Translations under genes and position numbers: made by a program
The notes under the pieces: generated by a model
The model's database searches: none
What the model was told of the DNA's origin: nothing
What the model saw: the letters and a program-made list of their open reading frames with translations, nothing else
Part shown: positions 1 to 59,378 of the stretch, in pieces
Layout of the letters: each line of letters begins with the position of its first letter
How positions within the stretch are numbered: position 1 is the first letter of the stretch
Origin: Chara braunii
Taxonomy: Eukaryota; Plantae; Charophyceae
Length of the DNA: 59,378 nt
Direction of reading: 5' to 3'
NCBI GenBank assembly: GCA_003427395.1
Contig: BFEA01000026.1
Span: 3,020,825 to 3,080,202 of the forward strand

Positions 1-18
1 GTGTGTGTGTGTGTGTGT

Positions 19-61
<43 letters not shown>

Positions 62-81
62 AAACAATCAATCAATCAATT

Positions 82-120
<39 letters not shown>

Positions 121-127
121 CCAATCA
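1..127. repeat. Compound microsatellite (GT)n-(GA)n-(CAAT)n
   Basis: Directly visible. Confidence 0.97.
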
Positions 128-1568
128 AGATCCTATCGGACCCGCACGCGAACCGACATCTTGGGGGGCTGAGGTCCCAAGCGCAACTCGTCGCCGGTCG
201 ACTAGGACGCATCCCACACACCATGCATACACCACTATAAAGAACATAAAAATAAAAACACCCACACCCACGCACGTACATATACATATACAGAACGACG
301 GTAAACAACAACGAGACAACACTCCTAGTCCCTTTGTAGCCATCCCATAACTCTCCAATGCGGAAATCGGATAGGCGTCGCGTGAGAGACTTAGTATAAG
401 ACCACGCGGACACAGGGCTAACTCATATCGATTCGCAATGCAAGCGCACGCAAGCGATCGCAATGGTGGCGTACTATGTAGTACCCATACTTATGCGATC
501 CTCGTTAATCTCGAGGGTCTCATTCGACACTCAAGTGTCGGCTGACACGCGCCTTGAAGGATTGATCTCTCGACGCTGGACGACCGCCAAGTGTGGTTGA
601 GAACCACATCCTCTTCTGCACCCTGCGGAGAGTGGGTGGTACACAGGTTCATACATGTGGTGACAATCCTTTCTTATCGCCCTGGAAACCAGCTCCATCA
701 TCAAGGACCTGGAGAGAAGTCAAGGGGTTTGACTTTGACGGTTGTCACGGACTACAACGTCCAACTATAAAAATCTCTAAAAAGCAAAGGATAAAAGGGG
801 AAATCCCCTTTCTCTCGAAAACATAATCTGTTTAACCCTTACGCGCGGTCATTGTGGGCCGCACGAAACACTCAAGACCTATATATATATATATATAGAT
901 AGATAGATATATAGGGTTAAAAATAAGTAACGATCACCTCTCACATTCATAGTGGGGCTCGTCTCAGCCATATATATATATATGTATGTGAGCGCAGGCA
1001 GTCAAATCCAAAGTTCGAATCACCAAACATACCTGCAATCACATCAAAGATTCAACCAAAATTCCATGCACTACATGGGGTGAACTTCAACCATTCTCTG
1101 CAGTCACACCCCTTACTTTGGTCATACAAGCCTCACTCTTGTGCAACTCTCAAAATAAAATACTCTGTACTGGCCATTCAAATAAAGTCCAGGTGAAAAC
1201 ACAACAAAACAGTTCAAATCACAAGGCTAAAGCCTTTAGGTTGATGGCAGGAGTGGATTTGAGTTGAATCGTAAACCGACGAGTCGGCAACCGACCTGTT
1301 ATCAGTGATAACAGAAGCTGATCCTTGTAGGATCAAGTTGAATCTTAGCCAAAATCCTGAATCAATCGATCAAGAAGACCTGTAACACAAGACACGCCAA
1401 TCCCCAAGCTAAATCTATAAGTCCATGGAGAATAATCCCCATATCACGATCTCACTCAAATCATCATAATTAACTAAGTTTAAGTCTATCTCCAAGTAAG
1501 TGTCAAAAAAAAGGTAAACCCTGGCAAAACCTCCTCTACACAGAGTGAATTTTCCAGAATCGCCACCT

Positions 1569-1900
1569 GTCAAAATATAATCTAACTCCTCTAAACTAAG
1601 AAAATTTCGGCAACGTTTCCCGTAGGAAAAGTGTCTTTCCAAAATTTATATCAGCCCGAATATGAAAACAGAAATAATTTTTCACTTTCCGAAGTCAAAT
1701 TTTGTCTAACTCTCTGAATTAGCAAGAATTTTGGCAGCACTCCCTTTAGAAAAGGAGACTTCCCAGATTTTTACTAAGCCATAAAAAATTTAGACAAGTT
1801 GAACTTTGAAAAGTCAAAAGTTGATTAACTCCTTGGATTTGCATAAATTTCAGCAGCGCTTCCGTAGAGAAAGTAGCTCACCAAAATTTATATAAAGCCA
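1569..1900. repeat. Three degenerate ~120-bp tandem units
   Basis: GTCAAA..TAACTC..AATTT(C/T)GGCAGC..TCCC..TAG.AAA..CC.(A/G)ATTT..AGCC recurs at about 1569, 1694 and 1813. Confidence 0.65.
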
Positions 1901-2631
1901 AGTATAACAAAAGATCCCAGAAAGAGCAGAAATTGATCTAAGTAAAAAAACTTAGCTCAGAAAATGCAGGAATTGAAACAAACTCCTATAACTCTAGCAT
2001 GTGGCGAGCGACTAAAGTAACTACCTATCAAACTGAAACTCAGACTAAGTAGTAGCCTCACTCAGTCACATGCAGGTCAAACCACAAAGGTAAGTACTAT
2101 CACCATCCCAAGTCAACTTATCAAACAATAGTTCATAGTCTCACAATGATTTATCCCTTTATACCCAGCTTACATAAGGCGTAAAGTCAGACCACCCAAA
2201 CTTATGGCACATGCCTTACTTAGCCAAGGTATACACAAACACAGAGCACAACAACTTTTCTCTTCTTTGGGCATATGACTAGGTTGTTCTAGTCGCCCTG
2301 AACTGATTAAATAGCCAAGTCATATATATCTCTCTAAACTTAATTTTCAAGGTGGGCGTAGGATTCAGCCATTCAATTTAGAAACAATGCTCAATCGGCC
2401 TTGCGAATCCTGCGACAGACCTGAAAAACGAAGACAAAAAAAAATTCAGAAAAAAAATACCGAGCAACGCACGTCAATCTCAAACGAGCACAAAAGAAAT
2501 CCATACACACGGATGACTCGATTTGAACATGGAATAAGTACAGAGTTTGACGATGCCACAAAAAGGTTTTCGTTGCAAAGCTCAAATAACGTCCGGATGA
2601 CCATTCATCACTTCCTCCATTGAAAGTATCC

Positions 2632-2632
<1 letters not shown>

Positions 2633-2668
<36 letters not shown>

Positions 2669-2675
2669 GTCGTCG

Positions 2676-2758
<83 letters not shown>
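2633..2758. repeat. (CAT)n/(CGTCAT)n microsatellite
   Basis: Directly visible; it explains the poly-D/H/S ORFs. Confidence 0.97.
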
Positions 2759-3009
2759 GGTTTCTTTATTCATTTTTTCATCAATCAGTAGTTATCTTTG
2801 TGTTGGTGGTTATATTATCATCTCCCAGATAGGTTATGACCTAGTTGGTAGGTAGGTTGGTCAGGAAGGGAGCGATACTCCGCAAGGGTAACACAAGGTG
2901 GGAGGTGATCGCCCTCCAGGGAGTAGACGCAAATGATGGGAGCTGACATGGGCTGGGGCGGGGAGATATGTATGGGGGAGCATTATCTCCTAGCGGAGGC
3001 AGACTAGAT

Positions 3010-3238
3010 CAGGGTGTTAGTTTTGAGGTACACCTTCTCAAAAAATACAGAGCAACTCAGCGACCATGTCCCCCATGATAAAAAATGGAAAAAAAAAATC
3101 CTGTTTTTCTGTTTATTTATTTTTTAAATAATTTGTTTAAATCGAATTTTGTTTTTCATTTTAAAATTTTTTTAAACGAAGTCGGATTCCAAAATAAAAA
3201 AAATACGATTGTAGGGTTTTCCAAGCCCTACAACCCTA
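3010..3238. mobile_element. Small hAT-like MITE candidate
   Basis: Imperfect inverted ends CAGGGTGTTAG ... CTACAACCCTA around an AT-rich core; no TSD seen. Confidence 0.4.
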
Positions 3239-3248
3239 TATATATATA

Positions 3249-3978
3249 CAGGGTACCTGGCGTTCGGGACGGGCCGAACACCCGAACCCGAACGCCCGAA
3301 CGTATGGGACCCCTTGGGGATGCGTTCGGCCGTTCGGGCCGAACGCGGATCAAAAAAAAAAAAAAAACGTCATCAAAAAAATCTGAAAAAAAGATATGTT
3401 ATGGAGAAAAATAAAATAAACAAGATTTTCCTGACCATTACATTCGAATTCCTTGCCAAATTTGAAATAAAAATGAAATACGGAAAACAAATACTAATAA
3501 TAAAAATAAATAAAAATAAAAAGAGAGTCAAATTTAGTGAGTGCGCAAACATGTTTTCGACACCGCCGTCTTTGGCGATTTTTCATTTTTTTTTGGCATA
3601 GCTAAATTCCCTGAAAATTTACAGATGTGTACTTCACATAATACAAAATTACCTTAAAAAGTTTCAAAAAATAATAAAATTGTTTAGAAATCGAACTAAA
3701 GTGAAAACAAAAAGTAAAAAGTGAAAAAATACGTGGGCGAGCACGTTTTGACACTGCCATCTTTGGCGATTTTTAATTATTATCTGGCTCAGCGAAATGA
3801 TTTGAAAATTTACAGGCATGTACCTCACGTTATAGAAAACTCACAAAAAAACATTCAGAAAAAAATAATTATGCTTAGGCCCCAAAATAATTTTTTGCGG
3901 GCGCCGAACGTTGTCGGGTTCGGACCCCGTACGGGACCCCGAACGCCCATACGTACGGAGGTCTGCCCGGGGACCTCC
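3249..3978. mobile_element. MITE with CCGAAC subterminal repeats
   Basis: Starts CAGGGTACC, has CCGAAC/GTTCGG clusters at both ends, and its AT-rich core is shared with elements at 20.3, 26.3 and 29.3 kb. Confidence 0.6.
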
Positions 3979-4309
3979 GCTCTCCCCGTGGCACTGTGAT
4001 GATTCTTCAAGTAGGACCAACGTTCTCCGCACTTTGGTCTCCACGGGGCTGACTCCACTTTCCTCCACCGACATCGACTTTCGTCAACTCGCATGAGCTC
4101 TCCAACCTCTTTAAAGGTCTTGGCTATGGAGTACTTCATGTGAAAAACACAAGGAAAATGTTCAAACGGCAGCTGCCGCTACCATTCTCCCTTTTCCTTT
4201 GTGCCTCAGGCCAGATGCCACGTCAGCCTGTGACGTAGTAATGACCCAGCGCCTGTGGATACCGCGCGTGCGTCAAGCGCTAACCACCATCTACTTCACA
4301 ACATCACAG

Positions 4310-4645
4310 CACTCTCGCACCAGCGCCTCCCTCCCGTCGGCTGCCAGCACCGCGCCGCGTGTCAGCTAGCATGTTACTAGTCACCACAAGCCAGCGCCTC
4401 GCCAGTCGCAAGTCACCAGCGCCCCACCACTCATCTGTTGCCAGCGCCTCGCCCCCCGCCAGCAGCCAGCGCCTCGCTGCACTCACACAGCCAGCGCCTC
4501 GCCACTCGCGAGAATCCAGCGCCTCACAACCTGAGAGAAGCCAGCGGCCCGCCACCTCCGACCAGCCAGCGCCTCGCCTGCAAGCAACCAGCATGCCACC
4601 ATCCGCATGCCGCGGCGGCCCGGCGCCTGCCAGCTATAGCGCTCG
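4310..4645. repeat. GC-rich degenerate repeat of CCAGCGCCTC
   Basis: The motif recurs about 10 times at irregular spacing. Confidence 0.7.
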
Positions 4646-5159
4646 CCGCTATCTGTTTTTTTTCACCTCACCGTCTAATGCTTGCTTTTAGAGTCTGGAC
4701 GAATCAAGAATAATGGCAGAAGGAAGAAAGAAATAAGGGCGGACGAGGCATGTTTTGAAACCCTAAAGGCAAAAAAAACTTGTGCTGGCAAAGAAACCAC
4801 GCGCCAACTTTAAATGAGCTATTGCGGTCCAAAAGTATCCATTGGCCTTTTTTTTTTTTTTTTTTTTCCCTCTGACACCACGGCCGAGCCCTGTAAATAA
4901 ATATGACACCCGGTCTGACACCATGGCAGTTGGTACTTTCGTTGCCTTTTCAAACTCGGCGCGGTTTTCTTGGCTGACGCATGTTTTTTTTGCCCATTCG
5001 ATACTTAAAGGTGACATGAACGTACTTACCCCAAAAAAGAAAGCTTCAGCACTCGCTGGATACCAGTGGAAAACGACAGGCCTACCAAAGCAAATTGGAT
5101 AGGAACCAAGAACATTTTGCAAACGTTCGTGGCTTGCTAGGGAGGTCATTTTTTCTTGT

Positions 5160-6515
5160 GAATTTCAGGGCAGAGTGAGGAATATGATCATTTGGCCAAT
5201 GGGATGGTAGAGCCCTCGTACAGAGGTCGAGGCTAAGTCAGATGCCATCATTGCCATTCTTCTACAGATCTTTTCTTAGCAGACAGCACCCTGCAGAACA
5301 TCAAATTCATTTTAGCAACGGCGTCCATTGGATCACCCATGATCTGATGGACAGAGCACAACATCGCTTTTTGCTTTCATGTCCGATGTCGGAAATGCAG
5401 TCGTACACCTGTCATGCCCACCGGCAACTGTAGAAACCACTTGCCAGTCACGGCGGGAACTGTCTCCTGAGGGGGCTTTAGGTTGCAGTTCAGAATCTTC
5501 ACGGCATTTGCTACAAAGGGCTGACTTTTGCCATGTGATTGCGGTCCTCTGATATTGCTACAAAGACCTAAAAAGTAACCGCTCTCTCCTATATGTGCGT
5601 ACTGTGGAATGACGCCTTCAAGGCATTGGGCTACCATATCATAGGGTGACATCTTATCGCAGGGTGTTGTTTGAGGGGACAATATCTTCAAGGCGAGGGC
5701 GGGTCAAGTGCCCGGTATTTTCATTATATCTATCTTGAGCCACCATTACTTCCAAGCCACGTTTTCCCAGGGCTCGAAACACTCTGCAAGCCCAAAAAAA
5801 CGGACGGCAAAGGCCTTTGTGTGCTGAAACCTTCTTTTCTCACTGATGGGACGTTGGTGTCAAAATAGGCACCCCATTCGGATGTAACTGCAGCAATTAA
5901 AAAAGAAAAGAAAGGGCTATATCTCGATCGGGAATCTGACAATAACTGATACATTTGGCACTAATATGGAAACTGCAGGCGCGACATTTGGGAATGAGGG
6001 CCCCAAAGACAAGGTGTGGGGCTGTGCCAGAAGTTTTCGTGTTGAGGATACGGGAGGCGCGGCATTTGGAACTATGGAAACTGCAGGCGCGACCCACTCC
6101 AGAACAATCCCCCACCTGCTCACGAGCGTAAAGAACACAACTTTGGCTTCCGGCAAGTAACGCAAGAGATAATAGACCTCAACGCCTAGCAGTTGGAGGT
6201 GTGAGGTCTCGTAGAGACTGGGTATTGAGGATATGGGAGGCTGAGTCGTGTTGAGCTGCTGAATGTCACTAAGGCAGTTTGGTTTCAGGCTGAAGGCTTC
6301 TATGGATAGAAGGCTTGAGTTTTTTTTCTATAGCTCCTCTGAGTCATGATTTTTGCTTGAATTTTGCTGAGAATTTCTAGTACTTGAATTCGTAGTCGAA
6401 ACCGGGTAATGGCCCCGGTAACTCATATGTTGTAAGATTCTGATGGGACGCTGGGCCTGGTTCCCAGCACGAATAGACTGGAGCAATTGTCCAAAAAAGA
6501 AAAAAAAGAAAAAAA
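5160..6515 (+). mobile_element. Decayed 5'-truncated LINE 3' end
   Basis: PLSPICAYCG at ~5580 resembles the zf-RVT segment of other copies. Shared 3' motif at 6445-6485 and an A-rich tail at 6493-6517. The 5' boundary is uncertain. Confidence 0.6.
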
Positions 6516-6519
6516 AGAG

Positions 6520-7050
6520 CACCTTGCAGTCCAAATCATCATGAGCACCGGCAGTCGTGTGTACTCGAACAGATTGAGAGCAAAGGGGGTCCATTGCTGG
6601 AAGGCTCTTGGCTTGAGGTCCAGCAGAATGGAGACACATACCAGGGCAAGTGGTTTCCTACCCGAGAATGCCAGGCAGCATCCCACCATCTCCATATCTG
6701 TACGGCCATAGGGCATGATAGCAAACAGTGTCCCAAGGTTGCCCTCATCTTGGGTGTTGAATGGCCACAGTATGAGCACAGGGGTGAAAGGAGACCTCGT
6801 TGTTCCACGTCTGAGTGTGACACTAGTCAGTCTCGTGTAAGGAGACAGCGGTGTGTGATTTGCCACTGCAGGGCTCTCATGTTCGCAGGCATAATTTTGG
6901 TGTGTTTGTGCCAGGTGAAGTTGGAGAGATCTCCATCTGTGATAAGAGAGTCTCTTTCCCATCTGTTCTTCACCACTTCCTCGGCTGGGGCCCTAGCATG
7001 GCAGTGTCGGTAACCTTTATCACCCTCCTTAGTGGGGCCCAGCCCCGAAG
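6520..7050 (-). pseudogene. LINE ORF2 C-terminal (zf-RVT) fragment
   Basis: RWERDS..RALQWQITHRC..SPLCSYCG..TLGHCLLSCPMAVQIWRWWD, homologous to 47538-47918 and 59040-59378. Confidence 0.9.
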
Positions 7051-7069
7051 CTGCAAACGAAAAAGAAAA

Positions 7070-7263
7070 GGGGTAAGTTCAGTAGAGTCACAAAAATGAG
7101 TTATAATTGCACTATGGGGGAAGATACAGTTTGCAATTGCACTTCGGGCACTCGACCTGGCCAGAAAGCTGGGTTGTATATATTGCCCGAACTCCAATTC
7201 GAAACTGTATCTTGGCCATCGTGCAATTATAACTCATTTTTGTGACTCCCGCCTAGTTTTCCC
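7070..7263. mobile_element. Palindromic MITE family B, copy 1
   Basis: GGGG..GAGTCACAAAAATGAGTTATAATTGCAC ... GTGCAATTATAACTCATTTTTGTGACTC..CCC. Other copies at 29834 and 41504. Confidence 0.85.
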
Positions 7264-8232
7264 AAAAAAGGAAGGAAAAAAAAAAGAGGAGGAGACCAGT
7301 TTGCCAGGGGCGAGCCAAAACGGTTACTGCCTGTCCTAAATCGGTGAGGGGCACTGAGAAGCGACACAGATAGCATTTATGCTCTATGTGCGCTCATCTT
7401 TTTTCCCTTTCTACTCCGAGCAGATGCGCGGGAAATCGAGCTCTTGGCACTGCGGTACGCACCGATACCACACCTTTTTGCTATAGCTATGGCTTCCAGG
7501 GATAAGATGATGCAGGGATATTGGACTGATCAGATGATTCAGAGAAGACATGTAACAGACACAGTGACGGGGTGGCCGCAGCGCTACTGCGAGCGCTGCG
7601 CTGCGCCCCGTCCCGTGTTGTGATATCACACAGGTGGGCCGTGGTGACGGCGTGCGGCGGCGATGGTGACCATCTCTTCTGCAAACCAGGCGCTTAGCGC
7701 ACGCGCAGGTGACCAAAGGTGCTTAACCATGCCACATCACAGGCGGATGTGGCAGACGGTCTAACTCCCATTGGTTTCTTTCTTCTGGGTGTTCCACATT
7801 TAACTCCATTGCCGCTGCGTTGTTGCACGTGGCATATGGCCTGAGAGGCGTTGGCTATGTCGACGCCTGTGGAGTACCAGTGGAGTCAGCCCTTGGTAAA
7901 CTGAAATGCCAGTGCAGTGGCGACTGCCATCATAAGGAAGTGGGTGCGTCTGCAAAATCTGGGTGCCGCTCGTCATCAGCAACAGGGCACTGATCAATGA
8001 TCATCACCAACACCATCATCAACAGGGTGCGGTCCGACACCATCATCACGTTAATGGTTCCTCATTATCATCAGGGTGCTGCTCGTCATCATCATCATCA
8101 TCGACAGGGCGTGGACATCATCATCACGGTAATGGTCCGTCTGACTTCGTCATCATCATCAGGGTGCATCTTCACCAATCAGAAGAAGGGTATATTCAGC
8201 GAGATGTTCTTCACCAAGGGATATTAAAGGGA

Positions 8233-8279
<47 letters not shown>

Positions 8280-9629
8280 CAATGATCATCGTATGTGAGT
8301 GTGGAAGGATTAAGAGGATAGCACTATGAGGGAGTGCAATATCGAAGACCCTCTCACTTTTTGTACCTTTCTTCACCCTTCCTCTCTTCACTTGATATCA
8401 TCCTCTCCGCCTTCTTTTCTCCCAGCTTCACACCCTTATTCTCCTTGCCCTTCCCTCTCTCCACATTATCTGCCTTCTTCCTCTGATCACTATTTTCCCT
8501 CTGCTTTACTTTCTGCTGCTCTGTGATCCGGTAGGTGCTCATGTTTTCTTCATTTTACAATCCGGTAGGTGCTTGTCTCCCTTTTTTTTTTTTCTTCAAT
8601 CTATTTTCTTTAAACCTAATTGGAAACTCCTTTAAACTATTCTCCTAATCCCTACTTCTAATTAGTATCCTCCAAAACTAACTAATCAACATCCAATCAT
8701 CATCCATATCATCATCCTAATAACCAATCTACTCTTCCAACTACAGAAATATCCTAATCAAACATCCAATCATCATCCATATCATCCTAATAACCAATCT
8801 AAATAACATTCCGAATATTCCAGAATCATCGTAACTCTCAACGGTATTCCTTAATACCTAAATTCCTAAATTTTGAATCTCTGAATCTCCAAATCTGTAT
8901 CTGCACTCTTCATGTTTTTATTTTTGCTGCATTCGCTTCCATACTTGCTCTTTTCTAATTCTATTTCAGAAACCTGGTCTTTAAAATGTCTCCCGTGGAG
9001 ATTCCCTTGGTTTGAAATTCCAGGTTTTTTTTTGATAACCGTATTCTTGCTCTCTGTGCATTGACGTTTTTTCTTATGGATGGAAGGTTCACGTAACAGG
9101 GAACAGCTCCACTCTGCAGGGCCGATGCAAGGTGGAAAGTGAAGCCCTGGAGGGGTTGTGAGCAGATTTAGGGGGTTGCCATATTCTAGGGTTGGGGTGG
9201 GGGTACACATCCCAGGGGGGGCAGATTAGGGTAAAGGGTGGGCAGAGGCATACTTTGGGAGGGAACTGTATGCCTTTGCGGGATAGAGGGGGGGAATGTG
9301 GGTCTGTCCCAAGTTGGGGCTGAGATGGGCTGCCAGCAATCTGGGTAATCCGTTTCGGTGGAGGCAATGTTGGGATAGGATGGGAAAGGAGGGGGGGGGG
9401 GCAAGATTTCTTCAATCTTTGGTGTAACGTGCACTAAAGATCCATCAACATCTTCTTAATAAGGCTTTTTTTTTTCCCCCTGCTGGAAACCAGGTCCAGC
9501 GTCCCATTGATACATCTTTTTTGCTGAGAATCAGGCTGAGCGTCCTTTGGAAGTACATAGGTGAAAAAGAAAATGAGAAAATGAGAAAACCATGATCATA
9601 AGACAGTCCGAGAAAAGTCTCGTTGCACC

Positions 9630-9747
9630 AATAGAAGGTGCCACTGGGGGGCACCAATAGGGGGCTCCTTCCATTTCCTTGAGGCCTAGCTTGGGAAATA
9701 GAAGGTGCCACTGGGGGGCACCAATAGGGGGCTCCTTCCATTTCCTT
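9630..9747. repeat. Tandem duplication of a ~50-bp unit in the LINE 3'UTR
   Basis: AATAGAAGGTGCCACTGGGGGGCACCAATAGGGGGCTCCTTCCATTTCCTTG occurs twice. Confidence 0.9.
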
Positions 9748-12700
9748 GCCTGGCCCCAATTCTCACTGTGCTCTCCTCGTATATGCGCTGGAAACTGGGC
9801 CCAGTGTTCTTTTGAGGCTTCATTGTCGTTTCTCGATTTTCTGAAGTCTTTCAGAATTCCTGGAAGATGCTCGGTTTCACTGTAGATGGCATAGATCAGG
9901 TACTTGGGCCACATGACCCAGATGGATGAGGCAGGTGGCGCTTGGGTACTTAAGTAGTGTCCCGGGGCAGCAACTCAGGTGACGTTTCCTCCAGGGCCAA
10001 AGGATGGGGGGGGAAGGGGTCAGCGAATTCCTGGGCTGGCCGTAACGGCTCCCCAGGGTCAACCTTTGTCCACTCATGAAAATGCAGCTGGTAGTCCCTT
10101 TCAATCTCTACCTGTTGCCCCCTTTGCGGTCCCATCTCCTCCTCCTGTTGATGCTTTCGTTGGTGTTCCTGTTGCTGGACCAGTCGCCGTTCTTGCCCAT
10201 CCCTTGCCCAGCTCACCTTTGCCACCCAGCCCTCCCTCTTCCTTCCCAACCAATCTTCACAAAACTGAGAAATGATTCTATTGATATCGCCCTGGTGTGT
10301 ACTTGGTTCAACTTTTCCTTAGCCGCCCGCCACTGGGCTGTTATCTCATACTGTACTAGTAGCCGTAGTTGCTCCGTCACCTCCCCATCTTGCACCCTTG
10401 CTCCCTCTATTTCCATAATGCACCTTCTCCACCATATTACCCACAAAACGGCGCGTCTACCTAGGCAACACATGTTCTGTTTGAATGTGTTACCTCGAAT
10501 CTGGGGGTAATGTCCCAGAAGTATGACCCTTCATTCCCATGGCCATAATGAGCCAGGCACCAGGTGCCTCCAAATCCTGTCCCACCACCTCTATAGCAAT
10601 TCGGCTGCGGGGCACTGAAGGAAAATGTGTTTTATCGTTTCGGAGCGCTTTTTTTCGAGGTAGCTCTGGAGGCATCTACGGCACCATGGCAGTGCCCGCC
10701 CCTGTTGCTCCAATTGTGTGTGCTCTATCAGCCAATCGTTGGTCGGCAGACACCGGTGTGCAATTTGCCACTGCAGGGCGGAATTTTTTACCGGCCTCTT
10801 TCCATATTCTCTGAACCACCTTATGGGTTTGAGCAGGCCACGGTCTATGTTGAGATGACGATACCATCTGTCTTCGTCGACGTCTCGCAGTTTGCATTTA
10901 GATTTGAGCATTCGGTATACTGACTTGGTTTTTAACTTGGATAGTGCTATCATCTTCACCTTTCCCTCTCTTCTCGAATCTCGAGTTTATCGGGTCTTTC
11001 CGGGACCAACGCCACTCGTCAGGATCGAAGGGGAGATCCTCAATCATGGTCATTGGCCAATAGGCCCTCCAACCCCTTCCCTCGTCAATCACTCTGACAC
11101 GATATACTTCCTTTTTCTTTTTCTAGGTGAAAGGTTGTCAGCTCCCTCGTAGTTGACTGTTCTCCTGGATGGAAAAACCTTCGATCAACACTTGCGTTTG
11201 GTCTACCAAATGCACTTGCCCTACTTGTTTTTCATGGCCAAGTAGCCCTACCCAGTCTCCTTTTTCCAAGCAAGGGCCCTTCCTAAGGATGATATACCAA
11301 TGGAGGGGGGAGCTATCAATGAGCTCGTCCAGTGTAAACTCTGTGAAGTGGCAATACCGCAACCATCTACACATTCTTTCTGCACTCTTCCATTTCCCCG
11401 CGTCCGTGTCCCAGAGGTCTCCCACTCTTTGGGCCCCGCGTTTCACCCATCCCTTCCATGGAGAGTCCGAACTATACCTCACTTGGTCGAAGGGGTCCGT
11501 AAGCAGCCTGTTACTAAACTGGGGCTGTCTGAATATTTCCTCCCACCTTTCCGGTGTCGATCGATATGGAGGGGGGAGTCTTGTCCATGTTCGTAGGAGG
11601 CGTAACCACTGCGCGTCTGTGGGGTCCCCATTCCTGTACTTCCTTATAGCCTCCAATACCTATCTTCGAGCCACACCACAGGGTCAGTCTCAGGTGGGGC
11701 CTTTGGGGCCAGGGCCGCGATTTGTGTCAAAGCTAGGGGACCCAGGGGGAGGGTGATGAGAAAATGAGGTGTTGGAGCCAACGAAAGCTGAGGGTCTGGA
11801 ACTGCATGGAGGGGTCCACAATTCCCAACGCCCCTCCGACCTTGGGCTGAATATCCGATTCCGATGCAACCCGACTAATGGCGTGGGGGTTGCCACTATC
11901 CCCTCTCCATAGGAAGGCCACCAGCTGTCACTTCAGCGTCTGGAGCCCTTCGTTGCTCATGGGCCATAATATGGCCTTGTACCAGAGTGTGGCTAGTACA
12001 AGATTATTGATGACAAGGGTCCACCCAAAGATTGATGTATGCTTGTTGTTCCACCCCGTGAGCTTGGACTGTGCTGGCCCCGCCAACCACTCGTCATTGG
12101 TGACGGGCTTGCCCTTTGTTGTAACTAACGCCCCCATAATTTTGAGAGGGTCGTATGGGGGGAGCCAAGTGATTCGCGGGTTTTCAAAGGGCCTTCCCCC
12201 TTGGTGATGTAACCACCAACCTACGGTCTTTTGGCCCCAATTCACGGCTATATCTGACATTCAGTAGAACCGGTTCATAAGGTTCCGGATTTCTTCAATA
12301 TTTTGTGCATTTGTCTCCACCATAATAGTGAGGTCATTCGCAAAAGGGAGCAGATCGGCAATGCCTCCTCCAGGATGTCAGCGATTCTGATCCGTGTGAG
12401 GTCTTTAATTGTGTCTCTGGTTAGCGGATAGGGTCTCCATTATAACCAAGAAGAGGTAGGGGGCAATAGGGTCCCCTTGTTTGACCGACTGTTGGAGCTC
12501 AAATGCAGTTGTTACTGACCCGTTAACATGCACACATGTAGTGACATTGCTATGTAGAAACCTTACCTAGCGCCTGAAGGCAGGTATTAAGTTCATTTTG
12601 TCTAAACATTTGTCTAAAAAGTCCCAGTCGACGTTATCATAGGCTTTTTCAAAATCAATAAAAATAATAGTCGCGTTTGTCCGGTTCCTTTATGCCAGTT

Positions 12701-12883
12701 TGACCACTCCATTTACCAGCAGTATGTTCTCCTTTATTTTCCTACCAGGCATGAACCCTGTCTGGGCTGAGAGTATTACGTCTTCCAAGATCCCGGTCAT
12801 ATGATTGGCTAAGGCTTTGGAGAACATTTTGTAGACTATTATAAGGAGGGTGATAGGTCTGTAGCTCCTAATATTCATCTTAT

Positions 12884-13237
12884 AACGACCATTTCGTCAA
12901 AGTGAACATTTTTTATTTTTTTAACGAAATTGAAATCGAGTTTTTTGGTCGAAAACTCGTCAAGATTTTTTATTCCTGAGGGTCCATCCTGCGTTCGTAA
13001 AACGCTGGACCCCCTGGTTGTACATGGACCTAGCTTGAGACCATACACCTCCAGGCATGACCGTCTGGAGGTACTTGGTCTCAAACTAGGTCCATGTACA
13101 GCCAGGGGGTTTAGCATTTTACAAACGCCGGACCCTCATGAATAACAAATTTTGACCGTCATGGTTTTTTTGCCAAACAACTCGGTTTCTAGTTCGTTCA
13201 AAAAATAAAAGATGTCAATTTTGACGAAATGACAGTT
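12884..13237. mobile_element. Foldback MITE family A, copy 1, 4-bp TSD TTAT
   Basis: Near-complete palindrome with ends AACGACCATTTCGTC / GACGAAATGACAGTT. TTAT at 12880-12883 and 13238-13241. It interrupts the LINE RT between LLYKK and NIRSYRP. Confidence 0.92.
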
Positions 13238-15858
13238 TTATCCTTTTTTTTATATAATAACAACAACACCCCATTTCCCTACTACCTTCCCCATCTCCCC
13301 GGATTCCCATACGTTCTGGTAGTACTCCCACAAGTCCGTCATCCACATGGTTTCTTAAAACTCTTTGGGGAAGTCGTTAATTGCAGGAGTTTTTTTTTCC
13401 TTCATCTGGAGAAGCATTCTCCATATCTCGTCCTCGTCAACGATCTTTCTAACAGATATCGTTGTTGTGGGGATAGACACCTGTCCATACGAGCTAAATA
13501 GTCATCTAGTTCTCTCGTCTCGGCCTCCCCTCGCGGTGTCGGTCGCTATAGCTTCCTCCCCTTTGTCTGGGTCATAGAGTGCCTCAATTACGGTCCACCG
13601 CGCACGGGTTGTAGCCATAGCGAAAAAATGGGTGTCCGTTGTGGCCTCTTGGGTGAACTTGGTCATTTTCCCTCGTATCCTAATACCTTGTCATTTGTGT
13701 TGGGAGTACTTTAGGAGCTGATCTTTCACTCTCTGGATGGATATAGTGAGATGTTGTGAATCTATTCGTTGTTCCAGGTCTACCAATCCTTATGAATGGT
13801 CATTTCCCGTTGTTGTCATTGAGCCGCTTTGACCCTGGATTTTTTTTTGCACTTCCTGGCTAGAAAAATCAGACCAGTGTGAACCACGAGGAGTATGAGT
13901 CAAAATGATGTTTGTGTTGGTGTCGAAATTGTCATTCATGCTGAATCATTTGTTGAAAAGGTTGATCGTTTAAGAGAGAGGTGATGAGCTTGTAAGAACC
14001 AGGATCTTGATCCAACGGTTTCCTCATTGTTAGTATTATCCCACATGTCCTATGGTCCAGACCTGGGTGCGGGTTGCGTGGGAGGATAGCCGACCATCGC
14101 AGGGCGCCTTGCATGTCGTTAGAGAGAAGGATAAGGTCAATTTGTGATTTGGATAGCCGTGTCGGGTCGTTGTCCCTTATGCATGTAAAGGCACGGTCGT
14201 TTGGGTGCAGGCGGCAAAAGGTATCAAAGACCAAGAGAGTTTTGCACAGTTCGGCTATCATTCTCTCTTCTTCGTCTGCAACAAAAGGGGTGTACATTAA
14301 GGGCCTGCTATGACTAATGGGATGCATTTTTGGGTACTTGCGTTCCTAAATTACCCAAAAAGGCTCCTCTTTCTTCGACCGTATTGGAAGAATAGATGCA
14401 AAGTATACAAAGTAGTTTCAATTCTAGCATCCCTAACGTTGATACTCACCGCCCCTCTTCTTCATCTGCCACCCAGTGGACCAACTGGAATCTGGGATGG
14501 GGGGGGATCCATATCGCTACCCCTGCTGAACCTTGCCTATCGGCATGGGCCCTCACGACCGAGTGAGGCCAGACCATCTTATAAGCGTTGTTATGTTTTG
14601 GACTATCTTGCAGATGAATTTCTTGTACACATATCACATCTGGTCACCGCCTACCTCCTACTCCTCTGAGTTGGTCTCAAATGGCTTGTCATTTTTTAGG
14701 TTTATGCTTATCTGGATTCTTACAATCTTTGGAGACATCTGGGTTTCTTCTCATATCGAACGTAGGATTTTAGAGATGGTAGAATCCTAGTTGTCGCCTT
14801 GCCAAACTGTGGTGTTATGTACGCTTGGTTTGCCGACATCAGAACGACGCTGGTCGATGTTGGGGCGTAGCCCTATGACCTGTTGTAGCAGGAGCTTGAG
14901 GCCTGGTAGAGAGATCTGGGGATTCGTCGAGGAAGGAAGACAATCCAAAGGTGAATTTGGGGGAAGCTACCATGACAACCTAAGGGGCCGGGTATTGTCT
15001 AGGTAGTGGGAACATGTCAGCTATGGTAGGTATTGGTTGGGATGATATTGTCTTTGGAGTTTTGCGTTGGGTATTGGAAGTGAGGCTAGAAGTTGTTCAT
15101 AAAGTGTGAGGCTAGGTGGTTCTTATGTAGGTTGTATCTTACCAATAGTTTTCATATCATTACCATCATCATCATTAGACTATGGTTAGCTTATCTGTTT
15201 TTTTTACAATCCTAAGCGATATCTAGTTTTCCTGTAGTATCGGATGCATGATTTCAGAAGTGGTAGAATCTTGGCTGATGCCTTGCAAAGTTGTGGTGTC
15301 TGTACCCTTGATTTGTCGATGCCAGAACGATGCTGGTAGGTGCTGGGGCGTAGCTCTGTAACCTGTTTGTAACAGGAACTTGAGGCCTGGTGGAGAGGTA
15401 TAGGGAGTCGTCAAGGGAGGAAAACAATCCAGTGAGGAACTGGGGGGGGGATGACATGAGAACCTAAGGGGTCAAGTATAGTATAGGTAGTGAGAATACG
15501 TCAGCTATGGATGGTACAAGTTGGGATGATATTGTCTTTCAAGTGTTGTGTTTCCTATAGGGCGTAAGACTAGGAGTTGCTCATACATTGTGAGGTCGGG
15601 TTGTGCTGTTGAAGTTTGTATCTCACCATACATATAAAAAAAAGAATAAAAATCATTAGCATCATCAATGGTTCATCGTTGCTAGTATCATTATCTCACA
15701 GTTTTCATAGAATCAACAAAAAATCGTCATCATCATCATCATATGAGGGAGGCTGAGCCCGGTTCTCAACATGTTCGGTTCGGGCACTCCGGGTAGACTA
15801 TGAGGACCCTAGCCTCAATCTTCTTATGGCCCTTGGGCCTTGGGCACTGGACCCGCTT

Positions 15859-15891
<33 letters not shown>

Positions 15892-15989
15892 TAGAGATAT
15901 ATAGGAAGGAGAAGGAGAGGACGAGCGAGGAGAAAGTGGGTGAGTGGATGAAACCACATGTGCTATAAAGTAGTATGTGGGGGGTGGCG

Positions 15990-16570
15990 ATTCCTCACAT
16001 CAATAGGTGGTGGTCCCCCTGAAGAGGTTCGGTTTTACACCCGAGTCGGAATGCGTCGAGGATTGCATAATCTTTCGAATGCGGTGATTGGTATAAGGCA
16101 TTGCCCTCCGTGTGATAGCAGTCATGTTGTCTTGTGTGTTTTTCCTTACCCTTTAATCTCGGGTGCCACCAACCATTTTGCTCCGGTAGACGACCCTTGA
16201 AAGTTGCGGCTTCCATACTAGGAAACACACTGGTGGTCTGATAATTGAAGCCTTGGGCAATGGCCTCATTTCCCTCGGGAAACAAAAGACGGCTATCATA
16301 GACCACTGTCTCCCGGAGTGCCTCTTGGTGGTGCAAATATGGGGATGGTGGGATCTCTCCGTTTTTTTTCAAGTCCCGGATAGCACTTTCCATGGGATGT
16401 ATGTTTCATTCTAATGGGTGGCTCCAAAAGACTACCCAAAGATATGGCCTCCCATTCCCAACAACCTCTCCAAGTCTTCGCAAACAGTAGGCTTACCATG
16501 CTTATGTCAATCCTAAGAGCGAGGTGTTCTTTTGAACGAAAAAAACACATCTGCGGCTTTCCCAATTAGA
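15990..16570 (-). pseudogene. Possible LINE ORF1 remnant
   Basis: ATFKGRLPEQNGWWHP weakly resembles LKFRGHPVQIARWRP of ORF1 at 52.1 kb. Confidence 0.35.
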
Positions 16571-16609
16571 GATAGTCATTGCTGAATAATTAGAACACAA
16601 ACCCATTTT

Positions 16610-17064
16610 GGGCCTCATTATACACTTCTCAGAACCATGACTCCAAGGATTTCGTCGTCGTTCCACCTATCCTCAGGGATGAAATCGAGATTGACGATGT
16701 GAAAACGCCCTTTGTATGAATCCTAAAGAAATTTGGATTCCCCATCCATTTCGTCCTCCAGCTCAATGGGACCTCGGGAGGTCCTTTGGAGCCTAAGGAT
16801 CCGCGTTTCGCCGAGAGGGGAGAGGGCATGCACGTAGAGAGACGTTACAATCGAGAATTCATATCATGGCAAGAGCCTAGTAGCTGAAAGTCTAAAGCAC
16901 AACTGTTTTTTTTTTTTTTTTTTTTTTTTTTTTTCCCCTCCTAACATCCCTCGTCGAACTTGTCCTAAGGTCGACGCTCCAAGGATGAGTCTGAAAATCC
17001 TAAATTTTTCTTATGAATTCGTTCTTGGGCCTGAGGGCGCCCGGAGAAGTGTCTAATGAGGCTC
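16610..17064. mobile_element. Tourist/PIF-Harbinger-like MITE
   Basis: TIR GGGCCTCATTATACACTTCTC / GAGAAGTGTCTAATGAGGCTC. Internal sequence is related to 45925-45970 and 46840-47150. Confidence 0.75.
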
Positions 17065-17138
17065 GTGTCCTTCACGGCATCCACTAAAACCAGAAGGATT
17101 TATCGGATAGGCCTAGCTTAGGCGCTATACCTTTGAAC

Positions 17139-20100
17139 TTTTTTTCTTTTTTTTTTTCTAAACAACCTGCTCTATCTATTGGTGGGGAACAACACCTGTT
17201 GGAAATCGGGTCCAATGTCCCTTAAATACACGAATGATATAAGAGAATGGTATGTCTGAACCATGGAGTTGGGTTGAGTTGTGCCTCTTCACCCCAATAG
17301 GGCGCCAGATTATACAAAATCATTCTAGCACTATTTATTTCTTATCCAATAATCCTTAAAAACATGAAAAGTCTAAATACTATCGTCTCCTATCTTTTAA
17401 TTTTATTCATACCCAAACCAAACCCTTGAGACTAGACTTAAAGCCGAGGGGGGAAAGAAATCTCGGAAATCTGATAGTGGTCGTAAAAGAATTGTTGGGT
17501 CGATCGTAGTCCAGTCATTAAAAGCAAGTTTATAATCTCAACTCATATTTTCCTCTCCACTTCTCTTTGCCCCTTCCCATTAAACCTTCCCCATCTTCCC
17601 TCCTTGGGCTCCTTCTAACCAGCATTGGTTGAATCGTTGAATGTGTTGCAGAATTTCGTTTCGCGAGGATAAAAATTATATTTTTTTTTTAGATTTTTCT
17701 CATTTTATATTTATACTCGTTTGTACTCATTGCTTAAGTATGTCAGTGAATTTTGGTCCATCTAGCCTAACCCCTTCCATTTCATACGTACATCTTCTTA
17801 ACCATATTGCCCATAATATCGTTATTCTGCCTATATTATACAAATTTTGTGAGAATTCATCAATACATTCAGGGGACCAGGTTTCAAGAAGGATGGCTCT
17901 CCAGTCCCATGACCACTGGACTTCTGTTTCCGAATTAGACTAAATACGACTCCACCACCTCCATAGCCAGATTGCCCCAGGACACTGTAAGAATATATGC
18001 TCGATTGTCTTAGGGATTAACTTAGAAGAAAACGCCACTTTACAAAATTTGCACTAGGGGAGCACTTTCCCTTTTTGTTCTAATGTCGACCTGTCAATTA
18101 ACCAGTCATTTATAGGTAGGCATCTATGTTCTATTTGTCATTGTAGTGAAGCCACCTTTGCAGGTTTAATTTTGGTCTTACTAAACCATTTTACCTTTCT
18201 TAATGATTCCTCATTAACATTGAGATGCTTCATCCATCTTTCCTCTATCTTGTCTTTCAATTTTTTTTTAGGGCGAAGCATCCTATAAGTGAATTTCATT
18301 AACAACGTGTAAAGAGCACAACATGTTTTTCCTTTGTTTTTTGTACTAGTCCACTTCCAATTTGCAGGATCAAGGGGCTGACAATTTATGGGTGTATTTG
18401 GTTTAAAAGTTATTCATTTATCTTTGTACCAAAATACTCTGATCCTGAATACTTGGTCTTTTGTCACTCTCCTTATACTATTCTGGTCCTTTATTATAAC
18501 TATTTGATTACTATTTATTTCATAGGTAGTGAGGAGTATTTCTCCATTCTCAAGAACTACTACAACACTACCTATGATGTTTGACTGATCATTCATAGCA
18601 ACCCAATCTCCTTCTTATAACTAAGGACCTTTTTTTAGAATTTTTATCTAATTCAAAAATATCAAGTCAATCAATTTTTATAAAGCTTTCTCAGAATGAT
18701 GACAATACCTAAGGTGGGTTTGTAACTGTGAAGGGGTAAACCAATCTCTTTCTTCACTGTTCTATATGTCTTTTATTCTTATAATATCATTTTCAACTCA
18801 TCCGTTCCAGGCGGAATCTGCGCAGTTAAGGACACAATCTTGGGGATCTTTGAGAAGATTATTATCAAAGAGTGGTTGTTGACATACCTCTTCCCATCTG
18901 CCAGGAGGGTTTTGGTCTGTTAATGGTAATTTCCTTCATGTTTTGACGAGGTTAGACCAAAACGAATCATTATGTAAATATATTATTGCCGCCTTTCTAT
19001 CTGATATACTTTGATCCATTGGTTCATTCACTAGCCCTCTCAGAATACTCCAAGACCTGTTTTCTAGCCACATCATTGGATCTATGTTGTCAGGTGTTTT
19101 TGGTGCAAGACGTCTGATTTGTTCCCATGCCAACACACTTCAAGAGGTTTGAGGATTAAAGAGTAAGCGTTTAATCCATTGAATTGATAGGGTCATAGCT
19201 TGTAAAGAGGGATCAATGATGTTCAACCCTCCTCTAACTTTAGGTTGTATCACTGATTGTCAAGCTACCTTGCTAATTACCTTATCAAGCTCATGATTTC
19301 CTCTCCATAAAAAGTCTAATAGTTGACATTGAAGGGTCTTTAAATTTTTCGTATCTAACGCCCATATTGTTGATTTATACCAGATTGAGGCTAAAACCAC
19401 ATTATTAATTACCAGAGTACGACCAAAGAGGAAAGTTTGTTTAACCTTCCCCATTTCACAGTTCTAACTTATCATATGCTTATTTGGCTATACAGTCATT
19501 ATTAGTTGATGATTTTCTTACCGTTGAAAGGAAAATCCATAATACCCTAATGGGAGTTTCTAAGGAAAACCATTTTACTTGGGGAATTTTATGGGGTCTT
19601 ACTCCGTGATGATGAATCCACCAACCCATAGTTTTATTTCCCCAATTTACCCTCATATCAGATAGTCTACAAAATTTATGCATCAAACTATTAATTGTTT
19701 CCATATTCATTTTAGATGCTTCTACCATCAGGGACAGATTGTCAGCAAAGAGAGAACAAACAGGAATGGCTTCCTCTGAAATTGATGACACTTGAATTCT
19801 TTTAATCTGTGTATTATCGTATTCGGGTTCGGTGACCGAACCCGAACATTCGAGACCGAACGCGAACAAACGCCGAAACTCTCAGAACGCGAACATAAAA
19901 AAAAAAAAAAAAAAAGTTCTCCAAAAAGGAAAGTTTGCTTACCCTTCCACAGTTCACAGTTCTAACTTAGTATATGCTTATTTGGCTATAATGTCATTGT
20001 TAGTTGATGATTTTCTTGCTCCTGAAAGATAAATCCCCAATACCCTAATGAGAGTTTCTAAGGAAAATCATTTTACTTGGGGAATTTCATGGGGTCTTAC

Positions 20101-20538
20101 TCTATGATGATGAATCCACCAACCAATAGTTTTATTTCCCCAATTTACCCTCATATCAGACAGTCTACAAAATTTATGCATCAGACTGTTAATTGCTTCC
20201 ATATTCATTTTAGATGTTTCTTCTATCAGGGACGGATTGTCAGCAAAGAGAGATCAAACAGGAATTACTTCCTCTGAAATTGATGACACTTGAATTCTTT
20301 TAATCTGTAGAGTATCGTGTTCGGGTTCGGTGACCGAACCTGAACGTTCGGGACCGAATGCGAACGAGCGTCGAAACTCTCTGAACACGAACATAAAAAT
20401 ATTTATATAAAAAGAAAACAGTTCTGCAAAAAATCTGAAAAAACTATATGTTATGTAAAATAATAATACAAACAAGTTTTGCCTTGGAGGTATGCTTAAA
20501 TTCGTAACCAAAATCGAGTTAAAAATTAAAAACCAAAT

Positions 20539-20569
<31 letters not shown>

Positions 20570-22712
20570 CTTATTTTAAATATGTTCGGCAGAACACGTT
20601 CGGGTGGCGTTCGGCCAAACAGCCGAACATGTTCGGACGTTCGGAAGAGCTTCAAACATGCTCGGTGTGCTATACAACTTTTAATGTCTTTATGTTGTCT
20701 AAGGTTAGCTGCTAAGGTCTCCATGATTATAACAAAAAGAAATCGGGCAATTAGGTCCCCTTGTCTAACATATCTCTGTAAGGAAATAGGGGGAGCTACA
20801 TTACCATTGACCATCACCCTGGTTGTAGCATTCCTATGCAGTATTTTTACCCACTTTCTAAAGTTTGGGTCAAAGTTAAAATTTTCTAAACATTTATCTA
20901 GAAATAATCAATCCACATTGTCATAAACTTTCTCAAAATCTATAAATATGAACGCTGCATTATGTTTAGATTGACGTGATATCCTGATCAACTCATTAAC
21001 TAATAATATATTATTTTGGATATTCCTTCCTGTAATAAACCCTGTCTGCGCAGGATGAATAATTTCAGCAATGACATTGGATAGTCTATTAATTAGAGTT
21101 TCGCCATTAGTTTGTAGACCACTGTTAAGAGTGTAATAGGACGATAGTTACAAATATTTGTTTTATCCCCTTTTTTATAAAGCAGAGTTAATACCCCTTG
21201 ACCCACAAATTCCCTCATTTGTCATGAGTTCCAAACTGCTTGATAAAATTTTATGAGGTATTGTGACAGGAAATCTCATAGGGATTCTCAAAATTCCTTA
21301 GGGACACCATCAATGTCTGAGGTTTTTTCTTCTTCCATAAGCATTAGAGCTGTCCATATTTCTTCTTTTGAAACATGCATTTTTAATTCATCTTTTTGTT
21401 CTTCAGTTAGTGTTTTGTCCAAAGACATAAGAAAATGTTATATTTCTTAAATTCTTTGAACCTCCGGGATATTTGTGGTTTCTGACTTAAAGAGATCATG
21501 GAAGAAATCCCTGGTTATTTTCATACATGAGGCTGATAACGTAGCCAATGGGTCATTTCTATGGAAGGGGTCTTCTCGGGTTTCAATAATTGTCCGATCG
21601 ATGTTAATTTTTGCCAGAGAAAAGAATCTTACTTTCATCTCTCCTTCTATTTGGTGTTTTCTGAGCTTGCCTCTAATCCTTATTCCTTGTCATTTGTATT
21701 CCATTTTAGTCAGTAATTGATTTTCCAGTTTTTTGATTTCTTGAGTTAAAGGTTCTAACACCTCCATCTCTTCAAATTCATTCTCCTGTTGTTGGAGTTG
21801 TTGAATTCTCGGAAGCAAAAATATTTTCTTAGAATGTCTTTGTGAGGCAAGGAGTTTAGAATATTCATTACATTTGCGACCTATAAATGTTAGGCCGTTG
21901 TTGAACCATTCTATATTATCTTGGATGAGGTCCTGCTGATTACGTCAGAAGATACAGACATCCTTGAGAAATGAAATAATTTTTTTATTTCTTAAATGAA
22001 ATGTATTAAGTTTATAAAATCCTTTGCCTTTATTAGGTTTTTTCCTTAAAGATAAAACTGCAACACACATAACATGATCTAGACCTGGAAATAGGTTTCT
22101 CATGAATATCTCAAGAAACTGTATAGCCCCTTGTAACTCTTCAGATATTAAAATAAGATCAATACGTTATTTAAACCCCCTCCCCGATTAATATTTCATG
22201 AAACAGGAAAATAACCTCTCTGTAGGGTAACGTCGTCTATAAGAATCAAAGAGATTGATAGACTAACATAGACTATTTACTATTATCTCATTTGATTCAA
22301 TATTTGTAGGGCATCGGAATGAAATGTGTAATCGATCCAAGTGTCAATTTGGTGCTGCATTAAAATCCCCAGTCATAATAAGCGAAATCCCTTGTGACAA
22401 GCGAGGAAGAGAGGACTTATAAAGTCTTTGTCTTTCACCAATTTCATTAGGTCCATATACAAATAGGATACATAGCACCTCCAATTCAAACATTACTATC
22501 ACAAAGGTTCATCTCCCTTGCTCCTTATCTATGACCGCATAAATGGGATCCGCTCTAGAATTTGTGGGAATCCAAATAACTACCCCCGCACTACTAGGCC
22601 TCAGTGCATGGGCTCTAAAAGCTTGGTGTGACCATAATACCTTATGTGTATGATTGTGAGTATTTGTATCCATTAGGTGAGTTTCTTATATACAGATTAC
22701 ATCGACGCAATT
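17139..22712 (-). mobile_element. AT-rich L1/Tx1-type LINE, near-complete ORF2 pseudogene
   Basis: EN: VICI*ETH, AGVVIWIP, VYGPN, GDFN, DHV. RT: YRPITLL, QTGF, IDFEKVYD, VRQGDL, LFADNL. zf-RVT at ~17950-18150; 3' motif at 17168-17221; A tail at 17139-17157. Confidence 0.95.
20308..20672. mobile_element. CCGAAC-rich MITE inserted in the LINE RT
   Basis: CGAAC/GTTCG subterminal clusters and the shared AT-rich core. The LINE frame resumes on both sides (KDIKSC | QIKRIQ). Confidence 0.75.
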
Positions 22713-22715
22713 TTT

Positions 22716-25700
22716 TATCGTCAACGTTCACTGGGGGGCCCCGATATATGAGTGAAAGATATCACGACAACATGACAATTGTGAAGTGATTCGAAAAACC
22801 GGATTTTTTTATCAATATGACGTGCAACACTCACTAGTCGAAGATCAAACAAGCCCTGTTGCCAGGTCAATGTCCTAACGACAGGTCGGATCATCTCACG
22901 AGAGTGTTTAAACTTTAAAGGTTATCTTGCACAATTCATCGATGAGATAAAGAACAAACAGATCTTTAGTAGGGGGTCTACCGCACGCACATATATTAAC
23001 AATCATTTCGTCAAAATTGACATTTTTTATTTTTTGAACGAAATTGAAACTGAGTTTTTTTGCTTAAAACTCGTCAAAATTTGTTGTTCATGAGGGTCCA
23101 GCGTTTGTAACGCTGGACCGCCAAGCTGTACATGGACCTAGCTTGAGACCAGGCACCTCCAGGCAAGACTGCCTGGAGGTACCTAGTCTCAAGCTAGGTC
23201 CATGTACAGCAAGGGAGTCGAACGTTTTACAAATGCCGGACTCTCAGAAACAACAAATTTTGATGAGTTTTCGGCCAAAAAACTCAGTTTCAGTTTCGTT
23301 CAAAAAATAAAAGATATCCATTTTGACGAAATGACAGTTTATTGGTCATCTTGCATCCAGATAATAAACTTCGGGATGCCGATGCTGTTGACAATGTGGT
23401 GTGTGTCGAGATTCCTCCGGAATGAGAATTGAGAAAAAGGGTTGCCAAGTTCATGTTGCAAAGGATTTGTAGTGCGGAGAAACATGACGCTTTGTGTACG
23501 GAGGACACTGAATGCACAAAAGGGTTTCCAAACTACTTCATTTCGACAACAACATTCAAAGACGGACAAACATACCCTTCGTATAGAGAAGGAAACCAAG
23601 TGATGGTGGTTTTTTACGATTGTTCAAAATGGTGTCATTTGTGATAAACGATGTATAGTCTCATACAACCCGTACTTGCTAATGAGGTTTAATTGTCACT
23701 TGAATGTTGAATATTGTGCTAACATCAAGGTGTGCAAGTACGTGTATAAAGAGTGTGATTGTGCTATGGTTTGCCAACAAGATGGTAATACGCCTATCGA
23801 TGAAGAAAATTTGTATCAATATATGTGTGTTGTAGGTGCATGCGAGGCATGCTGACATCTATTTCAGTTCGACATTGCAGAACAATAACTCGCAGTCGAA
23901 AGATTGCCCGTGCATATTGAAAACATGCAAAAAGTACAATTCGAACCCGACACTGAACATGACGTTGTTTTCAATGGGCCCCCGAAAACGAAACTGGCGG
24001 CATGGATGAAACCCAACTCATTGAATGAATATGTTCATAGAGAGGAGTTTCCTTTGTATGCAGAGATCGTTAATACTCATGTCCAGGATAACAAACATAA
24101 GAAATGGAATCGAAGAGAGCGGGATTTTCACTGTGGTCCATTCGAAAAGATATCTCGATTGTATCAAGTGAGGATCACGGAAGACGAACGATTTTATCTG
24201 CGTGTGTTGCTAAACCATGAACATTTTCGTGGGGTGCGCTCTTTTGTCAAAATTCATACGGTGGGCGAAGTCAAATATGATTCTTTCCGATCCGTGTATC
24301 TTGGATTTGACCTTTTGCAAATCGACAATACATTCGATCAATGCATAAACAAAGTCCAAGCGCATTACATGTTTGAAGAAGTTCGTAAAGTGTTTGCTAT
24401 GGTTCTCGCCTTTAGTCCAATGAACGATCCGGTCCGTTTCTTTGAACGACATTGGGATAAGATGTGTGACAATTTTCAGTATCGTGCAGGCAATGAAATT
24501 GTTTCACCGAACATTTAGCAATCGTTAGTCTTATTTCATCGTGACCGTATCTTGCAAGAGTCTGAAAAAAACATTCGCCAGTTTCGCTTTTATTATCCAA
24601 CACCTGATGGGGAAACAGTTGCTGAAAATATAACTAGACATTACGAGAACAGAACGATTCTAAACGAGGAGTTGTCGTATGATCCGATTCAAATGCAACG
24701 CAGATACGACTCTAATTTTCGACGTCCTCTGCCACGCCAAAGAGTGTTGGTGGAAATAGTTATTCGGACTTTGCAAGAGGAAAACTGTTGCATGCTTTTG
24801 TTGATGCACCGGCCGGAACGAAAAAAACTTTTTGCATTAACACGATTTTGACGGACATCAGGTCCTGTTCTGCCATTGGACGGGTCGTGGCGTCTAGTGG
24901 TGACTCGTTTGACAAGGTGTCGAACGTTTCACTCACGATTTCGTGCATCTTTGAAACCTGATAATATGCATCACTCTTAATGTCGATACAAAATGATTTT
25001 GTGGAGCTTATCCGTCGTGCAGACTTGATTATTTGGGACGAGGCTTCCATGAGTAACAAGTTTCACTTGGAAACTCTTGACATTACGCTTCTGGACCTCT
25101 GTAACAATGACGAGCCGTTTGGTGGGAAGGTTCTACTTCTTGTTGGGGATTTTCGATAGGTTTTATCCGTTGTGAAACACGGATCGTGAGCACAACTAAT
25201 TGATGTGTCGATCGAAATGTCTCCTTTGTGGAAACTTTTTGAGGTTTATCAACTTACCGAAAATATGCGAATCTTAAGCTTAGGCAATAATGAAATGACA
25301 CGAATGTATGCCCACTTTTTTATGCATGTTGGGAATTGTGATCATCCTCGTATTGTTCTTAATGAACCTGTTGTAGTCAGATTGTCACATGAGATTTGTA
25401 CGGATAAACCGATTGATGAGTTGATTTCATGGACATTTGAGGATGTGTCCAACCACGTGGGGGATGTCGAGTATTTCTCGCCTCGATTAATTTCATTCCC
25501 TACTAATGACGATGCGGATTCTGTTAACAACCGTGTTTTTGACGATTTCGTTGAGGAGGTGTGTGAGTTTTTCAGCGCTGATTATCCTGATTCGGATGAT
25601 ACCGAACTCAGGACTGAAAGAGAGTTTTTAAATTATTTCAATGAATTAGGTCTTCCACCTCACAAACTGCACTTGAAAATTGGTACGTCCGTAATGCTTT

Positions 25701-26093
25701 TGTGAAATTTGTCCCCCAAACAAAGACTTTGCAACGGTATAAGGTTAATTCTGAAGAAGATCGTTAATGATGATTTGTTGAAAGTGACAATAATGCGCAC
25801 AGATAAGACAACACTGATTCCCAAGATTGATCTGACAAGCGATGGTGAGACCACCAGGTTCAAATGATTTATGAGAGAATTTTCAGTCCGTCTTGCTTTT
25901 GTTGTAACGATTAACTAAGTTGCAAGGACAAACTGTATCGTGTACGGGGGTTTGGCTATGCAAGCCGGGTTTTGCGCATGACCAACTTTACGTTGCTTCA
26001 TCGTGTATTGATCATACCAACAACATCCGTGTTGCGTTGCCTAATAAAAAAAAATTGACGAAGAACATTGTGTATCATGAACTTTTTGTATGA
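22716..26093 (+). pseudogene. Helitron Rep/helicase pseudogene (HUH Rep plus Pif1 SF1 helicase)
   Basis: STFTGGPRYM, KPDFFINMTCN, GLPHAH, YNPYLL.RFNCHLNVE, KYVYK, ERLPVH, ERFYLRVLL, IIWDEASM, PFGGKVLLLVGDFR, LTENMR, LPPHKL.LKIG, LCNG, QLYVA, KNIVY. Many stops. Confidence 0.97.
22998..23339. mobile_element. Foldback MITE family A, copy 2, 4-bp TSD TATT
   Basis: 342-bp palindrome homologous to 12884-13237. TATT at 22994-22997 and 23340-23343. Confidence 0.93.
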
Positions 26094-26322
26094 GTTGTTC
26101 TTTTTTCTTTATCGATTATTGACATTCCGATTAATTTTGTCCTATTCTTTCTTCGCAGGTCACTCCCGATTGCGTCAGACCTACGACACTAATGCTAACA
26201 ATGGAAAATTTTCCCATAATCAAATAATTATTCTATAGTGAAATTACATTTTAAATTTTAAATTTTTATTCCATCTTAAAAAATGTCATTCCAATTTTAA
26301 AATTTTTCGTCTTACTTGAAAA

Positions 26323-26873
26323 CTACGTTGCATAGAGTACACGTACGGGGGCTTCCCGTACAAAACGTACAGGTTATTTATGAACGGGATCTGTACGGGA
26401 ACCTGTACGGGAACCTGTACGTCTTGTACGCCCCCGTACGAAAAGGCAAAAAAAAAAAAAAAAACATAAAAAAAATCATCAAAAAAATCCGAAAAAAAAA
26501 CTATGTGATGCAACAACACAAAACAAGCAANNNNNNNNNNNNNNNNNNNNNNNNNNNNNNNNNNNNNNNNNNNNNNNNNNNNNNNNNNNNNNNNNNNNNN
26601 NNNNNNNNNNNNNNNNNNNNNNNNNNNNNNNNNNNNNNNNNNNNNNNNNNNNNNNNNNNNNNNNNNNNNNNNNNNNNNNNNNNNNNNNNNNNNNNNNNNN
26701 NNNNNNNNNNNNNNNNNNNNNNNNNNNNNNNNNNNNNNNNNNNNNNNNNNNNNNNNNNNNNNNNNNNNNNNNNNNNNNNNNNNNNNNNNNNNNNNNNNNN
26801 NNNNNNNNNNNNNNNNNGAGTACAAAAGTACGAGTCCGTACTCGTACGAAGGTGCGTACAAGTGGCAACGTAG
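26323..26873. mobile_element. MITE with CTA...TAG ends, CGTAC subterminal repeats and 8-bp TSD
   Basis: TIR CTACGTTGC/GCAACGTAG. Perfect TSD CTTGAAAA at 26315-26322 and 26874-26881. Spans an N gap. Confidence 0.85.
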
Positions 26874-27249
26874 CTTGAAAACTTTCCTTCCAAGAATGGG
26901 GTATCCCTTCTTATTTGAACTGCATGCTAGTGATGGAATGCGTGTGTGGACGAGTTCATGAAATATTTTAATTGGACTGTCATTCTAATTAAAAATTTTC
27001 AGTCATAAATAGGTTAATCCAATCTAAATTATACGATATTTCTTGTAGTAGAATGAAAGTTTAATTAAAACATTTCATAAACTCGTCAAGAATTTCATTC
27101 CATCTTGAACAAATAGATGTAGTTGGAAGGGAAAACTCATATTTAGACGAAAACTTATCAAATAAAACTGAAAATTTTAGAACTTGACGAACATTGGAAT
27201 GATAATTTATAAATATGAAGTATTTTTTTTATGGAATGTTTTTTCAACT

Positions 27250-28924
27250 TTCATTTCTCGTGAGAATTTTTCTGTTGAAGAGGAAAACTATGAGAAACCA
27301 GCAATACCACTCAATATGATCCGAATGTTACGTCAAAAACTAGAGCCGAACATTCGGAGAGGCCGAAGAAAATTGAAAATGATGAGAGGTCGGTGAATCT
27401 TGGAAGTGAACATGCTCGAAGCGATCATGTTGTTTTTTGTGAAGTTGAACATGGATATTCGCAAGGGAATACCGTTGTTGATGCTGAGAACATGGCAGTG
27501 GAGGGGGATGGTGACGATTGTCGTGCTAATGGGGATGGTTCACGTAGAGGTCTGTCGGATAGGCCTATTAACCTTACATTTGTCGATGACGAGGATGATA
27601 GCGTTACGGGCAATTGGAAAGAATATTGTGTTGAATCTACATTCAAGAGAAGAAAGTGTCGTGATGCGAAAATCTTTTGGGTTCCCCGCAAGTGTCGGAG
27701 CCTACCTTGGATGATAATCAAGTGGAACGACAGCCTGTTGTTGATGAAACAGAACTCAGATTATGAGAGCGCTGAATGCGCTTTCTGACAATGCACTTGC
27801 ATCTCTTCCGTTTTGTGCACGGGTCGCTGGACGTGCACGTGTTCGTGATTCATGTTCGCAATCTCAACGCAGTGGAAACGAAAGCGATGTTTGCGCCACA
27901 TTGCAACCATAAAATCCTCCGGGGGTTATTGTGGCGCCCGATGATAACGATGCACCCACAATCCACACTCTGAATCCACGCTCTTACCTTGTTAGATGAT
28001 CTGATGATGCAAAAGGGTTAACATGCAAGATGTCTTGAATGAGGTGTTTTTTAAAATGTTTGTCAAAAGTGTCACAGTCATTAAGAGATGGACGAATATG
28101 GGAAAACGTTCTCGACTGGAAAATAAGCGAACTTACTGATATGCGGTTGAAACGACGATCCCCTTTTCCTTCACCCGTTGAATGTTTCGGATTTGGAGGT
28201 TTCTTTCATGTTGCAATCTTGTTTTTGAACGACAAGTCCGTTGCTCTCTCTAATGAGGAGATTACTAGGATGACAATTCATTTGCCACATTGTTCAACCG
28301 AAAGGACAATTCTTCATCGCTTTCACAGATATGCACGGATACAGAACCTTCTCAAAAGGATTCCTCCCGTGGTTGCTTCTTCCGCTCCTCGCTCCGCTCC
28401 GGTCCATAGACTTCCCCTTTCAAGCAGCATCTCCCTCAAATTTTCAACGTCTTGCGGATTTTGTTTCACCATTCAATATGTCAACACCGATTGTCACTAC
28501 CTCTGTTGTTGTTTCTGCTTTGTCGGCCGCTACGGCTACTCGGTCTGCTGTCAGTTGTATTGTGCCCGCTCTTACACCATCAAGAGATGATGTGCATGTT
28601 CATACAGGACCCTTGGGACAACCAAGTTCTTCTAATTTTAACATTGCCATATATGACTCTCTTGAATCTATTGGTCCCAAAAAGACACTTTCACACATGT
28701 CCCATCTTGACAATTCTCATAGGATTCAAAATATATTCGAAGCAGCAAAGGAATTGAATACAAGGATGAACACTTGGAGGTGTGTGGATGTTGTAATTCA
28801 TCTCGATTACAATCGACAAGGACATAGTCGATTCGAAACTTTCAAGGAGTATCGTCGCAAAGTGTTGCAACGAGTTTCTGTTCATGAGGTGTTGCAAGAG
28901 TATCATTCCTGCGAAAGAATTTGA
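27250..28924 (+). pseudogene. Decayed coding-like region, probably a Helitron accessory ORF
   Basis: Overlapping 100-200 aa ORFs with protein-like composition between the helicase and the putative Helitron 3' end; no firm family motif. Confidence 0.35.
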
Positions 28925-29079
28925 TTGGTCTTATAAGAGATATAGAAAGAGAGAAATGTTGACAGGGCGATTGTCCAGGCAGAGAAAGAGACAAATTTTT
29001 AGATAATCGTCTTCGGTTTCAGTTACGTAATTGCCCTTACAAGAGATACGAGAAGAGAAAGACAAATAAATGGGGGGGG

Positions 29080-29134
<55 letters not shown>

Positions 29135-29317
29135 GATAGAGAGAGAGAGAGAGAGAGAGAGGAGCAACAAAAGAGCAAAGAATAAAAAAAGGCGAAGATT
29201 TTTTATTTTATTTAAGTAAGCAAGTGACCGCAGTATGATCAAGGCACAATTATTATGTAATGGAATCAATATTGACTTAAAAAAATGGAATAATATTATA
29301 TCAAAATCATTTAAATC

Positions 29318-29577
29318 CTAGGCTACCAGCCGGGTCGCCCGGGTCCCAGGTGGCCATCCCGTGTAAGGACCAGGGAAAGTCCCAGAAAAAGAAAACAAAC
29401 TCCAAAAAATCTGAAAACAAACTATGCTATGCAGAAAAACAAACTAAACAACTTTTGCCTTAGGGTCACATCGAAATTCTTCACCAAATTTGGAATAAAA
29501 AATAAATTTAATATTTTTTTTGTTTTTTTTTTTTTGTCTGGCCGGGCAAGTGACCCCGGGCCACTCTGGTAGCCTAG
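29318..29577. mobile_element. MITE with CTA...TAG ends and 8-bp TSD
   Basis: TIR CTAGGCTACCAG/CTGGTAGCCTAG. TSD TTTAAATC/TTTCAATC (7/8). Shared AT-rich core. Confidence 0.85.
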
Positions 29578-29601
29578 TTTCAATCTTTTTTTTTTTTTTT
29601 T

Positions 29602-29647
<46 letters not shown>

Positions 29648-29776
29648 TTTTTCTTTCGTTCTCTCTGTTTTTTTTGTCTATCTATGTCTCTCCTCACCCT
29701 TTCTTTTGCGTTTTTTTGTTTCGCTTTTTTTATTCGTGAATTAAACTCGGACTTCGTAGCCAGTTACTCTTATTTC

Positions 29777-29820
29777 TGCGGGCGTGGACCGCACCTTCTG
29801 CACCGTGAGCGCTTGACTAG
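29777..29820 (+). other. Putative Helitron 3' end
   Basis: Short GC hairpin TGCGG..CCGCA followed by CTAG|T at 29817-29821. Confidence 0.4.
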
Positions 29821-29833
29821 TACATATATATTT

Positions 29834-30063
29834 GGGGAAGCTACGTGGGAGTCACAAAAATGAGTTATACTTGCACTATGGGTCAAAAATTCTCAAAATA
29901 CAGTTTCGAATTGCAGTTCGAGAAATGTATACAACCCACCTTTCTGGCCAGGTAGGGGGTCCGAAGTGCAATTGCAAACTGTATCTTGCCCCACAATACA
30001 AAAATAACTCGTTTTTGTGACTCTACTGAAGTTACATTTTGTGACTCTACTGAAGTTACCCCC
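29834..30063. mobile_element. Palindromic MITE family B, copy 2
   Basis: Homologous to 7070-7263 in reverse orientation, with an internal duplication near the right end. Confidence 0.85.
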
Positions 30064-31066
30064 TTTTGTTTTAGAGAATAATACATCCATTTCATGCGAA
30101 GAAATGCAAAGGGACACCATACATCTGTCGGCGGGTGTAAGCATGAAACCCGCAGTACTTTGGAGGCCGCCGATTTTTTTTTCCAATGGCGCCCCTACGC
30201 CGCGCTGCCTCTCCGAGTTTTGCTTGTCATGGCAAAACCTTTCTGCAAGGTTGGGGAAGTGTACGTGCGGTTTAAACCACCAGTACCTCTCCCAGCTATT
30301 TTGGTGAGATGCACCTGGTAACACGAGAGGTCGGCGGGGTTCAGTGCTACCGGATCGAAATGGTTGGCAACGCCAACCAAAATAAGAACTAGGCCGACTC
30401 GTTTTTCTTTGGCGTGCAAGACGATTTTAGGCTCGACATCGGTAGTTGAGAAAGGTACTGGTGGTTTAAATATGAATGAGACTCACAGGTTAAATCATCA
30501 GTACCTCGCCCAACTATTGAAGTCGAGTCTGAAAATGCCCTACGTGCCAAAAAAAAAACGGAGCGGCGCGAGCCTCATTTTGGCCGGCGCCACCAGCCAT
30601 TTTGGTCCAGTACAATGAACCCGAAAGTTGTGGTTGTATATGAGCCGCATATTTGTTTTTCAAGATGGACGAAGTACTGGTGGTTTAAGAGACAGGCTCC
30701 AGGTACTGCAGAGTCATTATCACTGTTGATTCATGGAGCGAAATCCGATTGATTGATAGGGTTACTGTGGATCCATTTGTTCAGAGACTCATTATCATTA
30801 TTGACTCATGGGACTTAGATTGATAGGATGCCGGACTTTGTGGCTCCAACAGTCCAGAGGATTATCTATTGAACTTTAGTTGTCACAAGTATTCACAGTA
30901 CGGCTAAGAGAGAACATGAAGTCTTTTTTTTTTTTCCAAGTCCTTATCCAGGTCAAGCTTATTATTTTTGAACTATGATTACATGATAGATTCAGGGTAT
31001 CAACCCTTATTAGGCATCATCGGCAGCTTCTGACTGGAATTCAACCACATAATTCTTGGGTATTAT

Positions 31067-33017
31067 GAGTCTCTTTAGATACTCCTAAAAATGTCAGTTT
31101 TTAAGAATGCATTGTGGTTAGAAGCTTCTTAAAAATGAAATCGTGAAGAAAAATGTGAAGACAACGTTTTTTATTTTATTTTTAAGAAGACATGCTCCAA
31201 TCTATTCGTGGGGAGCAGCACGTGCTGGGAATCGGGCCCAGCGTCCCATATGAAGACTTGTAGAAAAGATTTATGAACAAATTGAAGTACCGAGGCCATT
31301 ACTTGGTTTAGGTTTGAGAGTATCCTCCAAGATCATAAACAAGCTGCTGAAAATCGGGATAGATAATGAACAAAATTAAAAAAACTACGAATATAGATGA
31401 TGAGAAAAACTACGAATCATTTTTTACGATCACTAAACACCTCCTGAAGTCCACCCGCAATTCTCTGAACACTCAAGTATCTAAGGGAATTCCAGCAGAT
31501 CATATAACAAAGCTAAAAAAAAACGACTTATTCTCTGACAAACTCATCCAGACCTCACGCCCCCCATCCGCTAGGTTACAGAGCAACCCGACTCACTCTA
31601 GCTCCGACCAGTGTCGTCCTGTGTCCGCAACCCCAAGTTGTCCCTTAGGATGCCCCTGCATAGCATCCCCACATCTCTCTACAAGGCCTCATGCCCTCAC
31701 CTTCGCCAATTTACAGGGCATCACCCCGGCTTCGGCCAGCGTCGTTCTGGCATGGAACAACCACGGATCCTGAATATAATAGTCTAATTCCAGTGCAGCT
31801 TCGTATAAACCACCAACAGTCTCTCAGAGTCCTGAGAGATTCTTCAAACTACCAGGAAATAACAAGGGTGCTTGTTTTGAATATTCTAGAAGAATCAGAA
31901 AAGGTCCCAACCAAATTCAAGCAAAGGATATAGAAATTCCCCCATTTCCCCTCATCCCCCTGCCCCGAAGCTGTCTCAATGGAAAAGGACAGCCCCTGAT
32001 CACGAGCACTCCTCATCGCCCCCAACTTGGGACAGACCCATTTTCCCCCCTACTCCCACTAAAGGCATCCAGTTCCCACCCAAACTATGCCTCTGCCAAC
32101 CCCTTACCCTTATCTGCCTCCGCTGGGATATGATGTCGACCCATACATCTCCCCCAACCCCAAAATAGAGCATCCCCCAAAATCTGGCCCGTCTCCCTTC
32201 AGGACAATCACCTCCCTCCTTGTGAAGACCCTGCAGAGTAGAGTTTTCCCTCAACCCACCCCCTCACTAGAAGTAATTTGTTTACACTAAAGAGGAGAAC
32301 CAGAATTCCAGATTTTGCTGTAGATTATTTCCTCCCCTCCCCTACATCTCCGGCCCCAACTTGGGATATACCTGCCTCCTCCCCCTACTTCCACTAAGGC
32401 ACCAATTTCCACCCAAAGTATGCCTCAGCCACCCCCTCACCCCTATCGGTCTCCGCTGGGACATAATGCCAGCCCATACATCTCTCCCAGCCCCAGAATA
32501 GGGCAACCCCCAAAAATTTGCCCCCACTCCCTCCAGGGCATTTCACCCCCCACCTTGTGAAGCCCATGCGGAGTAGAGCTCTCCTCCTTAAAACCCCAAC
32601 CCTCCACCCAGACAGAAATAATTCATTAATGCGGCCGAAGGGGAAACAAAAATTAATACTGGAGAAAAAAAAAAAACGAGCCTCAAGAGTTTTAGGAACT
32701 CAAATTCCTAAGATATGAGTGGAAGAATAAGAAATTTATAAGAATTATGATGAATAAAGGTAGATGAGAGTTTTCTTTTTTTGGATTTGCTGATGACGAT
32801 GAACAGCATCCTGAAAATGATGATGATGACAACCAACTCACCTGCTGATGTGAAAGGCAAACAAGGCCTTGAAAAGTAGCATCTAATGATAACAAAACGA
32901 TGATGATGATAGTAATGATGAAAATGAAGATAGAATGATGTTGCCGATCATACTGAAGAACAGTACCAACAACGCCCTATGATTACAAATTGATGATGGT
33001 GATGATGATGATGATGT

Positions 33018-33052
<35 letters not shown>

Positions 33053-35275
33053 CTAATGACGAGAACCTTGGATGATAGCCTAGTGATGATGATGGTGAGC
33101 AGCGCCCTATGATGACGAGCTTCGCCAACAGCGCCTTGTGATGAGGAACTATTGATGATGGTAAAAATACTGGCGTAATGACAATGATGATGATGATGAT
33201 AACGACCAACCCCTGTTGCACCCTATGAAGACACAATGATGATGATCATCATCATGATCAGCAGCGTGGATAATGACGCCATGCATGCCTTGATGTTGAT
33301 GACGAGCGACACCCTGATGATGATGATAGTGATGACACCTGATGCTGATGACGAACCATTACCGTCATGATGATGTCGAACCACGCCCTGTTGATGATGA
33401 TGGTGATGATGATGATAACGACGAGCAGCACCCTCATGATGATGACGAACCCTGACTGTGATGATGGTGTCAAACTGCGCCATGTTGATGATGGTGCTGG
33501 TGATGATCAGCGCCCCGTTGCTGATGCCGAGCAGCGCCTTGATTATGCTGACGCACCCACTTCCTCATGATTGCAGTCGCCACTGCACTCACACTTCAAT
33601 TTACCAAGGGCTGACTCCACTATACTCCACCGGTGTTGACATAGCCAACGCCTCCCAGGCCATATGCCACGTGCAAAACCACAGCAGCAATGGAGTGAAA
33701 CGTGGAACTCCCAGAAGAAAAAGGCCAACGGGAGTCAATCCATCTGCCACATCAGCCTGTGACGTGGTGTGGAGAAGCGCCTCCGGTCACCTGCGCGTGC
33801 GCAAAGCGCCTGGTTGAGAGAAGAGATGGCGGCCATCGCCGTCGCGCGCCTTCACCATGGCCCACCTGTGTGTTGTCCCAACCCAGGGCGGGGTGCAGCG
33901 CTCCCGGTAGCGCCGTGCCCCCAGTCCATCCCCCCACCCTATCCTCCTCCCACTCCGATGTAAGGAGCGTTCCTAAAACTTTTTAGGAATTCCCAGGCAA
34001 GACGACCGGAAAAAAAACGCTCCTCGTGGGGAACTGTAAAATTCGGGAGTCCGTGTTTCGTGGAGATGCTCCAACGCATGCAGGGAAGCAATGTGGCGAA
34101 CTTCGTGGTGCATATGTTGTCCGTGGGGCCACTACGCAGACATTGCAGGCCTTCCGCGGTGGAACGAGAGCAATGGCAAGAACCGGTAGCCGTTGGGGTG
34201 GAGGCCTTGGCAGGGGACGTCATGCAGTGTCCTGCCCCTATTGTAGTCGACTGTTGGGTGCGGAAGGGTTACGGGGAAGGAGAAGGGCTGGTGCGCCGCC
34301 TACAGTTCGAGAGGTGTGCGGGTGGACAACGAGGGCCAACGGTCGGAATTCGAACTACTTCTGCATTCCCCCTGTGTACGTCTTCTCCACATGGTGCCAC
34401 ATTACCCTACTGGACTTCCTTGTCGGCATGTTGGATCTTAGAGTTGTCAGTTAGGCGGTCCTTGGTCTCCCTCCCATCAGCGTTGGCATTATTGGCGCAT
34501 CATTGTCCACGATTCATGGCCGGTGGGTATCGGAGGATTCCGCTGCTTCTGTTCGTCATTGTCGTGTTCTTGTTTGTCGTCTCCGTCCACGTATGCTTCT
34601 TGTTTAGGCTGCTGATGCAACGGTTGGAGTTGAAAGGAACATGCAGTGAACGACGCATGGTGAGTGTGAATGCCGGCAGAGGAGGAGCGACCACGAGTCT
34701 GACCGGGTTGGCTGGGGGTGTATACATTGGCCGTACGACCCCTCGCTGTACAGCCATCTACCGTCGTACGAGCCGCCTCCATCACCAACCTTGCGTCCGT
34801 CTTCGACTTGTTCAACATCGGCCGGCGTCTGTATTCTCTGCATCCCAATCGTTACATGTCGCTCACTCAAGTGGGAATCGGTAGGTGGAACACAATGGCA
34901 GCTCCCTGCATGCTCCTTGCATGATGTCTTTGTACGTTATCAATGGCGCTCCGACCTCCTCCCGCCGCCCTTGCCCACCCCTGCAGGGATTCGAATTCGA
35001 ATTTTCGAAAAGCTTTCCGCACTGTTTTTTTTCCACCATTCAAGCCGGTTGGGGTCCGCACCCCAGTGTACCACGGGCACGGGACGGCAAAGGACGGGCA
35101 TTGGCGGCGTGACTCAGTATACGCGATATGAAAGTGTTCGCGGGCTACCATTTAGGACTAGTCCTAAGACCTGTTCTCTTACGATTCTTCTAACGAAGAC
35201 ACGGCGAGTCCTAAAAATATTTTATGACTCGTCCTAATTTATTATGGATTAATTTAGGAGTGTCTAACGAGACCC
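31067..35275. mobile_element. Non-autonomous PIF/Harbinger-like element with a nested retroelement
   Basis: TIR GAGTCTCTTTAGATACTCCTAAA / TTTAGGAGTGTCTAACGAGACCC. 3-bp TSD TAT on both sides. Confidence 0.7.
31166..33958 (-). mobile_element. ORF-less (CAT)n-rich non-autonomous retroelement, copy 2
   Basis: CpG-rich head, (GAT)n body, duplicated G-rich unit (31990-32260 and 32345-32600), LINE-type 3' motif at 31193-31247, A-rich tail. Confidence 0.7.
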
Positions 35276-35289
35276 TATGCCCTGTCTGG

Positions 35290-35400
35290 CTACTGTCTTC
35301 CCCCAAACACAACGCAATCTTGTCATGCCTGCATCAGACTGAGAAAGCAAGCTTGATGTATTCATGATCAGGGTGCGTCGTGTTCGGGGGAAGATGGTAG
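35290..35400. mobile_element. 111-bp hairpin element with CTA...TAG ends
   Basis: 27-bp inverted ends (23/27). Flanks CTGTCTGG/CGGTCTGC (6/8). Confidence 0.6.
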
Positions 35401-35549
35401 CGGTCTGCATCAGCAAACATTAAGTCTCCTACCAGCGTACCATACCTGATTGTATCTTAGCCACCCTTACCAGTCTCACAACAGCCCTCTGGGTCACCAC
35501 CGACACTACTTCAGGGTAGCACACCACCTTTTGTTTTTTGCTTGACAAA

Positions 35550-35750
35550 AATGTTTTTGTTTTTCCCCCCCCCCCAAATGCTCCGATCTATTCGTGGGGA
35601 GTGACACAGCCCAGCGTCCCTTATAAGATTATAATAAATATTTGAGGATACAAGGACCATTACCCAGCTTAGGCTGAGAAACTTTCAGCAAAGCTATTGA
35701 AATTCATGAACAACTTCTAACCTCACTTCTACCAAACCCCACATTCCAAT
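35550..35750 (-). mobile_element. LINE-type 3' end fragment
   Basis: Internally deleted 3' motif at 35579-35620 plus the upstream GGGTAATGGTCC block shared with 6404 and 31290. Confidence 0.7.
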
Positions 35751-36177
35751 CAGCTCGCCACCTTGACTGACAGTCTGACACCCACCATCGTCATTCTTGG
35801 TCTGGCAAGTCCTTCAAGTTATGTGGTCAAAGTGCTCCGGATCACACGATAGATTATTCACACCCACCCCAAAAGCAACAGTCCAACCTTAGTAGCCCTC
35901 ACCAATTCAGTGATGGAGGCAGGAGTTGGACCCACATCCAGGGGCCGACAATTCGTTGTTTTCGCCGGCAAAATCTGTGCAAAATTCAGCGAAAAAAAGC
36001 AAAAAATCGGCACAATATGACAACTTCGGTGCAAAATTCCCCCAAATTAACAACCCCGATTAATCACCTGTGACGGAGGACAGTCAGTCCCCTCACTTCA
36101 CTTGAGGGCAATCAATGCTGTCCCTGAATGTCCTTATGTTTACACTGAACCTGGTTTCCAGCCTGTTCAGCACCCCA

Positions 36178-36325
36178 TGAGAAGACTGGAGCCATCATGA
36201 AGGACTGTGAGCAGACTGCAGCCATCATAAACTAGTGTGAGCAGACTGTAGCCATCATAAAGGAGTGTGAGCAGACTGCAGCCATCATAAAGGAGTGTAA
36301 GCAGACTGCAACCATCATAAAGAAG
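36178..36325. repeat. 30-bp minisatellite, about 5 copies
   Basis: GACTGCAGCCATCATAAAGGAGTGTGAGCA repeats. Confidence 0.92.
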
Positions 36326-37269
36326 CGGAGAACGTGCCGCTCCCCACCAATAGGTAGAGCAGCCTGATAGCCAAGACCTTGATCCCAACGGTTCCCTCAC
36401 CACCATTGGGATGGAGGGCTTGTGAAAAGAGCGCTTTCTCATAAATACAAAAAATGTGTAACTTTAGTAGATTCACAATAACAAGTTAGGGGATCATTAG
36501 ATACTTCTTGTTGCGTGTTGGGGGCCAATTGAAAGGAAGTTTCCTTCGAAGTTTGGAAGGAAATTTCCGGTGTCGTTCCACCTGTCCTGGAGGTGGTCTC
36601 CCGAGGATGATTCCTTTTGGCCCCCCGCGACCATCTTCATTAGATTATAGTTGGCGGGGGGGGGGGGGGAAATGCCTTGGTCCATCATTGGGTGATGTCC
36701 GTCGTGCGATGGTCCAGCTGCCAAAGCCAGGAAAATTTGAAAGGCGCTGGCAGCGAGACAAAAACTTAAAAAACAATCGACATCCCAGTTCGAAAATCAA
36801 AATTTGAATTGGGTGCTAGTCTGCTAGACATGATGACGGCGACGCGGGGCAGTTGACATCCATACTGGTGACGGTACAAACGGGCATTTGCAGCACCGTT
36901 GTGACGAACCATCTTCTGTAATTGCGCGACTTTCTGCGTGAAGCTGCTTGGGGGAATACGACGGGTCGAATGGGCGAGTTGTGGGAATATGGGTCGGGCG
37001 GGTTAGTCGCATGGATGCCCTCGTATCTTTTTGTTTTTGCTGGAAGTTGTCGGATCGGTGTCGGGAAAATCCCATACCAACGGTTGGGTAACCACGCCTT
37101 GGTGAGCGCGAGAAATAACTGTACCGTAGCTTCTTTCTTGTTTTGCTGTAAGCACTGGGGATTTTGGCGCGATCATCGTGGGGGAATATCGTTTCTTGAA
37201 TTTTCAACTGAGGCCGAGCCCCCACGGGCTCGCGGAATTGTTTTTCGCTTCTGCTTTTTCAGAGTTTCC

Positions 37270-38046
37270 TTTTGAACAGCATTCCCATCCAAACTGATTC
37301 CAGAGACTATAGAACATATATTTCTGCAATGCCCTGGCTCTGTATGGCTATGGCGATGGTGGGACAGGATTTGGAACCAGTTAGAAACATCCCTCCCATG
37401 GCCATGGAACTGGAAAGCGCTCCTTCTGGAAACTTGGAATCCAATTCAAACAGATAACTTCACATCTAATCTATTCACAATTGGAAGAAGAGCAGTTATC
37501 TGGGCATTATGGACCCGCAGATGTACTTACGAAATGGAGGGCGCCCGTCTTGATGGTCCATTCAGGGCTGCGTTCAGGATGAGCCGCCAAGGAATTACCG
37601 TCTAAGCTTCAATGATTGGATCAATATTGACCCTACCATTCCAATGAGACCACTATCAGAATTCCCGGATCCTTTTCCCCCTGTTGGTCTGGCGTTGGTT
37701 CCCAGATCCTAGTATATGCCAGAATTAGAATAGCAACGCCAACTTTCTTCCAATTTTTATTGGGATCAAGCAAGTGCTAGGTGGTCAAGTACATATGGCG
37801 CCCGTACAGGGTGAAGAGGCACAAAATATCAATCTTTGTCTATCTTCCTACTCAAGATCATACGAACAAAAGGGACGCTGGGCCCGGTTCCCAGCATGAG
37901 CTGTACCTTTTCTGATATGATGTCAAGGGACGCTGGACCCGGTTTCCAGCAAGTGCAACTCCCCACCAATGGAAAGGAGCCGCTTTCCAGGTGTTAGCGG
38001 TGTCTGATCTTATCAGCATCACTAACACTTTAGGGGGGTCTGGTTG

Positions 38047-38074
<28 letters not shown>
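37270..38074 (+). mobile_element. 5'-truncated LINE (zf-RVT tail plus 3'UTR)
   Basis: TIEHIFLQCPGSVWLWRWWDRIW. 3' motif twice (37871 and ~37927), terminal hairpin at ~37991-38028, poly(A) at 38047-38074. Confidence 0.9.
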
Positions 38075-38078
<4 letters not shown>

Positions 38079-38717
38079 TTTTTTTGCAATTAGGACTCAG
38101 GCTAGGAATTTAGGTACTCTGAATTTTGTTGCGCCACGGTTGCGCGCATTTTGTTGTGTTGGGAACTGGGCTCTGACTGGATCGCGCCCTTAATCTTGTG
38201 CAACTGTCGCTTTTGGCGGGCGCGATTGTAATTGTATCTTTCTTCCTTGAATTGCCCGCCTTCTTCTTCTTTGTCTTGCACGCTTGATACTCCGTTCTAA
38301 TTGGCCTGAGTACCTGCATGACCGGATCGATGCGTGGAGTGAGGCTACGACCCCCACGCCGCGGCCTGGCCATGTAGATGTAGGCACTTCCTCTCTTCTC
38401 CTCTGGTCCACCTGGGCTTAATCCCGTACCTTTCGCGCAGGCATGCATGATATAAATTTTGCAAGCGTGATTAGTTTCCTCTCTAAGAATTTCGAGGTTA
38501 GTGCGATCAGTGAGGGTCGGCTAACGAGCAAGTTTGGAAGGTAAGTGAGTGCGAGAGTTGGGCGATCCGACGAGCTGGTGTCGGGTATGCGGGGTTGACG
38601 TGCGGGGCCGCAATAGACTGTGGCGCACAGGCGAACTTGGCTTGCATGCTCGAACCAAGCGGGGTGACAACTCTGCGTGGATACGAGGCGATGGACTGCC
38701 GGTATCGAGGGTGTAGA

Positions 38718-38772
<55 letters not shown>

Positions 38773-41481
38773 TTGTGGGCGCCGGATGAGGTTCTTTTCT
38801 TTGTTCTATATAATTTTGGATCCGGATATGGCCAGTTTTGTCGCGGCCCCTCTTTTTTGAACTTCTCTTTGTAAATCGTCTCGGATTTTTCTTGTCATTT
38901 TTACTTCGTATGTATGTGTCGAATGAATGTGAATTCCCTTTTAAGTTTTAATTAGTGATTTTTTCGGATGTTCAATCTTGTTTTTGCGATGCCTGCTTCG
39001 TCTATGTCTACCATTCACCTGCGTGAGCTATACGTTCAGATCTGATTGAAAGCGCTCGTTATGGATGTTTGGGTTTAATCGTTAACTTTCGATCACCAAG
39101 AAGTTGATTGTCCCTTCTCCTCTTTCCTCCTTTTCGCCACATGCATGGCATGTAATGACCAGATCTCACCCAACGTAGCATGAGTAGGATATTTGCATGT
39201 ATGCCGGATGCGATCGGCACTGTGAACCAATCCGTTGTTTCTCATGTGCGCGCTCGCGTACGACCGCGATCTCGAGGAAGCCGAGTCGCCTCGTACGCGC
39301 TCGTTTGCAGGAGTCAGCCTTAACCCCGTATGAGAATGCAGGGGACCGAGCTTGCTAAACGGATATGGTTGCGGGATTTCTCTCTCGAATGTTCGATCGT
39401 GAGAGCCTGAGGGACCCAGAATATCGCGAATACTGAGAAAGTCAACAACTCAGACGGCGGGGGAACTTAAGAAATCCGAAGTTCCCTTGTCTGACAGAGA
39501 ACGACCGATTGTGCGTGGGGGACTTTCAATGTGCCATAACTAACGATCCCAGGGGCCCCGATTACCCAAATACTTATAACACGCAATACTTCATATCCCC
39601 CGACTTCGTCATTATTGCCACCGATTTCCCTCCCTTTCACCTCCTCCGTCTATATCACCAGCTCACAGTGGTGCCGTGGAATTCCATAGCCTACTATTGG
39701 CCCCGCAAACCGTGCGAAAAGTGTCGGCAGCACCAGGCATATTGAGCCTCGGAAATCACTCGGTGAGCCCGAACCGAAGCCGAGTGGCACTGACAACCGA
39801 TCATACCACGCGACCAACCGCGAAGGCGAAACTTGAGGAGATGTTGATTTCCCTTTTTGGGTTTTGAAGCTGACGAAAATTGAGTTCGTCGGCAGGGGCA
39901 ATGTTGTTGGGATTTTGTTCGAGAATGCAGAAGTGTTTAGATCTGTCGGTGCTGTGATTGTGGAAGAATACCCCGGGATCTTTAGTCTGGGATGCATTGC
40001 ACATGTCATCTGCCTTATGCTGCACGACGCCTGCAACTCTCCTTCTATGCACAACCACGAGAGGTGACCTACCTCCCTCGTTATAAAAATTAAAGCGCCA
40101 AGTACGACCTGCACATACCCTCTTGCGCTTTTTTCCCCGAAACTTGCCACAGGAGATCTCAGTTCCGACCTGGGACTCCACCCCCCACTTTCCTAAAATC
40201 CTTGGCACACCCCCTTTTCGCACTTCCGGGCCCCCATCCCACTCCGATCAGGAAGTCGCGTTGGGCGTGAGGTTTGGGCGTCACAACGTAGTCGAGTCGT
40301 CGTAAGTCGTCACAAATGTTTGAGCACCCCGCAAAGGTCCATCGCCATCGCCTCTTCCTGCCGTCGTGCGTATGTTTGGAGTTAAGCATAGGCGAGGTAA
40401 CTTGGAACTGAGGTTACCGTGGTCGTGGTGAGTTCGTCAGCTATTGTATTTTTGCAGTTGATGTGCATTGCAACGCACGTGCCGATGGAGGGCGGCGACA
40501 ACAAAGGACGTGCAAAGTTGACGATGATCTAGAAGACAGCCGTGGCGGCAGCCGTGATGGCTGTGCTCTTTCGTTGTCAGCAAGAGAGGGCACTGGGCAG
40601 AATGAGAGCGCAAATCCGTGCGCGGAGGAGGAAGACACTTCATCAAGTCCCGGTCGAAGGGCAGGATGTCGTGAACATCATCGAGGCTGTAGTTCAGGTT
40701 TGTTGTGCCATGGGTTGTGGTGTTCTTCCATGAGCGACGCCGAGGTGGTGGATGAAAAGGAGGATAGGCGGGGTATGGGAGGATCTCAGGCAATGTGACG
40801 ACACGACGGAGGCAAGGTGACGATGCGACAGAGGAGCCGAGGATGCACACGTGGAAAAGGAGGACCACGGCAAGCAAAATCGCAACTAGGAGCAGCAGTG
40901 GCAGCCTTCGATAGAGGTCGACCATCAACAACACGTACGACAGGGCCGTAACTCCACAACGACGGTGGAGGTCCACCAAACGGTGATGATGAAAGGAGCA
41001 AACAGTAGAGGACAGCATACGACACACCTCACCGACATGAGTGGGGATGGGGGAGGCGGATCAGGAACAATATTGAATTTTTCCGATTGTTGAACCCCTA
41101 CGAAACTGGCGGGACGCACCGCGACGACAGCCCCAATTGAAGACGAACCCTGACGACGTTCGTCCTCTAACAGTAACGGTTGGCAACCCGTTGCCTGAAA
41201 TCCCAATGTAGAGGCCTGAAGATGTCCTTTGCAGCCGTTGGCGGAACACCAATGGACCAGCTGGAAAAAGAAAATTGCCGACGACGCGTGCCGTTGCCAC
41301 TCCGATTATCACGGATCCTTGAGCTCCGAGGTACCTCACAAGGTCCGATGCACTGGGGCACGAAATGGCTGGGCCACAAGGACGCTACAAGTATTGCTCG
41401 AGGAAATGCTTTCACATTCTTTTCCCAATTTCTTCCCCGAGGATAGGTGGAACGTTCACTTCCTTGTAGATTTTATGTGCC

Positions 41482-41503
41482 CGAGGAGTGTCTAACGAAC
41501 CCC
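41482..41503. repeat. Orphan Tourist-like TIR
   Basis: GGAGTGTCTAACGAACCCC matches the TIR at 35257-35275; no partner found. Confidence 0.5.
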
Positions 41504-41674
41504 GTATAATTGCACTATGGGGCAAGATACAGTTTGCAATTGCACTTCGGGCACACTACCTGGCCAGAGAGCTGGGTTGTATACGTTGCCCGAACTGCAA
41601 TTCGAAACTGTATCTTGGCCCATAATGCAATTATAATTAATAACTCATTTTTGTGACTCCCGCGTAGTTTCCCC
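41504..41674. mobile_element. Palindromic MITE family B, copy 3 (left end truncated)
   Basis: High identity to 7103-7263. Confidence 0.85.
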
Positions 41675-42168
41675 TTTTGGAGACCGCTTCGGAGAGTGCT
41701 CACATCACCTCCAAAAGTCAGCCCACCTGAGATGTTTTCTTTTTTTTTTCCCAAAAACAAAGAGAGGTGCAGTGCGGCCTGGTCCTTACAAAGGCTTACA
41801 TAACAAGTGGGGCCTGTGAGTATAGCCCTAGCCTACCTCCCCCTACACCTGACGGCATATTACATTGGCATGATTGGCATTGATTGCTTCAGCATATTAC
41901 ATTGGCATGATTGGCATTGATTGCTTCAGCTGCTAACCAAAATGAGCACCTCATTGTGGCTCTCCTAGCCCCTCTCATCGTCTCAACCCTTCAAACCACC
42001 AGTACCTCGCTCAGCTATCAAGTCCGAGCTTCCCGCTACCAGTAAGTCGAGCCTTGCGGAGCCTAGAGCTACTGGTAGCAGGCTTTGTTCCATTTTTCCA
42101 AAAAAAAAAAACAAAAAAAAAAAACGAATGAGCTTCTGAAAAAAAAACGAAGAAAAAGAACGAATGGG

Positions 42169-42173
<5 letters not shown>

Positions 42174-42229
<56 letters not shown>

Positions 42230-42585
42230 CCAGTCAGGAATGAATCTTCCCGCTAACGNNNNNNNNNNNNNNNNNNNNNNNNNNNNNNNNNNNNNNNNNN
42301 NNNNNNNNNNNNNNNNNNNNNNNNNNNNNNNNNNNNNNNNNNNNNNNNNNNNNNNNNNNNNNNNNNNNNNNNNNNNNNNNNNNNNNNNNNNNNNNNNNNN
42401 NNNNNNNNNNNNNNNNNNNNNNNNNNNNNNNNNNNNNNNNNNNNNNNNNNNNNNNNNNNNNNNNNNNNNNNNNNNNNNNNNNNNNNNNNNNNNNNNNNNN
42501 NNNNNNNNNNNNNNNNNNNNNNNNNNNNNNNNNNGAGGGGCTGTGACAAACTGTTTCGTCGGAGTTTCACCGACTCATCAGGAGG

Positions 42586-42669
<84 letters not shown>

Positions 42670-42740
42670 GTGTGTGTGTGAGAGAGAGAGAGAGCACTGG
42701 AGCTGGCGCACAGCAATCCGTGCAGTGCGCCGGCTCCAAT

Positions 42741-42806
<66 letters not shown>
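42174..42806. repeat. (GA)n, (TA)n, (GT)n and (CT)n microsatellite cluster around a gap
   Basis: Directly visible. Confidence 0.95.
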
Positions 42807-42809
<3 letters not shown>

Positions 42810-45313
42810 TTTCCCCTTCCATTTAAAAAATAAAAATAAAAAAAATCACGGTTGTTTGGGAACTTTGGGGTGTATAATTGGTCTTTGTGGACTGCTGATT
42901 CGTTGACTTCGTTTGTCGACGATTAGGGCAGCGCCGCACGGATACTCACTAGGTGGTATTGGCGCTCATCACAATCGCGATTTTCGAAGACTGGTGAAGC
43001 TCTGCTACCTTGTTGCCATTTGGCGGAGTTAATTAGAGGTATACAGACTGTAGAGTGTGAATTTTCTGAATGGTTGTTGTTTTTGCCCGTGGGTTGGGTG
43101 GTCCATCGCGTGGGTTGGGTTGCTGATTTGGAATTTTGTTGGGGTTGCTGATTGGAGGTGCATAGGGTATAGACCGTATAGATAGAGTTGGAACTTTGTG
43201 AATCATTTTGGAATCATTTTGTCCGTGGGTAATTAGGATTAGATCATTGCCAATCTTGTTTTTTTTTTTTTTTGTGCTTTTGGTTGGTGATTTGTTACCT
43301 GGCTTGGATTTCGCTAGATTAGGGTTGGTTAATAAGTTAATAATGGCGGTTTGGAGAAGGGGTGAATTAGGATTTCGCTCTCTTACATTAGGGAATAGTA
43401 TCCCACCTGTACAACAACCTGGGCCAAAAAAAAAGAAAAAAAAAAAAGAAAGAAGGAACGCGATTTCTGTTTTAGGGTTAGGACTGGGTTTGCTTGTCTA
43501 AGACTTGACCTTGTGGGGCTGCGGTAGAGATAGGTTTGGCTGAGAGGGCCTTGCTTAGCCCGTTTGGCCTCAGCAAATGATGTACGGGACATCGGGCCCA
43601 TTTCCCGGTTATATGATATATGCTTTGTAAAAAGGAAAAAGGAATAACCCAAGTCCACCTGGAGAGGGGTCCCACTAACCTGGCTTTATTCTCTTCAAGC
43701 TGTTGGGCGCGGTGATGTGCGGCTGAAAATGACAAACAGAGTGCGTGGGTTCTCACCCTGCTGCTGAAACAACAGGCTTTGCCGAGAAGATCTTTTTTCA
43801 AAAGACAAACAAAGGAGCCTATCCTGTTAGGACAACCATAGGGATGATAGGGTGCCGCTGCCAGGAATCACCGTGGGTCTGGTCGTTCGCCTCTACAACA
43901 CCCTAGGCTTTTCCAAAAAAAAGCGAAGGAATAAGGGCCTCGCGACACCACTGATACCAATGTCGAAACATCACGAAATTCGACAGAAAACCCCTCTTCG
44001 CCACACCGCATGTCCGAGTGAAGAACTCACGAGTAGTAAGCACAAAAGAGACAAACTGGGGTGAAGATAGGACAAGCGTTGGTGCGTTCTCTTTTTCGAC
44101 ATTCGGGCAAGAATTCGACATCCCATCCGAGGACNNNNNNNNNNNNNNNNNNNNNNNNNNNNNNNNNNNNNNNNNNNNNNNNNNNNNNNNNNNNNNNNNN
44201 NNNNNNNNNNNNNNNNNNNNNNNNNNNNNNNNNNNNNNNNNNNNNNNNNNNNNNNNNNNNNNNNNNNNNNNNNNNNNNNNNNNNNNNNNNNNNNNNNNNN
44301 NNNNNNNNNNNNNNNNNNNNNNNNNNNNNNNNNNNNNNNNNNNNNNNNNNNNNNNNNNNNNNNNNNNNNNNNNNNNNNNNNNNNNNNNNNNNNNNNNNNN
44401 NNNNNNNNNNNNNNNNNNNNNNNNNNNNNNNNNNNNNNNNNNNNNNNNNNNNNNNNNNNNNNNNNNNNNNNNNNNNNNNNNNNNNNNNNNNNNNNNNNNN
44501 NNNNNNNNNNNNNNNNNNNNNNNNNNNNNNNNNNNNNNNNNNNNNNNNNNNNNNNNNNNNNNNNNNNNNNNNNNNNNNNNNNNNNNNNNNNNNNNNNNNN
44601 NNNNNNNNNNNNNNNNNNNNNNNNNNNNNNNNNNNNNNNNNNNNNNNNNNNNNNNNNNNNNNNNNNNNNNNNNNNNNNNNNNNNNNNNNNNNNNNNNNNN
44701 NNNNNNNNNNNNNNNNNNNNNNNNNNNNNNNNNNNNNNNNNNNNNNNNNNNNNNNNNNNNNNNNNNNNNNNNNNNNNNNNNNNNNNNNNNNNNNNNNNNN
44801 NNNNNNNNNNNNNNNNNNNNNNNNNNNNNNNNNNNNNNNNNNNNNNNNNNNNNNNNNNNNNNNNNNNNNNNNNNNNNNNNNNNNNNNNNNNNNNNNNNNN
44901 NNNNNNNNNNNNNNNNNNNNNNNNNNNNNNNNNNNNNNNNNNNNNNNNNNNNNNNNNNNNNNNNNNNNNNNNNNNNNNNNNNNNNNNNNNNNNNNNNNNN
45001 NNNNNNNNNNNNNNNNNNNNNNNNNNNNNNNNNNNNNNNNNNNNNNNNNNNNNNNNNNNNNNNNNNNNNNNNNNNNNNNNNNNNNNNNNNNNNNNNNNNN
45101 NNNNNNNNNNNNNNNNNNNNNNNNAAACAAAATGTAACCTACAGAATCTTTCTTTTTTTTCTTCTTTTTTTTGTCCCTATGAATCTTCACAAACGGCATC
45201 CTTCTTTTTTTATTCTTTTTTCCCCCTTTTAATTAAAGACACCGCCTATCTAGTAGAGGGTGTGGTAAGAGCAGCTCCCCCTAGTAGATGGACAGGAGTT
45301 GGTTCTTTTTCCA

Positions 45314-45400
45314 ATATATGCGTGTCATCCTTGCACAGGGGTCATTTTGCTAATTACCCTTCTCCGTATCGTTCCAATTTTAACGGATGTCCCGAAGGAC
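45314..45400 (-). pseudogene. U6: U6 snRNA retrocopy 1 (3'-truncated, diverged)
   Basis: Minus strand reads GTCCTTCGGGACATCCGTTAAAATTGGAACGATACGGAGAAG(GGTA)ATTAGCA(AAA)TGACCCCTGTGCAAGGATGACACGCATA. Degenerate TSD TTGGTTCTTTTTCCA (45299) / TCGGTGCTTTCTCCA (45401). Confidence 0.93.
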
Positions 45401-45752
45401 TCGGTGCTTTCTCCATCTGCAGAGATGAAGTGGATATGAAGTTCATGCATACAATTCCTATTATGGAAGGAAATCACTGCAGCAGCCTGTTCGGTCTCCA
45501 TCTGGACACCTGAGGTGGATCTGGGATTCGTGCGTAGAATTCCTGATACGGAAAGAAAACAACGCAGTGAAGAGACGGCAAGACACTAAAAGGAGAGAAA
45601 GGGTAAACTGTGTCTGAGTCATATCACTCCCCTCATGCCCCACTTGAGGTTTTTTTTTTTTTTCTTTTTCCACTTGGGTTGGCACACTCCACAGGGAAGA
45701 GAGAAAATAAAAGAAAAAGAAAAAGAGCCTCCTTAGACACTGCAGTGCTCGG

Positions 45753-45910
45753 GGGCCAAGTCCCACTAGCAGCGTTGACCAACCTCAACGCCAGAATCTG
45801 GACGTGTTTGTGTGCAGTTCAGGAAACTCAACACCATTTCTGCACATGTCCGCAAAAGCGTCCAGATTCAGGCATTGAGGTAGCTCAACGCTGCTAGTGG
45901 GACTTAGCCC
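45753..45910. mobile_element. Harbinger-like MITE family C, copy 1
   Basis: TIR GGGCCAAGTCCCACTAGCAGCGTTGA / TCAACGCTGCTAGTGGGACTTAGCCC. Confidence 0.85.
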
Positions 45911-46325
45911 GGGGGACGTTATTCCAAGGATTTCGTCGCCGTTACACCTGTAAGTCCTAGGAGATGAAATTCAAAATCAAAATGTGAAAACAGTGCGAGG
46001 ACAAATCTTTGGGCTCCGCGGATTTCCCAGCCAAATCGTCCACAGCTCCAATGGGGGACAGGGGCAAAACAGGGTGCCGTTTCGGGCCCAGGTAGGGCCA
46101 GGCGTAAGAGTCCAAAATGTGTGTGATTTGGGATATCTTGTTCTAAACGTTGAAAACAATGGAGTCATGATAGACTCAGTGTGGACAGGCTTAGGCAGTG
46201 CGCGATAGAGAAAGTTATGTCTTTCTGCTATAGCCTATCGGAGCACAGACGCCCTGTTTTTTTTTTTTTTTTTTTTATATAAAAAACAGGGTGCACATAC
46301 ACACACATGCACAGAGTCTCTCAAA

Positions 46326-46405
46326 GAGGTCGTGTTTTTTAGCTCAGTTGGTAAGGCACAGAAGTTGCATTCAGGAGGTCGTGGGTTCAATCCCCATTGG
46401 CCTCA
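46326..46405 (+). pseudogene. tRNA-derived SINE head or tRNA pseudogene
   Basis: Acceptor GAGGTCG/TGGCCTC, A box TAGCTCAGTTGG, B box GGTTCAATCC. Extra T-run and broken anticodon arm. Confidence 0.8.
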
Positions 46406-47190
46406 CGTACGTGCCTGGGCAAGCTTGGTGTTCTACCAGCTAGAGATAACCCGTTGGCTCTCCAATCCAGCATTGGCAGGACCTTGGCCAAATATTGTTG
46501 GCTGCTATGCAGCAATGATATTCGCCATTAGACACCACTAATGTGGGGTTGGAGGGGGGTAGGGGGAGGTGCAAGTGACTGGCCAAAGATGCTCGGCACT
46601 AGCATCGCCGGTTTCCCCCGTCGGCAATGCCTGATCACCCTGCATCATCGTGATGAGGGGCTGATACAAGCCTTGCTCTCGCACCACTGCTGTGGTGCAA
46701 ACCTACCCCGTGGGCTGGGGAGAGTTCCAGGTTTGGTTGGTGTTCCCCCGTACTATACATAGAGTAGCAAGAGGATGAGATANAGGAAATAGTAACATCA
46801 TGGAGGTCCCATCCCCTCGCCTTCCACCATCATTCCGACACGGATCCTCAGCCTCCAAGGAGCCTCGCGAGGTCACTCGGAGCCCGAGAATCCGTGTTTC
46901 ACGGAGAGAGGGGAGGGCATGCACGGAGTGGTACGTTACAACCGAGAATCCGGATTGTAGTGGCACCCTATGGGCTGAAAGCCTGAAGCAAAACTGTTTT
47001 TTCCCTCTTTTTTTGTTTTTTTTCCCCCTGGCCAACTCTCCAAGGATAGGTCAGCCGCCACCGCCAAAATTCCAAAATTTCCCCCAGGATTCGTCCTCGG
47101 AGCCCGAGAACAGCCTGAGGATTGTCTCACTACGCCCAAAGACGAAGGAAAATCAAGGAACAAGAGTGATGTAACTGACACTAGAAAACC

Positions 47191-47346
47191 ATTTCTCGAT
47201 TTATGTGTGTCATCCTTGCGCAGGGGTCAGTTGTTAAAAAAAAATAAAAAAAAATAAAATAAAAAAAAATCTTCTCTTTGCGCAGGGGCCATGCTAATCT
47301 TCTCTTTCTCTGTATCGTTCCAATTTTAACGGATGTTCCGAATGAC
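47191..47346 (-). pseudogene. U6: U6 snRNA retrocopy 2 (full span, internally rearranged)
   Basis: Minus strand: U6 5' to GGCCCCTGCGCAA, then AGAGAAGATT plus a T-tract, then TGACCCCTGCGCAAGGATGACACACATAAATCGAGAAATGG. TSD ACACTA(G/C)AAAACC at 47178 and 47347. Confidence 0.95.
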
Positions 47347-47368
47347 ACACTACAAAACCCCATGAACA

Positions 47369-47401
47369 GGACATCTGTTAAAATTGGAAAGATACAGAGA
47401 A
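47369..47401 (+). pseudogene. U6: U6 snRNA 5' fragment (copy 3) fused to a LINE
   Basis: GGACATCTGTTAAAATTGGAAAGATACAGAGAA. Confidence 0.92.
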
Positions 47402-49062
47402 CAATCAACAGCGTAAATGGGCATATGAGCCTAACACCCCCATCAGCAAGCTGCCTTTTGGTCCTGCAGAATGGGAATGGAAGACTGGCAAGCAGACCCC
47501 TATATGGGAGTACACAGTCAAGGAGGGGTACGGGGCCATGCGCGTCACTCCACCGATAACAGAAGTGGTAAAGAACAGATGGGAAAGAGATTCCCCGCTC
47601 GCTCAACAAGACCTCACTGACCTGGCATGGTCCCGGTATTCCAATATCAAGCCAACGGCCCACCGAGCCCTTCAGTGGCAGATCCTCCACAGATGCCTCC
47701 CCACCCCCAACTGGATTGTCTCCCTCACCAATCTAGAGCAGTGTGGCATTCTCTCCCCGATTTGCTCCTACTGCGGGAAGTCCTCACCACCGGCGAGAGC
47801 AACGCTGGAGCACTGCCTACTGGCCTGCCCAATGGTGGCGCAATTATGGTGCTGGTGGGATTCGTTGTGGCACTACCTCACGGCCCAGCATCTCCCCTGG
47901 AGCCACCCACTCATATGACTGGGTGAACACTCTCCTCACCTCAAAAAATGGGATGCCTTTGCAGCAAATCTTTTCTCGTACATGAGACTTGCTCTACTGA
48001 TGCTGGCCTGGAGGATGCTGTGCTCCCATGAAAGGGATAAGTGTTTCTTTGGCTTCCTACAAGCGCGGGAGGTGGTGATTGCAACAATCACCAACCATAC
48101 CCAAGCGGCCTGGAAACAGCTCAAAAAAGACCTTGCAGATATGAAAGACCAGACTGAGAGAGAACAGTGCAAAGATATGTTTGAATCCATATGGCTGGAT
48201 CAAATAGAAAGCTGGCGAAACTGGATGACCAGGAAAACTTAGTCTGGAATAGGTGGGCGGCAGAAGAACAGACATGGGAAAGACTCCCTCGGTCTCACTT
48301 TACAGTTCCTCACCAAGAACAAAACTTTCTTCTGCTCCCCCCCCAGCACCCTCCCCCGCCTACCGTCCCCAATCTTTGACAGCACCCCGCTCCCCCCACC
48401 CCTCTTCCCTGCTCCTCTCCCGCCTCTTGACCTCCGTCTAGCCCCTCCACCCGGGTGAGTCATGCCCCGTCAGGTCAAATGAGATAATCTGAATACAGGG
48501 TAATAGCGTCTGAACGAGCTCGGGGGCATGCGGCAAGAATACTAGGGATACGGATGTCAGGCTTAGAATGTATGAAGAGACTGAACGGAAAGGGTAGAAA
48601 GCATGGGGATAGCAGGGGCAAAAGACTGCCTGGNTAGAATGAGGGGTAAAAGTACACAGCGGGGGATAGTAGGGAATGGGGTGTGCGTATGGGACCGGCC
48701 GGCTCTGGCCAGTCGGGTCTGGGGAAACACTGCTCATAAGATCTAAACAGGCCGGGGGGTATCAGAATTGAGGATTTGGTCAGAGGTTCTAAAAGGGTTN
48801 ACGGTCTAGAAGGTCATACAGAGCAGACTGGTAAGGTGGTGTCGCAACCGGGCTTATCCCCCGGCAATAGGAAGCAGACNCGTNTGAACAAGTACGTACG
48901 TGCTACTGTCAAAATTTCAAACTTTCATAAAATGTAACAAGGGACGCTGGACCCGCTTTCCAGCAGGTGCTGCTCCCCACCAATAGATGGAGCCATCCAA
49001 AACGGGGTCTGCTAATGGACGATGCTCCTATCACCTTCATTAGCATGATCTTCGACTCAACG

Positions 49063-49111
<49 letters not shown>

Positions 49112-49140
49112 TAAGCATGATTAAAAATAAAAATAAAAAA
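47402..49140 (+). mobile_element. 5'-truncated LINE, the 3' partner of the U6 chimera
   Basis: LPFGPAEWEW..IWEYTVKEGY..RALQWQILHRCLPT..ICSYCG..LEHCLLACP. 3' motif at 48941-48993, poly(A) at 49068-49109. Confidence 0.95.
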
Positions 49141-49153
49141 ATCCCATGAACAG

Positions 49154-49320
49154 GGCCGAGGTCCCACTAGCAAAGAGGATGGGATCGAATGCCTGAATCT
49201 GGGATGTGTTTTATGCCGAGATGCAGAAAAACAGTTCAATCTCGATTTCCTGCACCTCTCCACAAACAAGTCCACATTCAGGCATTCGATCCGATCCTCT
49301 TTGCTAGTGGGACCACGCCC
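49154..49320. mobile_element. Harbinger-like MITE family C, copy 2, TSD CAG
   Basis: About 45-bp TIR GGCCGAGGTCCCACTAGCAAAGAGGAT... CAG at 49151-49153 and 49321-49323. Confidence 0.9.
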
Positions 49321-49385
49321 CAGGACTGCCATCGAATCTCCTTTTCTTCTTCTGCCCGGCAAAATAATTCAAGCTTTCCCACTTC

Positions 49386-49573
49386 TTTTCTTTTCTTTTT
49401 CTTTTTTTTGTGAAAAAGGGGGATGGCCTTGAGATATTATCATTGACCTGACCGGCCCCAAACAATTCATTAGTAGTTGGTTTGTATTCATCAAGTTCCA
49501 TCATCTGGATTCGAACACAGGTCTGTATTTCAACAGTTCATGGGTGTACCCACTGAGCTACGCTCTTGGGTAC
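49386..49573 (-). mobile_element. tRNA-derived SINE
   Basis: Minus strand has A box TAGCTCAGTGG, B box GTTCGAATCC and an A-rich tail. TSD TCAAGCTTTCCCACTTC (49369) / TCGAGCTTTTCCACTTC (49574). Confidence 0.85.
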
Positions 49574-50535
49574 TCGAGCTTTTCCACTTCCAAGTGCCAA
49601 AAAAAAAAAAAAAAAAAAAAAGTGCCAACCAATGACAATCATAACACATAGCGGAGGTGGGGTCGGGGAGATTCGTGAGAAGTTGGTCTCAGAGATGGAA
49701 AAAAGAAGCGAGCTGCGCTAACGAGAGCGCCTGACGAGCCGCCCGGCGGGGCCCGGTCGTGCCTCGGTCAGACTAGGGTTCGGCGCGTGGGCGTCGGCGA
49801 CGGCGTCAACAACGTTGACGAAGTGAGGGCCGTCCAACTGACCACCATAGCCTACGTACTTCGGGCGACAGGAAGGAAGACCTGGTGGGTCGTGTCAGGA
49901 AGGACGGGCGACTCTTGCAGTGCAGCAGAGCAAAGGACGAAGAGACCCATGGAGGACGACAGTCAAACGAGGAAGCTGACGAAGGGGCAGGCCGTAGCCG
50001 ATGTAAAGGGAAACGGGGAAGCGGGGCCAATGAAAGCAGTTAGCGCACTCTGAAGCGGAGATGCTGGGAAAGAGAAGTCGGGGAAATGAAGGCGGAATAA
50101 GGGGAGGGCCAGAGAGAGAGGAGGCAGAGCCATGAGTGCCTCGTGAGTGGGAGACAGACGAATTTCGAGGACGGTGGAACAAAGAGGCGAAGTATCAGAA
50201 GAGTTGGACAGGAGACATACGGAGAACAATCCGAATGGAGTAAAAGGATAAGACGAGGAGTTCGCCGCAGAGGGGGCGGGCTAAAGGAGCAAGGATCACA
50301 ACCGTGGAAGACCCGACCAACGAGTGTTTACAGTGTCATCACAAGGAAGGCGAGTGGGAGGGGCCCCCCTGTGCCCCTCCTCGGTAAGCCCGGCTGGCCA
50401 GTCCTTCCTGCGCTCAGTCCCCCTGGCATCCCTCCCGCTAGACCTTGCCAACCCCCCCGCCATCCCCCCCCTTGAACCTTGCCGCCCCATCCCCACCCCT
50501 TATTCCTCATTGGCAAATCCCTTTAAGGCTTTGAC

Positions 50536-51069
50536 GACTCTCCCTCACCTGTGACTCTCCCTCCCGTAGACTCCCCAAGTCTCCCCTCATCGTCAGTCAT
50601 CATCAGTCACGGGGTCGTGCTCACACTCGGGCCTTTGCCTGCAGGGTGTCAGTGACTCTCCCTCACCTGTGACTCTCCCTCCCGTAGACTCCCCAAGTCT
50701 CCCCTCATCGTCAGTCATCGTCAGTCACGGGGTCGTGCTCACACTCGGACCTTTGTCCGCAGGGTGTCAGTGACTCTCCCTCACCTGTGACTCTCCCTCC
50801 CGTAGACTCCCCAAGTCTCCCCTCATCGTCAGTCATCGTCAGTCACGGGGTCGTGCTCACACTCGGACCTTTGTCCGCAGGGTGTCAGTGAGACCGCTTT
50901 ACTGTCACCACGTGTACATTCCTCATTGGTATATCCCTTTAAGGCTTTGATGACTCTCCCTCACCTGTGACTCTCCCTCCCGTAGACTCCCCAAGTCTCC
51001 CCTCATCGTCAGTCATCGTCAGTCACGGAGTCGTGCTCACCCTCGGACCTTTGTCCGCAGGGTGTCAGT
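50536..51069 (+). promoter_or_regulatory. 118-bp 5'UTR monomer array, four copies
   Basis: Near-identical units start at 50536, 50654, 50772 and 50952. A promoter role is inferred from rodent L1 monomers. Confidence 0.75.
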
Positions 51070-51360
51070 GAGACCGCTTAACTGTTGCCACATGTACACC
51101 GCGGTATTGGCCTGTGACGATCCCTAATCATGAGATCACTGGAATGTCCCGTGTAAGCTGACCCCCCCCGACGTACTCAGGAGTCTGCCGCTCCTCCTCA
51201 TCCGGGAAACCGCTTGATAATAACCAATCGATCTTGCCCACTTGGAGTGACAGACCGCAGACAAGTCACAGGTGTACACGTCTACACCAGCCTCTATAGC
51301 ACACAAGTACGTAATAGCGAGGGGGGAAAACGCCCCCCGCAGAAGGCGGCAATATCGCCA

Positions 51361-54300
51361 ATGGGGAGAAGAGGAGCGCAAGGGAGAGGTCTCCTTTTCC
51401 ACAGAAAATACGATTCTCGGTCTATGGTGAACCACCGTGTAAACTGGGCAAGGGAGTGGCGTCCGTTGAATGAGGGGAGGAAAAACGTGTCTGCCTCTAG
51501 CCCATCTCGCCCGCGGGAGGGTCATTCGGTCCTTGGGGGGAGAAACGACACCGTGGCTCCCCTCCCGCCTCCCCAGGACGGATCTCGGAGCACGGCACCG
51601 AACGCAACAGAACATAGCCACGGGGGCACACAATCATGGGCGGCGAAACTCAAACAATCGCCGGCAGGGATTACCGCAGACAAGGCGGGAAGAAGCCCTG
51701 CGCTCACACCCTTAAAAGCCTCATTGATGTCTCTGTTGACCCCAGCTCCTCACCAGATGAATAATGATCCCCTGGCGTTGACTGCAATTCACCCGGCGAG
51801 AAGCCTCTTCATACAGAAACTGTTTGTACAACCCCATAAGTTGTACCAGGAAATTGATGGATTCATCCACCCCATATGCAGTTTCCCCCAACAGGCGATG
51901 ACGACAAGAAATATAATATATTCCCAACACGCGGTTCAATTCCACTTCCGGGAGGTGCAGCCCGCCTTAGCGATGAATGATAGGATTAAATGGGTGACAG
52001 CTATCCTGGCCACCTTCAAATTCACGAAACAAGATGTGGTGGACCATTTCCTCATTGAATCTGTCGGCCAGGCAACCATAACAGTCATCGCCCTCTACCC
52101 GGGGGACCATGCGCATCTGATGGGCCTTAAAAACCTTAAATTTCGCGGTCACCCAGTGCAGATCGCAAGGTGGCGACCGGAACAACCACTCACAGCAGAT
52201 GACCGTAGACAACAAATCATGGAGAGCAACTTCTGGGTTGAATTCCGATACGCCCCGCTGGCGATCCAGGGGGCCATCATCCATGACCTCCACTCCCTGG
52301 CACGGTTGAAAGGGTTCGTCCACGAATTGCCAACCTTCTTGGAAAAGAGGGACGACACCCTCCTCGTAGCGGTTGAGTGGTATCCATCAAAACCGTTCCC
52401 CTTGCATGACTCGTGGGATTATATCTATGGGGGAAAACGCGTAACAGTGCCCATCAGCCACAGTCAGAATCCCTGGTGCTATACATGCAAGGAAAAAGGC
52501 CATCTGTGTACTGATTTCCGCTGCCCAAAATCCCGGAAAAAAACTGTTAATGGCCTGGTTTCTCCTCACCCCACGGACGATGGAACATGGTTGCCGAATG
52601 ACGAGGCATTGAAAGGATGGTCCTTCCACACCCAGGGGAAGGACACACCAGGATGCTGGATCTGGAAAGGACAAGGAAAACCGGGGTCTGCACCGCAATC
52701 CTCCGCCCGAGTGCTGAGTCAACACAGCCGAGGCCGGGCACCTGAAGGTGCACCCCACCAACACCAGGGGGGCAAGGAAAACCCACCTGAGCACACACAA
52801 GAGCCTATTGAGATACATTCTGGTGCGGAACAGGAAAGTGAACAGGAAGAGGACGACGAGGATGATTGTCCGCTACAGAGGCACACGACCAGGTGCAACA
52901 TGGAGAAGCAGAGTGGGGGTGAGGCGACACAGAATTGTAGGAGCCCGAATGACATGGAATCTGGGGCACCCCATCGGAGGCATGGATCGACCTCTGGCTT
53001 GCAACCGATCCAGCACCCACAGACGGACAGGGGTCGTAAGGCAGCAAAGCGGAAGATGAGGACGACTAGACCTCAGGCAGGACTGGCACCAAACCAAAAG
53101 ACGGCTCCATTACAGATGGACCACGCCAGGGAAGAAGCCTCGGGCGATGGGACCAGCCCACCATCACCCGCGATGCAGCAGCAGGCTGCTACCCAGAACT
53201 CCCCCCTTAACAAGGACGGGACATGTGTGGACCGCGCGAGCAGTACTGCGGTTCCCCATCAGGGAGATAGAACCCTCCCACCACCACTCGCAGAACAGCA
53301 GCAAGAAGCTACCCAGGATTCCCCCTCTAGCGAGGATAGGCTACGTGTGGACCAAGCGACCACCACAACGGTCAGCCAGCCGGCGGAAGGCATGCACAAT
53401 CAACAAGGGCAGAGGCTTGCCCACCAAGGNNNNNNNNNNNNNNNNNNNNNNNNNNNNNNNNNNNNNNNNNNNNNNNNNNNNNNNNNNNNNNNNNNNNNNN
53501 NNNNNNNNNNNNNNNNNNNNNNNNNNNNNNNNNNNNNNNNNNNNNNNNNNNNNNNNNNNNNNNNCTTGCCCACCAAGGGTTGCAACAGCCAGCAGCCACC
53601 ACGCCCTCCTCTCTAATCGGAGATAGGCTACGTGTGGACCAAGCGACCACCACAACGGTTAGCCAGCCGGCGGAAGGCTTGCACAATCAACATATCGCCC
53701 ACCACGGGTTGCAACAGCAAGCAGCCACCACGTCATCCTCTCTAATCAGGGAAGGGACTGAAGGCAACCATAACCCGTCTGAGAATGTACCCTTGGGGTC
53801 GCAAGCTGGGGACCCGCTGAAACTTCACAGGTACCAAGCTCCAACAGCCTCTCATCCGGTAGGGGGCAAGCAAAACCAACACGGGGGGCCACAGGCCCTC
53901 CACGGGGAGCAGCAGACTGTGGCTACCAGACCCCCCTCCCCGACCGAAGAAGGGGCTGAAGGCAACCAAAACCGGTCAGAAATGATACCAGTGGGCTCGC
54001 CAGCGGGCCCCGCTATGGCCGAAGCCATAACTGCATGACGCCCTCATGACCTAAGCGACCACCACCAAAATCATCAAGCAACCACAATGGTGGAATTGTC
54101 AGCCGGAGGACAGCAGGATCCGCACCGGAATAAGGGCGCACACTAGGTCCAGCGGCAACACACGCCGCTCCAACAGCCCCTCTCGGGGTGCGAGGAACGG
54201 GGCTCCATATGTAAGTCAGGGGGGACAACCCTGGCCTCAGGGGCTGAACAGGTGGCCACAGTGGTAATGGCCTTACCAACTGGTGGCCTGCATGAACAGC

Positions 54301-57005
54301 GCGAACAGGAAGCCGCAACGGGTGTGCCCTTACCTGCTGGAGGACAGCAGGAATACCGCCACCGCCAGCAGGGCAAGCCTGGGTTGTTGCTGCGCACAAC
54401 TGCACCTGCCCCACCTTCTCTTGAACTGGGTCGCCCGCAGCGCAGTGACCACCCGGGTGTTGCACAGCCAGATAAGGGGAAACCACATGACCAGCATGCA
54501 GCCCAAAAAATGCAACTGGCGGGCCTGCCAGCTGGAGGCCCGCTGAAACTTCACGGACACCAGGCCGCAACGGATTTAGCCACAGTGGCGGTCTCGCCAA
54601 CCGGAGGACCACAGGAACATCACGCGCACCGGGTTATTCACACAGACCTATGGCAACATACGCCTGCCCAGCAGTCCCTTTCTGAAGGAGGGGAGCATAG
54701 TACCATACAAAAGGCAGGGCAGATAGTTCCAGTCTCGGAAGCTGAAAAAGAAGCCGCTTTGGTAGGGGTCACATATACAGGAGGCCTCCCCGTCGGTGGC
54801 CGGAACGTACACCACGAACAATCATAGAGTGTGGCACAACCCGGGGCATTGCAGCATACGCCTGCATCTACCCCGTCCCCCTTGGAGTCGGATCGCCCCT
54901 TGTGCTTGGATCACCCAGCTGATGCACAAAGGGAGATCTACCCCCCGAGCAATGCTCTCATAAAAGCTATCTCCCCCCCCAAACACCGCGGACCCCATTT
55001 GAGGGGCATTAACAAAATTGTCCGCTTCCAGTACCTCCACAATGTGGCAAAAGGGATGAAGAACCTGTTCCCAGCGAACGCAGGGTTGTCAAACCAGGGG
55101 GACAATATGGGGACCCTCGCCTCTCACATCATACCTGGAGAGCCCCAGCAAACTCGGAGCCTGCGGAGCCTGCAACTCCTAACCAAGGAGCAGGCGATTG
55201 CCTCGCCGACCCTCGCCACCCGCCCCAAGGAGCAAGCCAGCCCGCAATACGACACACAAAAATTAAGCTCACAACAGCAACATGCAGTAGCCAACACCCC
55301 CTACTCTCAGGAGGAGCCCCTCCTGCAGGGGACAACGGACACAAACGGGGAGGCTGGACCAGTAGGAGGTACGTCGCGATACCGTCAGCTAATGTTGGAC
55401 CAAGAGCAAGCTGACGCTGAGCTGTGAGAAGCGATCGTATCGAGAAAGGCCAGACAAGCAACCCTTTCCCAAATGGACGTTCACATCCGTGACGTGACGT
55501 CTGCATCAGACACAGATACGGATGCAGAAATGGATAAGGGAGAAACGCAGGGGGACACATCCGGGGGGGCAGCCCTCACGTCGGAACAACATTTACTTCT
55601 CCATCACCTAGCTGCACAGCAGATGCTGCACCCACAGCTGCAATGCGACGCACCGACCGCCACCCCGACTGCTATCCAGGAAATGCAGGACCCATTGACA
55701 AGGGATGCACCGGCCTACGGAGCGGGCCCGGATGACCAAGGACTCATGATCTAGCACCTTTTCATGCTCCAACATGATATCCAAACACAAAGGGCTGCAA
55801 TCGGGCTGGTCGACTCACAGGACGGTCGTCACCTCTTACAAGAAAGACAACACTGGCAGAGACAATTGCAGGGTAGCCATGCAAATGACTTACAAACTTA
55901 CCAACAAGGACAGCCGGCGGCATGTCACATGCACCCCTGCACCCAATCGCACAGTCATTTTATCTCACACGTCCACAGTGGAATGGTCCCATCCCTAGAG
56001 GGTGCAGCACTAGACCAGCATGGAGGAATTCACCCGGCGTTGGACAATGAGATGTCCTCGGAGCAGTCGTACCACACTCCGCAATGCTCACACCCGCTAG
56101 AAGGTACGCACCCGGCCATGGACCAGGAAATGGAGACAACACCATTCGGGGCTCCGCTGCCGGCTCAAACAATCGGCCCACAATCCACACACCAAGCAAA
56201 TGACACGACAGGAATCCACCCGGCCATGGACCATGAAATGGAATTTGCTCCCCAACAAAAATCGCTGATATGGGACAAGAAGGTGCGGGCACATTTAAAG
56301 GAATTGACGGACTGGATCCTACAAAACGCGCTGGCCCCCGGGGGGCGCACCCTGAGCGAAGTCGTTACCCCCATGCAATGGGAAAAAATCCGAAGAAAAG
56401 TCCTGGCCAAACAGGAAGTTAAGCAGGTGGTCAACCGATTCTGCACAATGGAGGAGGTGGACTGGGGGCTGGTGGCAAAAGCCCTCATACTCACAGCCAC
56501 CTCACTGTTAGAGGATATTGACAAAGCCATGACAGACCACACAGGACACGCAGCCACCACAGTCAGGGTGGAACAGCCATCGCTGCAGCAATTACAAACG
56601 GGACTCAGATCTCTAGATAGCAAACCGGTGGGGGAACATGAGGAAGGGGGCATTCGCATTGCCGATTGGGGAATTGATCTTCATACACAGACTTTGCCAA
56701 GACAAGGGCTGCTGTCGCAGTCACAGCTACCCATCCTTAATAGGATACCGGCCTTCTTACTTACCCCGAATGCAGCAAATGAACCGTCAACATTGGCACC
56801 GGGGGCAGCCCTGACTATCGACCTCCTCATAGATGGTGACTCGGACAGCGACAAGCAGGAGGAGCAGTCCGAGGATGGATCAGACGAAGAGTCGGAAGGC
56901 AGCACAACGCAAGACCTGGGTAAGTGGATCGGCCTCCCCACCGCACAGTGGATCCACGTGAATGGGCCTCTCTCAAGTGTTTGCCTGCCTCTAATACAAA
57001 ATTGA
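51361..57005 (+). pseudogene. LINE ORF1, very long (gag-like zinc knuckle plus Q/P/H-rich extension), interrupted by point stops
   Basis: Open from ATG 51361 to the gap, with CYTCKEKGH..C at ~52477. After the gap, ORFs 53580, 54252, 54831, 55473 and 55764 all share one frame. Confidence 0.75.
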
Positions 57006-57039
57006 TGAAAGCGGGGGACACCTGTTCACAAGCCCTCCG

Positions 57040-59037
57040 ATGGACACGCACTCACACATGGACTGTGTGACGCACCAACCTCCACACTCACAGCCCCCCC
57101 GGCAGCCCCCCCCACAACCCCCCACTGGCCCATACGTCCTGCCACCGGTAAGACGCCCTCCGGATTGGGCACGAAAGATTGCCCTCGCAGACCTGGACGT
57201 CAGAGTACTAAACCTCAATGGCCTGGCACAGGCTTCGCCCGAAAAAAAGGAAGCCATATGGAAAATGCTAAAACCAGAGGGCTCGGGATCATGGCTTGAC
57301 GCAATATGTGTTCAAGAGACCCACCTCACGGAATCAATAGCGCATAAAGCGAAGGAAAAATGGGTGTGGCCATATACTGTCTTCTCAGCCCTGGCAAGGT
57401 CCGGCGCGTCAACAGGAGTGGCAGTATGGATCCCCCACTCGTCTTGGCTCAAACCCGTGGCCCATGAATGCAACCGCCAAGACAGACGGTGGGTTTATGT
57501 TAAGGCCATCATAGGGGATGACGAAATCATCATAGTGAGCGTCTATGGCCCTAACGATCCGGGGGAGAGAGTTCACTTTCTGCACAACCTACACCAACAG
57601 TTGCCCACTGATCTGCCTCTGATTATCGCGGGCGACTTCAACATCACCCCCGAACTGCACCTGGACAGAAGGACCTCACACACGGTCCCCATATACAGGT
57701 GGGCCCCGGACGTGGATATATTAGCCCGCTTCATGGCTTCCCTACAGCTTAAGGATGCTTACATGGTTTTGCACCCTTCAAAAAGGGCATACACATGTGT
57801 GAGACCTAACGGAGCGGCGAGCAGGTCAAACTCACGCATAGATTTCTTCCTCATTTCGGAGGATTTAGTGGGAGTATTGGCGGTGGCGGATATTATGACT
57901 CTCAGCCCCTGTAAATCTTTCGACCATCGGGGGATAGTGTTAGACCTGTCCTTCCACCATCCTATTGAACGCGGGCCGGGGATTTATAAATTTAACACGT
58001 CTCTCTTAAAAATCCCGGCTCTGAAAGATTTGGTCAACGAATTCTGGTTCTACTTGTCCACAAAAAGAGAAGCTGCCCCCTCTACGGTAGATTGGTTTAA
58101 TGACGGACTGGCGCAGTTGCGAGACAGGGTTAAAAAGTTTTTCATTACTCATGCGAGGGACCGTAAGGCGGTGCTGGATAAACTGCTGAACGAATCGGAA
58201 AACTGGGACTCCAAACTGCAAATGGACCCACTAGATGAAGAAACCTTTAACAAACTGCAGCTTGCTAGAGACCACCTACAATCCTACCTGGACGCCCAGG
58301 CGGAGGCGTGGAGAATCCAGGCGCGGATAAAAAAAAGGGACACAAATGGGACGATGGCTAAATCCTTCTTTAGGAAAGCAACGGCCAGGGCAAGACAGTC
58401 GGTGGTCCCATCACTGAGGCACCCTTTCGATCATTCTCTCCCCAAAGCTGCCAACGCCTATGGCATAGTTGATTATGCAGCCCAGTTCTACCAAAAGTTG
58501 TACGCTTTGGAGTCCGCACAATGGGGGACGGAGCAGTTGGTTGCAGCACGCTGCACCATGCTGCAATACCTCCCCGCCATGCTGTCTACATCTCAAAGAG
58601 AGCAGCTGGAAGCCCCACTTACGCCGGAGGATCTCCTAGAAGCCCTGAAAGGCATGGATGTTGAAAAGACCCCCGGATTAGACTCCTTTCCCAAAGAATT
58701 CTGGCTCAAGGCCTTCCAACCGGATGTACCTGGCGCAAGGTGGGCGGCACTCAAAAAAGACCCGGATCATGATTGCATAAAGCCGGTGGAAGAGCTCACT
58801 CGAATTAGGGTGGTGGGCTCTGAAGACACGGGCTACTTTGCCTACGAAATGGCCTCCCCGATCTGTGCCCTCCCGTTTGATCCAGATGAGTGGGAATGGA
58901 GTGGTCGCAGACCAATCCCAGTCTGGCAATACACGGTGAAAGAAGGGTACAAGCAAGCTCATCCTCTCATAGGCTCCACACCAATCGTGCAGAATCGCTG
59001 GAGAAGAGACTCCCCGGTGAGCAGCTCCGCCATGTGA
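57040..59037 (+). CDS. LINE ORF2 derivative: intact APE endonuclease plus linker fused in frame to the C-terminal region, no RT
   Basis: NLNG, ICVQETH, VYGP, GDFN, SRIDF and FDH are all present. KTPGLDSFPKEFW is followed directly by the post-RT segment (LPFDPDEWEW). Confidence 0.88.
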   Translation: MDTHSHMDCVTHQPPHSQPPRQPPPQPPTGPYVLPPVRRPPDWARKIALADLDVRVLNLNGLAQASPEKKEAIWKMLKPEGSGSWLDAICVQETHLTESIAHKAKEKWVWPYTVFSALARSGASTGVAVWIPHSSWLKPVAHECNRQDRRWVYVKAIIGDDEIIIVSVYGPNDPGERVHFLHNLHQQLPTDLPLIIAGDFNITPELHLDRRTSHTVPIYRWAPDVDILARFMASLQLKDAYMVLHPSKRAYTCVRPNGAASRSNSRIDFFLISEDLVGVLAVADIMTLSPCKSFDHRGIVLDLSFHHPIERGPGIYKFNTSLLKIPALKDLVNEFWFYLSTKREAAPSTVDWFNDGLAQLRDRVKKFFITHARDRKAVLDKLLNESENWDSKLQMDPLDEETFNKLQLARDHLQSYLDAQAEAWRIQARIKKRDTNGTMAKSFFRKATARARQSVVPSLRHPFDHSLPKAANAYGIVDYAAQFYQKLYALESAQWGTEQLVAARCTMLQYLPAMLSTSQREQLEAPLTPEDLLEALKGMDVEKTPGLDSFPKEFWLKAFQPDVPGARWAALKKDPDHDCIKPVEELTRIRVVGSEDTGYFAYEMASPICALPFDPDEWEWSGRRPIPVWQYTVKEGYKQAHPLIGSTPIVQNRWRRDSPVSSSAM

Positions 59038-59378
59038 CATATCCCCTGGGACAAGTACGCACATATAATGCCCACATCCCAAAGGGCCCTGCAGTGGCAA
59101 ATACTTCACCGCTGTGGCAAATACTTCACCGCTGCCTCCCAACTCCGGACTGGCTGACCTCCCGCTCCTCCCTAGAACAACAAGGCGTGCTATCCCCCAT
59201 CTGCACCCACTGTGGAGACAACGCGCAGCGCAGACGGGCAGACCTGGAGCACTGCCTATTAGCATGCCCAATGGCTAAAAGAGTGTGGCAGTGGTGGGAT
59301 GCCTTCTGGTTCACAATGACAGACAAAGTTTTCCATTGGGATGTCAGTCTCATTCTGTTGGGACAACAGAATTCCTTC
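59038..59378 (+). pseudogene. zf-RVT part of ORF2 beyond a stop and a 20-bp duplication
   Basis: RALQWQILHRC; GTGGCAAATACTTCACCGCT duplicated at 59094-59133; then SPICTHCG..LEHCLLACP. Confidence 0.9.

What the first reader, a model, noticed from the sequence alone, without database searches (positions are those of the whole stretch)
45314..49120. All three U6 copies are disrupted at the same ACAGAGAA^GATTAGC position: possible U6-targeting retroelement
Seen: copy 1 has a 4-nt insertion (GAGAAG-GGTA-ATTAGC). Copy 2 has a 6-nt duplication (AGAGAA AGAGAA GATTAGC) and a second jump back to AGAGAAGATT. Copy 3 breaks after ACAGAGAA, and right after the LINE poly(A) the sequence resumes GATAAGCATGA (49110-49120), close to the next U6 bases GATTAGCATG(G/A). 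Known: Tx1-clade LINEs target multicopy small-RNA genes such as U2, tRNA and 5S, and some fungal U6 introns lie near this catalytic region. Inference: a LINE family that cleaves U6 genes at this site, or an RT-pausing hotspot. Caveat: the 11-mer could instead copy ATTAGCATGA at 49039, and other LINE ends in this window show no U6 flank.
Basis: partly seen in the sequence, partly recalled or inferred. Interest (0 to 1): 0.78.

Follow-up and report, generated by a model that had tools for sequence, protein, structure and literature searches.

The report
LINE nested inside a U6 retrocopy
Three damaged copies of the U6 splicing-RNA gene lie within 2 kb of what is likely a stonewort (Chara) genome, one split in register by a truncated jumping gene (LINE) that likely landed at a cut-prone purine stretch, and whether this LINE actually seeks out U6 is untested.

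Summary
The three U6 pieces and their lesions are real, but they are different lesions at neighbouring positions, not one lesion at one position. Each copy has its own target-site duplication (TSD), so all are likely retrocopies. Copy 3 is a 44-nt U6 fragment (Rfam positions 14-57) split at 46|47 by a 1.67-kb 5'-truncated LINE with an A42 tail. The in-register resumption is unlikely by chance (p about 3e-5). The whole cassette sits in one 14-19-bp TSD. Lesion clustering is moderate (p 0.004-0.07). None of six other tailed ends sharing the LINE's 3' UTR motif touches U6. No genome-wide test was possible. Best reading (0.5): a LINE without U6 specificity inserted later into an existing U6 retrocopy, at a nick-prone purine tract. 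Rivals: template jumps at modified U6 bases (0.23), a U6-targeting LINE (0.17), or a self-copied LINE piece (0.10). Weak hints for targeting are a LINE 3' stem resembling U6 48-61 (p about 0.01-0.03) and a Tx1L-like endonuclease loop in a relative. The scan has noted U6/LINE chimeras in other genomes, but my look-ups showed no in-register split.

The parts
45294..45313 (+). Copy 1 TSD, first copy (pairs with 45396-45415; 20 nt, 4 mismatches)
   Evidence: 8 of 3000 random window pairs scored as high
45314..45400 (-). U6 copy 1, 3'-truncated retrocopy; 4-nt insertion at 45355-45358 (model 47|48) and 3-nt insertion within 45345-45348 (model 53-55)
45396..45415 (+). Copy 1 TSD, second copy; overlaps the first U6 bases (junction microhomology)
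47178..47190 (+). Copy 2 TSD, first copy (pairs with 47347-47359; 13 nt, 1 mismatch)
   Evidence: 4 of 3000 random pairs scored as high
47191..47346 (-). U6 copy 2, near full-length retrocopy with duplications of model 41-46 and 41-68, both starting at model 41 with no junction microhomology
   Evidence: junctions read from the sequence
47230..47269 (+). A-tailed mini-insert (6 nt plus 34-nt patterned A tail) antisense to U6 at model 49-51, replacing 4 nt; likely an extremely truncated LINE end
   Evidence: D1; origin inferred
47347..47359 (+). Copy 2 TSD, second copy; overlaps the left TSD of the copy-3 cassette by 6 nt
47354..47372 (+). Left TSD of the U6-LINE cassette (19 nt with 1 mismatch, 14 nt perfect); its last 4 nt are also U6 model 14-17; bottom-strand edge reads TTTT/G
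   Evidence: (D13); 0 of 3000 random pairs scored as high
47369..47401 (+). U6 copy 3, 5' part (model 14-46), inverted relative to copy 2, arms 34 nt apart
   Evidence: I3, I4
47402..48242 (+). 5'-truncated LINE ORF2 C-terminus with zf-RVT; one in-frame stop at 47916-47918
   Evidence: (PF13966, E 9e-5, below the curated cut-off)
48243..49067 (+). LINE 3' UTR; family motif at 48938-48994; subfamily-specific terminal stem-loop about 49003-49054 whose arms (49004-49016, 49039-49048) resemble U6 model 48-61
   Evidence: (z -2.3)
49068..49109 (+). LINE poly(A), 42 nt; no inner TSD visible (up to 2 A could be hidden)
49110..49120 (+). 11-nt piece continuing U6 in register (model 47-57); equally close to LINE 49039-49049
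49121..49141 (+). TT plus patterned A-rich tail of the outer cassette
49138..49326 (+). Right TSD of the cassette (49138-49153 plus 49324-49326), interrupted by a MITE at 49154-49320 with a CAG duplication
   Evidence: (I2)

Best explanation
A 5'-truncated LINE sits in register inside a 44-nt U6 fragment that shares one target-site duplication with it, and it likely arrived in a second, later insertion at a purine stretch that LINE endonucleases would nick easily, without being U6-specific. Shown: three U6 pieces, each with its own TSD; the in-register split; the LINE's ORF2 end, 3' UTR and poly(A). Inferred step 1: LINE machinery reverse-transcribed U6 RNA into copies 1 and 2. It also made the A-tailed fragment (copy 3) 20 bp from copy 2, either from U6 RNA or by fold-back copying of copy 2 primed by the 4-nt microhomology at the TSD end. 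Inferred step 2: the ACAGAGA-box purine tract gives a pyrimidine-rich bottom strand that can be nicked and can prime on poly(A). Staggered nicks there, filled in and joined, gave the two duplications of copy 2 that share model position 41. A nick there in copy 3 primed the 1.67-kb LINE with a TSD of 0-2 bp. All products are dead pseudogene sequence.
For: The TSDs of all three copies score above chance (8, 4 and 0 of 3000 random pairs). Any blunt or short-TSD nested insertion gives the in-register split automatically, with no extra assumption. A-tailed tracts are dense here (35 in 57.7 kb). A 45-nt target is hit with p 0.027, and two hits in 250 nt have p 0.010. Other motif-sharing ends show no convincing long TSD, so a missing inner TSD is not unusual. 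None of 6 other tailed ends is U6-flanked. The U6 shell looks slightly older than the LINE: 3 changes in 44 nt against about 2% LINE differences from sister contigs (table 8), p 0.06. Tandem duplications from breaks with 3' overhangs are a described signature (PMC8355091, abstract only). U6 retrocopies made by LINEs of several clades are described (PMC4476161, sections 8 and 10).
Against: The sites coincide more than chance predicts (p 0.004-0.07), and the LINE junction shares its edge (model 46) with the 6-nt duplication of copy 2. The inferred nick for the LINE is not a classical poly(T)/A junction. The outer TSD has the L1-like edge and could belong to the LINE event itself. The age difference is not significant. 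The LINE 3' stem resembles the target more than 99% of control windows do (37 of 4697 score as high), which this reading leaves as coincidence. I did not test in this genome that purine tracts are generic nick hot spots.
Confidence: 0.5

Rival explanations
1. All lesions arose during reverse transcription of U6 RNA. The LINE enzyme paused at modified bases and jumped between templates, so copy 3 would be a single-event U6-LINE-U6 chimera and copy 2 a chain of U6 fragments.
For: One TSD with an L1-like edge encloses the whole cassette and there is no inner TSD. Both copy-2 duplications start at model 41, which is human m6A43 (PMC5855946 passages). Segments end at model 46 (twice) and 68, matching Arabidopsis putative Nm sites Am43 and Am65 (PMC9241379 Table 1; my -3 offset fits the base identity of 9 of 11 listed sites). 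Tripartite chimeras within one TSD are known (PMC2104539, abstract). The LINE 3' end can pair with U6 47-66 at -21.1 kcal/mol (52 of 2000 controls as low), which could tether the RNA.
Against: It needs an exact return to register after 1.7 kb, and at least two jumps in each of two neighbouring copies. Known U6/L1 chimeras carry mostly full-length U6 (PMC11838501 discussion). Am43 and Am65 are not among the sites common to both Arabidopsis studies, and no Chara map was seen. The shell looks slightly older than the LINE (p 0.06).
Confidence: 0.23
2. This low-copy LINE subfamily is sequence-specific for U6. Its endonuclease would cut around model 41-47, its 3' stem would help by pairing with the nicked strand, and the duplications in copy 2 would be abortive cuts.
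For: The in-register insertion, and an edge shared with the copy-2 duplication. Only about 4-7 near-identical copies, judged roughly from contig depth (62.6-89.6 against 11-16 for divergent contigs in X1). The stem arms resemble U6 48-61 in both orientations, while the related end at 37982-38046 does not (score 9 against 5.5). The closest relative in the window has a 12-residue endonuclease hairpin loop that scores best against the Tx1L-loop chimera LTx (63.7 against 57.4-57.8 bits). Tx1 families target U2, U5 and 5S genes (PMC4494074 passages). A 6-bp inner TSD could be masked by A miscalls between two A runs (inference, unchecked).
Against: There is one filled site only, and it is in a pseudogene fragment. 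0 of 6 other motif-sharing tailed ends are U6-flanked. The mini-insert in copy 2 is in the opposite orientation. None of the 19 loose ends shown (of 469) looked U6-like by eye. The endonuclease examined belongs to a relative about 50-56% identical in the C-terminus, and loop grafting did not transfer Tx1L specificity (PMC1950540 passages). The stem resemblance is weak (p about 0.01-0.03).
Confidence: 0.17
3. One ordinary LINE insertion. The 33-nt U6 part would be 5'-junction filler copied by fold-back from neighbouring copy 2, and the 11-nt piece a stutter copy of the LINE's own 3' stem arm, so the apparent register is coincidence.
For: Copy 3 is an inverted copy of the adjacent copy-2 region, starting at a 4-nt microhomology with the TSD end. 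The piece matches LINE 49039-49049 as well as it matches U6, and is followed by TT plus an A tail like the LINE's own end.
Against: The filler would have to stop exactly at model 46 and the piece start with the U6 base rather than the LINE base (my estimate is about 1 in 100-200). Copy 3 shares no derived change with copy 2.
Confidence: 0.1

Closest known systems
U6/LINE chimeric pseudogenes and 3'-truncated snRNA retrocopies (Doucet et al. 2015, PMC4476161; passages and sections 8 and 10 read)
   Same: U6 sequence 5' of a truncated LINE in the same orientation within one TSD; TSD-flanked truncated U6 copies; non-random truncation in purine-rich segments.
   Different: Here U6 is cut at 46 rather than full length, and it resumes after the LINE poly(A). 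The host is likely a charophyte alga; the word 'plant' does not occur in that paper.
snRNA-targeting non-LTR elements Keno (Tx1 clade, APE endonuclease) and Utopia (PMC4494074, PMC4640811; passages read)
   Same: A LINE inside an snRNA gene sequence with target sequence on both sides; low copy number.
   Different: Their target is U2 (U5 for some Tx1). Specificity there rests on many copies, and here there is one. The 2015 paper lists only Dada-U6 for U6.
Dada-U6 DNA transposons (PMC3706591; passages and Figure S2 read)
   Same: They insert in U6, and their TSD ends at position 70, which is the right edge (model 68) of the 28-nt duplication in copy 2.
   Different: Dada makes a 6-bp TSD and has non-U6 terminal bases and a DDE transposase. 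Copy 2 has a 28-nt U6-like repeat and no Dada ends. The copy-3 insert is a LINE at another site.
Tripartite LINE chimeras of Magnaporthe (PMC2104539; abstract only)
   Same: Three parts within one 14-bp direct repeat; switching at preferred positions.
   Different: There the parts are three different transcripts; here the outer parts are contiguous halves of one sequence.

Membership tests
Target-specific Tx1-clade LINE (Keno type) | More than 20% of family copies flanked by the target (criterion in PMC4494074) | tested here: inconclusive
   1 of 7 motif-sharing tailed ends in the window, but the other 6 are different subfamilies; sister-copy flanks not readable
Target-specific Tx1-clade LINE (Keno type) | RT phylogeny inside the Tx1 clade | not tested
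   This copy lacks RT; no named reference set was at hand; homologues of the relative were unnamed and 21-25% identical
Target-specific Tx1-clade LINE (Keno type) | APE-type endonuclease | tested here: inconclusive
   Absent from this truncated copy; present in the relative at 56995-59034 (PF03372, E 6.7e-11; best PDB hit LTx)
Target-specific Tx1-clade LINE (Keno type) | Fixed 3' junction across independent copies | not testable with these tools
   Only one junction is available
U6/LINE chimeric retrocopy | U6 sequence 5' of a truncated LINE, same orientation, one TSD | tested here: met
U6/LINE chimeric retrocopy | U6 part reaches its 3' end, and the poly(A) abuts the TSD | tested here: not met
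   U6 stops at model 46; 11 more U6-like bases and a second tail lie between the poly(A) and the TSD
snRNA retropseudogene (copies 1 and 2) | U6 copy flanked by a TSD | tested here: met
   20 nt with 4 mismatches, and 13 nt with 1 mismatch; 8 and 4 of 3000 controls
Dada-U6 | 6-bp TSD at U6 65-70 with non-U6 element termini | tested here: not met
   Compared by eye with Figure S2; the repeat in copy 2 is 28 nt and U6-like up to the junction
Spliceosomal intron in U6 | GT...AG ends | tested here: not met
   The insert begins CA and ends in poly(A)

The most novel reading that the evidence does not exclude
A low-copy charophyte LINE subfamily targets the catalytic region of U6 genes. It would be the first U6-specific non-LTR retrotransposon I could find, with a 3' stem-loop that mimics U6 48-61 and helps select the site by base pairing, leaving duplication scars in U6 retrocopies that act as decoys.
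Probability: 0.17. Interest if true: 0.75.

Novelty: new member of a known kind. Interest (0 to 1): 0.36.

Why it matters
On the best reading this is pseudogene debris. It still shows that LINE-made U6 retrocopies, described mainly in vertebrates, also occur in a likely charophyte genome, and that the ACAGAGA-AGC region is lesion-prone there. If the targeting reading holds, it adds U6 to the targets of non-LTR elements (four paper searches, listed no such element; most subscription journals and Repbase were not searched). It would also extend snRNA targeting by APE-type LINEs to streptophyte algae, and offer a testable case of RNA-assisted target choice. One pass over the host assembly would settle it.

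Tried and rejected
No whole genome is held for this window. Reads and contigs were laid only on the LINE body, not on the U6 copies or the poly(A) junction, so the junction letters, a possibly hidden inner TSD and the genome-wide U6 break map remain open; 563, 490 and 509 contigs laid in three DNA runs. Only 19 of 469 loose ends were shown; all looked by eye like LINE-internal divergence, so the test is inconclusive. One RNA run (about 6% read) gave 18 reads, none 95% or more alike. No RNA holder was listed. Collection scans with the 3' UTR motif gave 1 match at a contig end with no 3' flank and none in genome or viral contigs. The protein-based scan gave one weak, unusable locus (E 3e-4). The word-index homologue search found nothing. 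The look-up by sequence among earlier findings was empty, as was the place look-up with U6 words. Rejected: Dada-U6 footprint; spliceosomal intron; simple slippage for the copy-2 duplications (no junction microhomology, though perfect 6-nt tandem repeats are common, 35 against 11 in shuffles); dating by the MITE (no family copies close enough; arm mismatches are transversions). ARAGORN at a relaxed threshold gave only noise. Supplements were read only for PMC3706591 (Figure S2). The U6 truncation map of PMC4476161 is in a figure I could not see, and it bears on the hot-spot question.
Full report
Setting. The window is eukaryotic repeat-rich DNA with assembly gaps. The LINE remnant in the finding has 13 relatives at E 0.001 or better among protein representatives. 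Of 10 looked up, 3 are named Chara braunii proteins, so the host is likely Chara. No whole genome is held. U6 positions below are RF00026 model positions read from the consensus; human numbering is +2.

Observation. Rfam finds two U6 matches on the minus strand (45294-45400 and 47246-47348). A BLAST of 45101-50600 against the window finds only these and a 33-nt third piece at 47369-47401. Copy 1 has a 4-nt insertion at 47|48 and a 3-nt insertion at 53-55. Copy 2 reads [5' end to 46][41-68][41 to 3' end]. Its last segment carries an antisense A-tailed mini-insert at 49-51 that replaces 4 nt. Both duplications start at 41 and neither junction has microhomology (read). Copy 3 covers 14-46, then the LINE (47402-49067) and A42, then 11 nt matching 47-57, then TT and a patterned A tail. 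The resumption has 1 mismatch in 10 (p 3.2e-5), and 1 of 69 A-runs in the window shows it. The lesions are therefore neighbours of four kinds. A simulation conditional on lesion counts gives p 0.004-0.073, depending on how events are counted. That is more than chance locally, but not beyond what a scan of very many windows could select.

Each copy has its own TSD. Copy 1: 20 nt, 4 mismatches, 8 of 3000 controls. Copy 2: 13 nt, 1 mismatch, 4 of 3000. The cassette holding copy 3, the LINE, the piece and the tail: 17 nt, 1 mismatch, 0 of 3000, extending to 19 nt when a MITE with a CAG duplication is taken out of the right copy. All three are thus likely retrocopies, not genes. The cassette TSD overlaps that of copy 2 by 6 nt. 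Copy 3 is an inverted copy of the adjacent part of copy 2, with arms 34 nt apart, and starts at a 4-nt microhomology. It may have been copied locally by fold-back, but no shared derived change proves this.

The LINE. It holds the ORF2 C-terminus (zf-RVT, E 9e-5) with one stop, an 825-nt 3' UTR and a terminal stem-loop (z -2.3). Contigs of three DNA runs laid on its body numbered 563, 490 and 509, of which 33, 20 and 24 were 99% or more alike. Near-identical contigs have about 4-7 times the depth of divergent ones. I read this loosely as a small young subfamily, about 2% from this copy; the tool warns that depth is not copy number. Six other tailed ends in the window share the 3' UTR motif at about 79-93% identity. 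None is followed by U6, and none has a convincing long TSD. The closest relative (50536-59378) has an APE endonuclease whose hairpin loop has 12 residues and scores best against the Tx1L-loop chimera. The paper describing that chimera reports that the graft did not transfer Tx1L specificity (passages).

The piece after the poly(A). It matches the LINE's own 49039-49049 as well as U6 (1 mismatch in 11; p about 0.002), because the 3' arm of the LINE stem resembles U6 48-57 and the 5' arm (49004-49016) resembles its complement. Against the canonical U6 20-mer, 37 of 4697 control windows align as well and 52 of 2000 form as stable a duplex; the related end at 37982-38046 scores lower. This is a weak hint, not a result. 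The register still favours a U6 origin of the piece.

Mechanism. A later insertion into an existing fragment gives the register without further assumptions. With 35 A-tailed tracts in 57.7 kb, a 45-nt target is hit with p 0.027. The shell has 3 changes in 44 nt against about 2% for the LINE (p 0.06; 0.01-0.15 for rates of 1-3%). Zero-microhomology duplications that share an edge fit staggered nicks filled in and joined (PMC8355091, abstract). I therefore put a nested insertion at a nick-prone purine tract first (0.5). Template jumps at modified bases come second (0.23): junctions fall on human m6A43 and A70 (passages) and on putative Arabidopsis Am43 and Am65 (Table 1), but an exact return after 1.7 kb is hard to explain. 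True U6 targeting gets 0.17, and filler plus self-copy 0.10.

Comparison and novelty. The structure works like known LINE-made U6 pseudogenes (PMC4476161, sections 8 and 10), but it fails the usual chimera test because U6 is split rather than complete (PMC11838501, abstract and first part of the discussion). It is not Dada-U6 (PMC3706591, passages and Figure S2; PMC8869645, passages) and not an intron. [quoted passage not shown] Earlier scan notes describe U6/LINE chimeras and RNA chaining in other genomes; I did not test them. Verdict: real, probably ordinary retrotransposition debris with an unusual layout, and a cheap decisive test outstanding. Interest 0.36.

Noticed in passing
window 50536-59378 (+): Long LINE with 118- and 180-nt tandem repeats at its 5' end, an ORF1 with a CCHC-type knuckle and an APE endonuclease. 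ORF2 runs from the post-endonuclease region straight into the C-terminal region, so the RT appears deleted.
   Followed up: partly
window 49592-49628 and 45640-45676: Poly(A)-only insertions with short TSDs (9 nt, 8 of 3000 controls; 7 nt, 61 of 3000), likely extremely truncated LINE events.
   Followed up: partly
window 45753-45910 and 49154-49320: Two related MITEs with 50-58-nt terminal inverted repeats; the second has a CAG duplication.
   Followed up: partly
window about 46330-46400 (+) and 49490-49570 (-): tRNA-like A and B box sequences seen by eye, possibly SINE heads or tRNA pseudogenes; ARAGORN at the default threshold found none.
   Followed up: no
window 48938-48994, 37924-37981, 17169-17223, 31194-31247, 9479-9518, 6445-6469, 35580-35601, 36142-36360: A conserved 55-nt motif near the 3' end of several otherwise divergent LINE families. 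Two have different but similarly shaped terminal stem-loops after it (z -2.3 and -4.7). This is a candidate RT recognition element.
   Followed up: partly
copies 1, 2 (last segment) and 3: Three of four copies of model position 57 read A where the Rfam consensus has G, suggesting a U6 variant in this host or two RNA templates in copy 2.
   Followed up: no
window 25190-25702 (+): PIF1-like helicase fragment, possibly part of a Helitron.
   Followed up: no
L001:2401-2530: A metagenome contig of bacterial-looking genes ends in two copies of the LINE 3' UTR motif after an adapter-like stretch; likely a chimeric contig.
   Followed up: no
window 45410-45482 and 45495-45567: 73-nt direct repeat (74% identical) just upstream of U6 copy 1 (D4); unexplained.
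   Followed up: no

Follow-up and report, generated by a model that had tools for sequence, protein, structure and literature searches.

A 5'-truncated LINE flanked by colinear U6 pieces in the charophyte alga Chara braunii

Chimeras of U6 and LINE sequence are a classic read-out of how the LINE reverse transcriptase chooses and switches its templates. Buzdin reportedly described mammalian U6/L1 chimeric retropseudogenes in 2002, and, to our knowledge, the U6/LINE chimeras described so far come from mammals and a few other vertebrates. The locus studied here lies in a window of 59,378 nucleotides from Chara braunii (the whole stretch of DNA analysed, on contig BFEA01000026.1), and it raises the question of whether a 5' piece of U6 that runs directly into a LINE is such a fusion, made at the catalytic ACAGAGA box, or a product of another kind. 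A sequence-only reading of the window had taken it for a fusion reached by a route different from the mammalian one, either through a LINE inserted inside U6 and then re-mobilised, or through an internal template switch.

From left to right, the unit consists of a target-site duplication, a 5' part of U6, a LINE with an A42 tail, a short U6 stub, ATT with a second A tail, and the other copy of the duplication. Since U6 is resumed by the 10 nucleotides after A42 at the point where the 5' piece ends, the LINE splits U6 rather than being fused to it. The claim that U6 is simply cut off at ACAGAGAA and joined to the LINE thus has to be given up, as U6 resumes past A42 with nine of ten bases matching in register. 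A LINE with a short U6 retrocopy continuing colinearly on either side is a better description of the unit than a fusion at the catalytic box, and the charophyte case, in which U6 breaks internally and is taken up again beyond the LINE, represents a different product.

The flanking duplication and the later MITE

The left copy of the target-site duplication, 19 nt long, was found by repeat search at 47354-47372 (+ strand). The right copy (+ strand) is in two parts, with its first 16 nt at 49138-49153 (repeat search and alignment) and its last 3 nt, GAC, at 49324-49326 (alignment). With the intervening MITE taken out, the two copies match at 18 of 19 positions, and alignment thereby reproduces what had been claimed for the flanking repeats after removal of a later MITE with a CAG duplication. 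In a random control using pairs of 60-nt windows placed 1.8 kb apart, a 16-mer repeat with at most one mismatch occurred in only 3 of 3,000 window pairs. A single duplication pair encloses U6 and the LINE together, which bears out the sequence-only reading on this point. The first nick implied for the outer unit is on the bottom strand, after TTTT. The sequence GGAC, which forms the first 4 nt of the U6 piece, is also the end of the left duplication, and this microhomology between target and U6 is as had been proposed.

The MITE and its second CAG copy occupy 49154-49323 (unstranded). The body of the element (49154-49320) has 50-nt inverted ends that are 92% complementary, and CAG stands at both sides, the second copy being at 49321-49323. 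A second member of the family is present at about 45753-45912, where a 3-bp duplication fits too. The two members have inverted ends of about 45-50 nt (GGCC..GTCCCACTAGC) and 3-bp duplications (CAG, GGG).

DNA runs from the same organism contain 41-50% of the sampled words of 47150-49400, a figure that speaks to presence only and does not address the junctions. The assembly is imperfect in this part of the window, having single Ns at 48634, 48800, 48880 and 48884, all within the 3' UTR of the LINE, and an N gap at 44900-45124, upstream of the U6 copy here called A.

The LINE and the two parts of U6

The segment at 47402-49067 (+ strand, 1,666 bp) comprises the C-terminal part of an ORF2, an 825-nt 3' UTR and a 3' motif, and is followed by an uninterrupted A42 tail that can be read directly at 49068-49109 (+ strand). 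The ORF2 C-terminal frame extends over 47403-48242 with one internal stop at 47916, and its first 171 residues match zf-RVT with an E-value of 1e-4 and a score of 23.3 bits, below the Pfam cut-off of 27.5. An exhaustive HMMER search returned 13 relatives, the best with 52% identity, and one of the relatives is a 1,619-aa protein with RVT_1 whose C-terminal region aligns to the query. Near the 3' end, a motif of about 55 nt (48938-48994) recurs in at least four further elements of the window that end in poly(A), and such motifs near 3' ends are probably a shared LINE/SINE 3' recognition tail. Because zf-RVT, the RVT_1 relative, the common 3' motif and A42 agree, we assign 47402-49067 from its sequence to the 3' part of a 5'-truncated LINE.

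The motif was also seen at 37924-37981, 17169-17223, 31194-31247, 9479-9518 and about 6440-6492, and its predicted hairpin is weakly better than those of shuffled sequences (z -1.7). Both pure runs of A20 to A42 and patterned tails are present among the tails of the window. No second copy of the LINE family was found in the window or by word search, and an exact look-up of the ORFs of the window gave no match. The contig of the best HMMER relative has about 65% DNA identity to the LINE, and no U6 was found near the LINE relative on that contig.

Directly upstream of the LINE start at 47402 is the U6 5' part, 33 nt in sense orientation (47369-47401, + strand), identified through a partial cmscan match and an inverted match to the neighbouring U6 copy B. 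The sequence-only reading was thus correct that a U6 5' piece ending ACAGAGAA directly joins about 1.7 kb of LINE, and also that the junction is internal to U6, in contrast to mammalian U6/L1 chimeras, which are joined at the U6 3' end. When cmscan was run on 47349-47480, it reported a partial + strand U6 at 47356-47401 (model positions 1-46 of 105, 22.5 bits, E 6e-4), of which the convincing portion is 47369-47401, or about model positions 14-46 of 105. This portion matches copy B at 29 of 31 positions and copy A at 30 of 33; it is without the first ~10 nt of U6 and stops within the catalytic region.

Beyond A42, the 10-nt stub at 49110-49119 (+ strand) begins at exactly the next U6 base after ACAGAGAA and matches U6 with a single mismatch (9/10), for which the naive chance of a match in exact register is about 3e-5. 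When the two U6 pieces are joined and aligned, they are colinear with copies A and B and no U6 base is lost or gained, the only gaps being private insertions of 4 nt in A and 6 nt in B. The stub is followed by ATT and the T-interrupted A tail of the outer unit (49120-49141, + strand), whose last AAAA overlaps the right duplication. This second A tail (49123-49141) adjoins the right duplication, whereas A42 does not reach it: the 28 nt between them (49110-49137) are made up of the U6-like 10-mer, ATT and most of the second A tail. At the inner LINE junctions no repeat was found beyond an ambiguous AA, and the inner LINE is therefore without a target-site duplication of its own. A 7-nt duplication, AAAGATA, was considered for it and rejected, as it would require a 10-nt deletion of U6.

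The stub might also have come from the LINE, whose own 3' end contains an 11-mer (49038-49048) that matches the piece after A42 at 10 of 11 positions, as well as a 9-mer identical to the U6 stretch of the stub. This 9-mer is not above chance, since an equal or higher score was obtained in 26 of 500 shuffles of the 168-nt 3' end, and 72 of 200 shuffles of the whole LINE match U6 at least as well. When the base at the start, the register and both additional matches are weighed, the stub would be a continuation of U6 rather than LINE-derived at a likelihood ratio that we roughly estimate at about 7:1. An origin of the 13-mer after A42 from a SINE tail was discarded, its matches being only gapped and weak. 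A related LINE tail at about 38010-38025 has a similar U6-like motif in the same place, so that two related LINE 3' ends have such a motif some 20-30 nt ahead of the poly(A); this may be chance (p ~0.05).

Neighbouring U6 copies and rival routes

Three U6-derived sequences, the split copy C and two others, are found within 4 kb, and the surrounding patch is repeat-rich. Copy A (45294-45400, - strand; Rfam U6, gathering threshold, 60 bits) carries a 4-nt insertion that lies 1 nt from the position of the LINE break, and with this insertion it resembles the 5' splice-site consensus (AG/GTAAT). Retrocopy B (47189-47342, - strand; Rfam U6, gathering threshold, 56 bits at 47246-47348), the 3' half of which we take to resemble plant U6, is flanked by a 13-nt duplication on the left that can be read directly (47176-47188, + strand) and by a right copy at 47343-47357 (+ strand) that matches it at 12 of 13 positions with a 2-nt indel. 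The duplications of B and of the U6-LINE-U6 unit have one AAAA in common, the last of the former and the first of the latter, and two retro-insertions used one A4/T4 tract on opposite strands. At the priming end of B, AAAA is complementary to the oligo-U 3' end of U6. The body of B has a 6-nt tandem duplication at the very U6 position of the LINE break, and it is broken by a 45-nt insert of GTTGTT plus A-rich sequence (47230-47274) between 17-nt flanking repeats (47213-47229 and 47275-47291, 15/17). This insert resembles a very short LINE tail, and the break is directly after GCGCAA; the 12-mer at 47268-47279 is an exact repeat of 47296-47307. A remnant of Dada-U6 was considered as the source of the insert and rejected: although the Dada site (GCGCAA) is where B is broken, the flanking repeat measures 17 nt rather than 6-7, and the arrangement of the sub-terminal repeats differs from that in Dada.

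We tentatively favour a history of two steps at this locus, in which the LINE inserted into a resident short U6 retrocopy, a possible reading that stops short of being probable. In a first step, the LINE machinery would have nicked the bottom strand after TTTT (47353/47354) and retrocopied an internal segment of U6 that starts at the foot of the 5' stem-loop and ends shortly beyond the AGC triad, together with a short A-rich tail, and the cDNA would have joined the target through the GGAC microhomology to give the 19-bp duplication. Later, a 5'-truncated LINE with a long poly(A) would have entered this U6 piece between ACAGAGAA and the next G, with a duplication of its own that was absent or no longer than 2 nt, and the MITE would have come last, into the right duplication. 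We infer this order of events, and the two-step route itself, from the continuation of U6 after A42 in exact register, the colinearity of the joined pieces with A and B, and the two tails, of which the inner A42 is pure and the outer one, at the right duplication, is interrupted by T. A pure inner tail beside a decayed outer tail suggests that the LINE is the younger arrival, and mildly favours this reading. For the outer unit, both the 19-bp duplication (18/19) and the nick site at TTTT agree with ordinary insertion by LINE machinery, and tiny LINE-mediated insertions are present here (retrocopy B with its 13-nt duplication, and the A-tailed 45-nt insert in B with its 17-nt repeats), while snRNA retrocopies truncated in single-stranded purine-rich segments are documented (PMC4476161). 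However, the inner LINE is without a duplication, whereas three other LINE-type events in the patch have duplications of 13-19 bp; a random insertion would coincide with the position altered in A and B only about once in 20-50 cases; and the 10/11 match of the LINE 3' 11-mer means that the apparent U6 continuation could be LINE-derived. The duplication-less LINE would be accounted for, together with the one duplication that encloses everything, if a composite U6-LINE-U6 RNA had been reverse-transcribed once as a single unit, which we consider unlikely, though a reading to be taken seriously. Its source could be a transcript of a LINE within a U6 copy elsewhere, as in the re-mobilised route of the sequence-only reading, or the composite could form at the RNA/cDNA level through template jumps out of U6 and back. 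The short stub after A42 would then resemble a short 3' transduction, and the divergence of copy C from the U6 sequence common to the other copies (3 of 39 positions) exceeds that between the duplication copies (1 of 19), a point in favour of a single unit. Nevertheless, the source locus would need the same insertion of a LINE without duplication, plus mobilisation of a dead 1.7-kb LINE fragment; the T4 run at 47456 would end a Pol III transcript started at a U6 promoter; template jumps seldom re-enter at the adjacent nucleotide; and a joint arrival of the two tails would make it odd that A42 is pure and the outer one interrupted by T. Compared with a re-mobilised composite, U6 first and the LINE later is the simpler alternative.

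A true chimera of a U6 5' part and a LINE, which we regard as rather doubtful, would have formed if, in the course of target-primed reverse transcription, the enzyme had left the LINE RNA for a single-stranded site within U6 RNA. In that case the 13 nt after A42 would be a LINE/SINE 3' scrap from an earlier template, making the chimera tripartite, and the 10/11 match of this piece to the LINE sub-terminal motif, along with a similar motif in the related tail at about 38010, would agree with such an origin. Both elements of this route have precedents, in multi-partite chimeras made via double template jumps (PMC2104539) and in internal initiation on purine-rich single-stranded snRNA segments (PMC4476161). 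On the other hand, the base directly after A42 agrees with U6 but not with the LINE motif, the register is that of the next U6 base, and the rough likelihood ratio given above is for a U6 continuation; moreover, the first template would be an RNA fragment of only 13 nt, and the acceptor site is internal in U6 rather than at a 3' end. The probability beyond these three main readings covers explanations that we have not considered and a templated filler, in which snap-back synthesis of the top-strand overhang, during the joining of the LINE 5' end, would have copied B (47306-47336, 34 nt away) as DNA, in inverted form, to give the + strand U6 piece. The inverted repeat (29/31, with a 34-nt spacer) and the start of the U6 piece at the AC of the target GGAC are in keeping with a filler, which would also account for a U6 piece 5 bp from an opposite-strand U6 copy, but it leaves the U6 continuation after A42 and the second A tail unexplained, the 6-nt duplication of B is absent from the piece, and B and the unit each have their own duplication with one AAAA in common, which fits two retro-insertions at a nick-prone site; we consider a filler very improbable. 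Of the two routes in the sequence-only reading, then, a LINE inserted inside U6 fits better, because U6 resumes beyond A42 in register, and an internal template switch fits less well. The locus is most likely a by-product of retrotransposition and not a new route of U6-to-LINE fusion; for a single locus, debris of nested retrotransposition is the most economical reading.

Relation to known systems and the question of a hot spot

In mammalian U6/L1 chimeras, U6 is predominantly full length and joined via its 3' end, and in one reported route the U6 RNA is ligated to LINE-1 before reverse transcription (Law & Burns 2025, PMC11838501; Doucet 2015, PMC4476161). The unit described here is like them in that a 5'-truncated LINE directly follows a sense U6, one duplication encloses both, the nick site is T-rich and the 5' junction shows microhomology. 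Unlike in the mammalian cases, however, U6 is neither full length nor joined through its 3' end, the LINE poly(A) does not adjoin the 3' duplication, with U6 resuming after it, and the host is a charophyte alga. A further parallel, for the U6 part, is found in the 3'-truncated ("tailless") snRNA retropseudogenes, whose breaks are in single-stranded purine-rich segments (Doucet 2015, PMC4476161). Likewise, U6 is truncated here in such a segment, with a duplication and an L1-like nick site, but the truncated U6 has an A-rich tail, is also truncated at the 5' end and is interrupted by a LINE. The position of the break at the catalytic box may have no other basis than the long purine-rich, single-stranded portion of U6, in which snRNA retrocopies are known to break (PMC4476161).

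Elements that target snRNA genes include Keno and Utopia, which are found in U2, as well as Dada-U1 and Dada-U6 (PMC4640811, PMC3706591), the last of which inserts at U6 positions 65-70 in animals (PMC3706591, PMC4640811). As with Keno, Utopia and Dada-U6, the element studied here is precisely inside the snRNA sequence, with no snRNA base lost or gained. In contrast to Dada-U6, the site is between the ACAGAGA box and the AGC triad rather than at 65-70, and the element is a LINE with poly(A) rather than a DDE transposon. Moreover, a single copy with one precise 3' junction was seen here, and one case does not show specificity. As of PMC4640811, no report existed of a non-LTR element that targets U6, and our literature searches found none either. 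LINE template jumps are known to make bi- and tripartite chimeric retrogenes, as with MINE of Magnaporthe (PMC2104539), and these resemble the present unit in that several RNA-derived pieces are arranged head to tail within one duplication pair; unlike it, they join 3'-terminal parts of different RNAs without a return to the adjacent base of the same RNA.

The LINE break in copy C is within 1 nt of the lesions in copies A (the 4-nt insertion) and B (the 6-nt duplication). It is conceivable, though we think it improbable, that a specific cause makes the U6 bond lying between the ACAGAGA box and the AGC triad a genuine hot spot. The U6 RNA might be broken or rejoined there, with LINE RNA joined into the U6 catalytic core and the event kept as a cDNA record; U6 halves, arrest of the reverse transcriptase at a modified base, or aberrant spliceosomal transesterification might be the cause. 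The last of these would be akin to the reverse splicing proposed for fungal U6 introns. Alternatively, the LINE might nick U6 DNA site-specifically, and if so, it would be the first U6-targeting non-LTR element. If breaks at this bond were found genome-wide, they would point to a property of U6 RNA near the catalytic centre, a pause site of the reverse transcriptase, or an element that targets U6.

ARAGORN reported no tRNA in 44000-51000. Within the same region, the sequences at 46335-46400 and 49500-49621 resemble tRNA-derived SINE heads, and the second of them is followed by an A23 tail.
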